Assembly: GCA_964646225.1 (NCBI GenBank)
Contig: CAZYAD010000003.1
Location: 1,894-65,893, forward strand
DNA length: 64,000 bases
Source: an uncultured Oscillospiraceae bacterium
Lineage (GTDB): Bacteria > Bacillota > Clostridia > Oscillospirales > Butyricicoccaceae
Direction of reading: 5' to 3'
Of this stretch, positions 1-64,000 are shown in pieces; position 1 is the first letter of the stretch, and the number at the start of each line of letters is the position of its first letter. Made by a program: the position numbers and the translations under genes. The notes under the pieces are model-generated. The model had not been told where the DNA came from, searched no databases, and saw only the letters and a program-made list of their open reading frames with translations.

Positions 1-293
1 ATCCCGTTGATGGTGCGGAACTCCAGCCGCCCAGCGTGCTCCGCGCCAAAGGTCTGGGCAAAGCGGCGGCGCAGATCGGCGGTGGCCGCCACGGTATAGG
101 TGACGGTGAGGATGCTCTCCGGCGGCACCTCCCGGCCATAGAGCAGATAGCCTACCCGCGCCAGCAGGGCAGTGGTCTTTCCGCTGCCCGGCACCGCCAG
201 CAGCAGCACCGGCCCCTCTGTCTGCCGGACGGCAGCCTCCTGCTGCCGATCCAGCCGCAGGGAGAAACGGCTTCGAAACGCCTCAAACTCCAT
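1..293 (-). CDS. UvrD/PcrA-family ATP-dependent DNA helicase, N-terminal fragment (gene continues past window start)
   Basis: Absent from the ORF track because it runs off the window. Minus-strand translation from the ATG at 293-291 gives MEFEAFRSRFSLRLDRQQEAAVRQTEGPVLLLAVPGSGKTTALLARVGYLLYGREVPPESILTVTYT. This contains helicase motif I (PGSGKTT) in UvrD-type context. ATGA overlap with the stop of the upstream gene. Confidence 0.8.
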   Translation of the reverse strand, partial: MEFEAFRSRFSLRLDRQQEAAVRQTEGPVLLLAVPGSGKTTALLARVGYLLYGREVPPESILTVTYTVAATADLRRRFAQTFGAEHAGRLEFRTING

Positions 294-1231
294 CATTCGT
301 GGCAGTACAGCCGCTTGTTGTCCAGGGCGAACACCCGCTCAGAGAACTGCCCGGGCTCCAGCTTTTCCAGCGTCTCCCGATAGATCTCCATACGGCTGTC
401 GATCAGGTCGATGTAGCACAAAAGCTCGGCCTCGGCGCACTGAGGCAGCACCGCCGCGCCGAACTCCGGCTGGCCGTGGTGAGAGAGCAGCATATGCTGC
501 AGCAGCATGGAGCGCTCCCCAGTGACGCCGCAGGCGTCGCAGACCTCCCGGACCTCCTGCGCCCCCATCACCAGATGCCCCAGCAGCTGCCCCTCGGTGG
601 TGTAATCCGAGACCAGACCGGCCGGGGAGACCCGGAACTCCCGGATCTTGGCGAAGTCATGGAGAAAGGTTCCGGCCAGCAGCAGATCTCTGTTCAGAAA
701 ATCGCCGTACTGCGCCGCCAGAAAGACGGCAGTCTTCATCATGTTCAGGGTGTGCATCAGCAGCCCGTGGACAAACCCGTGGTGGACGCTTTTGGCGGCG
801 GGAATGGTGATAAAGGCCTCACGGTGCAGCAGGAGCATCCGGCGGCATACCGCCTGATAGCCCTCGTCCTGCATGCTGTCCAGCAGCCTCTCCAGCTCAT
901 CCAGCGCCTGCTGCAATTCCAGAGGGGCGGTGGGCACCAGCAGACTCAGCTCATAGCGATCCTCCGGCAGGGCGGGCCGGATGCGCTCTGCCGTCACCTG
1001 AAGGGTTCCCTTGAACTCCGAAACCCGGCCCTGGACGCAGACCACCGCCCCCTCGTCCTGGTGGGAGAGCGGGCCGCTGTAATCCCAGACCTTCAGTTCT
1101 ACTGCGGCGGTACGGTCACACAGAATGCCGGACAGATAGGGCTTCCCGGCGGCGGTGGTACGCAGAGAGGCCTGTTTCAATAAATAAAAGCCCGCCAGGC
1201 TCATCCCCGGGCGAATATCGCAAAGCTTCAT
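293..1231 (-). CDS. yhaM: 3'-5' exoribonuclease, OB-fold + HD domain (YhaM-like)
   Basis: Start moved to MKLCDIRPG (ATG at 1231) with GGAG 7-8 nt upstream. N-terminal OB-fold region, then HD-domain motifs HHGFVHGLLMHTL and LHDFAK. 312 aa, matching YhaM size. Confidence 0.75.
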   Translation of the reverse strand: MKLCDIRPGMSLAGFYLLKQASLRTTAAGKPYLSGILCDRTAAVELKVWDYSGPLSHQDEGAVVCVQGRVSEFKGTLQVTAERIRPALPEDRYELSLLVPTAPLELQQALDELERLLDSMQDEGYQAVCRRMLLLHREAFITIPAAKSVHHGFVHGLLMHTLNMMKTAVFLAAQYGDFLNRDLLLAGTFLHDFAKIREFRVSPAGLVSDYTTEGQLLGHLVMGAQEVREVCDACGVTGERSMLLQHMLLSHHGQPEFGAAVLPQCAEAELLCYIDLIDSRMEIYRETLEKLEPGQFSERVFALDNKRLYCHE

Positions 1232-1285
1232 AGTAAATCTCCTTTTCACAGTCAGGTGGCGGAACGGATCAAAACAGATATCAGC

Positions 1286-1314
1286 ATTATAACAGCTGAC
1301 CGAACGGTTTTCAA
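1286..1314 (-). promoter_or_regulatory. Putative sigma-70 promoter for yhaM-helicase operon
   Basis: Minus strand reads TTGAAA, 17 nt, TATAAT, about 50 nt upstream of the yhaM start. Confidence 0.5.
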
Positions 1315-1403
1315 CCGTCTGCAAAGGGAAAAACCGCCTCTGGGGGAGGCAAACTCTCCGTGCAGAATCCGGATACAAAGAGCGCTTCGCCGTGAAAAAG
1401 GAG

Positions 1404-1432
1404 TTGCCAAAACGATGGAAGTGTGCTAAAAT
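1404..1432 (+). promoter_or_regulatory. Putative sigma-70 promoter driving the riboswitch leader
   Basis: TTGCCA (1404-1409), 17 nt spacer, TAAAAT (1427-1432), with TGc immediately upstream (extended -10). Confidence 0.55.
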
Positions 1433-1450
1433 AACTTCTAAAAGTACATA

Positions 1451-1560
1451 TGAACTGAATGGCTCTGCCCGTGAGGGTAGGTGGAATGGGGTGCGAGTCC
1501 CCGCGAGTCGGTCACTGTGAAGCCGCAAGTGCGGATAAGTCAGATACACCGGGCTGTTCA
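1451..1560 (+). promoter_or_regulatory. Cobalamin (B12) riboswitch aptamer, compact variant
   Basis: GGAAUGGGGUGCGAGUCCCCGCGAGUCGGUCACUGUGAAGC matches the conserved core as I recall it (GGUG..A.UCC hairpin, then C.G.C..CACUGU). A short CCGCAAGUGCGG hairpin follows, then the B12-box-like AAGUCAGAUACACC. P1 closes with GCCCG (1467-1471)/CGGGC (1550-1554) and outer TGAAC (1451-1455)/GTTCA (1556-1560). Consensus is from memory of the Rfam cobalamin family, not a covariance-model score. Confidence 0.7.
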
Positions 1561-1600
1561 GGGCACCTGCCAACACCGGGATCGCCAGCAGAGAGACCCT

Positions 1601-1632
1601 CCGCGCAGCGCTTCCGGCTGCGCGGTTTTTTT
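1601..1632 (+). terminator. Intrinsic terminator forming the riboswitch expression platform
   Basis: CCGCGCAGC (1601-1609), 7-nt loop, GCUGCGCGG (1617-1625), followed by UUUUUUU. Lies about 115 nt upstream of the first CDS. Confidence 0.8.
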
Positions 1633-1748
1633 GTGTGAAACGCGATCATCTGCGCCTGTAACCATGACCTCCGGCGCTGAAAGCGCCATCGACCATCATC
1701 GGCTTTCAGAAAACATCGGAGTCTGCTCCGAAAAAAGGAGAAAATCAC

Positions 1749-2924
1749 ATGAAACAGAGAACAGTAGCCATCCTGTTTGCCCTGCTGCTGCTGGTAAATG
1801 TTCTTCCGGCGGCCTCGGCAGCGGAGGGCGCCGCACTGACGCTGGATTCCGGCCCGGTAGCGGAGGACGGCACGGTCACGCTGACCATTTCCCTGCAGGA
1901 CAACCCCGGCATGGCGGCATTCATGCTTTATATTTACTATGACACCTCGGTGTTTTCAGCCGACCCCGCCGGCGACCTTTCCGCTGCGGGCGTTTTCCGA
2001 AAGGAGGGCGGACTGCTCGGCAACACCATCGCCACCGCCCGGGCCAATGGCCGCTATAACGGCGACAGCCGGAAGGACGGTCTGCTGGCCCTGTGGTACA
2101 ACGGCTCCGGCATCGATACCACCGGCAGCGGCACGGTGATGACCGTCACCCTCCATGCAGACCCCAACGCCGCCAGCGGCGATTATACGGTGGAACTGGG
2201 CTATTCCCTGACGGATACCTGTAACCGGAACGGCGAGAAGGTTGCTCTTCGGACAGCTTCCGCCGTGGTCACCCTTTCCGGCAGCGGCGAGGGGCCGCAG
2301 CCCGGCCCGAGCGGCAGTAAAGCCGAAACGCCCGCTCTGCCAGAGACACCGGAGCAGCCTGAGGCCCCCGCCTTTCTGGATGTTTCCGGCCACTGGGCAG
2401 AGGAGCACATCCTGCGGGCGGCGCAGCAGAGCCTGATTTTGGGCTACAACGGCTACTGCCGTCCCAATGACACCATGACCCGCGCGGAGTGCGTCACCAT
2501 TCTCCACCGGGCCAGCGGCTCGCCCAAGCCGGCCGCCGCCCCCACCTTTACCGACCTGGATCCCCAGCAGCAATGGTACTGGGAGGCAGTGGCCTGGGCA
2601 GAGGAGACCGGCGTGGTCAAGGGCATCGGCGGCGGGAAGTTCGCCCCCGGCGGTACGGTTACCCGCGAGCAGCTGGCAACCATCCTACACCGGCTTTCCG
2701 GCCAGGGTGCCGGGATGGAGGGCCTGCTGACCCCGGTCTATGATCAGACCTACCGCGACAGCGCCCAGATCAGCGACTGGGCAAAGGCGGATCTTTACTG
2801 GTCTCTGTACAATGGCATTTATTGCGGCACCGACTCCCTCCCGGTGGGCGAGACCCTTGCCCCCACGGCGGCAGCCAGCCGCGCCCAAATCGCGGTGATG
2901 ATCGTCCGCTGGCTGGAACAATAA
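1749..2924 (+). CDS. Secreted cell-wall anchor: N-terminal cohesin domain + Pro/Glu linker + three SLH repeats
   Basis: AGGAG RBS and signal peptide MKQRTVAILFALLLLVNVLPAASA. Cohesin-like block TVTLTISLQDNPGMAAFMLYIYYDTSVF...GDYTVELGY. PEAP-rich linker. SLH-type repeats FLDVSGHWAEEHI..., FTDLDPQQQWYWEAVAWA..., YRDSAQISDWAKADLYWS... Confidence 0.85.
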   Translation: MKQRTVAILFALLLLVNVLPAASAAEGAALTLDSGPVAEDGTVTLTISLQDNPGMAAFMLYIYYDTSVFSADPAGDLSAAGVFRKEGGLLGNTIATARANGRYNGDSRKDGLLALWYNGSGIDTTGSGTVMTVTLHADPNAASGDYTVELGYSLTDTCNRNGEKVALRTASAVVTLSGSGEGPQPGPSGSKAETPALPETPEQPEAPAFLDVSGHWAEEHILRAAQQSLILGYNGYCRPNDTMTRAECVTILHRASGSPKPAAAPTFTDLDPQQQWYWEAVAWAEETGVVKGIGGGKFAPGGTVTREQLATILHRLSGQGAGMEGLLTPVYDQTYRDSAQISDWAKADLYWSLYNGIYCGTDSLPVGETLAPTAAASRAQIAVMIVRWLEQ

Positions 2925-2942
2925 AAAGAGAGGATGGATACT

Positions 2943-3545
2943 GTGAAAAAGCTTACCCGTTTGACAACGCTTCTGCTGGCCCTGACCCTGGCCCTCAGCT
3001 TTACGGCTCTGGCGGAGGACGCAAAGACCGAAAATGACAAGGCCACCATCAAGAATGTGCTCACCGGCGCTACCGTGACCTTTGATGAGACCGTTGATGA
3101 GAAAATCCTGGTGACCTACACCAGCGAGGATCTTGTCCCCGACAGCTTCTATCTGGTGATGATGGTGTCCAGCGATGCCCAGGGCAACTACGATGCCATC
3201 ACCAAAGGCAACCTCACCTATATCGATCAGGTGACTGCGGATGAAAGCAAGTCCATCAGCTTTACGGTGTATCCCTCCAAGCTGACCACCAGCGTCATCC
3301 TGATCACCAGTGCGGAGGGCACGCTGAAAGCTGCCATCGTAGAGGCCAAGTACATCCTGGGGGATGTGGACGGCAGCGGAGCCGTGAACTCTGGCGATGT
3401 TACATATCTGTTGCAGTATCTTGCAGGATATGATGTGTCCAGCAAGTTTGTTGCGGCAGCTGCTGATATTGATAAAAGCGGAGCCGTGAACTCTGGCGAT
3501 GTGACCAAGCTGTTGCAGGTGCTTGCCGGATTTGCAGCATTGTAA
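2943..3545 (+). CDS. Small secreted protein: unknown beta-rich N-domain + C-terminal type-I dockerin
   Basis: GTG at 2943 (VKKLTRL...) sits 8-9 nt after GAGGA; the ATG at 2934 abuts the SD and is the alternative start. Signal peptide ends ALA-ED. The C-terminus carries two Ca-binding dockerin segments, GDVDGSGAVNSGDVTYLLQYLAG and ADIDKSGAVNSGDVTKLLQVLAG. Confidence 0.85.
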   Translation: MKKLTRLTTLLLALTLALSFTALAEDAKTENDKATIKNVLTGATVTFDETVDEKILVTYTSEDLVPDSFYLVMMVSSDAQGNYDAITKGNLTYIDQVTADESKSISFTVYPSKLTTSVILITSAEGTLKAAIVEAKYILGDVDGSGAVNSGDVTYLLQYLAGYDVSSKFVAAAADIDKSGAVNSGDVTKLLQVLAGFAAL

Positions 3546-3564
3546 AAGAAATAGAGGTGCAGAC

Positions 3565-6500
3565 ATGAAACAGATTTGGAAAAAGAGCCTGTCGCTGGCC
3601 CTGACGCTGGCCCTGACGCTGGCGCTCTGTTCTCCCGCCTTTGCGGACGAGCCGGAAAGCGGCAAGCCGGCGATTACGGTAGGCAGCGTGGAGGTCAGTG
3701 TATCGGATAGAACGGTGACCGTTCCTGTCGAAATCAGCAACAATCCGGGCATTGCCTCCTGTAGGTTGGATTTTGACATTCCCACTGATTGGGAAATGAC
3801 AGAAATCGAAACCAGACAGACAACTGTTTACGGCATTTTCTACGGTTTGAACAAATACAATGAGATGATGCAGATTGGTAGCTTTACCAATAATCCAGAA
3901 ATCGGAAGATTGGTTTGGGCACACGAGGCGGATAACCACAATAACGGCACTATTTGCTGGCTTACCTATCAACTGCCGGACGACATTGTCAGCGGCGAAT
4001 ATACAATCGGCATCGGCATTAAGACGGGCAGCGAAGTTGTGCCTTATCTCAGTAATGCCAACGATACTGGCGAGAATCTCGCCTCCCAGTTTACCTTCAC
4101 CTCCGGCACGGTCACGGTGATGGATGAAGCTTCGGTGGCGCCCGCGATCACCACGCAGCCTGCAAGCGGCACCTACACCTATTCTACCACTCCCCCCACG
4201 GTGGAGCCCCTGAAGGTGGAAGTCACGGTCGAGCAGGTGGGCGGCGAGCTTACCTATCAGTGGTACAAGGGTAACGCGGCCATCGCGAATGCCACGGCCA
4301 ACACCTACATTCCGACTCTGCCCGCAGTCGGCAGCAGCGAAAGCTATCACTGCGTGATCACCAACACCTATCAGGGCAGAGCATACACGGTCACCTCTGA
4401 GACGGCCACCGTCACCTATAACAAGGCCGATCAGGCGCCCCTCACCGTCGCCGGCCGGGACACCGTCACCTACGGTGAAACCGCCACATACACCGCCAAC
4501 GGCGGCAGCGGCAACGGCAATGTGACCTGGAGCGTCGAGGGGGATGTTGCCACCATCGACCAGAACGGCGTTCTGACTCCCAACGGCACCGGCACGGTCA
4601 ATGTCAAGGCCGAAAAGGCGGCTGACGACAATTACAACGCCACATCCGCCAACAGATATGTCACCATCAACGCCGCCGACCTGACGCTGGACGGCAGCGA
4701 AAGCTACGATGTGACGGTCTACACCAGCAGAAAGCCCGTCACCCTCACCGTTCCCACCGCCACGGCGAAAAACGGACAGACGGTCAACCCCACATGGAGC
4801 ACCAGCGGCAATGTCACGCTGGATAATGGCACCGTCACCGCTGCGGAGAACGCCAAAGACGGCGACACCGCCACCGTCACCCTGACCTACAGCGCGAACC
4901 ACCACAACAGCAAGACTGTCACCTACCACATCACCGTCAAGGATAAGAACGATGTGTCTGACAAGCTGAGCTTCACCTCCAAGGACATGAAGGCGGACTA
5001 TGACGGCGAGGCCAAGACGGCGGACACCTTCGTCCACGCTGCCACCATGCCCGAGGGCTACACCGGCACCATCACCTATACCCTCAATGGTCAGAGCAGC
5101 ACCGACCTGAGCCAGCTTTCCGTCACGGATGCCGGAAACTATACCATCACCGCCACCTACTCCGACGATGAGAACGAGGGCAGCCGGAGTCTGTCCTTCA
5201 CTATCGACCGGGCCAAGGTGGAAAAGCCCACCGCTGTGACCGGTCTGGAGTACGACGGCACCAAGCAAACCGGCGTGACCTGTGTGGAAAATGCCGGTTA
5301 CACCATGAGCGGCACCCTGGCCGCCACCAACGCGGGCGACTACACCGCCACCGCTACGCTGGACGATAACCACCAGTGGACCGACGAAACCAGAGACCCC
5401 CTGACCATTTCCTGGTCCATCGCGCAGAAGAAGATCGATGTCAGCGGCTACGAGTGGGATTACACCGAGGACTTCACCTATGACGGCGCGGAGCATTCCG
5501 TCAAGGTCATCGTGCCCGAAGCTGACCAGGCCTTCGTGGATATCGCCTACTACGCTACTTGCAAAGCCACCGATGTCAACCGCTATACTGCCTCTGCAAC
5601 CGCGAATGTGAAACAAGCCTTCGCGCAGAACTACAAGATCGAGGGCGAGATCGCCAATCGCTCATGGAGCATTAACCCCGCGCCCATCGATGTTTCCGGC
5701 GTGAAATTTGAGCAGGACGATATCACCTATGACGGCAAGGAGCATACCGTCTCTGTCACTGACCTGCCGCAGTTCGTGACGGTGACCTACAAAGGCACTC
5801 GCACTGCCATCAATGCGGACGATTACACGGTTCAGGCCATGCTCAAACCGGACAACAACCACAGTCTCGTTCCCGGCGAGGGCCAGACTCCATGCGGCGA
5901 CGGCAGCGTTGGCATCAACCTCACCTGGAAGATCCTCCGCGCCGAAATTCCCGCGACGCAGGAGCCCACTGCTGTGACCGGTCTGGTCTATAACGGCACC
6001 GAGCAAACCGGCGTGAACTATGTGGAAAATGCCGGTTACACCATGAGCGGCAACCTGACCGCCACCAACGCAAGTGACAACTACACCGCCACCGCCACGC
6101 CGGACGGCAACCACAAGTGGGCCGACGGAACCACCGAACCCAAGACCTTCGACTGGCGCATCGGTAAGAAGTCCGTCACGCTGCCCAACCACACCATTTC
6201 CCTGCGCTACTCCAACACCGACGGGCAGACCTTCACCGTCGAGCAGCTGAAGACCCTGCTGGGCGACACCAATCAGGGGACCACGGTCAGCATCGACAGC
6301 GTGGAGAGGACAGAGAATGGCATCATTGCAGCAGGTGCGACTAATACCTCTGCGAGCGTGAGCTTTACCCTGAACAGCGGTCTGACCGCCCAGGATGCAG
6401 GCAAGTACGATACCCTCACGGTCGAATATTCGAGCAATAACTATACCGATGGCCGCGTCACGCTGGTCATCACCGTGATGAACAAGGAGAATGTTTCCGA

Positions 6501-8559
6501 AAGCATCACCTTCGAAGACGGCTCCTCCACCTATGACGGCGCCGACAAGACCTATGCAGAAGCCACAGTCAGCGGCATCACCGCCGGTGGCGATCCTCAG
6601 TGGACTTACACCTACAAGCAGGGTGACACTGAGCTGGATGCCATGAAGGATGCCGGCAGTTACACCGTCATCGCTACCTATGAGGATGCTGACAACTACG
6701 GCACGGCAGAGGCGGTCTATACCATCTCTCCCGCCACGCTGACCATCAGCAGCGCCGTCGTCGATGAGAAGGTTTATGACGGCACAACGGAAGCCACAGT
6801 CACCGACGTGATCTTCGACGGTCTGGTGGGGGATGAGAGCGTCGATTATGAAGTGACCAGCGCGGCCTTTGAAAATGCCAATGTAGGCGTGAACAAGACC
6901 GTCAACTTCACCGTTGCGCTGAATAGCAGCGTGACCAACTACGCCATCCCGCAAGACAGCGCCCGGGCCACGGCCAAAGGCACCATCACGGCCAAAGGTG
7001 TGATTGTGTTCTTTGCAACTCCTGAAGCGCAACACTATACCGGCAGAGACATCACGCCTGAGCCTTTTGTCGATGTCGACGGCACGGTGAACAGTTATCA
7101 GCTGGAAAAGGACAGGGATTACACCCTGGTCTACAGCAATAACCGCAATGTGGGCACTGCCACGATCACTGTCGTCCCTGCTTCCGGCAGCAACTACACC
7201 TTTACAAATACCTCCGATACCTTTGATATCCTTGCCGCAGAGCTCAGCGGCCTGACCGCCGAAAATCTGGTGGTTACCTATACCGGTCTGCAGCTGGATG
7301 CCAGCCGCATCCGCGGCACGGCCTACTTCAACGGTGCGCAGGTGCCCGGCACCTGGAGCTGGGTCACCGAGCCCGCGGGTGTGGACGCCAGCGAGACGCC
7401 CTACCCCGCCCGGGTGCGCTTCACGCCGGAGAGCAGCAACCTGCTCAAGGCCGAGACCGACATTACTGTCACCATTCGCAAGGTCACGCCCACCGGCGAG
7501 CCTTCCTATACCGTCCTCACCGGCACCGGCAAGACTCTTGCTGATGCTCAACTGGGCATCGGCACCATCACCCCGGCGGGCGGCACCATCCGCTGGGTGG
7601 ATGAAAGCGGCGTCGAGCTGCCTCTGACCACTGTGGTCAATCCTCAGGAGGCCTATACCTGGCAGTACATCCCGGCGGATCCTGTCAACTACAATGTCCT
7701 CACCGGCACCATCACTCCCTGCAAGTACCAGAACATCCCCGTGGTGGGCCCCTCCAACCAGACCAAGGTGGAGCAGCCCGACAACGGCGAGATCGCTGTC
7801 AAGCCCGCCCATGCTGCGGCCGGCAGCACCGTCACCGTGACGGTCACGCCGGATGACGGCTATGTGCTGGAGGAGCTGCGTGTGCTGGATAAGCACGGCA
7901 ACGAGCTGGAACTGAAGGATCTGGGCAATGGCTGCTATTCCTTCACCATGCCCTCCGGCGGCGTGGAGGTGGATGCCACCTTCGCTTCCGAGGAGCAGCC
8001 TGCCCCGGTGGTGTTCAGCGATGTGCCCGCAGACGCCTGGTATGCCAATGCTGTTTACAGCGCGGTGGAGCAGGGCCTGTTCAGCGGCACCGGCGAGACC
8101 ACCTTTGCTCCTGAAATGCCCATGAGCCGCTCCATGCTGGTGACGGTGCTGTGGCGCATGAGCGGTGAGCCCGCCGCCACGGCGGCCAGCGGCTTTGCCG
8201 ATGTGCAGCAGGACTCCTGGTATCAGAAAGCGGTTGACTGGGCCAGCGCTACCGGCCTGGTCAAAGGACTGGGCGACAACCTCTTCGGTTCCGAAACCAA
8301 CCTCTCCCGCGAGCAGCTGGCAACCATCCTGTTCCGCTATGCCCAGCAGCTGGGTCTGGATACCTCTGCCCGCGCCGATCTCAGCGCCTTTGACGATTTC
8401 AGCCAGGTCAGCCCCTACGCGCAGGACGCCATGTCCTGGGCGGTGGCTGTGGGCCTGATCTCCGGCACCGGTGACGGCAGCCTGGCTTCCATGGGTGACG
8501 CGACCCGCGCCCAGGTAGCAACGATCCTGCTGCGCTTCCAAGACAAGTTCGGCCTGTAA
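3565..8559 (+). CDS. Giant cell-surface protein (1664 aa): cohesin-like domain, many Ig/MBG(YDG)-type repeats, three C-terminal SLH repeats
   Basis: GAGG RBS 7 nt upstream and signal peptide MKQIWKKSLSLALTLALTLALCSPAFA. Cohesin-like block ITVGSVEVSVSDRTVTVPVEISNNPGIASCRLDFDIP...GEYTIGIGI. Repeated ...YDG..K/H... Thr-rich modules across about 1200 aa. SLH repeats FSDVPADAWYANAV..., FADVQQDSWYQKAVDWA..., FDDFSQVSPYAQDAMSWA... Confidence 0.85.
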   Translation: MKQIWKKSLSLALTLALTLALCSPAFADEPESGKPAITVGSVEVSVSDRTVTVPVEISNNPGIASCRLDFDIPTDWEMTEIETRQTTVYGIFYGLNKYNEMMQIGSFTNNPEIGRLVWAHEADNHNNGTICWLTYQLPDDIVSGEYTIGIGIKTGSEVVPYLSNANDTGENLASQFTFTSGTVTVMDEASVAPAITTQPASGTYTYSTTPPTVEPLKVEVTVEQVGGELTYQWYKGNAAIANATANTYIPTLPAVGSSESYHCVITNTYQGRAYTVTSETATVTYNKADQAPLTVAGRDTVTYGETATYTANGGSGNGNVTWSVEGDVATIDQNGVLTPNGTGTVNVKAEKAADDNYNATSANRYVTINAADLTLDGSESYDVTVYTSRKPVTLTVPTATAKNGQTVNPTWSTSGNVTLDNGTVTAAENAKDGDTATVTLTYSANHHNSKTVTYHITVKDKNDVSDKLSFTSKDMKADYDGEAKTADTFVHAATMPEGYTGTITYTLNGQSSTDLSQLSVTDAGNYTITATYSDDENEGSRSLSFTIDRAKVEKPTAVTGLEYDGTKQTGVTCVENAGYTMSGTLAATNAGDYTATATLDDNHQWTDETRDPLTISWSIAQKKIDVSGYEWDYTEDFTYDGAEHSVKVIVPEADQAFVDIAYYATCKATDVNRYTASATANVKQAFAQNYKIEGEIANRSWSINPAPIDVSGVKFEQDDITYDGKEHTVSVTDLPQFVTVTYKGTRTAINADDYTVQAMLKPDNNHSLVPGEGQTPCGDGSVGINLTWKILRAEIPATQEPTAVTGLVYNGTEQTGVNYVENAGYTMSGNLTATNASDNYTATATPDGNHKWADGTTEPKTFDWRIGKKSVTLPNHTISLRYSNTDGQTFTVEQLKTLLGDTNQGTTVSIDSVERTENGIIAAGATNTSASVSFTLNSGLTAQDAGKYDTLTVEYSSNNYTDGRVTLVITVMNKENVSESITFEDGSSTYDGADKTYAEATVSGITAGGDPQWTYTYKQGDTELDAMKDAGSYTVIATYEDADNYGTAEAVYTISPATLTISSAVVDEKVYDGTTEATVTDVIFDGLVGDESVDYEVTSAAFENANVGVNKTVNFTVALNSSVTNYAIPQDSARATAKGTITAKGVIVFFATPEAQHYTGRDITPEPFVDVDGTVNSYQLEKDRDYTLVYSNNRNVGTATITVVPASGSNYTFTNTSDTFDILAAELSGLTAENLVVTYTGLQLDASRIRGTAYFNGAQVPGTWSWVTEPAGVDASETPYPARVRFTPESSNLLKAETDITVTIRKVTPTGEPSYTVLTGTGKTLADAQLGIGTITPAGGTIRWVDESGVELPLTTVVNPQEAYTWQYIPADPVNYNVLTGTITPCKYQNIPVVGPSNQTKVEQPDNGEIAVKPAHAAAGSTVTVTVTPDDGYVLEELRVLDKHGNELELKDLGNGCYSFTMPSGGVEVDATFASEEQPAPVVFSDVPADAWYANAVYSAVEQGLFSGTGETTFAPEMPMSRSMLVTVLWRMSGEPAATAASGFADVQQDSWYQKAVDWASATGLVKGLGDNLFGSETNLSREQLATILFRYAQQLGLDTSARADLSAFDDFSQVSPYAQDAMSWAVAVGLISGTGDGSLASMGDATRAQVATILLRFQDKFGL
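5227..5380 (+). repeat. Intragenic repeat copy A (module KPTAVTGLEYDGTKQTGV...ENAGYTMSG)
   Basis: About 150 nt closely similar to 5965-6120, offset 738 nt (246 codons). A 32-nt identical run lies at 5283-5314 and 6021-6052. Confidence 0.8.
5965..6120 (+). repeat. Intragenic repeat copy B (module EPTAVTGLVYNGTEQTGV...ENAGYTMSG)
   Basis: Partner of 5227-5380; the in-frame protein repeat is visible at DNA level. Confidence 0.8.
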
Positions 8560-8589
8560 GCCGGAAGAACGCCCGATCACAGACAAGCA

Positions 8590-8630
8590 AAAGCATCCAC
8601 AGGCAGCCGCCTGTGGATGCTTTTTGCTGT
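8590..8630 (+). terminator. Intrinsic terminator of the surface-protein operon
   Basis: GCATCCACAGGC (8593-8604), loop AGCC, GCCTGTGGATGC (8609-8620), followed by TTTTTGCTGTTTT. Confidence 0.85.
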
Positions 8631-8675
8631 TTTCCGGCGCCCTTGCGGCAGCGTCGGCTTTTTCCCCGTACCCTC

Positions 8676-8704
8676 TTGCCAAATGCGTCGGCTTGCGGTA
8701 TAAT
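8676..8704 (+). promoter_or_regulatory. Sigma-70 promoter for the ABC transporter operon
   Basis: TTGCCA (8676-8681), 17 nt spacer, TATAAT (8699-8704). Confidence 0.65.
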
Positions 8705-8711
8705 AAGAACA

Positions 8712-8821
8712 GCCACTTTCGTTTCTGACACCGAAATAGGCATTGAGGTGAAAGATACAGTTGAGCGTTTTTTGGTGTACCCGGAACGGTAACTGCATCT
8801 TTCGGATGTGGTTATTTTTTT
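8712..8821 (+). promoter_or_regulatory. Unclassified 5' leader with terminator/antiterminator alternative (candidate riboswitch or attenuator)
   Basis: Hairpin at 8712-8741. Terminator UAACUGCAUC (8790-8799)/GAUGUGGUUA (8805-8814) followed by U7, ending about 20 nt before the start codon. Upstream GAUACAGUU (8754-8762) is 8/9 complementary to the terminator 5' arm. Confidence 0.5.
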
Positions 8822-8841
8822 ACAACAAAGGAGTACCCAAA

Positions 8842-9903
8842 ATGAAACTGAACAAGCTGCTCTCTCTGCTGCTGGCCGCCCTGCTGGCATTTTCCCTGTG
8901 CGCCTGCGGCTCAGAGCCCGCAAACGACCCCGAAACCCCCGACACGCCCGAGGTGTCCGATCCCGCGCAGCCCGAAGCACCCGCAGAGCCTGAAACGCCG
9001 ACCGAGCCGGAGGTGGACGCGGAGCTGCCGGTGAATATCATGGTGCTCAACGGCACCACCGGCTTCGGCATGGCCAAGCTGATCTCCGATAACGCCAACG
9101 GTCAGACCGCTCTGAATTACAGCATTGCGGTGGAGACCGATGCCAGCAACATCACCGCCGCTCTCATCAACGGCAGCGTGGATATCGCCGCCCTGCCCAC
9201 CAACGCCGCCAGCGTGGTGTACAACAAGACCGAGGGCGCTGTCCAGGCGCTGGCCCTGAATACCCTGGGCGTACTGTATCTGGTGGCCGACAACGGCGAG
9301 AACATCACAGCCCTGTCTGATCTGGAGGGCAAGACCGTCTTTGTTCCTGCTCAGAATCCCACCTTCATCTTCCAGGCTATCTGCTCTGCCGCCGGTGTCA
9401 ATGTGACGGTGGACAACACCTATGCTCAGCCTGCCGATCTGCGTACCGCCGTGGCCGCCGGCGAGGTCAAGCTGGCCGTCCTGCCCGAGCCCATGGTGAC
9501 CATCGCCTGCGCCGGAAACGAGAACCTGACCGTTGCGCTGGATCTCACTGCGCAGTGGGATACCGTTTATCCCGCCGGAAGTCTGGTGCAGGGCTGCGTG
9601 GTGGTGCGCCGTGCCTTTGCGGAGGAGCATCCCGCCGAAGTGGCAAAGTTCCTGGAGGAGTATGAGGCTTCCATCGCCTATCTGTCCGAGGATACCGCTT
9701 CCGCCGCGCAGATGATCGTGGATGCCGGGATCTTTGCCCAGGCCCCCGTGGCCCAGAAGGCCATTCCCAAGTGCAACCTGTGCTTCATCGCCGGTGCCGA
9801 TATGCAAACCGCGCTGGGTGGCTTCCTGGAGACCATGTTCGGCGTGGCCCCCGCCTCTGTGGGCGGTGCCGTCCCCGGTGACGATTTCTACTATATTGGC
9901 TGA
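8842..9903 (+). CDS. ABC transporter substrate-binding lipoprotein, NMT1/THI5-like (NitT/TauT-type)
   Basis: AAGGAG RBS and lipobox LAFSLCAC-G with a Pro/Glu-rich tether. Mature domain VNIMVLNGTTGFGMAKLI... is typical of NMT1-like periplasmic binding proteins. Followed by a cognate permease and ATPase. Confidence 0.8.
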   Translation: MKLNKLLSLLLAALLAFSLCACGSEPANDPETPDTPEVSDPAQPEAPAEPETPTEPEVDAELPVNIMVLNGTTGFGMAKLISDNANGQTALNYSIAVETDASNITAALINGSVDIAALPTNAASVVYNKTEGAVQALALNTLGVLYLVADNGENITALSDLEGKTVFVPAQNPTFIFQAICSAAGVNVTVDNTYAQPADLRTAVAAGEVKLAVLPEPMVTIACAGNENLTVALDLTAQWDTVYPAGSLVQGCVVVRRAFAEEHPAEVAKFLEEYEASIAYLSEDTASAAQMIVDAGIFAQAPVAQKAIPKCNLCFIAGADMQTALGGFLETMFGVAPASVGGAVPGDDFYYIG

Positions 9904-9912
9904 TTGCCGCTG

Positions 9913-9955
9913 AAAGCAGGGAGCATCAGGCCAGGGGCCTTTTGCTCCCTGCTTT
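9913..9955 (+). terminator. Intra-operon hairpin after the binding-protein gene (partial terminator or stabiliser)
   Basis: AAAGCAGGGAGCA (9913-9925)/TGCTCCCTGCTTT (9943-9955), followed by a T-rich tract. Confidence 0.45.
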
Positions 9956-9996
9956 TCCTATTTTTGACAAATTACTGACCAAAAGGAGATGATTTG

Positions 9997-10761
9997 GTGA
10001 AGCATTCCAAGCTGCTGCGCGGCATCGGCGTGGCCGCCTTCTGGCTGCTGGTGTGGCAGGGCCTGTCCATGGCGGTGGATCAGGCGCTGCTGCTGCCCGG
10101 CCCCTGGCCGGTGCTCCGGCGTCTGCTGGAGCTGGCCCGCACCGGCCGGTTCTGGCTGATCTCCTGCACCAGCCTGCTGCGCATCCTGGCAGGCATCGCT
10201 CTGGCCGTGCTGCTGGGAGTGCTGCTGGCGGCCCTTTGCTGCCGCTGGCCCGCACTGAACGCCCTGTGCGCGCCGCTGCTCACCATGATCAAGTCCACCC
10301 CCGTGGCCTCCTTCATCCTGCTGCTCATTCTGTGGGTGGGGCGGGATGTGCTCCCGGCGGTGGTGGTCATCCTGATGGCCCTGCCGGTGATTTGGGGCAA
10401 TGTGTCCGCCGGTATCCGCAATGTGGACCCTATGCTGCTGCGCACAGCCCGGGTCTTTTGCTTTTCGCCCCTGCGCACCCTGCGCCGGGTGTGGATACCG
10501 GCTGTGGCGCCCTATTTCCTTTCGGCCTGCCGCACGGCCATGGGCCTTGCGTGGAAGGCCGGCGTGGCCGCGGAGGTGCTCACCGTCCCCGCCGTATCCA
10601 TCGGGCGGCAGCTCTCAGAGTCCAAGCAGTATATGGAGACCTGTGACCTGTTCGCATGGACGGTGGTGGTGGTGCTTTGCAGCCTGCTCATCGAAAGGGT
10701 GCTGATGACCGCGATGGGGCGGCTGGGCCGTGCCTTTCACCGGGAAGGCGGTGGCCTATGA
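9997..10761 (+). CDS. ABC transporter permease (BPD-type inner membrane component)
   Basis: GGAG 8 nt upstream of GTG 9997 (TTG 9994 is the alternative). Multi-pass hydrophobic protein with the conserved cytoplasmic loop region ...ARVFCFSPLRTLRRVWIPAVAPY... ATGA overlap with the downstream ATPase. Confidence 0.8.
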   Translation: MKHSKLLRGIGVAAFWLLVWQGLSMAVDQALLLPGPWPVLRRLLELARTGRFWLISCTSLLRILAGIALAVLLGVLLAALCCRWPALNALCAPLLTMIKSTPVASFILLLILWVGRDVLPAVVVILMALPVIWGNVSAGIRNVDPMLLRTARVFCFSPLRTLRRVWIPAVAPYFLSACRTAMGLAWKAGVAAEVLTVPAVSIGRQLSESKQYMETCDLFAWTVVVVLCSLLIERVLMTAMGRLGRAFHREGGGL

Positions 10762-11342
10762 TTCGAGCCGAAAGCCTGTGCGTTGCCTATGGCGGGCAGC
10801 GGGTACTGCGGGACTGCACGCTGGAGCTGGAGGCAGGGGAGCGGGTCGCCCTGATGGGCCCCTCCGGCTGCGGAAAGACCACCCTGCTTCAGGTGCTGGC
10901 CGGGCTGCTGCCTCCCGACAGCGGCCGGTTTGCCGTAAAGGGCAGGGTCAGCTATGTGTTCCAGGAGCCGGCCCTCTTTCCCTGGCTCACCGCCGCTCAG
11001 AACATCAATGTGGTGCTATCCGACCGGCCGGAGACCCTTTCCCGGGCGCTGTCCCTGCTGGACGCACTGGAGCTGGCCGACTGCCGGGACAAATATCCCG
11101 CCCAGCTTTCCGGCGGGCAAAAGCAGCGGGTGTCCATCGCCCGGGCGCTGGCCTTTGGTGGCGATGTGCTGCTGCTGGACGAGCCTCTGAAGGGGCTGGA
11201 TCCGGCCGTCCGGGAAAAGGCCGCCGCCCTCATCCTGCAGGAGTGGGCAGGGAAGACCCTGCTACTGGTGACCCATGATCCTGCCGAGGCGGCGCTGCTG
11301 TGTACCCGCACCCTCCGGTTTTCCGGCGGCAGCTTTGTCTGA
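10758..11342 (+). CDS. ABC transporter ATP-binding protein
   Basis: Start at MIRAESL (ATG 10758). Walker A GPSGCGKTT, signature LSGGQKQRVSIARAL, Walker B LLLDEP. Confidence 0.9.
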   Translation: MIRAESLCVAYGGQRVLRDCTLELEAGERVALMGPSGCGKTTLLQVLAGLLPPDSGRFAVKGRVSYVFQEPALFPWLTAAQNINVVLSDRPETLSRALSLLDALELADCRDKYPAQLSGGQKQRVSIARALAFGGDVLLLDEPLKGLDPAVREKAAALILQEWAGKTLLLVTHDPAEAALLCTRTLRFSGGSFV

Positions 11343-11366
11343 AACACAGTCCGATACAAAAACTGA

Positions 11367-11396
11367 GCGGCGCGTTCCGAAAGGAACGCGCCGCTT
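11367..11396. terminator. Bidirectional intrinsic terminator between convergent genes
   Basis: AGCGGCGCGTTCC, GAAA loop, GGAACGCGCCGCT. Confidence 0.7.
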
Positions 11397-11438
11397 CGGC
11401 TTGTCTAATTGTTTCATGCTGGCGGGAAGTCCGGGTCG

Positions 11439-13205
11439 TTATGCCATCTGATCCACCAGCGCACCCAGCTGGTCGCACAGCTCCTGCGCCCGGACGCAGT
11501 CCTCGGTCAGCAGACATTGAGTAATGCGGCGCTCCAGCTCCTGCTTTTGCTGCTCCAGCAGCAAAAGCTCCCGGTCAAAATGCCGCCGGTAGATCCGCTT
11601 GCGAAAGGCCCGCGAGCTCATGGGGCGCACCGTGCCCCCCTCTGCCAGCAGCACCCGCTGGGCGCAGCGGGCCACGGTGTAATAGTCGTGGGACACCATC
11701 AGCACCGCCCCCGGCCAGTTGGCCAGCGCCTCCTCCAGCGCCCGCTGGGCAAAGGTATCCAGATGGCTGGAGGGCTCATCCAGCAGCAGCAGGTCGGCCT
11801 CGCCCAGCGCCAGCAGTGCCAGCTGCAAAAGATTGCGCTCGCCGCCGGAAAGCTGCTCGGCCTGCTGCCCCAGCAGCTCCGGCGCAAAGCCGTAACCCGC
11901 CAGATATTGCGAGATCTCCTCCCGGGTGGAAAGTCCGGCACGGAAGAAGGTGTCCCAGACGGTGTCCTCCCGGTGAAACACCTCCTGATGCAGCTGGGAG
12001 AACTGCTTCATCCGGACGCCCGGCGCCAGCAGAATCTCCGGGCCGCCCTGCCGGATGGCCCGCAGCAGGGTGGACTTGCCCGAGCCGTTGGGCCCCACCA
12101 GTGCCACCTTTTCTCCGGGCAGCAGGGAAAAGGTGACATCTTTCAGCAGCGTCCCGCCGTCAAAGATCAGCGAAAGCCCCTCCACTGTCAGCAGCGGCTG
12201 CTCCCCCTGCACCAGCTCGGCCCGGGGCAGCGCGATCTCCGGCTGCCGGGCCTCCACATACGGAGCCTGGCTCTGCCGCGCCAGCAGCCGGTTCAGTTGG
12301 CTCACCTTACCCTTCAATACCCGCCCCTTCTGGGGAGAGATCACCTGGGTAGCATCGTCCCGCAGCCGCTCCACCAGCGCTTCCAGCCGCCGCACCTCCC
12401 GGGCGTCCTCCCGGGAGGTCAGCTGCCGGTTCAGCTTGGCCTGGAGCCGATAGTGGTCATAGGCGGGGAAGCTGCCGTCGTACTCGGCCAGCTCACCGTT
12501 TTCCAGATGCCAGATCTTATCAAAGCAGTGGTTCAGCAGCCAGCGGCTGTGGGTTACCACCAGCAGTGTATCCGGGTAGTGGTCTATGAGCTCTGCCAAC
12601 GCAGACAGGTTGTCAAAATCCAGAAACACATCAGGCTCGTCCATCACCAGCAGCGCCGGACGGCGCAGCATCTGCCGGATGATCTGCACCAGCTTATACT
12701 CGCCGCCGGAAAGCTGCTCCAGCCGCAGCGCGGCCTTGTCACTGAGCCCCGCCTGAAACAGCTGCCGGGCGATGCTGCTTTCACAGCTGTCGGCATCCAC
12801 CGCCTGACTCTCGTCCAGCAGCTGCTGATACCGCTCCAGCAGCGGCTCCGGATCGGCAGCCTCTGCCAGCTGCTGACAGACCTCCTCGATTTCCAGCCGC
12901 AGGCGGTCAAAGTCGGCCATCAGGTACTGCTGCACGGTGCAGCCGACCTCGGCCTCCTCCCGGGGGAGAAATTGCCGTACCACCCCCACCCGACCGGCGG
13001 TCTCCAGCCGCAGCGTCCCTTCATAGGTAAAGCGCTGGGGCTCCAGCAGCAGCCGGGTCAGGGAGGTCTTGCCGGAGCCATTGCTGCCGATCAGGGCGCA
13101 GTGCCGCCCGGTCTCCAGCGTAAAGCTCAAATGCTGAAACAGCTCCCGCTGTGGAAAGCCAAAGGACAGGTCGTTGGCCTGGATCATCAGGGCATCCTCG
13201 ATCAT
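11439..13205 (-). CDS. ABC-F family ATPase (two fused ABC domains, no membrane domain)
   Basis: Start at MIEDALMIQ (ATG 13205) with a GGAAGAAG SD. Two Walker A motifs (GSNGSGKTS, GPNGSGKST) and two signatures (LSGGEYK, LSGGERN) separated by a charged linker. An in-frame upstream ATG at 13268 is possible. Confidence 0.85.
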   Translation of the reverse strand: MIEDALMIQANDLSFGFPQRELFQHLSFTLETGRHCALIGSNGSGKTSLTRLLLEPQRFTYEGTLRLETAGRVGVVRQFLPREEAEVGCTVQQYLMADFDRLRLEIEEVCQQLAEAADPEPLLERYQQLLDESQAVDADSCESSIARQLFQAGLSDKAALRLEQLSGGEYKLVQIIRQMLRRPALLVMDEPDVFLDFDNLSALAELIDHYPDTLLVVTHSRWLLNHCFDKIWHLENGELAEYDGSFPAYDHYRLQAKLNRQLTSREDAREVRRLEALVERLRDDATQVISPQKGRVLKGKVSQLNRLLARQSQAPYVEARQPEIALPRAELVQGEQPLLTVEGLSLIFDGGTLLKDVTFSLLPGEKVALVGPNGSGKSTLLRAIRQGGPEILLAPGVRMKQFSQLHQEVFHREDTVWDTFFRAGLSTREEISQYLAGYGFAPELLGQQAEQLSGGERNLLQLALLALGEADLLLLDEPSSHLDTFAQRALEEALANWPGAVLMVSHDYYTVARCAQRVLLAEGGTVRPMSSRAFRKRIYRRHFDRELLLLEQQKQELERRITQCLLTEDCVRAQELCDQLGALVDQMA

Positions 13206-13366
13206 TGCGTTCTTCTTCCTTTTCCTGTATTGGGGTCGTGGCCGCCCCGGCGGGGCACGGCCGTTCATCTTTTCAATTATAGCACATCGGCGGCCGGATG
13301 AAAAGCAGAATGGCACATTTTGCGGCAAAACCGGGCATTTTCCGGCAAACAGGCTCGTCAATATGC

Positions 13367-13405
13367 AGAAAAGCGTGCCGCAGAGCAAGACTCTCCGCGG
13401 CACGC
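13367..13405 (-). terminator. Intrinsic terminator downstream of the clpE-like gene
   Basis: Minus strand reads GCGTGCCGC, 15-nt loop, GCGGCACGC, followed by TTTTCTGC. Confidence 0.7.
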
Positions 13406-13422
13406 CGACTTTTGTCTGTTTG

Positions 13423-15891
13423 TTATGCCTGTGCGGCCTCCACGACGATCCGGCCCTCCCGGACAAGGGCGTGCAGCCCGGTGACCGGATGCTGCCAGGA
13501 GTCCAGCAGCAGCCCGGCGGCAGGATCCTCCACCTGCTTTTCGATGAGCCGCCGCAGGTTGCGGGCGCCGTATTTCACCGAGTAACTTTCCTCTGCCAGC
13601 CGGACGGGCACCGCCTCGTCCCAGGTCAGCGTCACGCCGGTGCGGGCGACCCCGGCCTTCAGCTCCTCCAGCAGCAGCACGGCGATGGCGGCGAAATCCT
13701 CCCGGGTCAGCTGATTGAAGGAGATCACCTCGTCCACCCGGTTGAGGAACTCCGGACGCATCAGCTCCGAAAGGGCCTTCATGGCCTTTTCACGACCCTG
13801 CTGGGTCAGCGTATTGCCAAAGCCCACCGCACCGTCCCGCCGGTCGGAGCCGGCGTTGGAGGTCATGATGATGACGGTGTTTTCAAAGTTGACCCGGCGG
13901 CCCTGGGCATCGGTAACATGGCCGTCATCCAGAATTTGCAGCAGGGTGTTCAGCACATCGGGATGGGCCTTTTCGATCTCGTCGAACAGCACCACGCTGT
14001 AGGGACGGCGGCGCACCTTTTCGGTGAGCTGCCCGGCCTCGTCATACCCCACATAGCCGGGAGGGGCGCCGATGAGCCGGGAAACGCTGTGCTTCTCCAT
14101 ATATTCGCTCATGTCCAGCCGGATGAGAGCATCCTCCGTATCGAACAGGTCGGCGGCCAGCCGCTTTACCAGCTCGGTCTTGCCCACGCCGGTGGGGCCT
14201 ACAAAGATGAAGGAGATGGGCTTGCGCTTTTCGCTGATGCCCGCCCTCCGGCGGCGAATGGCGGCGGAGACGGCGTCTACCGCCTCGTCCTGTCCGATGA
14301 CCCGACTTTTCAGCCGGTCGGCCAGCGCTTGTAGCCGGAGGAAATCCTGCTCCTGCACCTTGCTGGCGGGGATCTTTGTCCACAGCTCGATGACCCGGGC
14401 CAGATCGTCCAGCCCTACCTGGGGGACAGGCAGACGACGCAGCTCATCGGCCTCGGCCTGCAATTGCAGCAGACGGGAGCGGTTTTGGGCGATCTGCTCA
14501 AAATCCTGCTCCTGAGCGCTTTCCAGCTCGCTCTGTCGCTGGGTGAGACCGTCCATCTCTTTTTGCAGCACAGGCAGACGGCTCAGGGCAGGGGAGCGGA
14601 GGTTGACATCGGAGCAGGCTTCGTCCAGCAGATCGATGGCCTTGTCGGGCATGAACCGGTCGTTGATGTACCGGTTGGCCAGATACACTGCCTGCACCAG
14701 CACCTGATCGGGGATCTGTACCCCATGAAAGGCCTCGTAATACCCCTTGACGCCCCGGAGGATATCCTCGGTCTCGGCAGTGGTGGGCTCGCTGATGGTC
14801 ACCGGCTGGAACCGCCGCTCCAGGGCGGCGTCCTTTTCAATATACTTCCGGTATTCCTTGAAGGTGGTGGCGCCGATCACCTGGATCTCGCCCCGGGACA
14901 GGGCGGGCTTGAGGATGTTGGCGGCGTTCATGCTGCCCTCCGCGTCTCCGGCCCCCACCAGATTGTGTACCTCGTCAATGACAAGGATGATGTTGCCCAG
15001 AGCCTTGACCTCCTGGATCAGGCCCTTCATGCGGCTTTCGAACTGGCCGCGGAACTGCGTTCCGGCCACCATGGCGGTCATATCCAGCAGCCAGACCTCT
15101 TTGTCCAGCAGCTTGGCGGGCACCTGTCCGGCGGCAATCTTCTGGGCCAGACCTTCGGCCACGGCGGTTTTACCCACGCCGGGCTCACCGATAAGGCAGG
15201 GGTTGTTCTTCTGGCGGCGGTTGAGGATCTGGATCACCCGCAGGGTCTCGCTCTCACGGCCCACCACCCGGTCCAGCTTGCCATCCCGGGCCCGCGCGGT
15301 GAGATCCATGGCGTAATTGGAGAGGAACTTCTTCTTGTTCTTGCCCTTTTCATGGGGCTTTCCGGCGGGAGCGCCCTGCGACGCGCCGTTTTCCCGGTCG
15401 GCATTATTCTGGGGCTGCCCGGGGCGGAACACCCGGAACAGCGGCAGCACCGACATCCGGGAAAAGGGCTCCGCCGGGTCGCCGCTGCCTTCGCCCTCCT
15501 CACTGTCGGACGCATCGTCGCTCCGGTCGCCGTCGTCCTCCTCCGGGGATTTCTCCTCTGCGGCGGAAAGCTGCTTCACCAGATTGGATAGATCATCGGT
15601 CAGCGACTCCAGCGCAGGGCCGGAGAGCAGCTCCAGGCCGTTTTTCCGGGCCAGCTCCTCTGCCTGTCGGCCCAGCTCGGCCAGCGCCTCCGGAGAGGGG
15701 CCTTCGCCGTCGCCAGAGCGGAACAGCTCCTCCAGAAATTGCCTGGAAAGCTGGGGCAGCAGTCCCAACTCCCCGGCGCATTCGGCACACAGCCCTGTCC
15801 GGGTGGATGTGCCATTTTCGGTTTTATGGATAAAAAAACAGGCAGGCCGCTTTTTACAGCGGGAGCAAAGGGTGGTTTCCTGATGATCCAT
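13423..15891 (-). CDS. clpE: Class-I Clp/Hsp100 AAA+ ATPase with N-terminal zinc ribbon (ClpE-type)
   Basis: GGAGG RBS. N-terminus CSRCKKRPA...CAECAG (CxxC...CxxC) replaces the Clp_N repeats and is followed by an acidic linker. D1 [10 protein letters not shown]2 GPTGVGKTE, and a ClpP-docking-like loop GAVGFG. Confidence 0.85.
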
Positions 15892-15894
15892 GGG

Positions 15895-16464
15895 TTATTC
15901 CTCCGTTTCGGTTTGGTGGCTCCGGTTCAGCCGCAGGCCGTTCAACACATAGCTGACAAAGGCGGCCACGATGGTCAGATAGGAAGCGGCCAGCAGCGCG
16001 GCTTTGACGGCGGGCGACGGCGTAAACAGCGTCAGCGCCACGATGGTGACATAAAAAAGGAAGGTGCCGGCCTTACCCAACAGGTTGGAGGCAGGCATAT
16101 CCCGGATGCGGCGCATCAGCAAAAAGCCGCATACGCCCTGGGCCAGCTCCTTGCCCAGATAGAGCAGCATCAGCCACAGGGGCAGCACGCTGGCTCTGGT
16201 CAGACAGATCAGCGCGGAAAAGACCATCAGCTTGTCAGCCAGGGGATCCAGAATGCGTCCCCACACGGTGACCTGCCCGCAGTGCCGGGCGATATAGCCG
16301 TCCACCACATCAGTGGCTCCGGCGGACAAAAAGACCAGAATGGCCCAGACGCGATGTCCGCGGAACTCCGCAAAGAAGCACCACACAAAAAGCGGCACCA
16401 GCGCGATGCGCACCAGAGACAGCAGATTGGGAACGGTCCAGAAGCGTTTTTCGGACTTCTGCAT
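15895..16464 (-). CDS. pgsA: CDP-diacylglycerol--glycerol-3-phosphate 3-phosphatidyltransferase
   Basis: ATG at 16464, 8 nt after AAGGAG. CDP-alcohol phosphatidyltransferase motif DVVDGYIARHCGQVTVWGRILDPLADK. Confidence 0.85.
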   Translation of the reverse strand: MQKSEKRFWTVPNLLSLVRIALVPLFVWCFFAEFRGHRVWAILVFLSAGATDVVDGYIARHCGQVTVWGRILDPLADKLMVFSALICLTRASVLPLWLMLLYLGKELAQGVCGFLLMRRIRDMPASNLLGKAGTFLFYVTIVALTLFTPSPAVKAALLAASYLTIVAAFVSYVLNGLRLNRSHQTETEE

Positions 16465-16491
16465 GATCGACACTCCTTGTATTATCTAATT

Positions 16492-17136
16492 CTATAGCAT
16501 GGGGGAAAGCAGACGGGCCGCCAGCCCGCCCAGCAGGCTTTCCCGCAGAAATGGCCGGCTCAGCAGACCCACCGGCTCCTCCGGCGCAAACCGCAGCACG
16601 GCCCAGCACAGTGCCAGCACCAAGATACATCCGGCCAGCGCCCCCAGCAGTCCGCCGGCCAGCCGGTTCAGGTCGCTGAACAGGGGAATATCCAGATCCA
16701 GCAAAAGGCACAGCAGCTTGATGACCAGCTTGGTGGCCAGAAACAGCAGCAAAAATGCCAGAATGGGTGCCAGCGACCGGGTGAGGGCCTGGGCCAGCGC
16801 GTCCAGCGCGGTCTGATACAGCTGGCTCATTTTGTCGGTGACGGCCTCGGCCTGCCGGGCCAGCTCGGCCAGCGCAGAGTCCCCGGAAAGGCCGGTAAAG
16901 GCCGAAGCCCCGGCCTTTTCGGCCAGCACCCGAAGAGGCGGCTCCAGCAGCGGCTCCAGCAGAGGCGCCAGAGCGTCCTGAAACCGGCTGCCCACCAGCA
17001 GCCCCAGCAGCGTCCCCAGAATGCCGGAAACCGCCCGGAAGGCTCCCCGCTTTGCCGCCGCCCGGATACAGACGATCAGCAGCAGGACAAACAGCACATC
17101 CCACCAATAAGGTTGGTCAAAAACAGTCAGGTTCAT
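16492..17136 (-). CDS. cvpA: CvpA-family membrane protein
   Basis: Four-helix hydrophobic protein with a WWDVLFVLLLIV... N-terminus typical of colicin V production protein family members. ATGA overlap with the upstream gene. Confidence 0.6.
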   Translation of the reverse strand: MNLTVFDQPYWWDVLFVLLLIVCIRAAAKRGAFRAVSGILGTLLGLLVGSRFQDALAPLLEPLLEPPLRVLAEKAGASAFTGLSGDSALAELARQAEAVTDKMSQLYQTALDALAQALTRSLAPILAFLLLFLATKLVIKLLCLLLDLDIPLFSDLNRLAGGLLGALAGCILVLALCWAVLRFAPEEPVGLLSRPFLRESLLGGLAARLLSPML

Positions 17137-18353
17137 GCGTCCTCCTTTTCATCGGCAAGCTTTTCCGCCCGATCGGAATAGATCAGGATGGGCTCGCCTT
17201 CGGGGCTGACCGTCACCGAGCGCGGGCCGGAAACTGCCGCAGCTTCGGTGGTGACCGTGCCGTCCTCCCGCAGACGGACGGTGGTCAGCCGGTCATAGGT
17301 CAACAGACAGGCCGTACCGGCGCGACAGCTCACCGCCCGCAGCGTCCCCTGCTCAGAACCGCTCCAGAGGGGCTCCAGTCCGTCGCCCAGCAGCAGAAGC
17401 TCCGCACCCCGGCTGCCCTGCTCCCCGGCGTCAAAGGCCAGCAGCAGCGCCTCCTCCTCCCGGGCGGAAAACATCCGCAGCTCCCGGGAAAAGTCCCGAG
17501 ACGCGGTGACGCTGCCTGCCGCGCAGCGCAAAACGCCGTCGGCACATAGTATGACCAGCCCGCCGGTTTTATCATGGAACAGCGCCAGCACCTGACGCTC
17601 CTCCAGCAAAAGGCTCCAGGCGGGCTGCTCCTGCCCGATCTCAAAATAGAGCACCTGGGTGGTCAGTGAAAGACCATCCTGCCCCAGGCACAGAGCGGCA
17701 AAGCTCTCGCCGTCGGGGCTGACCGAGGTCATCATCACATAATACTGGGTGGTGAGCCAACGGCACAGCAGTTGCTGCCGGTCGTCATAGACGGTCACCG
17801 CCGAGCGGCAGCCCGTCTGGTCGGTCACCAGGGCAAAATCGCCCCGAGCGTTCATGGTGGCCGTCAAAATCGGGCTGTCGGTGTTGTCCCGGAGATATTC
17901 AGCATAGTGATTGGCAATGCAAAAGCCTGTGCCGCCCCGATCATACAGCAGCACATAGCGATCCCCGGTGCAGATGGCCGGGTCGCCGTACCGCAGCTGG
18001 ATGGAATAGCGGCTGTTGCCCAGCCCGCTGACGAAGGAGTAGGTATCGCCGGAGGTCACCGCCAGCCCGGAGCCGAAGGGCTGACAGACGGTGTCCAGCC
18101 CGGACTCGAATTCATAGCGGGTGAAGGGGTCGGTCACTGCGCCCGCCGCCTTGAGATAGGCGCCGAGGCGGGAGAGATTTTCCGGCCGGAGATTTTCGTG
18201 ATACCGGAAAATGCCGAATACCACACAGGCCAGCATCCCCAGCAGGGCCAGAGAATGGAGCACACCGGTGACCGCCAGGCGCTTGTCCTGCCGGAACCGG
18301 GTGATATTGCCCGCCAGCCTGCCCGGCTTCCGGCGATCAGTCCGATCTTCCAT
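17133..18353 (-). CDS. Hypothetical membrane-anchored protein (one N-terminal TM helix, large extracytoplasmic beta-rich domain)
   Basis: 406-aa ORF in an operon with cvpA. TM segment LHSLALLGMLACVVFGIF. No catalytic motif recognised. Confidence 0.6.
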   Translation of the reverse strand: MEDRTDRRKPGRLAGNITRFRQDKRLAVTGVLHSLALLGMLACVVFGIFRYHENLRPENLSRLGAYLKAAGAVTDPFTRYEFESGLDTVCQPFGSGLAVTSGDTYSFVSGLGNSRYSIQLRYGDPAICTGDRYVLLYDRGGTGFCIANHYAEYLRDNTDSPILTATMNARGDFALVTDQTGCRSAVTVYDDRQQLLCRWLTTQYYVMMTSVSPDGESFAALCLGQDGLSLTTQVLYFEIGQEQPAWSLLLEERQVLALFHDKTGGLVILCADGVLRCAAGSVTASRDFSRELRMFSAREEEALLLAFDAGEQGSRGAELLLLGDGLEPLWSGSEQGTLRAVSCRAGTACLLTYDRLTTVRLREDGTVTTEAAAVSGPRSVTVSPEGEPILIYSDRAEKLADEKEDA

Positions 18354-19101
18354 CCAATTCCTCCATTTGATAGTTCAGTGCGGTCATATACAGCCCCATG
18401 GGGGGCGCGGTGGGGCCGGCGGCCAGCCGATCCCGGCTTTCCAGCAGGGCGGGGATGCCGTCCGGCGGGATCTTCCCGATGCCCACATAAACCAGTGTGC
18501 CGGTGATGGCCCGCACCATGTTGTACAAAAAGCCGTCGGCGCATACCCGGATGGCGATGATATCGCCGGGGCGCTGCTCGACCTCACAATAATAAATGGT
18601 GCGCACCGTGCTTTTCACCGGCGTGCCTTCATTTTTGACGGCGGCAAAGTCCTGCCGTCCCACAAAATCCCTTGCGGCCCGCTGCATGGCGGCCACATCC
18701 AGCTTCTGGGGATAGGCCCAGGCCCGGCTCACCAGAAAGGGATCCCGTACCCGGCTGTTGTGGATGAGATAGGTATATTCCTTGCTGACACAGGAGAACC
18801 GGGCATCAAACTCGTCAGGCACCAGCACGGCTCTGCGCACCACCACTGCCTCCGGCAGCCGGGCGTTGAGGGCCATGGGCAGCCGCTGGGTGGGAATGGA
18901 GGACACATGATCCAGCGAACACACATAATACCGGGCGTGAACCCCGGCGTCGGTGCGCCCGCAGCCCGAGACATAGACGCGCCTTCCGCAGGTCTTTTCC
19001 CACGCCTCCTCCACCAGCTGCTGGATGGTCATGGCGTTATTCTGCCGCTGCCAGCCGTGATAGTCGGTGCCCAGATAGGACAGTACCAAAGCAGTTTTCA
19101 T
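18337..19101 (-). CDS. truA: tRNA pseudouridine(38-40) synthase
   Basis: MKTALVLSYLGTDYHGWQRQ... and catalytic GRTDAGVHA motif. Confidence 0.9.
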   Translation of the reverse strand: MKTALVLSYLGTDYHGWQRQNNAMTIQQLVEEAWEKTCGRRVYVSGCGRTDAGVHARYYVCSLDHVSSIPTQRLPMALNARLPEAVVVRRAVLVPDEFDARFSCVSKEYTYLIHNSRVRDPFLVSRAWAYPQKLDVAAMQRAARDFVGRQDFAAVKNEGTPVKSTVRTIYYCEVEQRPGDIIAIRVCADGFLYNMVRAITGTLVYVGIGKIPPDGIPALLESRDRLAAGPTAPPMGLYMTALNYQMEELDGRSD

Positions 19102-19131
19102 GTGTCGTTTCCTTTCTGCCTGCGGCAGCCG

Positions 19132-19929
19132 TTACAGCAGGATATTCAGCGCAATGGCCGCGCCGCAGGCCAGCACTGCCAGGCCGCCACCCAGGGCATC
19201 CACCCGGCTGTAGGCCAGACTGTGCAACCGGGTGCGCTTACCGCCGCTGTACAGCCGGCATTCCATGGCACAGGCCAGCTCATCTGCCCGGCGAAAGGCC
19301 GAAACGAACAGCGGCACCAGCACCGGCACCAGAGCCTTTGCACGCTGGAGCAGATTTCCGCTCTCAAAATCCGCCCCCCGGGCCTTCTGTGCCGACATGA
19401 TCTTGTCGGTCTCCTCGATGAGGGTGGGGATGAACCGGAGAGCGATGGACATCATCATGGCGAACTCATGCACCGGGATATGCAGCCGCTTCAGCGGCGA
19501 AAGCAGCCGCTCCAGCCCGTCGGTCAGCGCCATGGGGGAGGTGGTATAGGTCAGCAGGGCCGTGGAGGACACCAGCAGCAGGATCCGGGCGATCATGACG
19601 GCCGCGGTAGCCAGCCCCTCCCATGTGACCGAAAAGATCCACAGACGGAAGATCTCCCGTCCGGGGGTGTAAAACAGGTTCAGCAGTCCGGTAAAGATCA
19701 CCAGGATGACAATAGGCTTGAGGGATTTTGCGATCATCTTCGGCGGGATGCCCGACAGACGGATGACCGCCAGCAGCCCCAGCCCGCACAGAACAAAGGC
19801 CGCCGCGCCGTCGCACACAAAAATGGTGACGATGAACAAAACCAGACTCAGCAGCTTGGAGCGGGGGTCCATCCGGTGCAGGGGAGAGCTGCCGGGGAAA
19901 AACTGCCCCAGGGTGATATCCTTCAGCAC
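19132..19929 (-). CDS. ecfT: ECF transporter transmembrane (T) component
   Basis: Multi-pass membrane protein with ...SAQKARGADF... coupling motifs, immediately downstream of two ECF ATPases. Confidence 0.85.
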   Translation of the reverse strand: MLKDITLGQFFPGSSPLHRMDPRSKLLSLVLFIVTIFVCDGAAAFVLCGLGLLAVIRLSGIPPKMIAKSLKPIVILVIFTGLLNLFYTPGREIFRLWIFSVTWEGLATAAVMIARILLLVSSTALLTYTTSPMALTDGLERLLSPLKRLHIPVHEFAMMMSIALRFIPTLIEETDKIMSAQKARGADFESGNLLQRAKALVPVLVPLFVSAFRRADELACAMECRLYSGGKRTRLHSLAYSRVDALGGGLAVLACGAAIALNILL

Positions 19930-20789
19930 AGGGCCTCACCGCCCTTCAGCGCCCGCAGCCGCCGGACGGCTTCCTCCACGGTGTATACATCGGTGCCCAC
20001 CGGCACGCCCCGCTTTTTCAGCTCCAGAAATACCCGGGTGATCTGGGGGACATCCAGCCCCGCCTGCTCCAGCTCCTCCGCCCGGGCAAAGACCTCCTGC
20101 GGCGTGCCGTCCATAAGAATATGCCCGTGATCCATCACCAGGATGCGCCGGGCCATCTGGGCGGCATATTCCATGCTGTGGGTGACAAACAGAATGGTGG
20201 TGCCGTGCTTTTCGTGATAGGCCCGGATGAACCGGAACACATCGGCGCACCCGGCAGGATCCAGCCCGGCCATGGGCTCGTCCAGCACCAGCACCTCGGG
20301 CTCCATGGCAAAGATGCCCGCCAGCGCCACACGGCGCTTCTGTCCGCCCGAAAGCTCAAAGGGCGATTTGTCCAGAGCTTCCTCACGCAGTCCCACGATG
20401 CGGCAGTTTTCCCGTACCCGTCGGTCGATCTCCGCCTTGTCCAGTCCCATATTTTTGGGGCCGAAGGCGATGTCGGCATAGACGGTCTCCTCAAACAACT
20501 GATATTCCGGATACTGAAACACCAGCCCCACGGCAAACCGCGCCGCCCGGGTCAGCTCTTTGGATTGAAAAATATCCTCTCCGTTGATGAGCACCCGGCC
20601 CTGCGTGGGCCGCAAAAGACCGTTGAAATGCTGGATCAGGGTGGATTTTCCGCTGCCGGTGTGGCCGATCAGGCCGATAAACTCCCCCCGCCGCGCCGAA
20701 AAGGACACATCATCCACCGCCTTTTTTTCAAAGGGCGTCCCGGCGCTGTAGATATGTGAAAGATGCTCGATGCGCAAAACTTCGTTCAT
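19923..20789 (-). CDS. ecfA2: ECF transporter ATPase A2
   Basis: Start at MNEVLRIEHL (ATG 20789), overlapping the ecfA1 stop. Walker A GHTGSGKST, signature LSGGQKRRVALAG. Confidence 0.9.
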   Translation of the reverse strand: MNEVLRIEHLSHIYSAGTPFEKKAVDDVSFSARRGEFIGLIGHTGSGKSTLIQHFNGLLRPTQGRVLINGEDIFQSKELTRAARFAVGLVFQYPEYQLFEETVYADIAFGPKNMGLDKAEIDRRVRENCRIVGLREEALDKSPFELSGGQKRRVALAGIFAMEPEVLVLDEPMAGLDPAGCADVFRFIRAYHEKHGTTILFVTHSMEYAAQMARRILVMDHGHILMDGTPQEVFARAEELEQAGLDVPQITRVFLELKKRGVPVGTDVYTVEEAVRRLRALKGGEALC

Positions 20790-21616
20790 GTGTTCGCTCC
20801 CAGATACTTGAGGATTTGGTCGGCGCATTCCTCCACCGACAGCGCGCCCCGATCCAGCCCGGAGTCCAGCTCACGCAGCAGCAGGACGGTCTGGGGCGCT
20901 GTGAGAGAAAGCTCCTCCAGCCGCTCCACCTGTGAAAAGACTTCCCGGGGGGTGCCGTCCATGGCCACCTGCCCGTTCTTCATCACCACCACCCGGTCGG
21001 CCAGCGCCGCTTCGTCCATATGGTGGGTGATGAGGATGACTGTCATGCCGTTTTCCCGGTTGAGCCGCCGCACGGCAGAGATGACCTCCTCCCGTCCGGC
21101 GGGATCCAGCATGGCGGTGGGCTCGTCCATGATGATACACCGGGGCCGCATGGCCAGCACCCCGGCAATGGCTACCCGCTGCTTCTGTCCGCCGGACAGA
21201 AGATGGGGCGCGTGGCGGGCGTATTCGCTCATGCCCACCGCCGCAAGGCTCTCATCCACCCGGCGGCGGATCTCCTCCGGCGGCAGCGCCATGTTTTCGC
21301 AGGCAAAGGCAACATCCTCCTCCACCACCGTGGCCACAATCTGATTGTCCGGGTTCTGAAAGACCATGCCCGCCGTGCGGCGGATGTCAAACAGCCGCGC
21401 CTCCTCCCGGGTATCCAGCCCGGCCACATAGACCGCCCCACCGGAGGGCAGCAGAATGGCGTTCATCTGCTTGGCAAGGGTGGATTTTCCGCTGCCGTTG
21501 TGCCCCAGAATGGTGGTAAACGACCCCTCTTCCACCGAAAGGGTCACCCCGTCCAGCGCCGGTGCGCCATCGTCGTCATAGCGGAAGGACAGGTTTTCGG
21601 TACGGATGATGGCCAT
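20786..21616 (-). CDS. ecfA1: ECF transporter ATPase A1
   Basis: Walker A GHNGSGKST, signature LSGGQKQRVAIAG, Walker B IIMDEP. Confidence 0.9.
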   Translation of the reverse strand: MAIIRTENLSFRYDDDGAPALDGVTLSVEEGSFTTILGHNGSGKSTLAKQMNAILLPSGGAVYVAGLDTREEARLFDIRRTAGMVFQNPDNQIVATVVEEDVAFACENMALPPEEIRRRVDESLAAVGMSEYARHAPHLLSGGQKQRVAIAGVLAMRPRCIIMDEPTAMLDPAGREEVISAVRRLNRENGMTVILITHHMDEAALADRVVVMKNGQVAMDGTPREVFSQVERLEELSLTAPQTVLLLRELDSGLDRGALSVEECADQILKYLGANT

Positions 21617-22480
21617 TTATCTGCCTCCCATCCAGCGGCTGGTGTGGCCGCAGGGCAGCATCAGCCCGGTGCTGCGGCATTTCAGCCCCAGCTCCGAGGC
21701 CTCCACCCGCCCGCCGAACCGCTTGCACACGGCGGTGCCCAGAATATAGGCCGGGACAGAGGGGGAGATGCCGGCGGTATAGGAATTGATGATGATGAAC
21801 AAAGGGTCGTCAGACAGCACCTGGGCGCACAACTCCACGAACTCGCCGATGGACTCCTCAAACCGCCATACCTCGCCGTTGGGCCCCCGGCCATAGGAGG
21901 GCGGATCCATGATGATGGCATCATACTTCCGTCCACGGGTGATCTCCCGCTTGATGAACTTTTTGCAGTCGTCCACGATATAGCGGATGGGGGCGTTTTC
22001 CAGCCCGGAGGACCGGGCGTTTTCCTTTGCCCAGGTGACCATGCCCCGGGCGGCGTCCACATGACAGACCGAAGCACCTGCGGAAGCGGCAGCCAGGGTG
22101 GCCCCGCCGGTATAGGCGAAAAGATTGAGGACATTCACCGGCCGCCCGGCCCCACGGATGCGCTCCCTGATAAAATCCCAGTTGGCGGCCTGCTCTGGAA
22201 ACACGCCGGTGTGCTTAAAGCTCATGGGCTTGATGTTGAACACCAGTTCCTCATAGCTGATGGTCCACTGCTGAGGCAGCTGACGCACCTCCCAGTGGCC
22301 GCCGCCGGTCTTGCTGCGGTGGTAGGTGGCGTCAGCCTTTTTCCACAGCGGGCTCCCGGCAGGCTGCCAGATGGCCTGGGGGTCAGGCCGCACCAGCACC
22401 TGCTGGCCCCAGCGCTCCAGCCGTTGTCCGCCGCCGCAGTCCAGCAGCTCATAATCCTTCCAGTGTTCCGATGTCCACAT
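21617..22480 (-). CDS. Class I SAM-dependent (rRNA large-subunit type) methyltransferase
   Basis: VLNLFAYTGGATLAAA SAM-binding motif and IIMDPPSYG motif IV. Abuts the ecfA1 start. Confidence 0.75.
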   Translation of the reverse strand: MWTSEHWKDYELLDCGGGQRLERWGQQVLVRPDPQAIWQPAGSPLWKKADATYHRSKTGGGHWEVRQLPQQWTISYEELVFNIKPMSFKHTGVFPEQAANWDFIRERIRGAGRPVNVLNLFAYTGGATLAAASAGASVCHVDAARGMVTWAKENARSSGLENAPIRYIVDDCKKFIKREITRGRKYDAIIMDPPSYGRGPNGEVWRFEESIGEFVELCAQVLSDDPLFIIINSYTAGISPSVPAYILGTAVCKRFGGRVEASELGLKCRSTGLMLPCGHTSRWMGGR

Positions 22481-22580
22481 AAGCTCTCGTATCCCCTTTA
22501 AGGACGGAAAAAACCGCCCGCATTCTCATAATATATCAGCTTATTTTATCATTCAAAGCCCCCACCGTCAAGGCTGACGA

Positions 22581-22609
22581 TTGACAAACCGATCTTTTTC
22601 CTTTAATAT
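22581..22609 (+). promoter_or_regulatory. Sigma-70 promoter for deoC
   Basis: TTGACA (22581-22586), 17 nt spacer, TAATAT (22604-22609). Confidence 0.6.
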
Positions 22610-22646
22610 TAAGGATAAATTCACAAAACAAGAGGAGCGTTTCGCT

Positions 22647-23309
22647 ATGTCTATTGCATCCTTTATCGACCATACCCTGCTGAAGCAGGATGCCGCCGGC
22701 CAGCAGATTGACCGTCTGTGCGCCGAGGCCGCCCAGTATCATTTCGCCTCAGTGTGCGTCAATCCCTATTATGTGGCCCGCTGCGTCAAAAACCTCAAGG
22801 GCACCGGCGTGAAGGTGTGTACCGTGGTGGGCTTCCCTCTGGGGGCCACCACCACCGAGACCAAGGCCTTTGAGACCCTCCAGGCCATCGCCTCCGGCGC
22901 GGAGGAGATCGACATGGTGCTCAATGTCTGCGCCCTGAAATCCGGCCATATCAAGGGCGTGGAGCAGGATATCCAGGCCATGGCCGCCGCCTGCGAGGGC
23001 AAGGCCCTGCTGAAGGTCATCATCGAGACCTGCCTGCTCACCGACGAGGAAAAGGTGCTGGCCTGCCAGATCGCCAAGCGCTGCGGTGCGGACTTTGTCA
23101 AGACCTCCACCGGCTTTTCCACCGGCGGCGCCACCGTGGAGGATATCGCCCTGATGCGTCAGACTGTTGGCCCCGAGATGGGTGTCAAGGCTTCCGGCGG
23201 CATCCGGGATTATGCCACTGCAAAGGCCATGCTGGAGGCCGGTGCCACCCGGATCGGTGCTTCTGCCGGCATCGCCATTGTGGAGGCCGAGCAGGCAGCC
23301 GGAAACTGA
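22647..23309 (+). CDS. deoC: Deoxyribose-phosphate aldolase
   Basis: Start at [13 protein letters not shown] (ATG 22647) with AGAGGAG SD. VCVNP, Schiff-base Lys context FVKTSTGF, and KASGGIR. Confidence 0.9.
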
Positions 23310-23393
23310 AGGGGCAATCCCATCCGCTGCCCTCGCCTGGTGGCCGAATGCGCGAAGCAGCCGCCCCGCCACCGGCCTGTTGTCTCCAACCAC

Positions 23394-23422
23394 ACGCCTT
23401 CCTTCGGGAAGGCGTTTTTTTC
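23394..23422 (+). terminator. Intrinsic terminator after deoC
   Basis: ACGCCTTCC, TTCG loop, GGAAGGCGT, followed by TTTTTTT. Confidence 0.85.
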
Positions 23423-23513
23423 GTTCCAATGGCTGTATACAAAAATACAAACATACCGAGCGCCAAAAAGCGTGTATTTTTCGTCAAAATGCCGAAAAAC
23501 GCGAGAATTTTTC

Positions 23514-23542
23514 TTGCCTTTCCCCCGGCGGCCATGTATAAT
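23514..23542 (+). promoter_or_regulatory. Sigma-70 promoter for the citrate lyase cluster
   Basis: TTGCCT (23514-23519), 17 nt spacer, TATAAT (23537-23542). Confidence 0.6.
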
Positions 23543-23607
23543 TAAAATAGCAAGAGAAAAGGCCGCTCCAGGGCGGCCGCAACAATCAAAACAGGGAGCG
23601 TGAGCTT

Positions 23608-23898
23608 ATGGAACTGATCAAGACCGGGACTGCCGGAACCGTGGAATCGGGCGACATCCTGGTGGAAGTGGAAAAAGCCCCCTCCGGGCTGGAAATCCGC
23701 CTGGACAGCACCGTGATGGGCCTTTATGGCCGCCGCATCCGGGAGGTCATCGAGGAAACCGTGGCAGAATGCGGCGTGGACGGCCTCGTCATCACCGCCA
23801 GCGACAAGGGCGCTCTGGACTGCACCATCCGCGCCCGGGTAAAGACCGCCGTTCTGCGGGCCTGCGACAGTCAGGCTTACGGCTGGACCGTGGAATAA
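23608..23898 (+). CDS. citD: Citrate lyase acyl carrier protein (gamma subunit)
   Basis: 96 aa, with the prosthetic-group serine context AGTVESGDILVEV. Confidence 0.9.
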   Translation: MELIKTGTAGTVESGDILVEVEKAPSGLEIRLDSTVMGLYGRRIREVIEETVAECGVDGLVITASDKGALDCTIRARVKTAVLRACDSQAYGWTVE

Positions 23899-23913
23899 GA
23901 GGAGGGAATTGCC

Positions 23914-24822
23914 ATGCGTGAAAAGCAGAGACTGCGCCGCACCATGATGTTCATCCCGGGCAACAATCCCGGCATGATGCGCGACGCCCATATTTACGGC
24001 TCCGACTCGCTGATGTTCGACCTGGAGGATTCGGTCTCCATGGCCGAAAAGGACGCGGCCCGGATGCTGGTCTATAACGCCCTGAAAACCATAGATTACG
24101 GCAGCACCGAGCTGGTGGTGCGCATCAACCCGCTGGACACCCCCTATGGCCGCGCCGATATCGAGGCCATGGTATGCGCCGGAGCCCATGTGCTGCGGAT
24201 GCCCAAGACCGAGACTGCACAGGACATCATCGAGTGCGAAAAGGTCATCGAAGAAATGGAGATCAAACACGGCATCCCTGTTGGCACCACCCTGATGATG
24301 GCCGCCATCGAGGGGGCGCTGGGGGTCATCAACGCCTATCAGATCGCCACCGCCTCCGACCGGCTCATCGGCATCGCTCTGGGCGCGGAGGATTTCTGCG
24401 CCAATATGAAGTGTCAGCGCACCACTCACGGCGGCGAGCTTCAGCTGGCGCGGCAGACCATCGTGCTGGCCGCCCGCGCCGCCGGGATCGATGCGCTGGA
24501 TACCGTCTATTCCGATGTGAACAACGAGGAGCAGCTGCTCTTTGAAGCCCGCCTCATCAAGGATCTGGGCTTCGACGGCAAGTCTGTGATCAATCCCCGG
24601 CAGATCGCCCCCGTCCATTCGGTGTTCAACCCCACACAAAAGGACATCGACAAGGCGAAAAAGATCGTCGCCGCCATCAGGGAGGCCGAGGCCCGCGGCA
24701 GCGGCGTCATCAGCCTCAACGGCAAGATGGTGGATAAGCCCGTGGTCATCCGGGCACAGAGAGTCATCGAGCTGGCCCTGGTGGCCGGCATCATCACCAA
24801 GGAGGAGGTGGAGGCGCTGTGA
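23914..24822 (+). CDS. citE: Citrate (pro-3S)-lyase beta subunit / citryl-CoA lyase
   Basis: RRTMMFIPGNNPGM...FDLEDSV HpcH/CitE-type motifs, positioned between citD and citF. Confidence 0.9.
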   Translation: MREKQRLRRTMMFIPGNNPGMMRDAHIYGSDSLMFDLEDSVSMAEKDAARMLVYNALKTIDYGSTELVVRINPLDTPYGRADIEAMVCAGAHVLRMPKTETAQDIIECEKVIEEMEIKHGIPVGTTLMMAAIEGALGVINAYQIATASDRLIGIALGAEDFCANMKCQRTTHGGELQLARQTIVLAARAAGIDALDTVYSDVNNEEQLLFEARLIKDLGFDGKSVINPRQIAPVHSVFNPTQKDIDKAKKIVAAIREAEARGSGVISLNGKMVDKPVVIRAQRVIELALVAGIITKEEVEAL

Positions 24823-26354
24823 AAAACGCCATCGGACACGAGCTCTGTCCCCAGCTGTTTGAGAGCCTGGGCATCGAACTGAAAACGGAAGACACCCAAA
24901 AGGATACCGCGACCCTCCATGAGCGTCTGGAGAAAAACGGAAAGCTGATGGATTCCCTGGAGGCCGCCATCCGCGCCTCCGGTCTGAAGGACGGCATGAC
25001 CATCTCCTTCCACCACCATTTCCGCGACGGCGACTTCGTTCTGAACGATGTGGTGAAAAAGCTTTCGGAAATGGGTTATAAGGATCTGACCGTGGCCTCC
25101 TCGTCCCTGAGCAATGCCCACGGCCCTCTGGTGCAGTATATTCAGGACGGCACCGTCACCGCACTACAGTCCTCCGGCTGCCGGGGCAAGCTGGCCGACA
25201 CCATCTCCAGATGCGAGGTGGAGCTCAAGCAGCCGGTGATCTTCCGCAGCCACGGCGGCCGCGCCGCCGCCATCGCCAACGGCACCCTGCATATCGATGT
25301 GGCCTTTTTGGGCGTGGCCTCCTGCGACGCACTGGGCAATGCCTCCGGCACCAACGAGGGCGGGGAGAGCATGTGCGGCTCCCTGGGCTATGCCCGGGTG
25401 GACGCCCGCTACGCCGACAAGGTGATCCTGCTTACCGAAAAGCTGGCCCCCTATCCCAATCTGCCGGCCTCCATCCCCGCTTCCGATGTGGATTATGTGG
25501 TGCAGGTGGAAGCCATCGGCGACAGCTCCAAAATCTCATCCGGAGCCACCCGCTACACCAAAAATCCCCGTGATCTGCTCATCGCCCAGTCGGCAGCCCG
25601 GGCCATCATGGCCTCCGGCTATTTCCGGGACGGCTTCTCCATTCAGACCGGCTCCGGCGGCGCGGCACTGGCCGTCACCCGCTTTATCGAAAACGAAATG
25701 GCCCAGCAGGGCATCACCGCCGACTTCGCTCTGGGCGGCATCACCTCCCAGATCGTCAAGCTCCACGAGCAGGGCCTGGTGAAAAAGGTGCTGGATGTGC
25801 AGAGTTTTGACGGCGAGGCCGCCCGCTCCGTCCGGGACAACCCCAACCATGTGGAGATCGACGGCAACCAGTACGCCAGCCCCTTTAACGAGGGCAGCGC
25901 CATCCATCAGCTGGATGTAGTGATCCTTTCTGCGCTGGAGATCGACACTCAGTTCAATGTCAATGTGCTCACCGGCTCCGACGGTATCATCCGCGGCGCC
26001 ATCGGCGGACACCCCGACGCGGCCTCCTGTGCCGCCCTGACGGTCATCGTCAGCCCTCTGATCCGCGGCCGCATCCCCTGCGTGGTGGACAATGTGGGCT
26101 GTCTGGTCACCGAGGGTGCGGTGTGCGATGTGCTGGTCACCGATGTGGGCATCGCCGTCAACCCCCGCCGTCCCGAGGTGGCAGAGCGCCTGCAAAAGGC
26201 CGGCCTGCAGCTGAAGACTATTGAACAGCTTCGTGACGAGGCCTATGCCGTGGTGGGTAAGCCCGACCAGCTGGCCTTTGGCGACAAGGTGGTGGCCGTG
26301 GTCACCGATCCCTGCGGTCGGGCGCTGGATGTCATCCGGAATGTAAAGGTGTAA
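24819..26354 (+). CDS. citF: Citrate lyase alpha subunit / citrate CoA-transferase
   Basis: 511 aa with a GTG start overlapping the citE stop. Family recognised from length, position and sequence (ISFHHHFRDGD...). Confidence 0.88.
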   Translation: MKNAIGHELCPQLFESLGIELKTEDTQKDTATLHERLEKNGKLMDSLEAAIRASGLKDGMTISFHHHFRDGDFVLNDVVKKLSEMGYKDLTVASSSLSNAHGPLVQYIQDGTVTALQSSGCRGKLADTISRCEVELKQPVIFRSHGGRAAAIANGTLHIDVAFLGVASCDALGNASGTNEGGESMCGSLGYARVDARYADKVILLTEKLAPYPNLPASIPASDVDYVVQVEAIGDSSKISSGATRYTKNPRDLLIAQSAARAIMASGYFRDGFSIQTGSGGAALAVTRFIENEMAQQGITADFALGGITSQIVKLHEQGLVKKVLDVQSFDGEAARSVRDNPNHVEIDGNQYASPFNEGSAIHQLDVVILSALEIDTQFNVNVLTGSDGIIRGAIGGHPDAASCAALTVIVSPLIRGRIPCVVDNVGCLVTEGAVCDVLVTDVGIAVNPRRPEVAERLQKAGLQLKTIEQLRDEAYAVVGKPDQLAFGDKVVAVVTDPCGRALDVIRNVKV

Positions 26355-26861
26355 ATGGAAGAAATTGAGATCACCCTGGAGCAGCTGCTGGAAAGCCGGG
26401 ACCAGCGTGCTGCCTTTCAAACCATCCTGCTCTGCGGCTATGAGACACCGCTGGTTTCCTTTACGGTGAATATCCCGGGCAAGGTGAAAAAGAGCCGCCG
26501 CTCGCAGGCGGTGTTTCAGGCCGGTGTCACCGCCATACGGGAGGCGCTGGCCGGGAACATCCTGTACTGCAAGCTGCTGGACAAGGTCACCGGCCCGGAG
26601 GGCTATTTCTCCGTGGAGCAGGACGCACAGACACTTAAGGATGCCATGTGCCGCATCGAGGAGACCCATCCTCTGGGCCGTCTGATGGACATTGATGTGC
26701 TGTCCGCCCCCGGCGTACATGTCAGCCGCACGGAGCTGGGCAAGCCGCCCCGCCGGTGCCTGGTCTGCGGCAATATGGCCGCTGCCTGCACCCGCAGCCG
26801 GGCCCATCCGGCAGAGGAACTGCTGGCTGCCATCGACCGAATGCTGGAGGAGGCGCAATGA
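26355..26861 (+). CDS. citX: Apo-citrate lyase phosphoribosyl-dephospho-CoA transferase
   Basis: 168 aa. ...PLVSFTVNIPG..K and RLMDIDV motifs typical of CitX. Abuts citF and overlaps citG. Confidence 0.8.
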   Translation: MEEIEITLEQLLESRDQRAAFQTILLCGYETPLVSFTVNIPGKVKKSRRSQAVFQAGVTAIREALAGNILYCKLLDKVTGPEGYFSVEQDAQTLKDAMCRIEETHPLGRLMDIDVLSAPGVHVSRTELGKPPRRCLVCGNMAAACTRSRAHPAEELLAAIDRMLEEAQ

Positions 26862-27646
26862 CCCCACAGCGGATCGCCGCGCTGGCCCGCGGCGCACTGG
26901 AACGGGAGGTGCTGCTGACCCCCAAGCCGGGGTTGGTGGACGCCGCTAATCCAGGCGCCCATCAGGATATGGATGTGGATACCTTCCTCCGTTCGGCAGC
27001 CGCTCTGGAGCCGTGGTTCCAAAGCATGGCGGAGCGGGGCAGCGTCCTGCCCGGGGAGGCCCCTGCCGACCTGCTGGCCGCACTCCGGCCGGTGGGGCAG
27101 GAGGCCGAACGGGCCATGTATGCCGCCACCGGCGGCGTCAATACCCACAAGGGCGCTCTGTTCTCATTGGGCCTGCTGTGCGCTGCCTGCGGACGCCTCA
27201 CTGCCCAAAACCGTCCCCTGACGGTAGAGAGTCTGTGCGGCTTTGCCGCCCGGATGACCGACGGCATCACCGCCCGGGAGCTTTCGTCCACCGGCACCCA
27301 CGGCCTGGCGGCCCATGCCGCCTATGGAGCAAAGGGCGTCCGGGGCGAGGCCGAATCGGGCTTCCGCAGCGTTCGGGAGCTGGCCCTGCCGGAGCTTGAA
27401 GGGCCGGAAGGCCCCTATCGGGCGCTGCTGCGCCTGATCTCCCGCGTGCGGGATACGAATGTGCTCCACCGGGCAGGGGAGGAGGGCCTTTGCTGGCTCC
27501 AGACCCGGGCAGAGACCCTGCTGGCGGACTTTTCTCTCCCAGCCCTGACTGCGCTGGACAGGGATTGCATCGACCGGAACATCAGCCCCGGCGGCAGTGC
27601 AGACCTGCTGGCCATTGCCTTCTTTTTGCAGGCTGTGACCCGCTGA
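26858..27646 (+). CDS. citG: Triphosphoribosyl-dephospho-CoA synthase
   Basis: Start at MTPQRIAALA (ATG 26858, ATGA overlap). LTPKPGLVD and GGVNTHKGALFSLGLL motifs. Confidence 0.85.
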   Translation: MTPQRIAALARGALEREVLLTPKPGLVDAANPGAHQDMDVDTFLRSAAALEPWFQSMAERGSVLPGEAPADLLAALRPVGQEAERAMYAATGGVNTHKGALFSLGLLCAACGRLTAQNRPLTVESLCGFAARMTDGITARELSSTGTHGLAAHAAYGAKGVRGEAESGFRSVRELALPELEGPEGPYRALLRLISRVRDTNVLHRAGEEGLCWLQTRAETLLADFSLPALTALDRDCIDRNISPGGSADLLAIAFFLQAVTR

Positions 27647-27713
27647 CGCAGCCCACGATATCATCGTCGCTTTCCTTCAGTCAATATAAGAAAACATCAG
27701 AGGAGGAACTCCC

Positions 27714-29975
27714 ATGGTAGAAGTCATCAAAAAAGGCGCTTATCTGGTAGACGACAGCATCGTCTATGCCGATCAGGCGCAAAATGTCCTGTCCCCCGAT
27801 CAGGCACGGGAAAAGACCATCGCCTACTCCATCCTGCGCGCCCACAACAAGGGCAAGGACCCCAAAAAACTCCAGATCAAGTTTGACGCGCTGATCTCTC
27901 ACGATATCACCTTCGTGGGCATCATCCAGACCGCAAAGGCCTCCGGCCTCAAGGAGTTCCCCATTCCCTATGCCATGACCAACTGCCACAACTCCCTGTG
28001 CGCCGTAGGCGGCACCATCAACGAGGATGACCACGCCTTCGGCCTGTCTGCGGCCAAGAAATACGGCGGCATCTATGTCCCCGCCAACCAGGCCGTCATC
28101 CACCAGTATGCCCGCGAGCGGCTGGCCGGCTGCGGCAAGATGATCCTGGGCTCCGACTCCCACACCCGCTACGGCGCTTATGGCTGCATGGGCGTTGGCG
28201 AGGGCGGCGGCGAGCTGGTGAAGCAGCTGCTGGAAAACACCTATGATGTGGCCGCACCCGAGGTGGTCATGGTCTATCTGGACGGCAAGCCCCGCAAGGG
28301 CGTCGGCCCGCAGGATGTGGCCATTGCGCTGGTGGCCGCCACCTTCCCCAAGGGCGATGTGAAAAACAAGGTGCTGGAGTTCGTAGGCCCCGGCGTCCGG
28401 GAGCTTTCCTGCGACTTCCGCATCGGCGTGGATGTGATGACCACCGAGACCTCCTGCCTGACCTCTGTCTGGGTCACCGACGAAAAGGTGAAGGCCTATT
28501 ACGAAAACATCGGCCGTCCCGAGGATTTCCGGGAGCTCCGACCCGAAAACGGCGCTTATTACGACAGCGTGGTGCATATCGACCTGTCTCAGGTGGAGTG
28601 CATGATCGCCCTGCCCTTCCATCCCTCCATCGCTTATACCATCCATGAGCTGCAGGCCGACCCCGAGGGCATCTTCAAAAAGGTGGAGGAAGCCTGCAAC
28701 AAGCAGCTGGGCGGCAAGGTACAGATGGATCTGTGCCGCAACATCGTGGACGGCAAGGTCACCTGTGACCAGGGCGTCATCGTGGGCTGCTCCGGCGGTA
28801 TGTACGAAAATATCGTGGAGGCCGCTGCCATCCTCAAGAATCAGTCCATCGGCAACGGCTACTTCGATATGAGCGTCTATGCATCCTCCACCCCCATCAA
28901 CCTGGCCATCACCAAAAACGGCACTGCCGCCACCCTGATGGAAGCCGGCACCGTCATGAAGCCCGCCTTCTGCGGCCCCTGCTTCGGTGCCGGTGACACC
29001 CCCGCCAACAACGCACTGTCCATCCGCCACGCCACCCGGAACTTCGCCAACCGCGAGGGCTCCAAGCCCGGCAACGGCCAGATCTCCGCCGTGGCCCTGA
29101 TGGATGCCCGCTCCATCGCTGCCACCGCAGCCAACGGCGGCGTGCTCACGGCTGCCACCGATTTCGAGTATGAATCTCCCACCGCCGAGGAGCTGAAGTA
29201 TACCTACGACGGCTCGGTCTACGCCAAGCGCTGCTACGAGGGCTTCGGCAAGGCCGACCCAACCGCAGAGCTGCGTTACGGCCCCAACATCAAGGACTGG
29301 CCCGCCATGCCCGCGCTGGAGGAAGACCTGCTGGTGAAGCTGTGCGCCGTCATCCATGACCCCGTCACCACCACCGACGAGCTGATCCCTTCCGGCGAAA
29401 CCTCCTCCTATCGCTCCAATCCCATCGGCCTGTCTGAGTTCGCCCTGAGCCGCCGTGTGCCCGAGTATGTGGCCCGTTCCAAGACCGTCCGTGCGCTGGA
29501 GGAGGCCCGTGAGCAGGGAAATACCCCCGCCGAGGTGCTGGATGTGCTGGCAAAGGTGGGCGGCGACGCAGCCCGTACCACCGTGGGCTCCTGCGTCTTC
29601 GCCAACAAGCCCGGCGATGGCTCTGCCCGTGAGCAGGCTGCCTCCTGCCAGAAGGTGCTGGGCGGCTTCGCCAACATCTGCTATGAATACGCCACCAAGC
29701 GCTATCGCTCCAACTGCATCAACTGGGGCATCGTGCCCTTCACCATGGACAGCGCCCAGACCTTTGATTACGAGGATGGCGACTGGGTTTATATCCCCGG
29801 CGTCAAGGCCGCCATTCTGGCCGGACAGGAGGAGTTTTCCGCCAAGGTCATCACCAAAGATGGCCGTCTGGCCGATCTGACCCTCCAGTGCAAGGGCCTC
29901 ACCGAGGATGAAAAGCTCATCCTGAAGGAAGGCTGCCTGATGAACTACTACGCCGCCGGTTACGGCAAAGCCTGA
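27714..29975 (+). CDS. Aconitate hydratase (753-aa clostridial-type aconitase family protein)
   Basis: GAGGAGG SD. Fe-S ligand contexts GSDSHT and CGPCFG. C-terminal swivel domain. Confidence 0.85.
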   Translation: MVEVIKKGAYLVDDSIVYADQAQNVLSPDQAREKTIAYSILRAHNKGKDPKKLQIKFDALISHDITFVGIIQTAKASGLKEFPIPYAMTNCHNSLCAVGGTINEDDHAFGLSAAKKYGGIYVPANQAVIHQYARERLAGCGKMILGSDSHTRYGAYGCMGVGEGGGELVKQLLENTYDVAAPEVVMVYLDGKPRKGVGPQDVAIALVAATFPKGDVKNKVLEFVGPGVRELSCDFRIGVDVMTTETSCLTSVWVTDEKVKAYYENIGRPEDFRELRPENGAYYDSVVHIDLSQVECMIALPFHPSIAYTIHELQADPEGIFKKVEEACNKQLGGKVQMDLCRNIVDGKVTCDQGVIVGCSGGMYENIVEAAAILKNQSIGNGYFDMSVYASSTPINLAITKNGTAATLMEAGTVMKPAFCGPCFGAGDTPANNALSIRHATRNFANREGSKPGNGQISAVALMDARSIAATAANGGVLTAATDFEYESPTAEELKYTYDGSVYAKRCYEGFGKADPTAELRYGPNIKDWPAMPALEEDLLVKLCAVIHDPVTTTDELIPSGETSSYRSNPIGLSEFALSRRVPEYVARSKTVRALEEAREQGNTPAEVLDVLAKVGGDAARTTVGSCVFANKPGDGSAREQAASCQKVLGGFANICYEYATKRYRSNCINWGIVPFTMDSAQTFDYEDGDWVYIPGVKAAILAGQEEFSAKVITKDGRLADLTLQCKGLTEDEKLILKEGCLMNYYAAGYGKA

Positions 29976-30048
29976 GCCCGGTTGTCCCTCGCGGATCCCT
30001 CCGGAACACCCGCTTCCACAAACAACAATGAAAAAGGAGTCACCTCTT

Positions 30049-31272
30049 ATGGCTAAAATTCAGATGAAAACCCCTCTCGTCGAGATGGATGGCGACGAGA
30101 TGACCCGCATCCTCTGGCAGCTCATCAAGGAAAAGCTCATCCTGCCCTATGTGGATCTCAAAACCGAGTACTATGATCTGGGCCTGCTGAACCGCAACGC
30201 CACCAGGGATCAGGTCACCATTGATGCGGCCAACGCCAATAAGAAGTACGGCGTGGGCGTCAAGTGCGCCACCATCACCCCCAATAAGCAGCGTATGGAG
30301 GAATATCCCCAGCTCATCGAAATGTGGAAGAGCCCCAACGGCACCATCCGCTCCATTCTGGACGGCACGGTCTTCCGCACCCCCATCTGCATCCCCGCCA
30401 TCAAGCCGGTGGTGAAGAACTGGGAAAAGCCCATCACCATCGCCCGTCATGCCTATGGCGATGTGTACAAATCCGTGGATCTGTACACCACCGAGCCCGG
30501 TACCTGCACCATGACCTTCAAGGGCGAGCAGACCGGCGAGGAAAAGACTCTGGTAGTGCAGAAGGTCAACGGCCCCGCCGTCTGGCAGGGGGCACATAAC
30601 AAGGAAAGCTCCATCCGCTCCTTCGCCCGCTCCTGCTTCCAGTACGCCATCGATACCCGCCAGGATCTGTGGTTCTCCACCAAGGACACCATCGCCAAGG
30701 TCTATGACGGCGAGTTCAAAAAAGTTTTTGAGGAAGAGTTTGAAAAGGGCGGCTACAAGGAGCAGTTCGAAAAGCTGGGCATCACCTATTTCTACACTCT
30801 GATCGACGACGCCGTGGCCCGCGTCATCCGCTCCAAGGGCGGCTATATCTGGGCCTGCAAAAACTATGACGGCGATGTCATGAGCGACATGGTGTCCACT
30901 GCCTTTGGTTCTCTGGCCATGATGACCTCCGTGCTGGTGTCTCCCGATGGCAATTACGAGTTCGAGGCTGCCCATGGCACGGTCACCAAGCATTACTACA
31001 AGCACCTGAAGGGCGAAAAGACCTCCACCAACTCCATGGCCACCATTTTTGCCTGGTCCGGCGCCTTCAAGAAGCGCGGCGAGCTGGATGAGCTGCCCGA
31101 GCTGGTAGCCTTTGGCGAAAAGCTGGAGGAGGCCTGCTTCGAGACCCTCAACGCCGGTGTCATGACCAAGGATCTGGTGGGGCTGGTGGAGCCCGGCTTC
31201 GAGGCCCACGCCGTTACCTCCGAGGAATTCCTGGACGCCATCGCCCAACGCCTGGCCGCCAAGCTGGCCTGA
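30049..31272 (+). CDS. icd: NADP-dependent isocitrate dehydrogenase (eukaryote-like homodimeric type)
   Basis: Start at MAKIQMKTPLVEMDGDEMTRI (ATG 30049), 9 nt after GGAG. KCATITPN motif. About 407 aa. Confidence 0.9.
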   Translation: MAKIQMKTPLVEMDGDEMTRILWQLIKEKLILPYVDLKTEYYDLGLLNRNATRDQVTIDAANANKKYGVGVKCATITPNKQRMEEYPQLIEMWKSPNGTIRSILDGTVFRTPICIPAIKPVVKNWEKPITIARHAYGDVYKSVDLYTTEPGTCTMTFKGEQTGEEKTLVVQKVNGPAVWQGAHNKESSIRSFARSCFQYAIDTRQDLWFSTKDTIAKVYDGEFKKVFEEEFEKGGYKEQFEKLGITYFYTLIDDAVARVIRSKGGYIWACKNYDGDVMSDMVSTAFGSLAMMTSVLVSPDGNYEFEAAHGTVTKHYYKHLKGEKTSTNSMATIFAWSGAFKKRGELDELPELVAFGEKLEEACFETLNAGVMTKDLVGLVEPGFEAHAVTSEEFLDAIAQRLAAKLA

Positions 31273-31301
31273 TTTTCCCCTTGCAGATTCTTTCCCCTCT
31301 T

Positions 31302-31332
31302 GGCCCTCCGTCTTCGGACGGAGGGCCTTTTT
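31302..31332 (+). terminator. Intrinsic terminator after icd
   Basis: GGCCCTCCGTC, TTCG loop, GACGGAGGGCC, followed by TTTTT. Confidence 0.85.
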
Positions 31333-31526
31333 AGCGTGTCGGCCAGAGAAAAAGGACGAAATTTACAGAATTGTTACACCCGCCGCGGAAAAATCTCAGG
31401 ATTTCTTCAGCAGCGGGTGCTATGTTGTTCTCAAAGGCCCGGGCCACGGCCCGCCGGCTGCAAAAATGCAGAAAGGATGTGCTCATATGGAGCAGCAATA
31501 CAATCCGAGAGAACAGGAGGGCGTCT

Positions 31527-32039
31527 ATGATCTCGGTTGAACACCTGACCAAGGATTATGGCGGCCATCTGGCCGTGGACGATCTCTCCTTTGAGATCAC
31601 AGAGGGCCATGTTTACGGCTTTCTGGGCCCTAACGGCGCTGGAAAATCCACTACCATGAATATCCTCGCCGGCTGACTGTCGGCCACCGCCGGAAGGGTA
31701 CGCATCGACGGCCACGATGTTTTCGAGGAGCCCGACAAGGCAAAGCGCCTCATTGGCTACCTGCCGGAGCATCCGCCTCTTTACCTGAACGAATCGCCGC
31801 TGGAATATCTGCGCTTTGTGGGCGAGGCAAAGGGCCTGCGGGGCGGCGAGCTGCGGGCGCAGGTGCAGCAGGCCATGGAACGCACCGACATCACTGGGGT
31901 GAGCAGCCGCCGCATCGGCGCACTGTCCAAGGGCTATCGCCAGCGGGTGGGCATCGCGCAGGCGCTGCTGGGCGCGCCGCGGGTCATCATTCTGGACGAG
32001 CCCACTGTGGGGCTGGATCCCATCCAGATCCTGGAGATC
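31527..32039 (+). pseudogene. ABC-2-type transporter ATPase, disrupted (in-frame TGA at 31674-31676; truncated after Walker B)
   Basis: [13 protein letters not shown]...[34 protein letters not shown]...LSKGYRQRVGIAQAL...IILDEPTVGLDPIQILEI. The reading frame stays open through the stop, and the C-terminal third of an ABC domain is missing. Confidence 0.75.
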
Positions 32040-33041
32040 ACCAGCAACACCAAGGTGGTGGTGAACAGCCTCCAAAAGGATGTGACCATCTACTGGGTGG
32101 TACAGGCAGACCAGGAGGATACCATTCTGGAAAACCTGCTGAGCAAGTATGAGAGCCTTTCCGCACATCTTACGGTGGTAAAGAAGAACCCCGATGTGTA
32201 TCCCACTTTTACTGAACAGTATACCGGCAAGACCGTCCCCAACAATTCGCTGATCGTGGAGTGCGGAGACCGGTATCGCTATGTCAGCTACAACGACCTT
32301 TACGAGACAGAGTTTGATTATTATTCCTACACCTACACCACCTCCGGCTTTGACGGCGAGGGCGCCATCACCTCGGCCATCGATTATGTGGTCACCGAGG
32401 AGCTGCCCCTGCTGTGTGTACTGGAGGGCCACGGTGAGGCATCGCTGTCCGAAAGCTTCTCGCAGGCGGTGGAGAAGGATAATATTCAGACCGCCCAGCT
32501 GTCGCTGCTGACGGTGGAGCAGGTGCCGGAGGACACCGACGCGGTGCTGATCCACGCTCCTGCCACCGATATCTCCGAGACCGAGGCGGCGCTGCTATCC
32601 GATTATGTGCAGAGCGGCGGCAAGCTGCTGGTACTCTCCGGCCCGGCAGAGGAGGAGCCGCTGTCCAACCTCAACAGCCTGCTGGAGGAATACAGCGTCA
32701 CGGTGAACGAGGGCATCGTCATTGAGGGCGACCGCAGCCGGTATATGTCCGGCTATCCCTATGTGCTGGTGCCTGAGCTGCAAAGCGCCGCTGTCACCGA
32801 TCCGCTGCTGGAGGCGGGCTACAGTGCAGTCCTGCCGCTGGCCCAGGGCCTGACCGTGGGCTATACGGGCAAGGCAGAGGTCACCAGCCTGATGGACACC
32901 ACCGAAAGCGCGTTCAGCAAGGTGGCGGGCTACGGCCTGAGCACCTACACCTATGAGGAGGGGGATATCGATGGTCCCTTCTCGCTGGGCGTCTCAGTGG
33001 AGGCAGAGGGCGGCGGTCAGATGATCTGGCTGGCTGTATGA
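32040..33041 (+). pseudogene. GldG-like (ABC-type uncharacterized transport system) extracytoplasmic protein fragment, fused in frame to the ATPase remnant
   Basis: The sequence continues directly from ...ILEI into TSNTKVVVNSLQKDVTIYWV...LLVLSGP... This resembles the GldG family body without its N-terminal TM. It ends abruptly at ...GGGQMIWLAV-stop. Confidence 0.55.
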
Positions 33042-34245
33042 CGGGGACGAGGACTTTCCCGTCAGCCAGCAGCGGATGGAAGAGCTGCTGGAGCCCTTCG
33101 AGGCCTTTGGCGTGGCCTTTGTGATCGAAAATCCCGAGGATCTGGGCCAGTATGGGCTGGAGGAGCCTGCCGCCGTCATCACCCTGGCCACGGCGGAGGC
33201 CCAGTATGATATTCGGCTGGGGGATTTCAGCAAAATGGATGAGCAGCGTTATGTGGATATCGGCGACGGCAATGTGTATCTGGTGTCGGAGGATCCTATG
33301 GAGCTGGTGGATCAGGAGCTTTCCGACATGATCCAAAACGACAAGATCGGCAGCTTTGACAAGGTGCAGACCCTGACCTTTGACGGCGTGGAGGCTTACA
33401 CCATCTGCAAGGATGAGGCGTCCTCCGGCAGCTATTCGGCGGAGGATGTGTACTTTGCCCAGCTGGAGGGCGATTCGCTGCCGCTGGATACCGACAGGGT
33501 CACCGCCTATCTGAACAAGCTGGTCTCCCTGTCGCTGGATGATTACGCCACCTATCATGCCACCGGGGAGGAACTGGCGGCCTTTGGCCTGACAGAGCCC
33601 TGGCTCACCGTTACGGTGGATTACACCGACCAGGGAGAGGGCACCAGCGAGGAGCGACAGTGCGTGGTACATATCGGACGCAACGCCGAGGAGCAGGCCG
33701 CCTATGAGCAGGCACAGACGGACGGAGACACCAGCCTTCCCAGTGTCACCAAATATGTGCGGGTAGGGGAGTCCCAGATTGTTTATGTGCTGTCCCACAA
33801 CAACGATACCTCTTTGCTGGGGGCTGGCTACGATGATCTGCGGCACACCGAGGTCTTTTGGGGAGACTTCGACAGCGTAACCCAGGTGGAGATCGCCCTG
33901 GAAGCGCAGATCCACACCCTGACTGCCGTCCCGGACGAGGAGGATGAGGATGCCCGCGTCTGGCTGTACGGAGAGGAGGAGGTCAGCATCGCCGCCTTCC
34001 GCAATGCCTTGGAGGCTGTGGAGGCGCAGTCCTTCACCAATGAGCAGCCCGGTGACCGGGAGGAGCTGCACCTGACCCTGCATCTGGAGGATCCGCAGTT
34101 CCCGCAGGTGGAAATCGCGCTGTACCGCTATGACGGCAGCCAGTGCCTGGCGGTGGTGGACGGCCAGCCGGTATCTCTGGTGAGCCGCAGCCAGGTGGTG
34201 GATCTGGTGGAGGCCGTCCAGGCCATCGTACTCAACGGCAACTGA
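33025..34245 (+). pseudogene. DUF4340-like protein lacking its N-terminal membrane anchor
   Basis: The frame opens at 33025 with no convincing start. ...LYDGDEDFPVSQQRMEELLEPFEAF... resembles the interior of DUF4340 proteins that normally follow GldG. The first in-frame ATG is at 33076. Confidence 0.5.
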
Positions 34246-34329
34246 TCGGCGTCTCGCGCCACCGACAAGCAAAATAATTATCGGAAAAACCGATGATAGA
34301 ACCGAAACCATCCGTTTCGCAAATGATGC

Positions 34330-34359
34330 TTGACAACGCTCGTCCAAATTGGATATTAT
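34330..34359 (+). promoter_or_regulatory. Putative sigma-70 promoter for the LysR-type regulator
   Basis: TTGACA (34330-34335), 18 nt spacer, TATTAT (34354-34359). Confidence 0.5.
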
Positions 34360-34373
34360 GAAATCACAAATTT

Positions 34374-34392
34374 CTATAAGAAATGTTCATAG
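34374..34392 (+). promoter_or_regulatory. LysR-type T-N11-A box
   Basis: CTAT-N11-ATAG dyad (CTATAAGAAATGTTCATAG) between the promoter and the LysR start codon. Confidence 0.4.
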
Positions 34393-34469
34393 AGAGAACC
34401 AATAGATAAAACGAGAACCATCCCACCGGCACGGCCGGAAAATGGAGCGAAAGCGAGGTCGCGGGGCTT

Positions 34470-35369
34470 ATGAACATCAGCCTGAAGCAGTTGGAGATTT
34501 TTGTCACCATTGTGGAGTGCGGCAATTTTACCGAGGCAGGCCGCCGTCTGTATCTGGCGCAGTCCACCGTCAGCAGCCACATCAGTGCGCTGGAGGACGC
34601 CTTGCGGGTGTCGCTGTTCCGCCGGGAGTCCAAGCGCTCCATCGAGCTGACGCCTGACGGCCGGCGGGTCTATGAATACGCCAAGGATGTGTTGAACAAG
34701 TGCGTCGCGCTGGAATCCACCACCATCGGCGAGGCCAAGCGGGATCTGGTGATCGGCGCTTCCTCCGCACCGGCAAAGGGGCTGCTGCCCCGGCAGGTGC
34801 TGCGGTTCACCCGGGAGCATCCGTCCTGCTGCTGTGTGGTGCGGGGCGGCGACAGCGAGCAAGTGCAGAAGCAGGTGCTGGAGGGAAATGTCCAGCTGGG
34901 CTTTGTGGGTAGCACGGACAATCGGCAGTCGCTGGTTTACGAGCGGGTGGCAGAGGATCGTCTGGTGCTGATCGCCCCCGCTGCGCCCAGGTTTGTCAAG
35001 ATGCAGGAGCAGGGCGTTCTGGGCAAATCGCTGCTGCGGGAGCCCATGGTCTTCCGGGATCAGGGCAGCGGCACGCAGAAGATGATCGACAATTACCTCA
35101 GCGCACAGGAGATCGACAGCCGTGCCCTTCAGGTGCGGCATTATGTGTCCGACCCGGAACTGCTGCAGGAGCTGGTGGTGCTGGGGGCGGGTGTTTCCAT
35201 CGTTTCTGCGCTGGCAGCCTGCGAGCGGGTGAGTGCCGGCAAGCTGGTGGCCTTTGAGCTGGAGGAGCAGCCAGTCTATCGACATATTTATATGGTCTAT
35301 CGTAAAAAAGGTGCCCTTTCGGAGTTGGCCAAGGCCTTTGCCGAGCAGGTGCGTAAGTCCACCCTGTAG
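34470..35369 (+). CDS. LysR-family transcriptional regulator
   Basis: N-terminal wHTH LKQLEIFVTIVECGNFTEAGRRLYLAQSTVSSHISALE, followed by a substrate-binding domain. 299 aa. Confidence 0.9.
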   Translation: MNISLKQLEIFVTIVECGNFTEAGRRLYLAQSTVSSHISALEDALRVSLFRRESKRSIELTPDGRRVYEYAKDVLNKCVALESTTIGEAKRDLVIGASSAPAKGLLPRQVLRFTREHPSCCCVVRGGDSEQVQKQVLEGNVQLGFVGSTDNRQSLVYERVAEDRLVLIAPAAPRFVKMQEQGVLGKSLLREPMVFRDQGSGTQKMIDNYLSAQEIDSRALQVRHYVSDPELLQELVVLGAGVSIVSALAACERVSAGKLVAFELEEQPVYRHIYMVYRKKGALSELAKAFAEQVRKSTL

Positions 35370-35415
35370 ATCCGGCCCAAACAGGTCGGCGCAAAAACGG
35401 AATCTCCAAGCAATA

Positions 35416-35449
35416 AAAGGGATGCTACCGCAAGGCAGCATCCCTTTTC
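35416..35449 (+). terminator. Intrinsic terminator after the LysR gene
   Basis: AAAGGGATGCT, 10-nt loop, AGCATCCCTTT, followed by TCG. Confidence 0.65.
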
Positions 35450-35454
35450 GCAAC

Positions 35455-35492
35455 AGATAAAACGGAAAACGGCGTGACTTTCGTCACGCCGT
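35455..35492 (-). terminator. Intrinsic terminator after the macro-domain gene
   Basis: Minus strand reads ACGGCGTGAC, GAAA loop, GTCACGCCGT, followed by TTTCCGTTTT. Confidence 0.65.
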
Positions 35493-35564
35493 CTCTTGAA
35501 AACCAAGGGTTTCCCAATCATTTTTTTGTGTTACAGGCTCCCGTTTTTTGCTCTGCGCTGCGGC

Positions 35565-36551
35565 TCACCACATCAGCTGGGGCAGCCCCATGGAGAACAG
35601 CAGCTGGTCAGCCTCCAGCACATCAAACCGCTCCTCGGAGATGCAATACTCCACCAGCAGATCCTGATCCTCGGTGGCATCCAGGAACAACCGGGCAGAG
35701 GCCAGCAGCTGGCGGGTGTAATCCATGTTCAGATGCAGCGCCAGGGCCAGCGCCAGGGCCTGGCTCTTGGTGGGCATCTGATCTCTCAAAAAGGAGTTGA
35801 TGCGATGCAGACCCATGTTGGCGCGCCAGCGCAGCTCCTCCAGACTGATGTTGCGGTCGGCCATCAGCTTCACCAGCGTTCTGGCGAAATCCGACCCCTG
35901 CACCAGCTCCTGCTGCAGCAGCTCACGGTCGTCGGGGGGCATCTCCAGCCCGGGCATATGGCCGTAGCCGGCGCGGTGAACCATCCGGTAGGTGTGGCGA
36001 TAGGTGGTGTCCTCAAAGGCCTTTTCCAGCCCGCGGGACTTCATAAAGCTGTGCGCAGGGGCGGTCACGCTGTCCTCCAGCACGAAGGCATCCTTCGGCA
36101 GGAAGGTCAGAATCACAGGCATATCGCCCTCGCGCAGGGCCTCGTGAATGGCCTGAACGGCCACCTTCAGTGCCTCTGCCGGGGGATAGCCGAAGTTGCC
36201 GGCAGAGATCAGGGGGAAGGCCAGACTGTCGCAGCCGGCCTCACGGGCAAGCTGGATGGACTCGCGGTAGCAGGAGGCCAGCAGCTCGGCCTCGCCCTGC
36301 CCGCCGCCCTGCCAGACGGGGCCGACGGTGTGAATGATGTACTTTGCGGGGAGCGCGAAGCCGGGGGTGATGACGGCCTGTCCCACGGGGCAGGCACCGA
36401 TCCGGCTGCAGGAAAGCTCAAGACGGCTGCCGGCCGCCTGGAAGATCGCGCCGCAGACGCCGGAACCGGGCTGCAGCTTTTCGTTGGCCGCATTGACGAT
36501 GGCATCGGTGGCCAGCGTCGCGATATCTCCGAACTGAAAACGCAGTGGCAT
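35565..36551 (-). CDS. Macro domain (ADP-ribose binding/hydrolase) protein fused to a C-terminal XRE-like HTH domain
   Basis: N-terminus GDIATLATDAIVNAANEKLQPGSGVCGAIF...IIHTVGPVW...LAFPLISAGNFGYP is a canonical macro domain. C-terminus FARTLVKLMADRNISLEELRWRANMGLHRINSFLRD...ALALALALHL is HTH-like. Confidence 0.8.
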   Translation of the reverse strand: MPLRFQFGDIATLATDAIVNAANEKLQPGSGVCGAIFQAAGSRLELSCSRIGACPVGQAVITPGFALPAKYIIHTVGPVWQGGGQGEAELLASCYRESIQLAREAGCDSLAFPLISAGNFGYPPAEALKVAVQAIHEALREGDMPVILTFLPKDAFVLEDSVTAPAHSFMKSRGLEKAFEDTTYRHTYRMVHRAGYGHMPGLEMPPDDRELLQQELVQGSDFARTLVKLMADRNISLEELRWRANMGLHRINSFLRDQMPTKSQALALALALHLNMDYTRQLLASARLFLDATEDQDLLVEYCISEERFDVLEADQLLFSMGLPQLMW

Positions 36552-36584
36552 AGGGGAGTGCCTCCTTTATCAAATCATGCTTTC

Positions 36585-36613
36585 ATTATAAAGCACACAG
36601 GTCTTTTCGTCAA
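36585..36613 (-). promoter_or_regulatory. Sigma-70 promoter for the macro-domain gene
   Basis: Minus strand reads TTGACG, 17 nt, TATAAT, then AAGGAGG SD. Confidence 0.6.
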
Positions 36614-36709
36614 TAAAAAAAGAAAAGACAGGAGATTTTTTGTGTTTCCTGCACAGTGGGAGACTGATGGTGAACGGCCAGGCCGCCATCGGTCCCTTTC
36701 CCCGGCCCC

Positions 36710-37495
36710 TCAGGGCTTCTCCACCACCCACAGGTTGCGGATCTGTCCTGCGATCTGTTCATAATCCCAGCGGGTCTCTGACCGGGCGATGCTGTTGGGA
36801 TCGTTGACACACAATAGCCCGTCCTCCAGCCCGGTGAGGACGATAAAATGTCCGGTGGAGGTAAAATCCCCCGGCCCCATGGCGCAGATGATGGGGGAGC
36901 CGGCCTCCAGATAGCCCCGGATCATGCCCTCCACCAGCGGCAGCTCGGTGGCCCGCAGCCCCAGCTTGCCTGCTCCCTCTGAGATCAGGGTCCAGGAGGA
37001 GCCGTTGCCACGGCGGCAGTAGCCCTCGTCCAGCGCAAAGCGGATCAGATTGTCCGGGGACATGGCGGGATCCCGCGTCAGGGAAAAGGCCACCATGGAG
37101 AGACACACCGGCCCGCATCCGGTGAGCCCGGCCACATCGTCGCCATATTGCAGATACCCCCAGCGCTTGTCCCATTGGAGGAACAGGGGGACGCCCGGGC
37201 AGTCCAGATATTCCGAAAGCTCCACTGCGTGGGGCTGGGCGTGCTCCTCCGGATAGGACAGCACGAAATCCTCGGTCTCCGGGTTGCGCTCCAGCAGGGC
37301 GATGAGGCTTTCGGGCCACAGCCGGTAGGGAGTGCCGGAGGCTTGGGAAAAGGCCATGACGGCCTCCTCCGCCGGAGTGCAGTGCGTCGGGTCAAAGCGC
37401 CATTCCCGCCAGTAGCCCCGCGCGGTGGGATACAGGCATACGGCCAGCGCAGCCGTCAGCACCAGCACCACAAGGGCGCGCCAAAGCTTCTTCAT
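36710..37495 (-). CDS. Membrane-anchored C39-like (papain-fold) cysteine peptidase domain protein
   Basis: Start at MKKLWRAL (ATG 37495) with an N-terminal TM anchor. Nucleophile context LTGCGPVCLSMVAF and His context STGHFIVLTG. Confidence 0.7.
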   Translation of the reverse strand: MKKLWRALVVLVLTAALAVCLYPTARGYWREWRFDPTHCTPAEEAVMAFSQASGTPYRLWPESLIALLERNPETEDFVLSYPEEHAQPHAVELSEYLDCPGVPLFLQWDKRWGYLQYGDDVAGLTGCGPVCLSMVAFSLTRDPAMSPDNLIRFALDEGYCRRGNGSSWTLISEGAGKLGLRATELPLVEGMIRGYLEAGSPIICAMGPGDFTSTGHFIVLTGLEDGLLCVNDPNSIARSETRWDYEQIAGQIRNLWVVEKP

Positions 37496-37500
37496 AAGAA

Positions 37501-37534
37501 AAACTACCTCCATCCGGTCTGATGAAGGTAGTTT
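37501..37534 (-). promoter_or_regulatory. Hairpin that can sequester the SD of the C39-like peptidase gene
   Basis: Minus strand AAACUACCUUC...GGAGGUAGUUU: 11-nt arms (10 Watson-Crick pairs, one mismatch), 12-nt loop. The 3' arm contains the GGAGG SD located 11 nt before the ATG. Confidence 0.35.
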
Positions 37535-37673
37535 ATCACGAAAAGCTTAAGAATAAACGGGAAAAATCCTCAAGATTTTGTTAATGTTCCGCAGGGGGAA
37601 TGCCGGGGCGGAGCCCCAGCGGAGGGCAGCCGCGAACCCTGGGCCGTGCGCCCGTCGGCTGCGCCGGCAGTCC

Positions 37674-38639
37674 TCAATACCCCTGCTTCAGATCCACCTG
37701 ATGCTCCAGCGCCTCGCCGCGGCTCCAGTGCTCCAGATTGCGCAGAAAGATCCCGATCACCAGCTCACAGGTCTTTGCCAGAGACATATTGCCCGAAACA
37801 TGGGGGGTCAGCAGCAGATTGGGGGCATCCCACAGGAAATGGTCGGGGGGCAGCGGCTCCGGGTCGGCCACATCCAGCGCCGCCCCGGCCAGCTTTCCGG
37901 CGCACAGCGCGTCATACAACGCCTGCTGATCCACCGCCGTGCCACGGCCCACATTGATCACATAGGCATCCTGCGCCATAGCGTCCAGCACCGAAGCGCT
38001 GAGCACATTCCGGGTAGACTGGGTGCCGGGCAGACACAGGGCCACCACATCGGCCCCACGGACGGCCTCCTCCAGCCGGTCGATGGTGTAGACCTCGTCG
38101 CACCAGTCGGGCTTCTCCCGCAGCGTGCGCCGCACTCCGCGGACGGTGGCCCCCATCGCCTTGAGCCTCCGGCCAAAGCTGGAGCCGATATCGCCCATGC
38201 CCACCACAGTGACGGTGCTGCCGTAAATGGAGCGGATGTCCCCTAGAATGCCCCAGCCCCGCCGGGCTACCAGCGCCTGATATTCCGGCATCCGCCGCAT
38301 CATCATCAGCAGGACGCAGAGCATATGCTCCGCGATGGTGATGCCATACGCGCCGGAGGCGTTGGTCAGCAGCACCTGCTCCGAGGCAAAGGTGCCCGGC
38401 CGGGTGTAGCGATCCACACCGGCAAAGGAGCATTGCAGCCAGCGAAGCCGGGGGCACCGGGCCAGCAGCTCAGGGGGAAACATCCCGAACAGAAGCTCAC
38501 AGTCGTCGATGTCCTCCAGCCGCACCTCCTCCCCGTGGAGGAACCGGGGCTCATAGCCCAGGGCGCGGACGCCCTCTGAGATCATCTGTTCCCAGCGGTC
38601 GTTGTAAAAGGAAATATGGATGGCGATGGTGTTGCTCAT
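37674..38639 (-). CDS. D-isomer-specific 2-hydroxyacid dehydrogenase family protein
   Basis: NAD fold VTVVGMGDIGSSFGRRLKAMG and catalytic region YVINVGRG...LDVADPEP...LLLTPHVSG. Confidence 0.85.
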   Translation of the reverse strand: MSNTIAIHISFYNDRWEQMISEGVRALGYEPRFLHGEEVRLEDIDDCELLFGMFPPELLARCPRLRWLQCSFAGVDRYTRPGTFASEQVLLTNASGAYGITIAEHMLCVLLMMMRRMPEYQALVARRGWGILGDIRSIYGSTVTVVGMGDIGSSFGRRLKAMGATVRGVRRTLREKPDWCDEVYTIDRLEEAVRGADVVALCLPGTQSTRNVLSASVLDAMAQDAYVINVGRGTAVDQQALYDALCAGKLAGAALDVADPEPLPPDHFLWDAPNLLLTPHVSGNMSLAKTCELVIGIFLRNLEHWSRGEALEHQVDLKQGY

Positions 38640-39469
38640 AGGAATTTCCCCTTTTCTGCATAATCAGCCAGAATATGATTGAGCTCTCCGCCAAGGATGA
38701 CCACCACGCCGGTGATGTAAAACCACAGCATCAGGATCATCACGGCGGCCAGAGAGCCGTACAGCACGGAGTAACGGGACATATGCCCCACGTAATAGGA
38801 AAAGACGGTGGTGGAGAGATACCACAGCACCACGGCAAAACCCGCCCCCGGCAGCGCCTGGGCAAAGCGATAACGGCCAAAGCCCACCACCGCATACAGC
38901 ACCGACAGCACCAGAAGGAGATACAGCGGGGCCACCAGTGTCCGCAGCAGGCTCCACAGCCGGATGAACAGGTCGGGGATGGTGAGATACTGCCCCACCC
39001 AGAGCAGCAGATTTTCACTGACCACCGCCAGCACCAGCAGCACCAGCAGAGAGACCAGCAGCAGCACGGCGCAGCTCACCGAGGCCACCGCGCCGAACAG
39101 GCCCCGCCGCTCCAGCCCATAGGCCCGGGTCAGGGAGCCCAGCAGGGAGGAGATGCTGCGGGAAACGGCATATACCGCCAGCACCAGACAGGCATAGAGC
39201 AGAAAGTGGGTGTCCAGCCCCTGAATGTAGGTCAGGTAGGTATCCAGAATGCCTGTGAGCTGGGGCGGCAGCACCAGCGCGTCGGACAGCATATCGGTGG
39301 AAAGATGCAGGGTGCTCACCGCCATGTTGACAAAGATCACCATGGGGAACAGGGAGAACAGCAGGTAATAGGCCAGCTCTGCGGCATCGCGCCCCACCTG
39401 ATCCCGAAAATAGCGCCGTACCAGCTCGCGGCTGATCCGCAGTAAAAACGGCGCGGAGCGCTCCTTCAT
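38636..39469 (-). CDS. YihY/BrkB-family membrane protein
   Basis: Start at MKERSAPFLL (ATG 39469). RDAAELAYYLLFSLFP N-terminal signature and six predicted TM helices. Confidence 0.75.
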   Translation of the reverse strand: MKERSAPFLLRISRELVRRYFRDQVGRDAAELAYYLLFSLFPMVIFVNMAVSTLHLSTDMLSDALVLPPQLTGILDTYLTYIQGLDTHFLLYACLVLAVYAVSRSISSLLGSLTRAYGLERRGLFGAVASVSCAVLLLVSLLVLLVLAVVSENLLLWVGQYLTIPDLFIRLWSLLRTLVAPLYLLLVLSVLYAVVGFGRYRFAQALPGAGFAVVLWYLSTTVFSYYVGHMSRYSVLYGSLAAVMILMLWFYITGVVVILGGELNHILADYAEKGKFL

Positions 39470-39604
39470 GCTGCGCCCCCTTTCTCTTGCAGAATGGGTA
39501 TAGTGTATCATATTCGCCGCAAAAAAGAAAGGGGGAAAGAGGAGAACGGGGGGGATCGATCGCGGGCATTTCCGCAGAAATGCCGGGAGTCCCGCGCCTC
39601 TGTC

Positions 39605-39886
39605 CTACGCCCCCTCACCGGTCAGGGAAAAGGTGAACCTGCGGTTTTCCTCCGCGCAGCGGGAAAGCACCCGCAAAAATCGCCGGGCATATTCCCCCAG
39701 CGCGACCTCCAGCGCCGGGGCGTGCTCCAGCACCAGACACACCGGCCCCTCCAGCTCCGACAGACAGTCGGCCAGCCCGTCCAGATTGCAGCCGCAATAG
39801 TCCGGCAGGGAAAGCAGCTCCTTCAGCTGCCGGTGCAGCCCCTCCCGGCTGTCCACGGCGGCACAGTCCAAAACCCGCAGGGTCAT
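39605..39886 (-). CDS. Barstar-family ribonuclease inhibitor
   Basis: 93 aa. ...SREGLHRQLKELLSLPDYCGCNLDGLADCLSEL... matches the barstar core (..FP.YYG.NLDAL.DCL). Start overlaps the stop of the RNase gene. Confidence 0.8.
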   Translation of the reverse strand: MTLRVLDCAAVDSREGLHRQLKELLSLPDYCGCNLDGLADCLSELEGPVCLVLEHAPALEVALGEYARRFLRVLSRCAEENRRFTFSLTGEGA

Positions 39887-40437
39887 TGCGCCTCACCTCC
39901 GTAAAGCAACGTAAAGCTCTCGTAGTGATCCCCGGTATAGTAGATCAGCCCATCGTTGGAATAGACGATGCGCTTGGTGCCCCGGGAGGTCTGTCCCACG
40001 GTGTCGATGTCGCATTCCAGCCATTCCCGGCCGGGCGCATCGGGCAAAAGTCCCTCGTAATTGCCAAAGCTGCTGCCGCCGATGGCTCTGCCGGGAGCCT
40101 GGGCGTCCAGCGGGCCGCCCTCCCAGCCGTACTGACTGCGGGCGTCGGCCTTGGTCACGAAATTATCCGGCAGACGGCCGTACAGATGCAGATACAGTGC
40201 CACGCTGTCCCGGTCATCGTACCAGCCGTCTGCGGGCAGAGTCTCCTCCGCCGGGGGCGCCTGACTGTCGGGAAGGGCCTCCTCCGGCGTGGAGGGAGAG
40301 GCATCAACGGTGTCCTCCGGCAGGGCGGAGGACACTGCGCCCAGCACATCCAGCGCCAGCTCCGCATCTGCCTGAGAGCAGGCCGCCAGTGAAAGCAGCA
40401 GCAGCGCCGCCAGCAAAAGGGAAAGCCATCGTTTCAT
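39883..40437 (-). CDS. Secreted lipoprotein ribonuclease of the barnase / RNase N1-T1 (guanyl-specific) family
   Basis: ATG 40437, 8 nt after GAGG. Lipobox LSLAAC-S and a Pro/Glu/Ala linker. Catalytic domain ...FGNYEGLLPDAPGREWLECDI...SRGTKRIVYSNDGLIYYTGDHYESF. Confidence 0.8.
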   Translation of the reverse strand: MKRWLSLLLAALLLLSLAACSQADAELALDVLGAVSSALPEDTVDASPSTPEEALPDSQAPPAEETLPADGWYDDRDSVALYLHLYGRLPDNFVTKADARSQYGWEGGPLDAQAPGRAIGGSSFGNYEGLLPDAPGREWLECDIDTVGQTSRGTKRIVYSNDGLIYYTGDHYESFTLLYGGEAQ

Positions 40438-40588
40438 ATTCAGCACCTCATTTTCCGTTGTGTACCCTTATTATAGGAAACTCCCCGGAGAAAAGCAAGT
40501 GCCGGCAGGGGGAAGGCGTGATTGGAAGCTTGTGGGCTTTCCGCCGGCCTTCCCTTCCCGTACGGGCAAGGAAGGCAACTGCGGAACG

Positions 40589-40616
40589 CAAAAAAGGCCG
40601 CCCGAAGGCGGCCCTT
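40589..40616 (-). terminator. Intrinsic terminator after argF
   Basis: Minus strand reads GGCCGCC, TTCG loop, GGCGGCC, followed by TTTTTT. Confidence 0.8.
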
Positions 40617-40632
40617 GCAGGGGCTTTTCCGC

Positions 40633-41628
40633 TTACAGCGTAGCGGCCATGACGGCCTTGATGGTGTGCATCCGGTTTTCGGCCTGCTGAAAGACAATGG
40701 ACTGTGGACCCTCGAACACCTCGTCGGTTACCTCCAGACAATCCAGCCCGAATTTCTCGCAGACCTCCCGGCCCACCACCGTCTTTTTGTCGTGATAGGC
40801 GGGCAAACAGTGCATAAAGACCGCCTTCGGCCCGGCAATATCCATCAGCTCCTGGGTGATGCGATAGGGCAGCAGATCGTGGATGCGCTGGGCCCAGATC
40901 TCATCGGCCTCGCCCATGGAGACCCACACATCGGTGTACAGCACCTGCGCCCCACGGGCAGCATCCCGGGGATCCTCCACAAACTCCAGCACCGCGCCGG
41001 TCTGGGCAGCGATGCTCCGGCAGGTCTCCACCAGCTTGGGATCGGGGAAGTATTCTTTAGGGGAGCACACAACAAAGTGCATCCCCATCTTGGCGCAGCC
41101 CACCATCAGGGAATTGCCCATGTTGTAGCGGGCATCGCCGTAGTACACATATTTGACCCCCTGCAGGGTGCCGAACCGCTCCTTCACCGTGAGGAAATCC
41201 GCCAGGATCTGGGTGGGATGGGCCTCGTCCGTCAGGCCATTCCACACCGGGACGGTGGCGTATTTCGCCAGCTCCTCCACCGTCTCCTGCCCGTAGCCCC
41301 GGTACTCAATGCCATCGAACATAGAGGAGAGCACCCGCGCGGTGTCGGGGATGGACTCCTTTTTGCCCAGCTGGGAGCCGGAATCCAGGTAGGTGACATG
41401 GATGCCCAGGTCATGCCCGGCCACCTCGAAGCTGCATCGGGTTCGGGTGGAGGTCTTCTCGAAGATCAGGGCGATGTTTTTGCCCTCAAAATAGCGGTGG
41501 GGGATCCCGGCCCGCTTGAGGGCCTTGAAGCCGGCGGCGGTGTCCACCAGCTCGGCGATCTCCTGCGGGGAGACATCCAGCAGCTTGAGGAAATCCTTCC
41601 CCTGCATGGTCTTTTTCAGGTTCAGCAT
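40633..41628 (-). CDS. argF: Ornithine carbamoyltransferase
   Basis: STRTRCSFE, HPTQ and HCLPA motifs. 331 aa. Confidence 0.92.
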   Translation of the reverse strand: MLNLKKTMQGKDFLKLLDVSPQEIAELVDTAAGFKALKRAGIPHRYFEGKNIALIFEKTSTRTRCSFEVAGHDLGIHVTYLDSGSQLGKKESIPDTARVLSSMFDGIEYRGYGQETVEELAKYATVPVWNGLTDEAHPTQILADFLTVKERFGTLQGVKYVYYGDARYNMGNSLMVGCAKMGMHFVVCSPKEYFPDPKLVETCRSIAAQTGAVLEFVEDPRDAARGAQVLYTDVWVSMGEADEIWAQRIHDLLPYRITQELMDIAGPKAVFMHCLPAYHDKKTVVGREVCEKFGLDCLEVTDEVFEGPQSIVFQQAENRMHTIKAVMAATL

Positions 41629-41677
41629 AGCATTCGGTTCCTTTCTGTCGGGGGATCGAGTAAAAAGGGAAAGGGCT

Positions 41678-43057
41678 TTACAGCCCTTCCACAGCTTTGG
41701 CTAAAAAGGCGAACTGGGCGTCCAGCGACGGGGCGCTGACGCTGCCGGGGGAGGTGCGCTGGGCCACACAGGTCTCCAGCGAGATGGCCTCGAACAGATC
41801 GTCGGTAAACAGGGGGGAGTGAGCCTGATAATCGGCCAGCGGCAGGGTCTCCAGTACCAGATTTTTCGCGGTGCATTCCGCCACGAGCTGCCCCACCAGC
41901 TTATAGGCGGCCCGGAAGGGCAGCCCCTTGCGCACCAGATAGTCGGCAAGGTCGGTGGCGTTGATAAAGCCCTTTGCCGCCGCCTGGCGCATATTCTCCC
42001 GGTGGATAGTCATGGTGGCGATCATGGGGGCCATCACCTGCAGGCACTGCTTCGCGGTGTCCACGCTGTCAAACAGCCCCTCCTTGTCCTCCTGCATATC
42101 CTTGTTATAGGCCAGCGGCAGGCCCTTGAGCATGGTCAGAAGGCCCATCAGGTTGCCATAGACCCGGCCGGTCTTGCCCCGGATCAGCTCTGCCATGTCG
42201 GCGTTCTTCTTCTGGGGCATGATGGAGGAGCCGGTGGTGTAGGCGTCGTCCAGCTCCACATAGCGGAACTCCCAGGAGCACCACAGGATCAGCTCCTCCG
42301 ACAGGCGGGAAAGGTGCATCATCAAAATGGCGATGGCCGAGCAGGCCTCCACTGCGAAATCCCGGTCGGAAACGCCGTCGATGCTGTTGAGGGTGTAGCC
42401 CTCCATGCCCAGCGTCCGGGCGGTCAGCTCCCGGTCGATGGGATAGGTGGTGCCGGCCAGTGCGCCGGAGCCCAGTGGCGATACATTGGCCCGCTTTGCG
42501 CAGTCGGCCAGACGGCCCAGATCCCGCTCCAGCATCATGCCATAAGCCAGCAGCTGGTGGGCGAACACGATGGGCTGGGCCCGCTGCAGGTGGGTGTAGC
42601 CGGGGACGATGGCGTCCCGGCAGTCCTGGGCCTTGGCGCAGATGGCCCGGATCAGCTCTGCGGTGAGCCCGCGGAGGGCTGCCAGCTCCTTCCGCAGCCA
42701 GAGGCGCAGATCCAGCGCCACCTGATCGTTGCGGCTGCGGGCGGTGTGCAGGCGCTTGCCCGCCTCGCCGATGCGCCGGGTCAGCTCGGCCTCGTGGAAC
42801 ATATGGATATCCTCGGCGGTGGGGTCGATCTCCAGCTTTCCGCTTTTCAGATCCTGCAGGATGCTTTCCAGCCCCGCGAGGATGGCCTCGGTGTCGGCGG
42901 GAGAGTTGATGCCCTGCGCCCCCAGCATGGCCGCGTGGGCCATGCTGCCGGTCAGATCCTCCTCAAACAGCCGCTGGTCAAAGCGGATGGAGGAATTGAA
43001 GTCATCCGCGAGCTGATCCAGCTGTTTGGCGGCGCGGCCCGCCCAGAGCTTTTCCAT
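41678..43057 (-). CDS. argH: Argininosuccinate lyase
   Basis: Start at MEKLWAGR (ATG 43057) with GAGG SD. TARSRNDQV and GSSIMPQKKNAD signature. Confidence 0.92.
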   Translation of the reverse strand: MEKLWAGRAAKQLDQLADDFNSSIRFDQRLFEEDLTGSMAHAAMLGAQGINSPADTEAILAGLESILQDLKSGKLEIDPTAEDIHMFHEAELTRRIGEAGKRLHTARSRNDQVALDLRLWLRKELAALRGLTAELIRAICAKAQDCRDAIVPGYTHLQRAQPIVFAHQLLAYGMMLERDLGRLADCAKRANVSPLGSGALAGTTYPIDRELTARTLGMEGYTLNSIDGVSDRDFAVEACSAIAILMMHLSRLSEELILWCSWEFRYVELDDAYTTGSSIMPQKKNADMAELIRGKTGRVYGNLMGLLTMLKGLPLAYNKDMQEDKEGLFDSVDTAKQCLQVMAPMIATMTIHRENMRQAAAKGFINATDLADYLVRKGLPFRAAYKLVGQLVAECTAKNLVLETLPLADYQAHSPLFTDDLFEAISLETCVAQRTSPGSVSAPSLDAQFAFLAKAVEGL

Positions 43058-43076
43058 AAAATGACCTCGCAATCGT

Positions 43077-44315
43077 TTAGTTCTGCTCCCATTTCTTCGC
43101 CAAGTGGGCCTGGACGGAGATGGGCAGACCGAACAGGTTGATGAACCCGGCAGATTCGGCCTGATCGTACACACCGCCGTCCTCACCGAAGGAGGCGATC
43201 TCGGCATCGTACAGGGAATAAGGGGAGGTGACGCCGGCGTTGATCATATTGCCCTTGTACAGCTTGAGCTTCACCTGGCCGGTGACATGCTCCTGGGTGC
43301 TGTCCACAAAGGCAGAGAGCGCCTTGCGCAGGGGGGTGAACCACTGACCGAAATACACCAGCTCTGCGAACTTCTGGGCCACCAGCGTCTTGTAGTGCTG
43401 GGTGTCCCGGTCCAGGGTGATGGTCTCCAGCACCTCGTGGGCCTTATAGAGGATGGCGCCGCCGGGCGTTTCGTAAACGCCGCGGGACTTCATGCCCACC
43501 AGCCGGTTTTCCACGATATCCAGCAGGCCGATGCCGTTGGCCCCGCCGATCTCGTTGAGCTTGAGGACGATGTCCACGGGAGAGAGCTTTTCGCCGTTGA
43601 CCGCCACGGGATTGCCTTTTTCAAAGTCGATGGTGACATAGGTGGGCTTGTCGGGGGCCTGCTCGGGAGAAACGCTCATCTCCAGGAAGCCGGGCTTGTT
43701 GTACTGGGGTTCGTTGGCGGGATCCTCCAGATCCAGACCCTCGTGGGAAAGGTGCCACAGGTTCTTGTCCTTGGAATAGTTGGTTTCCCGGGTGATCTTC
43801 AGGGGGACATGGTGGGCCTCGGCATAGTCGATCTCCTCGTCACGGGATTTGATCTCCCACTCCCGCCAGGGGGCGATGATGGGCATATCGGGGGCGATGG
43901 ACTTGATGGCCAGCTCAAAGCGCACCTGGTCGTTACCCTTACCGGTGCAGCCGTGACAGATGGCGTCCGCGCCCTCCTTCAGAGCGATCTTGGCCAGCTC
44001 CACGCCGATGAGGGGCCGGGCAAAGGCCGTGCCCATCAGGTAATCCTCGTACTTGGCCCCGGCCTTGACGGTAGGAAAGATGAAGTCCTCCACGAACTCT
44101 TTGGACAGATCCAGCACATACAGCTTGGAGGCGCCGGATTTCAGCGCCTTTTCCTCCAGCCCCTCCAGCTCGTCAGCCTGACCCACATTGCCGGAGACGG
44201 CGATGATCTCGGGATCGTTGTAGTTCTCCTTCAGCCAGGGGATGATGACAGAGGTATCCAGACCGCCGGAATAGGCCAGGACGATCTTTTTGATGGATTC
44301 TTTATTCTTGATCAT
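43077..44315 (-). CDS. argG: Argininosuccinate synthase
   Basis: Start at [22 protein letters not shown] (ATG 44315) with GGAGG SD. Also [13 protein letters not shown]. Confidence 0.92.
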
Positions 44316-44370
44316 AGCAGGTTCCTCCCAAATTATATCCGAAGTGTTTTGTTGTTCAAACGATGGGATA

Positions 44371-44400
44371 ATTATACACTCACGCTGCATAAATAGTCAA
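44371..44400 (-). promoter_or_regulatory. Sigma-70 promoter for argGHF
   Basis: Minus strand reads TTGACT, 18 nt, TATAAT, about 55 nt upstream of argG. Confidence 0.55.
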
Positions 44401-44489
44401 TGTGCGCCCTGCACAAAATTTCGCCGCCGCGACAGGAAAAACACCGGGTGGCTTTGGGCATATCTCACAGAACAGCGGCCGCATCCATG

Positions 44490-44523
44490 CAAAGACCCCC
44501 GCCGCGGATATCCGCGGCGGGGG
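44490..44523 (-). terminator. GC-rich perfect hairpin downstream of the lipoprotein gene
   Basis: CCCCCGCCGCGG, ATAT loop, CCGCGGCGGGGG (12-bp perfect stem), with a weak T tract on the minus strand. Confidence 0.5.
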
Positions 44524-44558
44524 AAGGACGCTGCCGTATACTGAATATAAAAACAGGC

Positions 44559-45098
44559 TCAGCGGTCGGTGAACAGGACGGTGGACAGCACCTCCAGCGC
44601 CTGCCCGGACCATTCAGGGAACTGGTCGTTCAGGGCTGCCCAGCCGTTGCCAAAGCTGACAAAGCACCAGCAGCCGCCGCCGTCATAAAAGCCCACCCGG
44701 GCGGTGCCGCCGCTTTGCAGCAAAAGCTCGGTCTCTGTCAGCCCGGTGCCGCAGACCCCAAAGCCGCCGCTGTAATCCCGTAACAGCACCCGCCGGGTGT
44801 CCTCTGCCGGACCAAAGGCCAGCGTCCAGCCCTGCGTGTCCTCGGCCCGCTCCTCATAAACCCAGCCCTCCGGCAGGGCGAGGGAGACCCGTCCTGCCGT
44901 GACCTGCGCCGGCAGCGGCGCAGCTTCCTCCGGGGGCGTTGCCGCAGGGGGATCGCCTGGCGCATCGGAAGCCGGGGCGGCGGAAGGGGCCGCAGGAGCC
45001 TCCGGCGTCGCGGCGGGTGCGGGAGACGCTGTGCCGCAGGCGGAAAGCAGCAGCGTCAGCGTCAGCAGAGCGAGCAGGAATGATTGGATTTGTTTCAT
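44559..45098 (-). CDS. Hypothetical lipoprotein
   Basis: Signal/lipobox LLLSAC-G and a Pro/Ala-rich tether, then a roughly 110-aa globular domain. No recognised family. Confidence 0.65.
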   Translation of the reverse strand: MKQIQSFLLALLTLTLLLSACGTASPAPAATPEAPAAPSAAPASDAPGDPPAATPPEEAAPLPAQVTAGRVSLALPEGWVYEERAEDTQGWTLAFGPAEDTRRVLLRDYSGGFGVCGTGLTETELLLQSGGTARVGFYDGGGCWCFVSFGNGWAALNDQFPEWSGQALEVLSTVLFTDR

Positions 45099-45209
45099 AA
45101 TAAGGTGCCTCCTGAAAGTTTTTCTTACCTTTCAGACCGCAGAAGGGTGAAAAAAGTTCCGCTTTTTGCCGCCGCAACGCTCCGTTGACAGGAGGAAACG
45201 GCGGGTCGG

Positions 45210-45238
45210 TTGCGAAAAAGCCCCGCCTGTGCTACCAT
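45210..45238 (+). promoter_or_regulatory. Putative extended -10 promoter for the XRE-family gene
   Basis: TTGCGA, 17 nt spacer, TACCAT, with TGc immediately upstream. Confidence 0.35.
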
Positions 45239-45268
45239 AGGCCCAGAAACGAAAGGAGGCGATGCCCT

Positions 45269-46513
45269 GTGACCTTAGGCCGGCGCATCCAGCAATATCG
45301 AAAAGAGAAGGGCCTTTCCCAGGAGGCGCTGGGGGAGGCACTGGGAGTCTCGCGTCAGGCGGTATCCAAATGGGAGGGGGACAACGGCATCCCCGAGCTG
45401 GACACCCTCATCGCAATGAGCAGCCTGTTCGGCGTCACGCTGGGGACGCTGCTGGGGGTGGAGGAGCCCCGAACCGCCCCTCAGACAGCGCCTCAGGCAG
45501 GGCAGTCTGCACCGGACTCTGCGCCCCGGGACGGTGACCGTGAGGGAGAGACGCGCACCCGCCGGGTGCTGGAGGAATATGTGCGGCAGAGCCGCGCCGG
45601 GCAGGAAAAGCAGCGCAGGCGGCTGGCCCTTCCGGCGGGCCTTCTGGCGGGGATGCTGCTGCTGAGCCTGTTCCGCATCGGCTCGCTGGAAAGCGACCTC
45701 CGGCAGCTGCGCAGCCAGCTTTCGCTGCTGGAGGTGCGGGTGGACAACAGCCTCAGCGGCATTTCCAGCCAGATACAGAGCAGTATCAACGCCGCGCTGG
45801 AGGAAAACCAGCGGTTCACCAGCTCCTTTTCCTGGGATGTGGCCGCCTTTGATGTCGAACGGCAGACTGTGACCCTGGAGCTCCACGCCACCATGAAGGA
45901 ATATCCGGCGGGCGGCGCGGCCCAGTTCCTGGCCTCCTGGGAGGACGGGCGGCAGGAGGCCGACTGGTGCGGCGGCCCGGACTTCACCGCCCGGCTGACC
46001 CTGCCCATGAGCAGCGCCCTTCAGATCAGCCTCCGTCTGCGGGACGGCGAGGGCAACATCCGGGAGCAGACGCTGGACACCATCCATGACCTGCATCCCG
46101 ATTATTTCCGGCTCCATGCCGACAGCCTGCGGGCGGTGTTTGCCTTTTCGGTGAATCTCAGCTGGGGCAGCACCAGCACGGCGCTGTCGGAGGAGCCCCG
46201 GGTGTGCATCACCTCCTTCTGGCCGGAGCAGCTGTGGCCTACGGCGGCGGACATCGCGCTGACGGTGGGCGGAAAGCAGGTCTATTCCGGGGCCATGACC
46301 CTCAGCGGGCAGGCTGATGAGCACGGGGACTTTTTCGCCACCCTCCCGGAAAAATATGTGCAGCAGCTGCTGGCAGAGGGGCAGGCGGTGGAGATCACCC
46401 TGACCGTCACCGACAATCTGGGCCGAACCGATGTGTTTTCTCAGTGCGGCACTGTGCGGGAGGGGGAGCTGGAGCTGGAGAGCGAGAGCGCCCCTGTGGC
46501 CTGGCAGCGATGA
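45269..46513 (+). CDS. Membrane-tethered XRE-family HTH protein with a large extracytoplasmic domain
   Basis: GTG 45269, 9 nt after GGAGG. HTH LGRRIQQYRKEKGLSQEALGEALGVSRQAVSKWEGDNGIPELDTLIAMSSLFGVTL. TM helix LALPAGLLAGMLLLSLF. About 270 aa lie beyond the membrane. Confidence 0.75.
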   Translation: MTLGRRIQQYRKEKGLSQEALGEALGVSRQAVSKWEGDNGIPELDTLIAMSSLFGVTLGTLLGVEEPRTAPQTAPQAGQSAPDSAPRDGDREGETRTRRVLEEYVRQSRAGQEKQRRRLALPAGLLAGMLLLSLFRIGSLESDLRQLRSQLSLLEVRVDNSLSGISSQIQSSINAALEENQRFTSSFSWDVAAFDVERQTVTLELHATMKEYPAGGAAQFLASWEDGRQEADWCGGPDFTARLTLPMSSALQISLRLRDGEGNIREQTLDTIHDLHPDYFRLHADSLRAVFAFSVNLSWGSTSTALSEEPRVCITSFWPEQLWPTAADIALTVGGKQVYSGAMTLSGQADEHGDFFATLPEKYVQQLLAEGQAVEITLTVTDNLGRTDVFSQCGTVREGELELESESAPVAWQR

Positions 46514-46604
46514 AGGCGCGGCCTTCCGGCCGCCCTTTCCGCCGGCGGCCCCCGCCCACCATCCCCATTTTCCACAGGTTTTGCGGATTTTTCGCGAAAA
46601 GCCC

Positions 46605-46634
46605 TTGACAAAAGCCCTCCGGCTGTTATATAAT
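46605..46634 (+). promoter_or_regulatory. Sigma-70 promoter for the tRNA operon
   Basis: TTGACA (46605-46610), 18 nt spacer, TATAAT (46629-46634), about 30 nt before the first tRNA. Confidence 0.65.
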
Positions 46635-46665
46635 GCAAAGGCTGATTTACGAAAGTCTGACAATC

Positions 46666-46739
46666 GCAGGTGTAGTTCAATGGTAGAATGTCAGCCTTCC
46701 AAGCTGAACACGTGGGTTCGATTCCCATCACCTGCTCCA
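46666..46739 (+). tRNA. tRNA-Gly (anticodon UCC)
   Basis: Cloverleaf: acceptor GCAGGTG/CACCTGC, anticodon stem TCAGC/GCTGA with loop CTTCCAA, T-arm GTGGGTTCGATTCCCAT, encoded CCA. Confidence 0.9.
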
Positions 46740-46771
46740 GTTCTTCATCAGCCTATCTTCCTGATTGAAAT

Positions 46772-46848
46772 GCGCCTGTAGCTCAGCAGGATAGAGCAAC
46801 TGCCTTCTAAGCAGTAGGTTGGGGGTTCGAGTCCCTCCAGGCGCGCCA
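46772..46848 (+). tRNA. tRNA-Arg (anticodon UCU)
   Basis: Acceptor GCGCCTG/CAGGCGC, anticodon stem ACTGC/GCAGT with loop CTTCTAA, T-loop GGTTCGAGTCC, encoded CCA. Confidence 0.9.
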
Positions 46849-46856
46849 GTTTATAT

Positions 46857-46934
46857 GGTGGATGTGGCGCAGTTGGTTAGCGCGTCAGATTGTGGCTCTG
46901 AAGGCCGGGGGTTCGAATCCCCTCATCCACCCCA
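46857..46934 (+). tRNA. tRNA-His (anticodon GUG) with encoded G-1
   Basis: Extra 5' G pairs with C73. Acceptor GTGGATG/CATCCAC, anticodon stem TCAGA/TCTGA with loop TTGTGGC, T-loop GGTTCGAATCC, CCA. Confidence 0.9.
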
Positions 46935-47000
46935 CTTTTTTGATGTGCCCGCTCCTCGAAAGAGGGGCGTGTACATTATTTCGCCGGAGGGCGGCCATAC

Positions 47001-47075
47001 TGGGCTGTCGCCAAGCGGTAAGGCACCAGACTTTGACTCTGGCATTCGCAGGTTCAAATCCCGCCAGCCCAGCCA
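47001..47075 (+). tRNA. tRNA-Gln (anticodon UUG)
   Basis: Acceptor TGGGCTG/CAGCCCA, anticodon stem CCAGA/TCTGG with loop CTTTGAC, T-loop GGTTCAAATCC, CCA. Confidence 0.9.
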
Positions 47076-47081
47076 AAACCT

Positions 47082-47157
47082 GATTCAGTAGCTCAGTCGG
47101 CAGAGCACCTGCCTTTTAAGCAGGGTGTCCGGGGTTCGAATCCCCGCTGAGTCACCA
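47082..47157 (+). tRNA. tRNA-Lys (anticodon UUU)
   Basis: Acceptor GATTCAG/CTGAGTC (one G-U pair), anticodon stem CCTGC/GCAGG with loop CTTTTAA, T-loop GGTTCGAATCC, CCA. Confidence 0.9.
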
Positions 47158-47160
47158 AAA

Positions 47161-47194
47161 ACCCTTGAAAACGATGGTTTTCAAGGGTTTTTTC
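47161..47194. terminator. Bidirectional intrinsic terminator (tRNA operon and convergent trmH-like gene)
   Basis: ACCCTTGAAAAC, GATG loop, GTTTTCAAGGGT, flanked by an A-run upstream and a T-run downstream. Confidence 0.85.
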
Positions 47195-47211
47195 CTGTTT
47201 GTGGCGGGTTT

Positions 47212-48030
47212 TTACGGCTGTATGCCGCTTCCCGCGCAGCCCAGCTCCCAAAAGGCCACGGCACTGGCCGCCGCTACATTGAGGGAATCTACCCCGTGCG
47301 CCATGGGGATGCGCAGGGTGTAGTCACAGGCCGCGATGGTCGCCGGTGCCAGCCCATCTCCCTCGGTGCCCAGCACGACGGCCAGCCGCTCCACCGCCGC
47401 CAGCCGGGGCTCACGGATGGAAAGCGCTTCCGGCGTCAGTGCCATGGCAGCGGTTGTAAAGCCAAGCCGCTTTACTTCATCGACGGAATCCACCCAGGCC
47501 CACGGAACCTGAAAGACCGTCCCCATGCTGACCCGGATGGCCCGCCGGTACAGCGGATCGCAGCAGCCCGGGGTCAGCAGCACGGCCTCCATCCCCAGGG
47601 CCGCCGCCGAACGGAAGATGGCGCCGATGTTGGTGGGATTCATCACATCCTCCAGCACCGCCACCCGGCGGGCATCCCGGCAGATCTTCTCCGGTGCGGC
47701 CAGCGGCGGGCGGCGCATGGCGCACAGCAGCCCGCGGGTCAGCTTGAAGCCGGTGAGCCGGGTGAGCACCTCCAGCGGCGCTGCGTACACCGGCGTTTCC
47801 GGGCAGCGAGCCAAAATGGGCGCGGCCTCCCGCGCCAGCTGCCGATCCTCCACCAGCAGGGTCACCGGCTGCATCCCGGCGTCCAGTGCCCGGAGGATCA
47901 CATTGGGACTTTCGGCAATGAACAGCCCCTGGGAGAGATCCTCGCGGCACACCAGCTGGTTTTCCGAAAGCCGGGCAAACACATCCAGCGCCGGATCCTG
48001 AAAATCGGTCACAGGCAAAATGATGGACAT
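47212..48030 (-). CDS. TrmH/SpoU-family RNA 2'-O-methyltransferase
   Basis: Start at MSIILPVTDF (ATG 48030) with AGGAG SD. SPOUT motifs NPTNIGAIFRSAAALG, VVLGTEGDGL and IPMAHGVDSLNVAAA. Confidence 0.85.
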   Translation of the reverse strand: MSIILPVTDFQDPALDVFARLSENQLVCREDLSQGLFIAESPNVILRALDAGMQPVTLLVEDRQLAREAAPILARCPETPVYAAPLEVLTRLTGFKLTRGLLCAMRRPPLAAPEKICRDARRVAVLEDVMNPTNIGAIFRSAAALGMEAVLLTPGCCDPLYRRAIRVSMGTVFQVPWAWVDSVDEVKRLGFTTAAMALTPEALSIREPRLAAVERLAVVLGTEGDGLAPATIAACDYTLRIPMAHGVDSLNVAAASAVAFWELGCAGSGIQP

Positions 48031-48196
48031 AAACGCGCTCCTTTCAGCGGGAAAGCTCCTGACTGCCTCCATTATAGCGGCCTGCGCCGCCGCTGTCAAA
48101 CCCGGCCCGCCTTCGACGGCGTTTGACGGCAGAGTTGGGCGGATGCTGCGGAAATATCGCGGTTTCATGCAGAAGTTATGGAATACTATGCGAAAG

Positions 48197-48203
48197 TGTC
48201 GAA
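48197..48203 (+). promoter_or_regulatory. Consensus Spo0A-binding 0A box upstream of spo0A
   Basis: Exact TGTCGAA heptamer about 115 nt upstream of the spo0A start. Confidence 0.35.
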
Positions 48204-48315
48204 ATACGACTCACGATTTTTTGGTGAAATTGCGTAAAAAAGATTGTAAATCCAAGTCTCCTGTGCTATTTTATACCCACGGTACCGAAGATTTTACGGA
48301 ATGAAGGCGAATGAA

Positions 48316-49083
48316 ATGAAAGAACGCACTCGAATCCTGCTGGCGGATGACCAGAGAGAGTTTTGTGATGCGCTGGCCCGGGCGCTGGAGGACTATGCGG
48401 GCATGGAGGTCGTAGGACAGGCACGGGACGGCGAGCGGCTGCTGGAGCTCATCCGGGAGACTGCTCCGGATGTGGTGGTGACCGATGCCATGCTGCCTAA
48501 AAAGGACGGCCTTTCGGTGATCCGCGCCGCCGGAGAGCTTGCGCTGAAGACCCACCCGGCCTTTTATGTGGTGACCTCCTTTGCCAGCGAAAGCCTGCTG
48601 GCAGAGGCCATGTCGCTGAAGGTGAGCTGCTTTACCCTCAAGCCCTGCGACACCGCCGATCTGGCCAAGCGCATCGCCACCGGCGGGACGGTACGCTTTG
48701 GCGGCGGGAGCCGGCCTGCCTCGCCGGAGGTGGCGCTGGAGATGCGGGTGACCGGCATCATCCATGATATCGGCGTCCCGGCCCACATCAAGGGCTACCA
48801 GTACCTGCGGGAGGCCATCATCATGACGGTGCAGGATATGGACACCATCAATGCCATCACAAAGGTGCTCTATCCCACAGTGGCCAAGCGCTATAAAACC
48901 ACCAGCTCCCGGGTGGAGCGGGCCATCCGCCATGCCATCGAGGTGGCCTGGGACCGGGGCGATGTGGAGGTGCTCAACAGCTTCTTCGGCTATACGGTGT
49001 CCAATGTCAAGGGCAAGCCAACCAATTCCGAGTTCATCTCCATGATTGCCGACCGGATCCGGCTGGAGCAGAAGATCGGGTAA
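48316..49083 (+). CDS. spo0A: Sporulation master regulator Spo0A
   Basis: Receiver domain ([11 protein letters not shown]...[13 protein letters not shown]...LKPCD). Diagnostic Spo0A C-domain [20 protein letters not shown]...[18 protein letters not shown]...[31 protein letters not shown] 48316 has AAGG 8 nt upstream; ATG 48301 is the longer alternative. Confidence 0.9.
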
Positions 49084-49154
49084 GGCCGCGCCCCAAAAGA
49101 CCTTGTACTTTTCGGCGAAAGCCCGTATAATAGGGGCAGAGGAGGGGTTGCCCC

Positions 49155-49871
49155 ATGTTTGGAAAAAAGAAGAAGCGCCCGCCCTTTGTGACGGCCATCA
49201 TCCCCGCGGCGGGGTCCTCCCGCCGGATGGGCGGCGAAAACAAGCTGCTGCTGGAGCTGGAGGGCGTCCCCGTCCTGGCCCACACCCTGCTGGCGCTGGA
49301 GCGCTGCCCCTGCATCCGGGAGATCGTTCTGGCGGCCCCGGAGGAGCTGATCGTCCCCTATGCAGAGCTGGCCCGCAGGGCCGGCGTCACCAAGCTGACC
49401 CGGGTGGTCAAGGGGGGCGCCACCCGGCAGGAAAGCGTTTACAGGGCGGCGCTGGAGGCCTCGCCAAAGGCGGAATATCTGGCGGTGCATGACGGTGCAA
49501 GGCCGCTGGTGACGGAGGAAATCGTGGAAAGCGTCTGCAAAGCAGCGTTCCTTTACAGCTGCGCCGCCGCAGGCGTTCCGGTACATGACACCATCCGCAG
49601 CGTGGACAGCTCGGAACGGGCGGAGGTCACCTTGACGCGGGAGAGCCTCCGGGCGATGCAGACCCCGCAGGTGGCCGACAGGGCCCTGTTGCTGGCGGCA
49701 CTGAAAAAGGCGCTGGACGAGGGCGCGGCCGTCACGGACGAGTGTGCCGCGCTGGAGGCGCTGGGCGTGCGGCCGGTGATCGTCCCGGGCTCCTTTGAAA
49801 ACATCAAGATCACCACCCCGGTGGATCTGGCGTTTGCCCGGGCTATTCTGGAAGGGAGGACGAAGGCATGA
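49155..49871 (+). CDS. ispD: 2-C-methyl-D-erythritol 4-phosphate cytidylyltransferase
   Basis: [13 protein letters not shown] motif, VHDGARP, and [11 protein letters not shown]. Confidence 0.9.
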
Positions 49872-50344
49872 TCCGTGTTGGCATAGGCTACGATGTCCAC
49901 CGCCTGACCGAGGGGCGAAGGCTGATCCTGGGCGGGGTGGAGATCCCATTTGAAAAGGGCCTTCTGGGCCACAGCGATGCCGATGTGCTGCTCCACGCCA
50001 TCACCGACGCCCTGTTCGGCGCGGCGGCCATGGGCGATATTGGCAGCCATTTTCCCGATACCGACCCCCGCTGGAAGGGGGCGGACAGCCTGCTGCTGCT
50101 GGAGGCCTGCGGCCGGGAGCTGGCAGAGGCAGGCTGGCGGGTGAGCAACATCGATGCAGTCATCGTGGCCCAAAGGCCAAAGCTGCTGCCCCATGTACCC
50201 CGGATGCGGGAAAACATCGCCCGGGCGCTGGGTATCACGCCGGAGCAGGTGTCGCTGAAGGGCAAGACCGAGGAGGGGCTGGGCTTTACCGGAACGGGAG
50301 AGGGCATGGCGGCCCACGCGGTCTGCCTGATCGAGAAGGATTGA
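49868..50344 (+). CDS. ispF: 2-C-methyl-D-erythritol 2,4-cyclodiphosphate synthase
   Basis: [23 protein letters not shown] and [11 protein letters not shown] motifs. ATGA overlap with ispD. Confidence 0.92.
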
Positions 50345-50395
50345 ACAAAGCCGTCAGGCGGCGCATAGGATGACACGAAAGGAAGTGTTCATCCT

Positions 50396-50644
50396 GTGAG
50401 CTGTCTGATGGTTTTTCGTTCTGTGACGCAGGCCCAGAGCGCCGGGGCCATCCTGCGGAAAAACGGCATCGCCTCTGTGCTGACAAAGCCGCCCGCAGGG
50501 ATGGGCCGGGGCTCCTGTGCCTTTGGTCTGGCACTGCCCAGACAATATCTGCCCGGCGCGCTGGCGCTGCTGGGCAAAACCGGCCTGCGCCCGCTGGGCC
50601 TGTTTGAAAATACAGGTGCCGCCTGGCGGGAGGTGGTGCTGTGA
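50396..50644 (+). CDS. DUF3343-like small protein (putative Se/S carrier-like fold)
   Basis: 82 aa with a GTG start 11 nt after AGGAAG. Pattern ...MVFRSVTQAQSAGAILRKNGIASVLTKPP...GSCAFGL resembles DUF3343. Stop overlaps the start of the desulfurase-like gene. Confidence 0.55.
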   Translation: MSCLMVFRSVTQAQSAGAILRKNGIASVLTKPPAGMGRGSCAFGLALPRQYLPGALALLGKTGLRPLGLFENTGAAWREVVL

Positions 50645-51798
50645 TCTATCTGGACAACGCCGCCACTACCCTGCAAAAGCCCGCCTCGGTGCGGCGTGCC
50701 GTGGCCCAGGCGCTGGAGACCTGCGGAAATCCGGGCCGGGCGGGACATCGGGCCGCCCTGCGGGCTGCCGAGATCGTTTATGACTGCCGCTGCGCTGCGG
50801 CAGAGCTGTTTGGGATGGAGCGGCCTGAAGGGGTGGTGTTCACCTTCAACGCCACCCATGCCCTGAATATCGCCATCAAATCCTGCCTGGCGGGCGGCGG
50901 ACACGCTGTCATCTCCGGCTACGAGCACAATTCGGTGGTGCGGCCGCTGGAGGGGCTGGCGGGGGCCGCCTATACCGTGGCCCGCTGGCCGCTGTTTGCG
51001 CCGGAGGAGGCCGTACCGGCGGTGACCGCAGCCCTGCGGGAGGATACCCGCTGCGTGATCCTCAACCATGTGTCCAATGTCTTCGGCTTTGTGCAGCCGC
51101 TGGAGCAGGTGGACGCTCTGTGCCGGGAACGGGGCATTCCGCTGGTGGTGGATGCCTCCCAGTCAGCGGGGCTGCTGCCGCTGGCGGTGTCCCGCCTGCC
51201 GGGGACGGCCTTTCTCTGCATGCCGGGACATAAGGGCCTCTACGGTCCGCAGGGAACCGGGATCCTGCTGTGCTGTAAAGATATACCGCTTTACAGTGTT
51301 CTGGAGGGCGGAACCGGCAGCGCTTCCCTGGAACGGCGGCAGCCGGACTTCCTCCCAGACGGTCTGGAAAGCGGGACGCTCAATGTGCCGGGCATCGCCG
51401 GTCTGCGGGAGGGCCTGCGGCTGGTCGCGGAACGGGGCGGGGAGCTCCGCCTGCGAGAGCAGGCGCTGCTGGCCCGGGCGGCAGAGGGGCTGGGGAGCCT
51501 GCCCGGCGTCCGGGTGTGGTATGATGGCACCTGCCAGTGCGGCGTGCTGTCCTTCTGTCTGGCGGGGTGGGAGCCGGCCACCCTGGGGGTGGCGCTGGCC
51601 CGGGAGGGCTTCTGTCTGCGCCCGGGGCTGCACTGTGCGCCGCTGGCCCACGAAACAGCAGGCACCCTGCCAGAGGGCACCCTGCGCGCCAGCTTTTCCC
51701 TGTTCAACACAGAGGAGGAGGTGCTGCGCCTGCTCCGGCAGACTGAAAAACTGGCGAAATCCCCCGGCGAGGCAAAAAACAAGTGCTTCGGCTATTGA
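50641..51798 (+). CDS. Aminotransferase class V / cysteine desulfurase-family PLP enzyme
   Basis: IYLDNAATT N-terminus, PLP-lysine context PGHKGLYGPQGTG, and active-site loop region LRPGLHCAPLAHE. Confidence 0.85.
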   Translation: MIYLDNAATTLQKPASVRRAVAQALETCGNPGRAGHRAALRAAEIVYDCRCAAAELFGMERPEGVVFTFNATHALNIAIKSCLAGGGHAVISGYEHNSVVRPLEGLAGAAYTVARWPLFAPEEAVPAVTAALREDTRCVILNHVSNVFGFVQPLEQVDALCRERGIPLVVDASQSAGLLPLAVSRLPGTAFLCMPGHKGLYGPQGTGILLCCKDIPLYSVLEGGTGSASLERRQPDFLPDGLESGTLNVPGIAGLREGLRLVAERGGELRLREQALLARAAEGLGSLPGVRVWYDGTCQCGVLSFCLAGWEPATLGVALAREGFCLRPGLHCAPLAHETAGTLPEGTLRASFSLFNTEEEVLRLLRQTEKLAKSPGEAKNKCFGY

Positions 51799-51864
51799 AA
51801 AACTGCCGTTTGTTTGTTAAAATAGGAGTAAACACAAAAACAAGAAAAGGAAGCGGCTGCCAAC

Positions 51865-52707
51865 ATGTTCGAAGGGTTGATCAACAATGTAGGAAGGGCC
51901 ACGGTTTGGGATATTGTCGATATCCTGATTGTGGCCTTTTTGTTTTATAAGCTGATGCGGTTTATGCGCAAGACCAACGCGCAGAAGCTGTTTCAGGGGC
52001 TGGCCCTTCTGGTGGTGACCACCCTTCTGGCCGAGCTGATGCAGCTCAAGGCCGTCAGCTTCATCATACGCACCGTGATGGAGGTTGGCCTGCTGGCGCT
52101 GGTGATCATCTTCCAGCCGGAGCTGCGTAAGATGCTGGAGCAGTTCGGCAGCCAGCGCCTGTTCAAGCTGCTGGGCCTGGGCCGGGGACAGGAGAACAAG
52201 GGCACCGACACGGCCATCCTCCAGACGGTGGAGGCCGTCAATTCCCTTGCCTGGACAAAGACCGGCGCCCTGATTATCTTCCAGCGGGAGGATGATCTCC
52301 GCAGCATCATCAACACCGGCACCACCATCAACGCCGATGTGAATGCCGAACTGCTGAAAAACCTGTTTTACAACAAGGCTCCGCTGCATGACGGCGCGGT
52401 CATCATCGCCAACGGCCGCATCGCTGCCGCAGGGTGCATCCTGCCCCTCAGCGGCAAGCAGAATATCAGCAAGGATCTGGGCACCCGCCACCGGGCGGGC
52501 CTGGGCCAGAGCGAGAGCTTTGACTCCCTGTCGGTCATCGTTTCGGAGGAGACCGGCGGGATATCTCTGGCCGAGGGAGGCATCCTCAAGCAGCATCTGG
52601 CCCCTGAAACGCTGGAGCGGCTGCTGACGGCCAAGCTGATGCCCGAGACCGAGGAGCATGACAGGCAGACACTGATGGAGCGGGTAAAGGGGTTGATCGC
52701 GAAATGA
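51865..52707 (+). CDS. cdaA: Diadenylate cyclase (membrane-bound, DisA_N domain)
   Basis: Three N-terminal TM helices. PLHDGAVII (DGA) and LGTRHRAGLG (RHR) motifs. Confidence 0.92.
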   Translation: MFEGLINNVGRATVWDIVDILIVAFLFYKLMRFMRKTNAQKLFQGLALLVVTTLLAELMQLKAVSFIIRTVMEVGLLALVIIFQPELRKMLEQFGSQRLFKLLGLGRGQENKGTDTAILQTVEAVNSLAWTKTGALIIFQREDDLRSIINTGTTINADVNAELLKNLFYNKAPLHDGAVIIANGRIAAAGCILPLSGKQNISKDLGTRHRAGLGQSESFDSLSVIVSEETGGISLAEGGILKQHLAPETLERLLTAKLMPETEEHDRQTLMERVKGLIAK

Positions 52708-54011
52708 TGAAATGGATCCGGGAAAATGATATCATCCTGCGGGTGACCTCGCTGCTCATCGCCGTGCTGCTGTGGGCCTATGCCGTCAGTCAGGATCAGT
52801 CCGATGTGAAGCAGACCTTCCGCGACCTTACTATTCAGCTGGAGGGGGTCAACCTGCTGAAGGAGCAGGATCTGGTGATCCTGTCCGGCGGCAGCTCCAC
52901 CGTGGATATCGAGCTCACCGGCAAGCGGGAGCAGCTGAACACCGCCCAGAACGACCCCCAGACCTCCATCCGGCGGACGGTCTCTGTGGCCAACATCACC
53001 GAGCCCGGCACCTACCATCTGGGCATCGAGGCGGCGCCGGTGGGCCTGGGCGACACCAGCGTCTCCGGCAAAAAGCCCACCACCGTCACCCTGGTGGTGG
53101 ATCGCCTCAGCACGGCCTCCATCCCTGTGGAGGTGGAGCTCACCGGACAGCTGTCCGAGGGGCTGGAGCTGGCGGACTACAGCGTCTCTCCCGATGCCGT
53201 GGTTGTCCGCGGGCCGGAGACCGTCTTACGGCAGATCAAGCGGGCCAGAGCGGTCTATGAGATCTCCGGCCTCACCGCGCCGCTGCAAACCAGTGTGACC
53301 TTTACTCTGCTGGATGAAAAGGGCAACGAGGTGGTCAACAGCTACCTTTCCACCGATACCCCTGCCACCATGCTGAACATCGAGCTGCGGCAGGAGGGGG
53401 CCATCAAGACCGAGGTGGATCTCATCGATTCGCCCTATCTGAAGTCTTATATGGTCAGCGTGGATATCGATCCCGAATATGTCCGCCTCAAGGGCGACCC
53501 CGCCGAGATCGGCGAGATCAACCAGCTGCTGCTCAATGAGATCGACCTGAGCGAGGTGGTGGAAAAGCGCACCACCTCCTTCACCCGGCTGCTCCAGGTG
53601 CCGGATGGCCTCTCGCTGGCCGCCGGAGAGAAGCCCTTTGCCACCGTCACCCTGACGCTGGACGGCTACGACTGGAAGACCATGGAGCTGGATCAGAGCC
53701 TGCTGCCCGAAAGCGAGATGTTCACCTATCCGGAGCAGACCTTTTCGGTGGAGCTGTTCGGCGAGGAAAGCGCCCTGCGGCGCATCCGCAGCAGCGATGT
53801 GACGCTGGAGTTGAGCTATGATCTGGAGGAACTGGAGGCCGGGGACAACCGGGTGCCCTGCCGGGTCAGCCTGCCGGACGGGGATATCTATATCGAGCAG
53901 TCGCTGGAGGTTACCGTAACCGTGACTCAGGAGACGCTGGACGCCCTGCGTCAGCCGCTGCCCGGTGACCGGGAACCCGGCGAGCCGGAGCCCGGCACGC
54001 CGGAAGAATAA
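52704..54011 (+). CDS. cdaR: CdaA regulator with YbbR-like repeats
   Basis: ATGA overlap with cdaA. N-terminal TM followed by repeated YbbR-type beta modules (..V.V.V.G......V.P..V.V.GP...L..I). Confidence 0.85.
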   Translation: MMKWIRENDIILRVTSLLIAVLLWAYAVSQDQSDVKQTFRDLTIQLEGVNLLKEQDLVILSGGSSTVDIELTGKREQLNTAQNDPQTSIRRTVSVANITEPGTYHLGIEAAPVGLGDTSVSGKKPTTVTLVVDRLSTASIPVEVELTGQLSEGLELADYSVSPDAVVVRGPETVLRQIKRARAVYEISGLTAPLQTSVTFTLLDEKGNEVVNSYLSTDTPATMLNIELRQEGAIKTEVDLIDSPYLKSYMVSVDIDPEYVRLKGDPAEIGEINQLLLNEIDLSEVVEKRTTSFTRLLQVPDGLSLAAGEKPFATVTLTLDGYDWKTMELDQSLLPESEMFTYPEQTFSVELFGEESALRRIRSSDVTLELSYDLEELEAGDNRVPCRVSLPDGDIYIEQSLEVTVTVTQETLDALRQPLPGDREPGEPEPGTPEE

Positions 54012-54015
54012 CGAC

Positions 54016-55605
54016 ATGAGTATCTTGATCTCTGATGTCAGGCTTCCTTTTCCGTTTTCGGAGGAGGAAGCCTTGACTGCCGCAAGGAAGAAATTGCGGC
54101 TCAGCCCCGAAAGCGTCCTCCGCGGCTGCCTGCACAAGCGCTCGCTGGATCTGCGCCACGGCGACCTGCGGGCCATCTGCTCGGTGGAGCTTTCGCTGGC
54201 GGGGGACGAGGCCGCCTTTGTCCGGCGGCTGGCGGATCCCCATGTACGGCTGCGGGAGCGGGCGGTCATGCCCCGTCCCACCGGAACGGAGCGGCTGGAA
54301 TCGCCGCCGGTGGTGGTGGGCTTTGGCCCGGCGGGTATCTTTGCAGCCCTGCTGCTGGCGAAAAACGGCTACCGCCCCATCGTGCTGGAGCGCGGCCGGC
54401 CCATGGCGCAGCGCGACCGGGATGTCCGGGCCTTCTTTTCCGGCGGCCAGCTGGACGAGGGCTCCAACATCCAGTTTGGCGAGGGCGGCGCAGGGGCTTA
54501 TTCCGACGGCAAGCTCACCACCCGCATCGGGGACAACCGCTGCGAGCTGGTGCTGGAGCTGCTGGAGGCCCACGGCGCGCCCCATGAGGCCCTGCAGGCT
54601 GCCAAGCCCCACATCGGCACCGACCTGCTGAAGGACATCGTGGTGTCCATGCGGCAGGAAATCGGCCGTCTGGGCGGACAGGTGCGGTTCGGGACCCGGG
54701 CACAGGGCCTTGTGCTGCGGGAGGGCCGCCTGTTTGGCCTGCGGCTGGAAGGGGAGGAGCTGCCCTGCCGGACGGCGGTGCTGGCCATCGGCCACAGTGC
54801 CCGGGACAGCTTTTTCACACTGCGGCAGCAGGGGGTGTATTTGCAGGCCAAGCCCTTTTCGGTGGGCGTCCGGGCAGAGCACTTGCAGGAGGACATAGAC
54901 CGGGCCCTTTACGGCCGGTATCTGGGCACGCCCGGCCTGCCGCCGGGGGAATATGCCCTTTCCCATCGGGAGGGCGACCGGGGTTGCTACTCCTTTTGTA
55001 TGTGTCCCGGCGGAGAGGTGGTGGCCGCCGCCAGCGAAAGCGGCGGTCTGGTGGTCAACGGCATGAGCTACCATGCCCGCGCCGGAAAAAATGCCAACGC
55101 CGCGCTGGTGGTCTCTGTAGGGCCTGAGGATTTCGGCTCTGATCCCCTGGACGGTGTGGCCTTTCAGCGGGAGTTGGAGAGGCGTGCCTTTGCCCTCGCC
55201 GGCGGGGACTATGCCGCGCCGGTGCAGCTCTGGGGCGACTTTGCCCAGGGGCGGGTCTCCACCCGTCTGGGGCGCGTCACCCCCACCTATCCCCGCGGCT
55301 GGCAGTTCCGCCCGCTGGAGGAGGTTCTGCCGGAGCAGGTCTGCGGCCTGCTGCGCCGGGCTATGCCCCGCTTTGGGCAAAGGCTTCGGGGATATGACGC
55401 CGCAGACACCATCTTCACCGGGGTGGAGACCCGCACCTCGTCGCCGGTGCGCATCACCCGGGGCGACGATCTTTACAGCCTGAATGTACAGGGCCTGATC
55501 CCCTGCGGCGAGGGCGCCGGTTATGCCGGCGGCATCATGTCCGCAGCGGTGGACGGCATCCGCGCGGCAGAGGCCATCATGAGCCGTTATGCCCCGCTGG
55601 AATAG
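54016..55605 (+). CDS. FAD-dependent oxidoreductase (COG2509-like uncharacterised dehydrogenase)
   Basis: Start at MSILISDVRLP (ATG 54016). Dinucleotide fold VVVGFGPAGIFAALLLAKNG, then GEGGAGAYSDGKL, and C-terminal GEGAGYAGGIMSAAVDG. Confidence 0.8.
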   Translation: MSILISDVRLPFPFSEEEALTAARKKLRLSPESVLRGCLHKRSLDLRHGDLRAICSVELSLAGDEAAFVRRLADPHVRLRERAVMPRPTGTERLESPPVVVGFGPAGIFAALLLAKNGYRPIVLERGRPMAQRDRDVRAFFSGGQLDEGSNIQFGEGGAGAYSDGKLTTRIGDNRCELVLELLEAHGAPHEALQAAKPHIGTDLLKDIVVSMRQEIGRLGGQVRFGTRAQGLVLREGRLFGLRLEGEELPCRTAVLAIGHSARDSFFTLRQQGVYLQAKPFSVGVRAEHLQEDIDRALYGRYLGTPGLPPGEYALSHREGDRGCYSFCMCPGGEVVAAASESGGLVVNGMSYHARAGKNANAALVVSVGPEDFGSDPLDGVAFQRELERRAFALAGGDYAAPVQLWGDFAQGRVSTRLGRVTPTYPRGWQFRPLEEVLPEQVCGLLRRAMPRFGQRLRGYDAADTIFTGVETRTSSPVRITRGDDLYSLNVQGLIPCGEGAGYAGGIMSAAVDGIRAAEAIMSRYAPLE

Positions 55606-55620
55606 AAAAGGGAGGAAGCT

Positions 55621-56028
55621 ATGGAACAGCAAGCGCAAGTGATCCGTATCGTCAGCGATGCCGTGGCCCGGGTGGCCGTCAAACGGAAATCGGCCTGCAG
55701 CGGCGACTGCCATACCTGTCACGGTTGTCCCCACCCGGATGAGATCGTCATGGTGGACGCCGACAATCTGGTGGGCGCGCAGAAGGGCGACAATGTGCTG
55801 GTGCGCAGCGATACCGGCCGGGTGCTCAAGCTGGCCGCCATGCTGTATCTCATGCCGGTGGTGCTGTTTTTCCTGGGGTATTTTCTCATGCCCGGGGGAG
55901 AAGGGGCGCGGCTGGCTGTGGGCGGCGGAGCCTTTGCAGCGGGCATCCTGATCTGTATGGCGGTTTCCCGCTGGATGAAGGAAAACAACAGGGAAATGCA
56001 CTTTTCCATCGTGGAAGTGCTGGAATAA
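55621..56028 (+). CDS. RseC/MucC-family (SoxR-reducing system) membrane protein
   Basis: Cys cluster CSGDCHTCHGC followed by two TM helices. 135 aa. Confidence 0.75.
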   Translation: MEQQAQVIRIVSDAVARVAVKRKSACSGDCHTCHGCPHPDEIVMVDADNLVGAQKGDNVLVRSDTGRVLKLAAMLYLMPVVLFFLGYFLMPGGEGARLAVGGGAFAAGILICMAVSRWMKENNREMHFSIVEVLE

Positions 56029-56040
56029 GAGTAGGAAGTG

Positions 56041-56925
56041 ATGAATTTGCTGAAAAGCATGACCGGCTATGGCCGGGTAAAGGTGGAAAATGATCTCCGG
56101 GAGATCACGGTGGAGCTGCGTTCGGTGAACCACCGCTATCTGGATCTGAACATCAAGGTGCCTCGGATCTACGGCTATCTGGAGGATATGGTCTCCAAGC
56201 AGGCACAGGCCGCCATCGCCCGGGGCAAGGTGGATATCTATGTGTCCATTCGCGCAAAAGAGGGGGCCGATCTCCGGGTCACCCCCAATATGGCTGTGAT
56301 CCAGGGCTATGTGGAGGCCGCCCGCCGGGTGTCCGAGACCTATGGCGTCCCCGGCGAGATGACCGCCCTGTCCCTGCTGCGTCTGCCCGACGCCATGGAG
56401 CAGAACCGGGAGGAGGCCGACGCCGATCAGCTGAAGGCTGAGGTCTCTGCCGTGCTGGCACAGGCGCTGGAGGAATACAATGCCATGCGTCAGCGGGAGG
56501 GCGCCCGTCTGGTGGAGGATGTGGCCCTGCGGGCCGGGCTCATTGCCCGGGCGGTGGACTTTGTGGAGCAGCGCTCCCCTGACTGTGTAGAGGAATACCG
56601 CGCCCGCCTTGCCGCCCGGATGACCGAGCTGCTGGACGGCACCGAGCTGGCCCAGCAGCGCATTTTGCAGGAGGCCGCTCTGTATGCCGACAAGGTCAAT
56701 GTCACCGAGGAGATCGTCCGCCTGCGCTCCCACCTGTCTCAGCTGGAGACCATGCTGAAAAGTCCGGTGGCCATCGGCCGCAAGCTGGATTTTCTGGTGC
56801 AGGAGATGAACCGTGAGACCAACACCATCGGCTCCAAGGCCAATGACTTCCAGATCGCCAAGACCGTGGTAGATATGAAGGCCGAGATCGAAAAGATCCG
56901 GGAGCAGATCCAGAATCTGGAGTAA
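56041..56925 (+). CDS. yicC: YicC/YloC-family stress-induced endoribonuclease
   Basis: MTGYGR N-terminus, SVNHRYLD, and C-terminal [25 protein letters not shown] 56038 is the alternative start. Confidence 0.88.
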
Positions 56926-56935
56926 GGAGCGCCTT

Positions 56936-57205
56936 ATGAAACTGATCAACATCGGCTTTGGCAATATGGTCTCCTCTGACCGGCTGGTGGCCATTGTCAG
57001 TCCGGAATCGGCCCCCATCCGCCGTATCATCACCAAGGCCAAGGAGAGCAATATGCTCATCGACGCCACCTATGGCCGCCGCAGCCGCAGCGTGCTGGTC
57101 ACCGACTCCGACCATGTGATCCTGTCCTCCATCCAGCCGGAGACCATTGCAAACCGCTTCAGCAGCGAGTATGAGGACGACGAGGAGGAGGAAGAGGATG
57201 AATAA
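56936..57205 (+). CDS. remA: Extracellular matrix/biofilm regulator RemA (DUF370)
   Basis: [32 protein letters not shown]...[24 protein letters not shown]. The body is highly conserved and carries an acidic tail. Confidence 0.9.
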
Positions 57206-57785
57206 AGGCTCCCTGTTTATTATCACCGGTCCCAGCGGCACGGGAAAGGGCACCCTGCTCAGGCAGGTGATGCAAACCCTGGATCGGCTGTATTTCTCGG
57301 TGTCGGCTACCACCAGAGCGCCCCGCCCCGGGGAGGAAGACGGCGTGCATTATCACTTCCTCAGCCGGGAGCGGTTTGAGGAGCTGGTGGCCCGGGATCG
57401 CTTTCTGGAATATGCCCGCTATGCGGAAAATTATTACGGCACCCCCCTGGATCCCGTTCTGGAGCAGATGGAGCAGGGCCGCGATGTGATCCTGGAGATC
57501 GAACTCCAGGGTGCCCTTCAGGTGATGGCCCGGATGCCGGAGGCGGTGACGGTGTTCATCGCGCCGCCCTCCTTTGCCGAGCTGGAGAGCCGGCTGCGGG
57601 GCCGCGGCACCGAGACGGAGGAGGTCATCCGCACCCGGCTGGAGCTTGCCCGGAAGGAATGCGCCGCCATGAACGCTTTCCGCTATGTGGTGGTGAACGA
57701 CCGCGTAGAGGAGGCCGCCGACCGCCTGCGGGCGGTGATCCTGTCTCAGCGCTGCCTGCGGGAAAAGCAGACGCTGGCCCTTTGA
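57198..57785 (+). CDS. gmk: Guanylate kinase
   Basis: Start at [19 protein letters not shown] (ATG 57198). [18 protein letters not shown]. Confidence 0.92.
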
Positions 57786-57854
57786 CAGGGGCACGGTGTG
57801 CCCCATCGTTACCATTGTGTAAGAAATTGAAGAATAGAAAAGGAGAATCACCCT

Positions 57855-58157
57855 ATGCTGCATCCCTCGATGAGTGAATTGCTGGAAAAAGTAGACAACC
57901 GTTATCTGCTGGTGAATGTGGCCGCAAAGCGCGCCCGTCAGATCGCAGAGGAGGCCGAGCTGAACGAGGTCAACCTGTCGGAAAAGCCGGTGAAGCTGGC
58001 GCTGGATGACATCGTGGCCGGCCGGATCGTCAATGTGTCCGAGGCGGATGACGTGCAGAGCGACGAGAGCGACGCCGAACAGAGCAGCGACGCGCCGGAG
58101 GAGGCCGGTCAGGACGAAGCCGGACAGGAAGCAGACGAAGAAGCCGCAGAGGAGTAA
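57855..58157 (+). CDS. rpoZ: DNA-directed RNA polymerase subunit omega with acidic C-terminal tail
   Basis: LLEKVDNRYLLVNVAAKRARQI core. AAGGAG SD. Confidence 0.9.
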   Translation: MLHPSMSELLEKVDNRYLLVNVAAKRARQIAEEAELNEVNLSEKPVKLALDDIVAGRIVNVSEADDVQSDESDAEQSSDAPEEAGQDEAGQEADEEAAEE

Positions 58158-58163
58158 ACCGGC

Positions 58164-60614
58164 ATGAGCGGGCAGACTCTGGTGGCCCGGGTGGCGGTGG
58201 CTGCGGCGGTCTATTCCATCGACCGGCCCTATGATTACAGCGTTCCCGAAGCCTGGGCCGGACAGGTGCAGGCCGGAACGCGGGTCATCGTCCCCTTTGG
58301 CGCGTCCAACCGCCGGAGCGAGGGCATCGTTCTGGAGCTGGCGCAGACGGCAGAGGAACGGCCGCTGAAAAGCCTTCTTCATGTGTTCGACGACCGGGTG
58401 GTGCTGGGGTCGGAGCAGCGGGCGCTGGCGCTCTGGATGTGCCGCCGCTGCTTCTGCACCTTTTTTCAGGCCGCCAACGCCATGCTGCCGCCGGGAGTCT
58501 GGAACCGCCAGGCCGAGGTCTATCAGCCGGGGGAGGCACCGCCGGACGGCCTTTCCGGCCGCAAATTACAGCTTTTTCAGACGGTGGCAGCGGCAGAAAA
58601 GCCCCTCACCGGGCCGGAGATCGCCAAGCGCTGCCAGCTGGAGGACTGCAAAAAGGAGCTGGCCCAGCTGGTGCGTTCGGGCCATCTGAAGGTGAAGCAG
58701 CAGTTCCGGCAGTCCGTCCGGGAAAAAAAGATCACCCTGGTGCGCCTACACCTGCCCATGGAGCAGGCGCTGGCGCAGATCGGCAAGGGCGCCATGCGGG
58801 AAAAGCGGGAGGCCGTCCTGCGGGTGATCGATCAGGCGGGACAGCTGCCTGAAAAGGAGGTCTGCTACCTCACCGGCGTGGGAGCACCCCTGATCCGCCG
58901 GCTGGTGACGCTGGGGATCCTGGAGTCCGAGGCGGTACAGGTCAGCCGGATGCCCCAGACGGAAAGCGTCGGCCCGCCGCCGCAGCTGACGCTGAACGAA
59001 GAGCAGCAGGCTGCCTATGACCGGCTGTGCCGGCTGCTGGAAAGCGGTCGGCCGGAGGCCGCCTTGCTTTATGGCGTCACCGGCAGCGGAAAGACCCAGG
59101 TGTACATCCGGCTGATCCGCCGCGTGCTGGAGCAGGGCCGGAGTGCCATCCTTCTGGTGCCGGAGATCGCCCTGACGCCGCAGATGCTGGAGCGCTTTCG
59201 CCTGCATTTCCGGGAAACGGTGGCGGTGATGCACAGCGGCCTCACCGCTGCCCAGCGCTATGACGAATACTGCCGTATACAGCGGGGCGAGGCCCGGGTG
59301 GTCATCGGCACCCGCACGGCGGTGTTTGCCCCGGTGCAGGAGCTGGGCTGTATCATCCTGGACGAGGAGCAGGAGCCCACCTACAAGTCCGAGGCCGACC
59401 CCCGCTATCACGCCCGGGAGATTGCCAAATACCGGGCGGCACAGGCGGGCTGCCTGCTGCTGCTTGGCTCGGCGACCCCCTCGGTCGAAAGCTTTCACGC
59501 GGCGCAGAGCGGCGCATATCAGCTGCTGACTCTGAAAAAGCGCTATCAGGAAACGCCGCTGCCTCGCACCCTGCTGGCCGATATGCGGGGCCAGCTGCGG
59601 GAGGGCGACCCCTCCCGGATCAGCCGCCAGCTGCTGGAGGAGCTGCAAAGCAACCTGTACCGTGGGGAGCAGTCCATCCTGTTCCTCAACCGCCGGGGCA
59701 GCGCCCGCATGGTGGTCTGTGTGGACTGCGGCGAGCTGCTGATGTGCGATAACTGCTCGGTGGCCCTGACCTATCACGGCCGCAACGGGCGGCTGATGTG
59801 CCATCATTGCGGCTTTTCCCGCCCGCTGCCGGAGGTCTGTCCCAAGTGCGGCGGCAGCCATCTGCGCCTCATCGGCGCGGGGACCCAGAGCGTGGAGGAT
59901 GAGCTGCGGCTGCTGCTGCCCGACGCCGTGGTGCTGCGGATGGATGCCGACACCACCGAGGGCCGTGCCACCCACGAAAAGCTGCTGGAGGATTTTGCAC
60001 GGGGCAAGGCAGACATCCTTTTGGGCACCCAGATGGTGGCCAAGGGGCTGGATTTTGACAATGTGACGCTGGTGGGCGTGCTGGATGCCGATCTTTCGCT
60101 GTATTGCGGCGATTATTACGCCCAGGAGCGCACCTTTTCTCTGATGACCCAGGTGGTGGGCCGGGCAGGACGGCGGGACAAGCCGGGCCGGGCGGTGATC
60201 CAGACCTACACGCCGGAAAATCCCGTGATCCGGGCGGCGGCGGCGCAGGATTATGACAGCTTTTATCAGCAGGAGATCCTGTCGCGCCGGGCGCTGAAAG
60301 CCCCGCCCTTTGCCCATCAGTTTGTATTCCGCTTCGGCGGCGGGGAGGAGCAGACCGTCCGGCGGGCAGCAGAGGTCTTTGCAGAGGCGCTGCAGGGGCA
60401 GCTGGCAAAGCTTCCGGAGCTGGAGCCCCGGGTGCTGGGCCCCGCGCCTGCCCCCATCGCAAAGCTGAACCGGCGCTATTTTTACACCGTGGCCTTTCGG
60501 GGAAGGGTCACCCAGGCCAGCAGGGGACTGGTTTCCCAGATGCTGGCAGCCTATGACCGCTGGCCCGGCAGCCGGAGCCTGACGGTTTCGGCGGACATTG
60601 ACCCGTATTATTAA
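58164..60614 (+). CDS. priA: Primosomal protein N' (replication restart helicase)
   Basis: Walker A GVTGSGKT, DEEQ box, and Cys-rich Zn insertion CVDCGELLMCDNCSVALTYH...CHHCG...CPKCG. Confidence 0.92.
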   Translation: MSGQTLVARVAVAAAVYSIDRPYDYSVPEAWAGQVQAGTRVIVPFGASNRRSEGIVLELAQTAEERPLKSLLHVFDDRVVLGSEQRALALWMCRRCFCTFFQAANAMLPPGVWNRQAEVYQPGEAPPDGLSGRKLQLFQTVAAAEKPLTGPEIAKRCQLEDCKKELAQLVRSGHLKVKQQFRQSVREKKITLVRLHLPMEQALAQIGKGAMREKREAVLRVIDQAGQLPEKEVCYLTGVGAPLIRRLVTLGILESEAVQVSRMPQTESVGPPPQLTLNEEQQAAYDRLCRLLESGRPEAALLYGVTGSGKTQVYIRLIRRVLEQGRSAILLVPEIALTPQMLERFRLHFRETVAVMHSGLTAAQRYDEYCRIQRGEARVVIGTRTAVFAPVQELGCIILDEEQEPTYKSEADPRYHAREIAKYRAAQAGCLLLLGSATPSVESFHAAQSGAYQLLTLKKRYQETPLPRTLLADMRGQLREGDPSRISRQLLEELQSNLYRGEQSILFLNRRGSARMVVCVDCGELLMCDNCSVALTYHGRNGRLMCHHCGFSRPLPEVCPKCGGSHLRLIGAGTQSVEDELRLLLPDAVVLRMDADTTEGRATHEKLLEDFARGKADILLGTQMVAKGLDFDNVTLVGVLDADLSLYCGDYYAQERTFSLMTQVVGRAGRRDKPGRAVIQTYTPENPVIRAAAAQDYDSFYQQEILSRRALKAPPFAHQFVFRFGGGEEQTVRRAAEVFAEALQGQLAKLPELEPRVLGPAPAPIAKLNRRYFYTVAFRGRVTQASRGLVSQMLAAYDRWPGSRSLTVSADIDPYY

Positions 60615-60632
60615 ATCAGGAGGGATCCGTTT

Positions 60633-61121
60633 ATGGCGATCCGCAATATCGTCAAGGTGGGCGACGACATTCTCACCAAGAAGTGCCGCCCCGTAACCGA
60701 CTTCAACGACCGTTTGTTCACCCTGCTGGAGGATATGCACGAGACCCTGACCGCCGCCCATGGCGCAGGGCTGGCCGCGCCCCAGGTGGGCATCCTGCGC
60801 CGTCTGGCGCTGGTGATGGTGGAGGATGAGAGCTTTCTGGAGATCATCAATCCCGAGATCATTGACCGCCGGGGAGAGCAGGACGGGGCCGAGGGCTGTC
60901 TGTCCGTCCCGGGGAAATACGGCATGGTCAAGCGCCCCATGGAGGTCACCGTCCGCTTTCAGGACCGGAACGGCCAGTGGCAGGAGCGCAAGGCAGAGGG
61001 CTTTACAGCCCGCGCCTTCTGCCATGAGATCGACCATCTGGACGGACATCTGTACACCGAGCTGGTGAGCGAATATCTGGATCCGTCGGAGTTTGCCGGA
61101 GACGGGGAGGACGACGAATGA
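60633..61121 (+). CDS. def: Peptide deformylase
   Basis: GAGLAAPQVG, EGCLSVPG and HEIDHLDG motifs. Confidence 0.93.
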   Translation: MAIRNIVKVGDDILTKKCRPVTDFNDRLFTLLEDMHETLTAAHGAGLAAPQVGILRRLALVMVEDESFLEIINPEIIDRRGEQDGAEGCLSVPGKYGMVKRPMEVTVRFQDRNGQWQERKAEGFTARAFCHEIDHLDGHLYTELVSEYLDPSEFAGDGEDDE

Positions 61122-62050
61122 GGCTGGTCTTTATGGGCACGCCGGACTTCGCCGTGGCAGCGCTGGAGGCGCTGCATCAGGCGGGGCACGACATCGCCGC
61201 CGTTTACACCCGGATGGACACGCCGAAAAACCGCGGCATGAAGCTGCTGCCCCCGCCGGTAAAGGTCAAGGCGCTGGAATACGGCATTCCGGTCTTCCAG
61301 CCCAAAAATCTGCGGGGAGAGGATACCTGGCAGCAGCTGCGGGAGCTTGCGCCGGAGGTCATCGTGGTGGCGGCCTATGGCCGTCTGCTGCCCCAGACCG
61401 TGCTGGACATTCCCAAATATGGCTGCCTGAATATCCATGCCTCGCTGCTGCCCAAATACCGGGGCGCAAGCCCCATCAATGCCTGTATCCTCCACGGCGA
61501 GGAGCGGGCCGGCGTCACCATCATGCAGATGGAGGCCGGGCTGGACACCGGCCCCATGCTGCTGCCAGCCGAAGTGGAACTGCTGCCGGAGGAGAGCTAT
61601 GGCAGCCTGCACGACCGCCTTGCAAAGCTTGGCGGAGAGGCCATTGTAAAGGCGCTGGACCTGCTGGCGCAAAACCGGCTTCCCGCCGTTCCGCAGCCGG
61701 AGGAAGGGGCCTGCTATGCCCCCATGATCCGCACGGAGGACTGCCGCATCGACTTTTCCCGCACGGCCCGGGAGGTCTCCTGCGCCATCCGCGCCTATGA
61801 CCCCGTGCCGGGTGCCTTTGCCACCCTGGGCGGCGGCAAGATGAAGCTGTTTGAGGCCGCGCTGGAGCAGACGGAGGGCCACTGCGGTGCGCCGGGCGCC
61901 ATTGTGCGCAGTGACAAAAACGGCATCGTGGTGGCCTGTGGTCAGGGGGCGGTGCGCATCCGCGCCGTGCAGGGCGCCGGAGGCAAAAAAATGCCCGCCG
62001 ACGCCTTTTTCCGGGGCCATGCCGCACTGCTTTCGGAAACTTTCTGTTAA
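61118..62050 (+). CDS. fmt: Methionyl-tRNA formyltransferase
   Basis: MRLVFMGTPDFAV and NIHASLLPKYRGASPI motifs. ATGA overlap with def. Confidence 0.93.
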   Translation: MRLVFMGTPDFAVAALEALHQAGHDIAAVYTRMDTPKNRGMKLLPPPVKVKALEYGIPVFQPKNLRGEDTWQQLRELAPEVIVVAAYGRLLPQTVLDIPKYGCLNIHASLLPKYRGASPINACILHGEERAGVTIMQMEAGLDTGPMLLPAEVELLPEESYGSLHDRLAKLGGEAIVKALDLLAQNRLPAVPQPEEGACYAPMIRTEDCRIDFSRTAREVSCAIRAYDPVPGAFATLGGGKMKLFEAALEQTEGHCGAPGAIVRSDKNGIVVACGQGAVRIRAVQGAGGKKMPADAFFRGHAALLSETFC

Positions 62051-62104
62051 CAGCGCAACCTTTTACCGGGCCTTCCGGTCTAACCCGACGAAAGGGGTGT
62101 TTTC

Positions 62105-62782
62105 ATGTATTTCGATCCCACTTATCTGATCCTGCTTCCGGCGCTGCTGCTGGCCTTTTGGGCGCAGGCCCGGGTGAACAGCGCCTATGGCCGCTATTCC
62201 CGGGTCGCCTCGGCCCTTTCCGGGGAGGAGGCCGCCCGGCAGGTGCTGGCCCTTAACGGCGTCACCGGTGTGGAGATCCGCCCGGTGGCCGGTAAGCTTA
62301 CCGATCATTATGATCCCCAGACCAACACCATTTACCTCTCCCAGGGGGTCTATGCCGCACGGACGGTGGCGGCCGCGGGTGTTGCTGCCCACGAGGCCGG
62401 CCACGCGGTGCAGTATGCCATGGGCTATGGCCCCATCCGCCTGCGCACGGCGATCATCCCGGTGACCCGGCTGGGCTCCGGCCTGTCCTGGCCGCTGTTT
62501 CTGGTGGGGCTGGTGCTGGGCAGCGAGCCGCTGGCCATGGCCGGTGTGGTGCTGTTCTGCGCGGTGGTGGCCTTTCAGCTGGTGACCCTCCCGGTGGAGT
62601 TCAACGCCTCTAACCGGGCGCTGGCCGCGCTGGAGGACTGCGGCTGCTGCTCTGCGGAGGAGGTAGACGGCGCAGGTGTGGTGCTGCGCGCGGCCGCCAT
62701 GACCTATGTGGCCGCGTTGGCCCAGTCGCTGGCCCAGCTGCTGCGGCTGCTGACCATCGCCAACCGGAGCCGGAGGGACTGA
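62105..62782 (+). CDS. Membrane zinc metallopeptidase (Zn_peptidase_2 / YpfJ-like family)
   Basis: HEAGHAVQ zinc motif flanked by TM helices. DHYDPQTNTIYLS. Confidence 0.8.
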   Translation: MYFDPTYLILLPALLLAFWAQARVNSAYGRYSRVASALSGEEAARQVLALNGVTGVEIRPVAGKLTDHYDPQTNTIYLSQGVYAARTVAAAGVAAHEAGHAVQYAMGYGPIRLRTAIIPVTRLGSGLSWPLFLVGLVLGSEPLAMAGVVLFCAVVAFQLVTLPVEFNASNRALAALEDCGCCSAEEVDGAGVVLRAAAMTYVAALAQSLAQLLRLLTIANRSRRD

Positions 62783-62783
62783 T

Positions 62784-64000
62784 ATGCTGTCTGCACGGGA
62801 AACCGCCCTGCGGGCGCTGATCTCCTTCCGCCGGGAGGGAGCCTGGCCTGATCTGTACCTGAAAAAAGCCTGTCGGGATATGAGCCGGGAGGAGAGCGCC
62901 CTGTGCGCCAATCTGACCTATGGCGTGCTGCAAAACCGCGCCTGGCTGGACTTCCTCATCGGCAGCGTTTCCGCCCGGCCTGTGGAAAAGCTGACCCCAC
63001 AGGTTCTGGATGCCCTGCGGCTGGGGGCCTATCAGCTGCTGTTCCTAACCCGAATTCCTCAGAGCGCTGCCGTCCACGAGACGGTGGAGCTGGTGAAGCA
63101 GCACGGCAATCCCGCCGCCGCAGGCTATGCCAACGGCGTTCTGCGGGCCCTTCAGCGCCGGCTGGAGCAGCTGCCGGAGGTGCCGAAGGATGACCCGCTG
63201 GAGTATCTTTCCATCCGCTACAGCCACCCCCGGTGGTTCGTGGGCAAGATGTGCAAGCGGCTGGGCTTTGCGGACTGTGAGGCGCTGCTGCAGGCGGATA
63301 ACGCCCCCGCCCCGGTGACCGCCCGGGTCAATACCCTGAAGCTCCGGCGGCCCGAGCTGCTGGCTTTGCTGGCAGAGCAGGGGATCGCCGCCCAGCCCCA
63401 TCCGTGGCTGGAGCAGGCGCTGTGCTTCCCTGACCTGCGGGGCGTGCTGCAAAGCGACGCACTGAAGCAGGGGCTGTTTTACATCCAGGACATTGCCAGC
63501 CAGCTGTGTGTAGAGGCGTTGGCCCCCCGCCCGGGGGAAACCGTGCTGGATCTGTGCGCCGCTCCCGGGGGAAAATCCCTGCTGGCGGCCCAGCTGATGG
63601 AGGATCGCGGCACCCTGCTGTCCATGGATCTCCACCCGCATAAAACCGATCTGATCGCCCAAAATGCCGCCCGCTACGGGGCTTCCTGTATCCAGACCTT
63701 CCCTGCGGACGCCTCTGTGATAAAGGACGCCCTGCTGGCACGGGCCGACACCATCATCTGCGATGTGCCCTGCTCGGGAATGGGGGTCATCCGCAAAAAG
63801 CCCGATGTGCGCTATAAGGACGGCGACCAGCTCAAGGCCCTGCCGCCTCTCCAGCTCTCCATTCTGGAGAATGCGGGCCGCTATCTCCGGCCCGGCGGCC
63901 GTCTGGTCTATTCTACCTGCACAGTCTTGAAGGAAGAAAACGAGGCCGTGGTGGAGCGCTTTCTGTCCACCCACCCGGAGTTCGCGCTGGAGCCCTTCAC
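62784..64000 (+). CDS. rsmB: 16S rRNA (cytosine967-C5)-methyltransferase, partial (runs off window end)
   Basis: Absent from the ORF track because no stop lies in the window. ATG 62784 follows the previous stop. NusB-like N-domain, SAM motif DLCAAPGGKS, and catalytic Cys contexts DVPCSGMGVIRKKPD and YSTCT. Confidence 0.88.
   Translation, partial: MLSARETALRALISFRREGAWPDLYLKKACRDMSREESALCANLTYGVLQNRAWLDFLIGSVSARPVEKLTPQVLDALRLGAYQLLFLTRIPQSAAVHETVELVKQHGNPAAAGYANGVLRALQRRLEQLPEVPKDDPLEYLSIRYSHPRWFVGKMCKRLGFADCEALLQADNAPAPVTARVNTLKLRRPELLALLAEQGIAAQPHPWLEQALCFPDLRGVLQSDALKQGLFYIQDIASQLCVEALAPRPGETVLDLCAAPGGKSLLAAQLMEDRGTLLSMDLHPHKTDLIAQNAARYGASCIQTFPADASVIKDALLARADTIICDVPCSGMGVIRKKPDVRYKDGDQLKALPPLQLSILENAGRYLRPGGRLVYSTCTVLKEENEAVVERFLSTHPEFALEPF

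Follow-up and report, generated by a model that had tools for sequence, protein, structure and literature searches.

The 64-kb stretch of DNA analysed here (the window) contains a transcription unit in which three genes for secreted proteins follow a structured leader. The layout given by a first-pass annotation, with a promoter, an aptamer, a leader terminator, the three genes and a final terminator, was recovered element by element and in place, the promoter-like site, the leader terminator and the operon-end hairpin by scan. The features are as follows.

1404..1432, forward: sigma-70-type promoter-like site with extended TG, TTGCCA-17-TAAAAT, 10/12 in the scan
1441..1583, forward: almost certainly a variant-subclass cobalamin-riboswitch aptamer, from a sub-threshold RF00174 match, model R1 and covariation
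1455-1465/1551-1561, forward: P1
1466-1479, forward: P2 arm with a GNRA loop
1480-1482/1548-1550, forward: P3
1488-1491/1499-1502, forward: P4
1503-1504/1511-1512, forward: P5, with loop L5 GAGUCG
1515-1517/1541-1543, forward: P6, plus a short hairpin at 1523-1534
1537-1547, forward: B12-box-like AAGUCAGAUAC
1566-1580, forward: P13 hairpin with C-rich loop CCAACAC
1576..1617, forward: candidate anti-terminator, 1576-1585 (P13 3' arm and linker) with 1608-1617 (terminator top and loop)
1601..1632, forward: intrinsic terminator of the leader expression platform, stem 1601-1625 of 9 bp, 8 of them G-C, then U7 (scan)
1735..1740, forward: RBS AAGGAG, 8 nt 5' of the ATG at 1749, read off the sequence
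1749..2924, forward: gene 1, secreted anchor of 391 aa with signal peptide, cohesin, Pro/Glu-rich linker and SLH repeats
2934..3545, forward: gene 2, secreted, 203 aa, with signal peptide, an all-beta sandwich of about 100 aa and a two-segment type-I dockerin
3565..8559, forward: gene 3, secreted, 1664 aa, with N-terminal cohesin, Ig-like repeats (MBG_3, YDG, Flg_new_2) and three SLH repeats
8589..8630, both strands: bidirectional intrinsic terminator at the operon end, hairpin 8589-8624 with a 16-bp stem and T-runs on both strands (scan)

The aptamer model match starts about 9 nt after the promoter-like site, and the gene after the operon has a promoter of its own (8676-8704, 11/12). The length of gene 3 is counted from the ATG at 3565; a TTG at 3523 could serve as an alternative start.

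Domain architecture of the three proteins

The domains first read from the sequence, a cohesin with SLH repeats in gene 1, a dockerin in gene 2 and a cohesin, Ig-like repeats and three SLH repeats in the giant gene 3 protein, stand by Pfam, ortholog profiles and PDB comparisons. The two window cohesins score under the Pfam cut-off (19.7 and 16.7 against 24.1). Pfam Cohesin is matched by gene 1 orthologs and by six of nine orthologs of the giant protein's domain (best E=3.6e-9), hhalign pairs the two ortholog profiles at 99.6%, and the cohesin profile matches solved Ruminococcus cohesins in the PDB (5m2o, 5aoz). By these comparisons, the N-terminal modules of genes 1 and 3 are cohesins of the PF00963 fold. 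The gene 2 protein belongs to a family of 33 members, and its dockerin reaches 35.6 bits (Pfam Dockerin_1 cut-off 22.9) in two near-identical segments, DVDGSGAVNSGDVTYLLQYLAG and DIDKSGAVNSGDVTKLLQVLAG. The AF2 model of this protein has a pLDDT of 74; Foldseek against the PDB returns dockerin 3ul4_B (TM 0.93), and for the N-terminal module only generic Ig/FN3-like matches. The SLH repeats score 77.2 and 83.3 bits in Pfam, and the C terminus of the giant protein matches the SLH structures of B. anthracis Sap (6bt4, 3pyw).

As the first-pass annotation had also held, a Pfam scan finds no transporter, cob/cbi gene, isozyme, glycoside hydrolase or CBM in the operon, and none of the three proteins matches a GH or CBM family at Pfam E<=0.1. 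The unit had been likened to a cellulosome-style scaffold; the term fits the assembly modules only, because CAZymes and CBMs are absent, and judged by its sequence an operon with cohesin, dockerin and SLH modules but no CAZymes does not qualify as a cellulosome. The further suggestion that the small dockerin protein is a corrinoid-capture module found no backing in likeness to known corrinoid binders. No such domain (DUF4430, DUF4465/BtuJ, BtuH, BtuG, BtuF) is seen in the three proteins at Pfam E<=0.1, a DUF4430 profile from riboswitch-linked proteins matches no window ORF, and no B12-binding module was found anywhere in the 64 kb. Foldseek against the PDB gives generic sandwiches and no corrinoid binder for gene 2, a PDB sequence search with the giant protein gives SLH and Ig-like matches only, and DUF4430-dockerin fusions are missing among search results that held only short proteins. 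These negatives are compatible with a new corrinoid-binding fold, and a capture role is plausible but unproven. There is a precedent in Bacteroides, where surface proteins encoded at B12-riboswitch loci turned out to bind B12 and to have folds not known before (PMC8941943, PMC13398666).

The leader and its relatives

At gathering threshold, the Rfam cobalamin models match nothing in the window; a sensitive scan reports a full-length RF00174 match at 1444-1571, spanning model positions 1-189, with 15.6 bits (E=0.1; gathering score 31.5). The cmscan check proposed for the aptamer thus came out weak. By extrapolation, E=0.1 in a 551-nt search amounts to about a dozen chance matches over all families per 64 kb, which favours chance resemblance, with the leader an unrelated structured RNA. 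Comparative data effectively refute this and bear out the aptamer despite its Rfam score. A degenerate core pattern, with 22 fixed bases taken from the window and fewer than one chance match estimated, recovers at least 120 relatives in metagenomes, which agree outside the pattern too (UGUGA.GC, GAUAAGUCAGAUAC, CCUGCC...ACCGGG). Covariance model R1, built from 45 relatives with the window left out, gives a single match in the window, at 1441-1583 on the forward strand (111.2 bits, E=3e-29), a score that is partly circular since the search pattern derives from the window. The window copy ranks 10th of 46 by R1 score, among the top quarter of its members, and agrees with every invariant family position. 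Across the 46 sequences, 97.2% of cells are paired and 134 cells are two-sided, compared with 46.9 in shuffles (0/500 as good); two-sided changes occur at seven pairs, and the covariation score is 0.424, with slid partners reaching 0.091 at most.

All modelled helices and pairs form in the window copy, and the leader shows the P3-P6 four-way junction, the conserved core, the B12 box and the P1 closure. A post-aptamer hairpin with a conserved C-rich loop (CCNNNAC) is found in the window and many relatives, together with a G-rich L5; the complementarity between L5 and L13, by which a kissing loop would join the aptamer to the expression platform, is 2-4 bp as judged by eye only, and about 2 bp in the window. 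The Rfam gathering score is passed by one of 20 family copies tested, and the copy at L077 passes at 48.3 bits. Copies 5' of NrdJ, a corrin methylase and a DUF4465 protein fall below it, and in the sensitive scan those before CobU and MetE reach about 22 bits while those before CbiD and BtuF go unreported at E<=10. Low scores with Rfam are the rule in this class, as the CobU, MetE, CbiD and BtuF copies show. Family members also adjoin or stand in tandem with canonical RF00174 matches (L041, L072).

The genes directly 3' of family members form a classic B12 regulon: CbiD, CobU, TP_methylase (corrin methylase), MetE, NrdJ (twice) and ECF-type ATPases, with two BtuF-type Peripla_BP_2 proteins also downstream. 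Genes for B12 transport, biosynthesis and enzymes thus lie downstream of the RNA subclass, but not in the window operon. The commonest downstream genes encode giant SLH-anchored proteins with DUF4430 or DUF4465: DUF4430 exceeds the Pfam cut-off in 11 clusters, most of which also have SLH, and another cluster has DUF4465. Transcobalamins have DUF4430 as their C-terminal domain (PMC4350170), and DUF4465 binds B12 (PMC13398666). Because the subclass very often precedes SLH giants with known B12-binding modules, B12 starvation does evoke a surface response of a Gram-positive style at the level of the class.

The leader could also be a gene in its own right. Its terminator lies 117 nt 5' of the start codon, which would suit a promoter, aptamer and terminator that make a separate B12-controlled trans-acting sRNA like EutX/Rli55, with the operon read from another promoter; riboswitch-controlled sRNAs are known for cobalamin. 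Yet the scan gives no promoter-like site between 1633 and 1748, and family members stand directly 5' of coding genes, typically at 150-450 nt, and we regard a separate sRNA as highly improbable.

Strain variation and the expression platform

The riboswitch upstream of the cassette is confined to one species-level lineage. Within it the aptamer, with 9 variable sites in 128 nt, diverges at least as much as its flanks do. Strain changes at 1466 and 1501 weaken stems, and the pair 1516/1542, which is U-A without exception across the 46 family members, is altered in strains L027, L028, L030 and L031. All this would be expected of a decaying relic that binds no ligand, with the leader a constitutive attenuator or neutral. 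However, the altered pair passes among strains from U-A through U-G to C-G, a compensatory series, and three further changes keep pairing via G-U. The fit of the window copy to the invariant positions and its rank in the family also speak against decay, as does the strong leader terminator, which is 100% identical across the strains compared and would silence the operon unless conditionally bypassed. The compensatory changes and the invariant terminator indicate that selection acts on the leader in this lineage, and we find a relic unlikely. Together, the relatives, the covariation, the B12 regulon, the R1 match and the strain compensation identify a genuine cobalamin riboswitch subclass, nearly missed by Rfam, and the leader RNA is almost certainly a real aptamer of the cobalamin family.

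A terminator follows within 170 nt of the aptamer in 36 of the 46 family members. Thermodynamic folding of the leader gave no compelling anti-terminator. The candidate pairing of 1576-1585 with 1608-1617 would be mutually exclusive with both P13 and the terminator; its duplex energy is -14.4 kcal/mol, where shuffled sequences average -9.7 and 4% of them do as well, and in the family nine of 11 evaluable members beat the control mean and three reach the 5% level. As an anti-terminator this duplex is suggestive only. Given a bona fide cobalamin-type riboswitch with a terminator platform, expression limited to B12 shortage, as first proposed for this unit, is the best reading, and we consider B12-repressed gating of the operon quite probable.

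Orthologous cassettes and a second locus

One check put forward in the first-pass annotation was whether orthologous operons retain the riboswitch. They do not: in at least seven further lineages the three genes of the cassette lie behind a plain promoter and a UTR of about 50 nt, with no aptamer before the orthologs in L015, L018, L019, L021, L022, L024, L025 and L032, and its genomic neighbourhoods vary. The basic function of the cassette is therefore independent of B12 control. This supports a reading in which the riboswitch works but the proteins are unrelated to B12 chemistry, a general adhesin or surface-display cassette for which corrinoid is only a niche or physiological cue controlling adhesion, aggregation or surface variation. 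The failure to find a B12-binding domain points the same way, as do the adhesin-type Ig repeats of the giant protein and its faster divergence between strains (93%, against 98-99% in the flanks), expected for an exposed, diversifying surface protein. On the other hand, cobalamin riboswitch regulons are almost always linked to B12 supply or use, and so is that of this subclass, including many surface B12-binding modules. Moreover, cohesin-dockerin modules under B12-riboswitch control, a pairing first noted in the window, recur at a second, unrelated locus (L041), where tandem B12 riboswitches precede a dockerin-bearing subtilase (protease) and a homologous cohesin anchor. There the promoter (8780-8807) and the aptamer (from 8814) are spaced as in the window leader. 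We hold a B12-unrelated cassette to be the less likely case, though a serious one, and put a part for the three proteins in corrinoid acquisition at somewhat under even odds.

A model for B12-gated surface assembly

Our data are consistent with a model, to which as a whole we give a probability of about 0.5, in which transcription from the promoter at 1404-1432 would begin near 1440 and the first 140 nt or so would adopt a cobalamin (corrinoid) aptamer fold in which a P2 arm is combined with no more than a short hairpin on P6. With abundant corrinoid, the ligand would lock the aptamer and, via L5, the downstream P13 hairpin, so that the terminator at 1601-1632 would form and transcripts would end before the genes. 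With scarce corrinoid, P13 would be free, its 3' arm would probably pair with the terminator top, and read-through would lead to the three secreted proteins. We infer both ligand binding and this direction of control, OFF with B12. The two SLH proteins would bind the cell-wall polymer and present their cohesins, that of gene 1 near the wall and that of gene 3 at the tip of an Ig-repeat stalk of about 1,300 residues. The small protein would plug into both cohesins by its Ca-dependent dockerin. The operon would then contribute to the way the cell surface responds to B12 starvation, and the role we favour for it, presuming a B12-related activity of the proteins, is aiding corrinoid capture or reaching corrinoid sources. 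This suggests that a gut bacterium partly remodels its surface under B12 shortage.

A bolder and rather doubtful extension is that cohesin-dockerin-SLH cassettes are B12-starvation-induced modular docking platforms for corrinoid scavenging in SLH-bearing Bacillota. Either the beta-sandwich of about 100 aa in the small protein could be a new fold that binds corrinoid or a corrinoid source, its placement at the stalk tip and at the wall making a distal-to-proximal relay, or the cohesins could recruit dockerin-tagged helpers encoded elsewhere; the dockerin-bearing subtilase of L041 could release B12 from carrier proteins. If true, such a platform would match in function the extracellular BtuG/H/J relay of Bacteroides, with its parts taken from cellulosomes and its control from a riboswitch subclass that escapes current databases.

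Comparison with known systems

The cohesin and SLH architecture is shared with cellulosome anchoring scaffoldins (C. thermocellum OlpA/OlpB/SdbA). The best structural match of the two-segment Ca-binding dockerin is Doc918 of the OlpA complex 3ul4_B, and the cohesin profile matches scaffoldin cohesins of Ruminococcus flavefaciens. Unlike a cellulosome, the window unit has no glycoside hydrolase, CBM or multi-cohesin scaffoldin, its sole dockerin cargo is a 100-aa beta-sandwich, and a vitamin riboswitch is in control. BtuG, BtuH and BtuJ of Bacteroides (PMC6143338, PMC8941943, PMC13398666) are likewise secreted surface accessory proteins from B12-riboswitch loci, and Bacteroides surface B12 binders include Ig-repeat stalks with a terminal functional module, as here. 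Those are diderm outer-membrane lipoproteins beside BtuB/BtuFCD with demonstrated B12-binding domains, whereas the window proteins are SLH-anchored, use cohesin-dockerin parts and come with no transporter or recognisable binding domain. Closer to hand, the SLH giants with DUF4430 (transcobalamin-like) or DUF4465 have the RNA subclass, the SLH anchoring and the giant Ig-repeat build in common with the window operon; they carry a recognised B12-binding module without cohesin or dockerin, and the window proteins are the reverse.

As an RNA, the leader shares with Rfam clan CL00101 (RF00174, RF01482) the full-length RF00174 alignment, the B12-box-like AAGUCAGAUAC, the GGUG..A.UCC P4/L4 and the terminator platform, but it and 19 of the 20 relatives tested fall below the gathering score. 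Its nearest parallel is the atypical yvrC (btuF) riboswitch of Bacillus subtilis (Chan and Mondragon 2020, PMC7367189). The window subclass differs in its core, GGUCACUG instead of the consensus GCCACUG, in a purine-rich (GAGNNG) rather than C-rich L5 with the C-rich loop at L13, and in scoring only about 15-22 bits with the Rfam cobalamin models. The two have in common the hybrid layout of a P1-P3 stem-loop arm and a short P6 hairpin, the P3-P6 four-way junction and the L5/P13 arrangement, and the yvrC riboswitch itself controls B12 uptake genes.

A terminated leader ahead of three surface-protein genes

The first-pass annotation had described one transcription unit with a promoter, a terminated leader, three secreted proteins and a final terminator. 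A consensus scan recovered the promoter and both terminators at closely similar positions, and the three ORFs lie between them:

1404-1432 (+): promoter-like site, TTGCCA-17-TAAAAT, 10/12, extended TG
1601-1625/1632 (+): leader terminator, strong hairpin and U7
1749-2924 (+): gene 1; signal peptide, cohesin, linker, SLH repeats
2934-3545 (+): gene 2; signal peptide, about 100 aa of unknown function, Dockerin_1
3565-8559 (+): gene 3; 1664 aa with MBG_3, YDG and Flg_new_2 repeats and three SLH repeats
8589-8624 (both strands): bidirectional terminator, 16 bp
8761-9903: next gene, an NMT1-type binding protein of an ABC transporter, with its own promoter past the operon terminator

The three same-strand ORFs are separated by gaps of 9 nt and 19 nt. 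The 517-nt intergenic region is signal-dense: the HD/OB-fold gene that diverges from the operon (293-1231, -) is served by a separate promoter-like site at 1314-1286 (11/12, TG present), and a hairpin with a T-run lies at 1352-1334 (-). Elsewhere, the window holds five clustered tRNA genes (46666-47154, +) and a TruA, EcfT (CbiQ family) and EcfA gene cluster (18337-20828, -), near which no S-component such as CbrT was seen. EcfT and EcfA form the energising module shared by ECF vitamin transporters.

The leader belongs to a poorly detected class of cobalamin riboswitches

The annotation had also placed a B12-type aptamer in the leader and proposed the Rfam cobalamin models as a check. Taken alone, this check is unconvincing: at the gathering score there was no cobalamin match in the window, and a sensitive scan aligned 1444-1571 to RF00174 over its full length but at just 15.6 bits, with E=0.1 for 551 nt and a gathering score of 31.5. 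Riboswitches for c-di-GMP commonly control adhesins; Rfam gave no match to these even at E<=10.

To find relatives, we used a degenerate pattern, GGAANNNGGTGNNANTCCNNGCNNNNNGGTCACTG, which combines generic B12-core positions with the unusual junction of the window element. It matches at least 120 metagenome contigs, where we estimate fewer than one chance match to its 22 fixed bases, and the matches listed group into 52 sequence clusters. Conservation extends outside the search pattern, to UGUGA.GC, a variable hairpin, GAUAAGUCAGAUAC and a downstream hairpin with the loop CCNNNAC. In a model-guided alignment of 46 sequences, window included, 97.2% of cells are paired and two-sided changes occur at 7 pairs. 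Two-sided cells number 134, versus 46.9 in shuffles (0 of 500 reach 134), and the covariation score is 0.424 versus at most 0.091 with slid partners. Both the P4 closing pair (G-C, A-U or C-G) and P3 (GGU/ACC, AGU/ACU, AAC/GUU, CAU/AUG or CAC/GUG) vary at positions left free in the pattern. A crude contiguous-helix test of P1 across the family, weakened because bulges break helices, gave a mean of 6.6 bp versus 4.6 bp in controls.

A covariance model built from 45 relatives, with the window left out, had a single match on both strands of the 64 kb, at 1441-1583 (E=3e-29), and the window copy ranks 10th of 46 by model score. Part of its 111.2-bit score is circular, since the relatives were retrieved with a window-derived pattern; this circularity does not extend to the covariation or to the conserved blocks outside that pattern. 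Collectively, the relatives, the covariation and the window-free match bear out the proposed aptamer, and we put the probability that the leader is a true cobalamin riboswitch, of a subclass that is poorly detected, at about 0.95.

Low Rfam scores characterise the class as a whole and do not mark the window copy as weak. Of 20 variant copies, 19 miss the gathering score and one (L077) passes at 48 bits; with RF01482, copies before CobU and MetE score no more than about 22 bits, and the scan at E<=10 reports none of those before CbiD and BtuF. Where the cobalamin consensus has GCCACUG, the class has GGUCACUG, and it departs from the consensus again in a purine-rich L5 opposite a C-rich L13. This base composition, G-rich in L5 and C-rich in L13, hints at a re-wired kissing loop and makes it a worthwhile target for structural study. 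The hybrid layout of a P2 arm with a short P6 hairpin is shared with the atypical yvrC riboswitch of B. subtilis (PMC7367189).

Every modelled helix forms in the window copy: P1 (11 bp), a P2 arm with a GNRA loop, P3, P4, P5, P6 and P13. We compared 11 leader copies from strains, reached via the dockerin protein and via the divergent HD-domain gene, which is conserved. The paired positions 1516/1542 form a stepwise compensatory series: three haplotypes have U-A, two have U-G and two have C-G. Of the other changes, three preserve pairs as G-U, one affects a loop and two make stems weaker. Across the terminator and the stretch leading into it (1584-1632), conservation is 100%, and in this small sample the aptamer overall is not more conserved than its flanks. 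Strain variation is thus supportive, rather than proof, of a functional window copy.

Genes downstream of the class

The identity of the downstream genes assigns the class to the B12 ligand family.

Recognisable genes downstream of variant copies, with the metagenomic loci that carry them
CbiD: L154
CobU: L121/L096
Corrin-type TP_methylase: L136/L060
BtuF-type Peripla_BP_2 proteins: L104, L106
LysR and MetE: L124
Class II B12-dependent ribonucleotide reductase (NrdJ), variant copy directly upstream: L069:3131-3279(-), L133:4036-4184(-)
ECF-type ATPases: L115

The regulon is dominated by giant SLH-anchored proteins with transcobalamin-like (DUF4430) or DUF4465 modules. In 11 clusters, the giant secreted protein has DUF4430 above the Pfam cut-off, usually with SLH repeats, and several such proteins have weak, sub-threshold matches to alpha/alpha-toroid families; another giant protein downstream of a class copy has DUF4465. 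Transcobalamin-type B12 carriers have DUF4430 as their C-terminal domain (PMC4350170), and DUF4465 domains bind B12 (PMC13398666). Variant copies also adjoin canonical RF00174 riboswitches, one in L041 (46 bits) and two in L072 (84 and 101 bits).

Several loci show further arrangements. In L072:771-2294(+), one variant and two canonical aptamers stand in series with ORFs of about 100 aa between them, and at 2134-2720 canonical riboswitches precede a methylmalonyl-CoA mutase. The most abundant cluster, C3 (17 contigs, e.g. L137:10965-11687(-)), precedes proteins of 240 and 398 aa that have no Pfam match at all and are candidates for further B12-related functions. Clusters C4 and C24 (16 contigs in total, e.g. 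L129:3710-4828 and L088:864-1985), which include the sole Rfam-passing copy, are followed by a tyrosine integrase gene; here the riboswitch may sit at the boundary of a mobile element that has integrated. In C16 (L066, L068, L082, L116, L147), upstream of aconitase, an AT-rich insertion of about 100 nt stands between the aptamer core and the AAGUCAG box where the P6 hairpin would be, and this may be a disrupted or intron-like variant. Another dockerin protein is juxtaposed with a variant riboswitch in L056, where the copy sits between two giant surface proteins (1-4839 and 5104-9549): the upstream one (at least 1613 aa) has dockerin segments and cadherin-like repeats, and the downstream one, under the riboswitch's control, is 1481 aa long and contains GLUG and CarboxypepD_reg domains.

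Termination and direction of control

In 36 of 46 family members, a hairpin with a U-tract is found no more than 170 nt from the aptamer, so the class acts mainly by transcription termination; in one subgroup the terminator is P13 itself. The expected logic is OFF with ligand. Free-energy folding of the window leader predicted aptamer, P13 and terminator in one structure, without a strong alternative, and constrained thermodynamic folding revealed no stable anti-terminator. However, 1576-1585 (P13 3' arm and linker) can pair with 1608-1617 (terminator top and loop) at -14.4 kcal/mol, versus -9.7 for shuffles, of which 4% are as good. Similar complementarity occurs in 9 of 11 evaluable relatives and reaches the 5% level in 3, making this duplex a suggestive candidate anti-terminator through which the aptamer would be coupled to the terminator. 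Overall, we consider it probable that the riboswitch represses the operon when corrinoid is plentiful. Repression by B12 of a B12-dependent enzyme (NrdJ, or the mutase in L072) would be counter-intuitive, and those copies may be ON switches or follow a different logic.

Among many family members, terminator stems of unrelated loci share the motif CCGCRCGGC...GCYGYGCGG (window 1601-1625; L041 8974-8998; L043, L046, L048 and L102), which suggests either an aptamer/P13 pairing constraint or common descent of aptamer and platform.

Proteins of the cassette

The window's own cohesin matches score under the Pfam cut-off, and PDB searches with single cohesin-region sequences were uninformative; only profiles worked. 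Using ortholog profiles, the N-terminal modules of genes 1 and 3 match each other (hhalign probability 99.6%), Pfam Cohesin matches the giant protein's module in 6 of 9 orthologs, and the cohesin profile matches solved Ruminococcus cohesins. Both modules are therefore cohesins. Pfam (E<=0.1) found no further domains in the three proteins, and a PDB sequence search matched the giant protein only to SLH and Ig-like structures. The N-terminal module of gene 2 is a beta-sandwich of about 100 aa (AF2 pLDDT 74), whose structural neighbours are generic Ig/FN3-like folds and include no B12 binder.

The DUF4430 profile has no match in the window or the orthologous cassettes, and the 64 kb hold no other dockerin, cohesin or DUF4430 gene. 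A search for DUF4430-dockerin fusions returned solely stand-alone DUF4430 proteins of at most 175 aa, which makes it uninformative, and a contig search with the cohesin-SLH protein matched unrelated genomes through generic SLH similarity only.

The surface cassette changes more quickly than the genes around it. Between strains (versus L027 and L030), the giant protein gene (3565-8559) is 93% identical and flanking genes are 98-99% identical; in L030/L031 the dockerin half of gene 2 is replaced (84% aa identity overall).

Conservation of the cassette and its possible link to corrinoid acquisition

The annotation had proposed asking whether orthologous operons keep the riboswitch. The answer is negative. 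Orthologs of the three-gene cassette extend to those whose small protein is about 40% identical, and among the cassettes compared only those of the window's species-level lineage have the riboswitch. Seven orthologous cassettes (L015/16/17, L018, L021, L022/23, L024, L025, L032) have a promoter and nothing more than a UTR of about 50 nt, and that of L019/20 starts 13 nt after another gene; the aptamer is absent upstream of each, and Rfam at the gathering threshold found nothing relevant on 8 orthologous loci. The cassette's basic function thus cannot depend on B12 control. As L032 and other loci have different neighbours, synteny is no guide to gain versus loss of the riboswitch.

Two observations argue for a B12 link. 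One is that, across the class, the riboswitch is associated with surface proteins bearing B12-binding modules. The other is locus L041. Its minus strand begins with a promoter, followed by a variant aptamer and then a canonical cobalamin aptamer, each with its own terminator. Two small ORFs come next, then a subtilase of 2154 aa (PA, fn3, two dockerin segments) and the start of a protein to which the window's anchor-cohesin profile matches at E=5.8e-11, with no strong terminator in between. Three B12 elements fall within a 700-nt stretch of this locus (8273-8955) and are driven by back-to-back promoters at 8755-8728 (-) and 8780-8807 (+). Accessory surface proteins in Bacteroides B12-riboswitch loci proved to be B12 binders with new folds (PMC8941943, PMC13398666), so the missing recognisable B12 domain is weak negative evidence. 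We tentatively favour a role of the cohesin-dockerin-SLH assembly in corrinoid acquisition, at somewhat less than even odds; somewhat less probable again is that it merely uses B12 as a cue.

Comparison with known systems

The variant subclass is sizeable, well conserved and present in gut metagenomes, and it scores far below Rfam thresholds, so the B12 regulons of these organisms are under-called. In the searchable literature, which leaves out most subscription journals, we found no named riboswitch class of this kind and no link of B12 riboswitches to cohesin, dockerin, SLH or DUF4430, a silence that is for the same reason no proof of novelty. Within it, surface B12 systems of this sort are covered in depth for Bacteroides only, and little is known of B12 capture in Firmicutes (PMC8941943). 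The regulon described here points to an essentially unstudied surface B12-capture system in Bacillota. Cohesin-dockerin modules are normally discussed for polysaccharide degradation; under vitamin control, in the window operon and L041, they offer three small, tractable proteins as candidates for corrinoid binding and a concrete, testable non-cellulosomal case.
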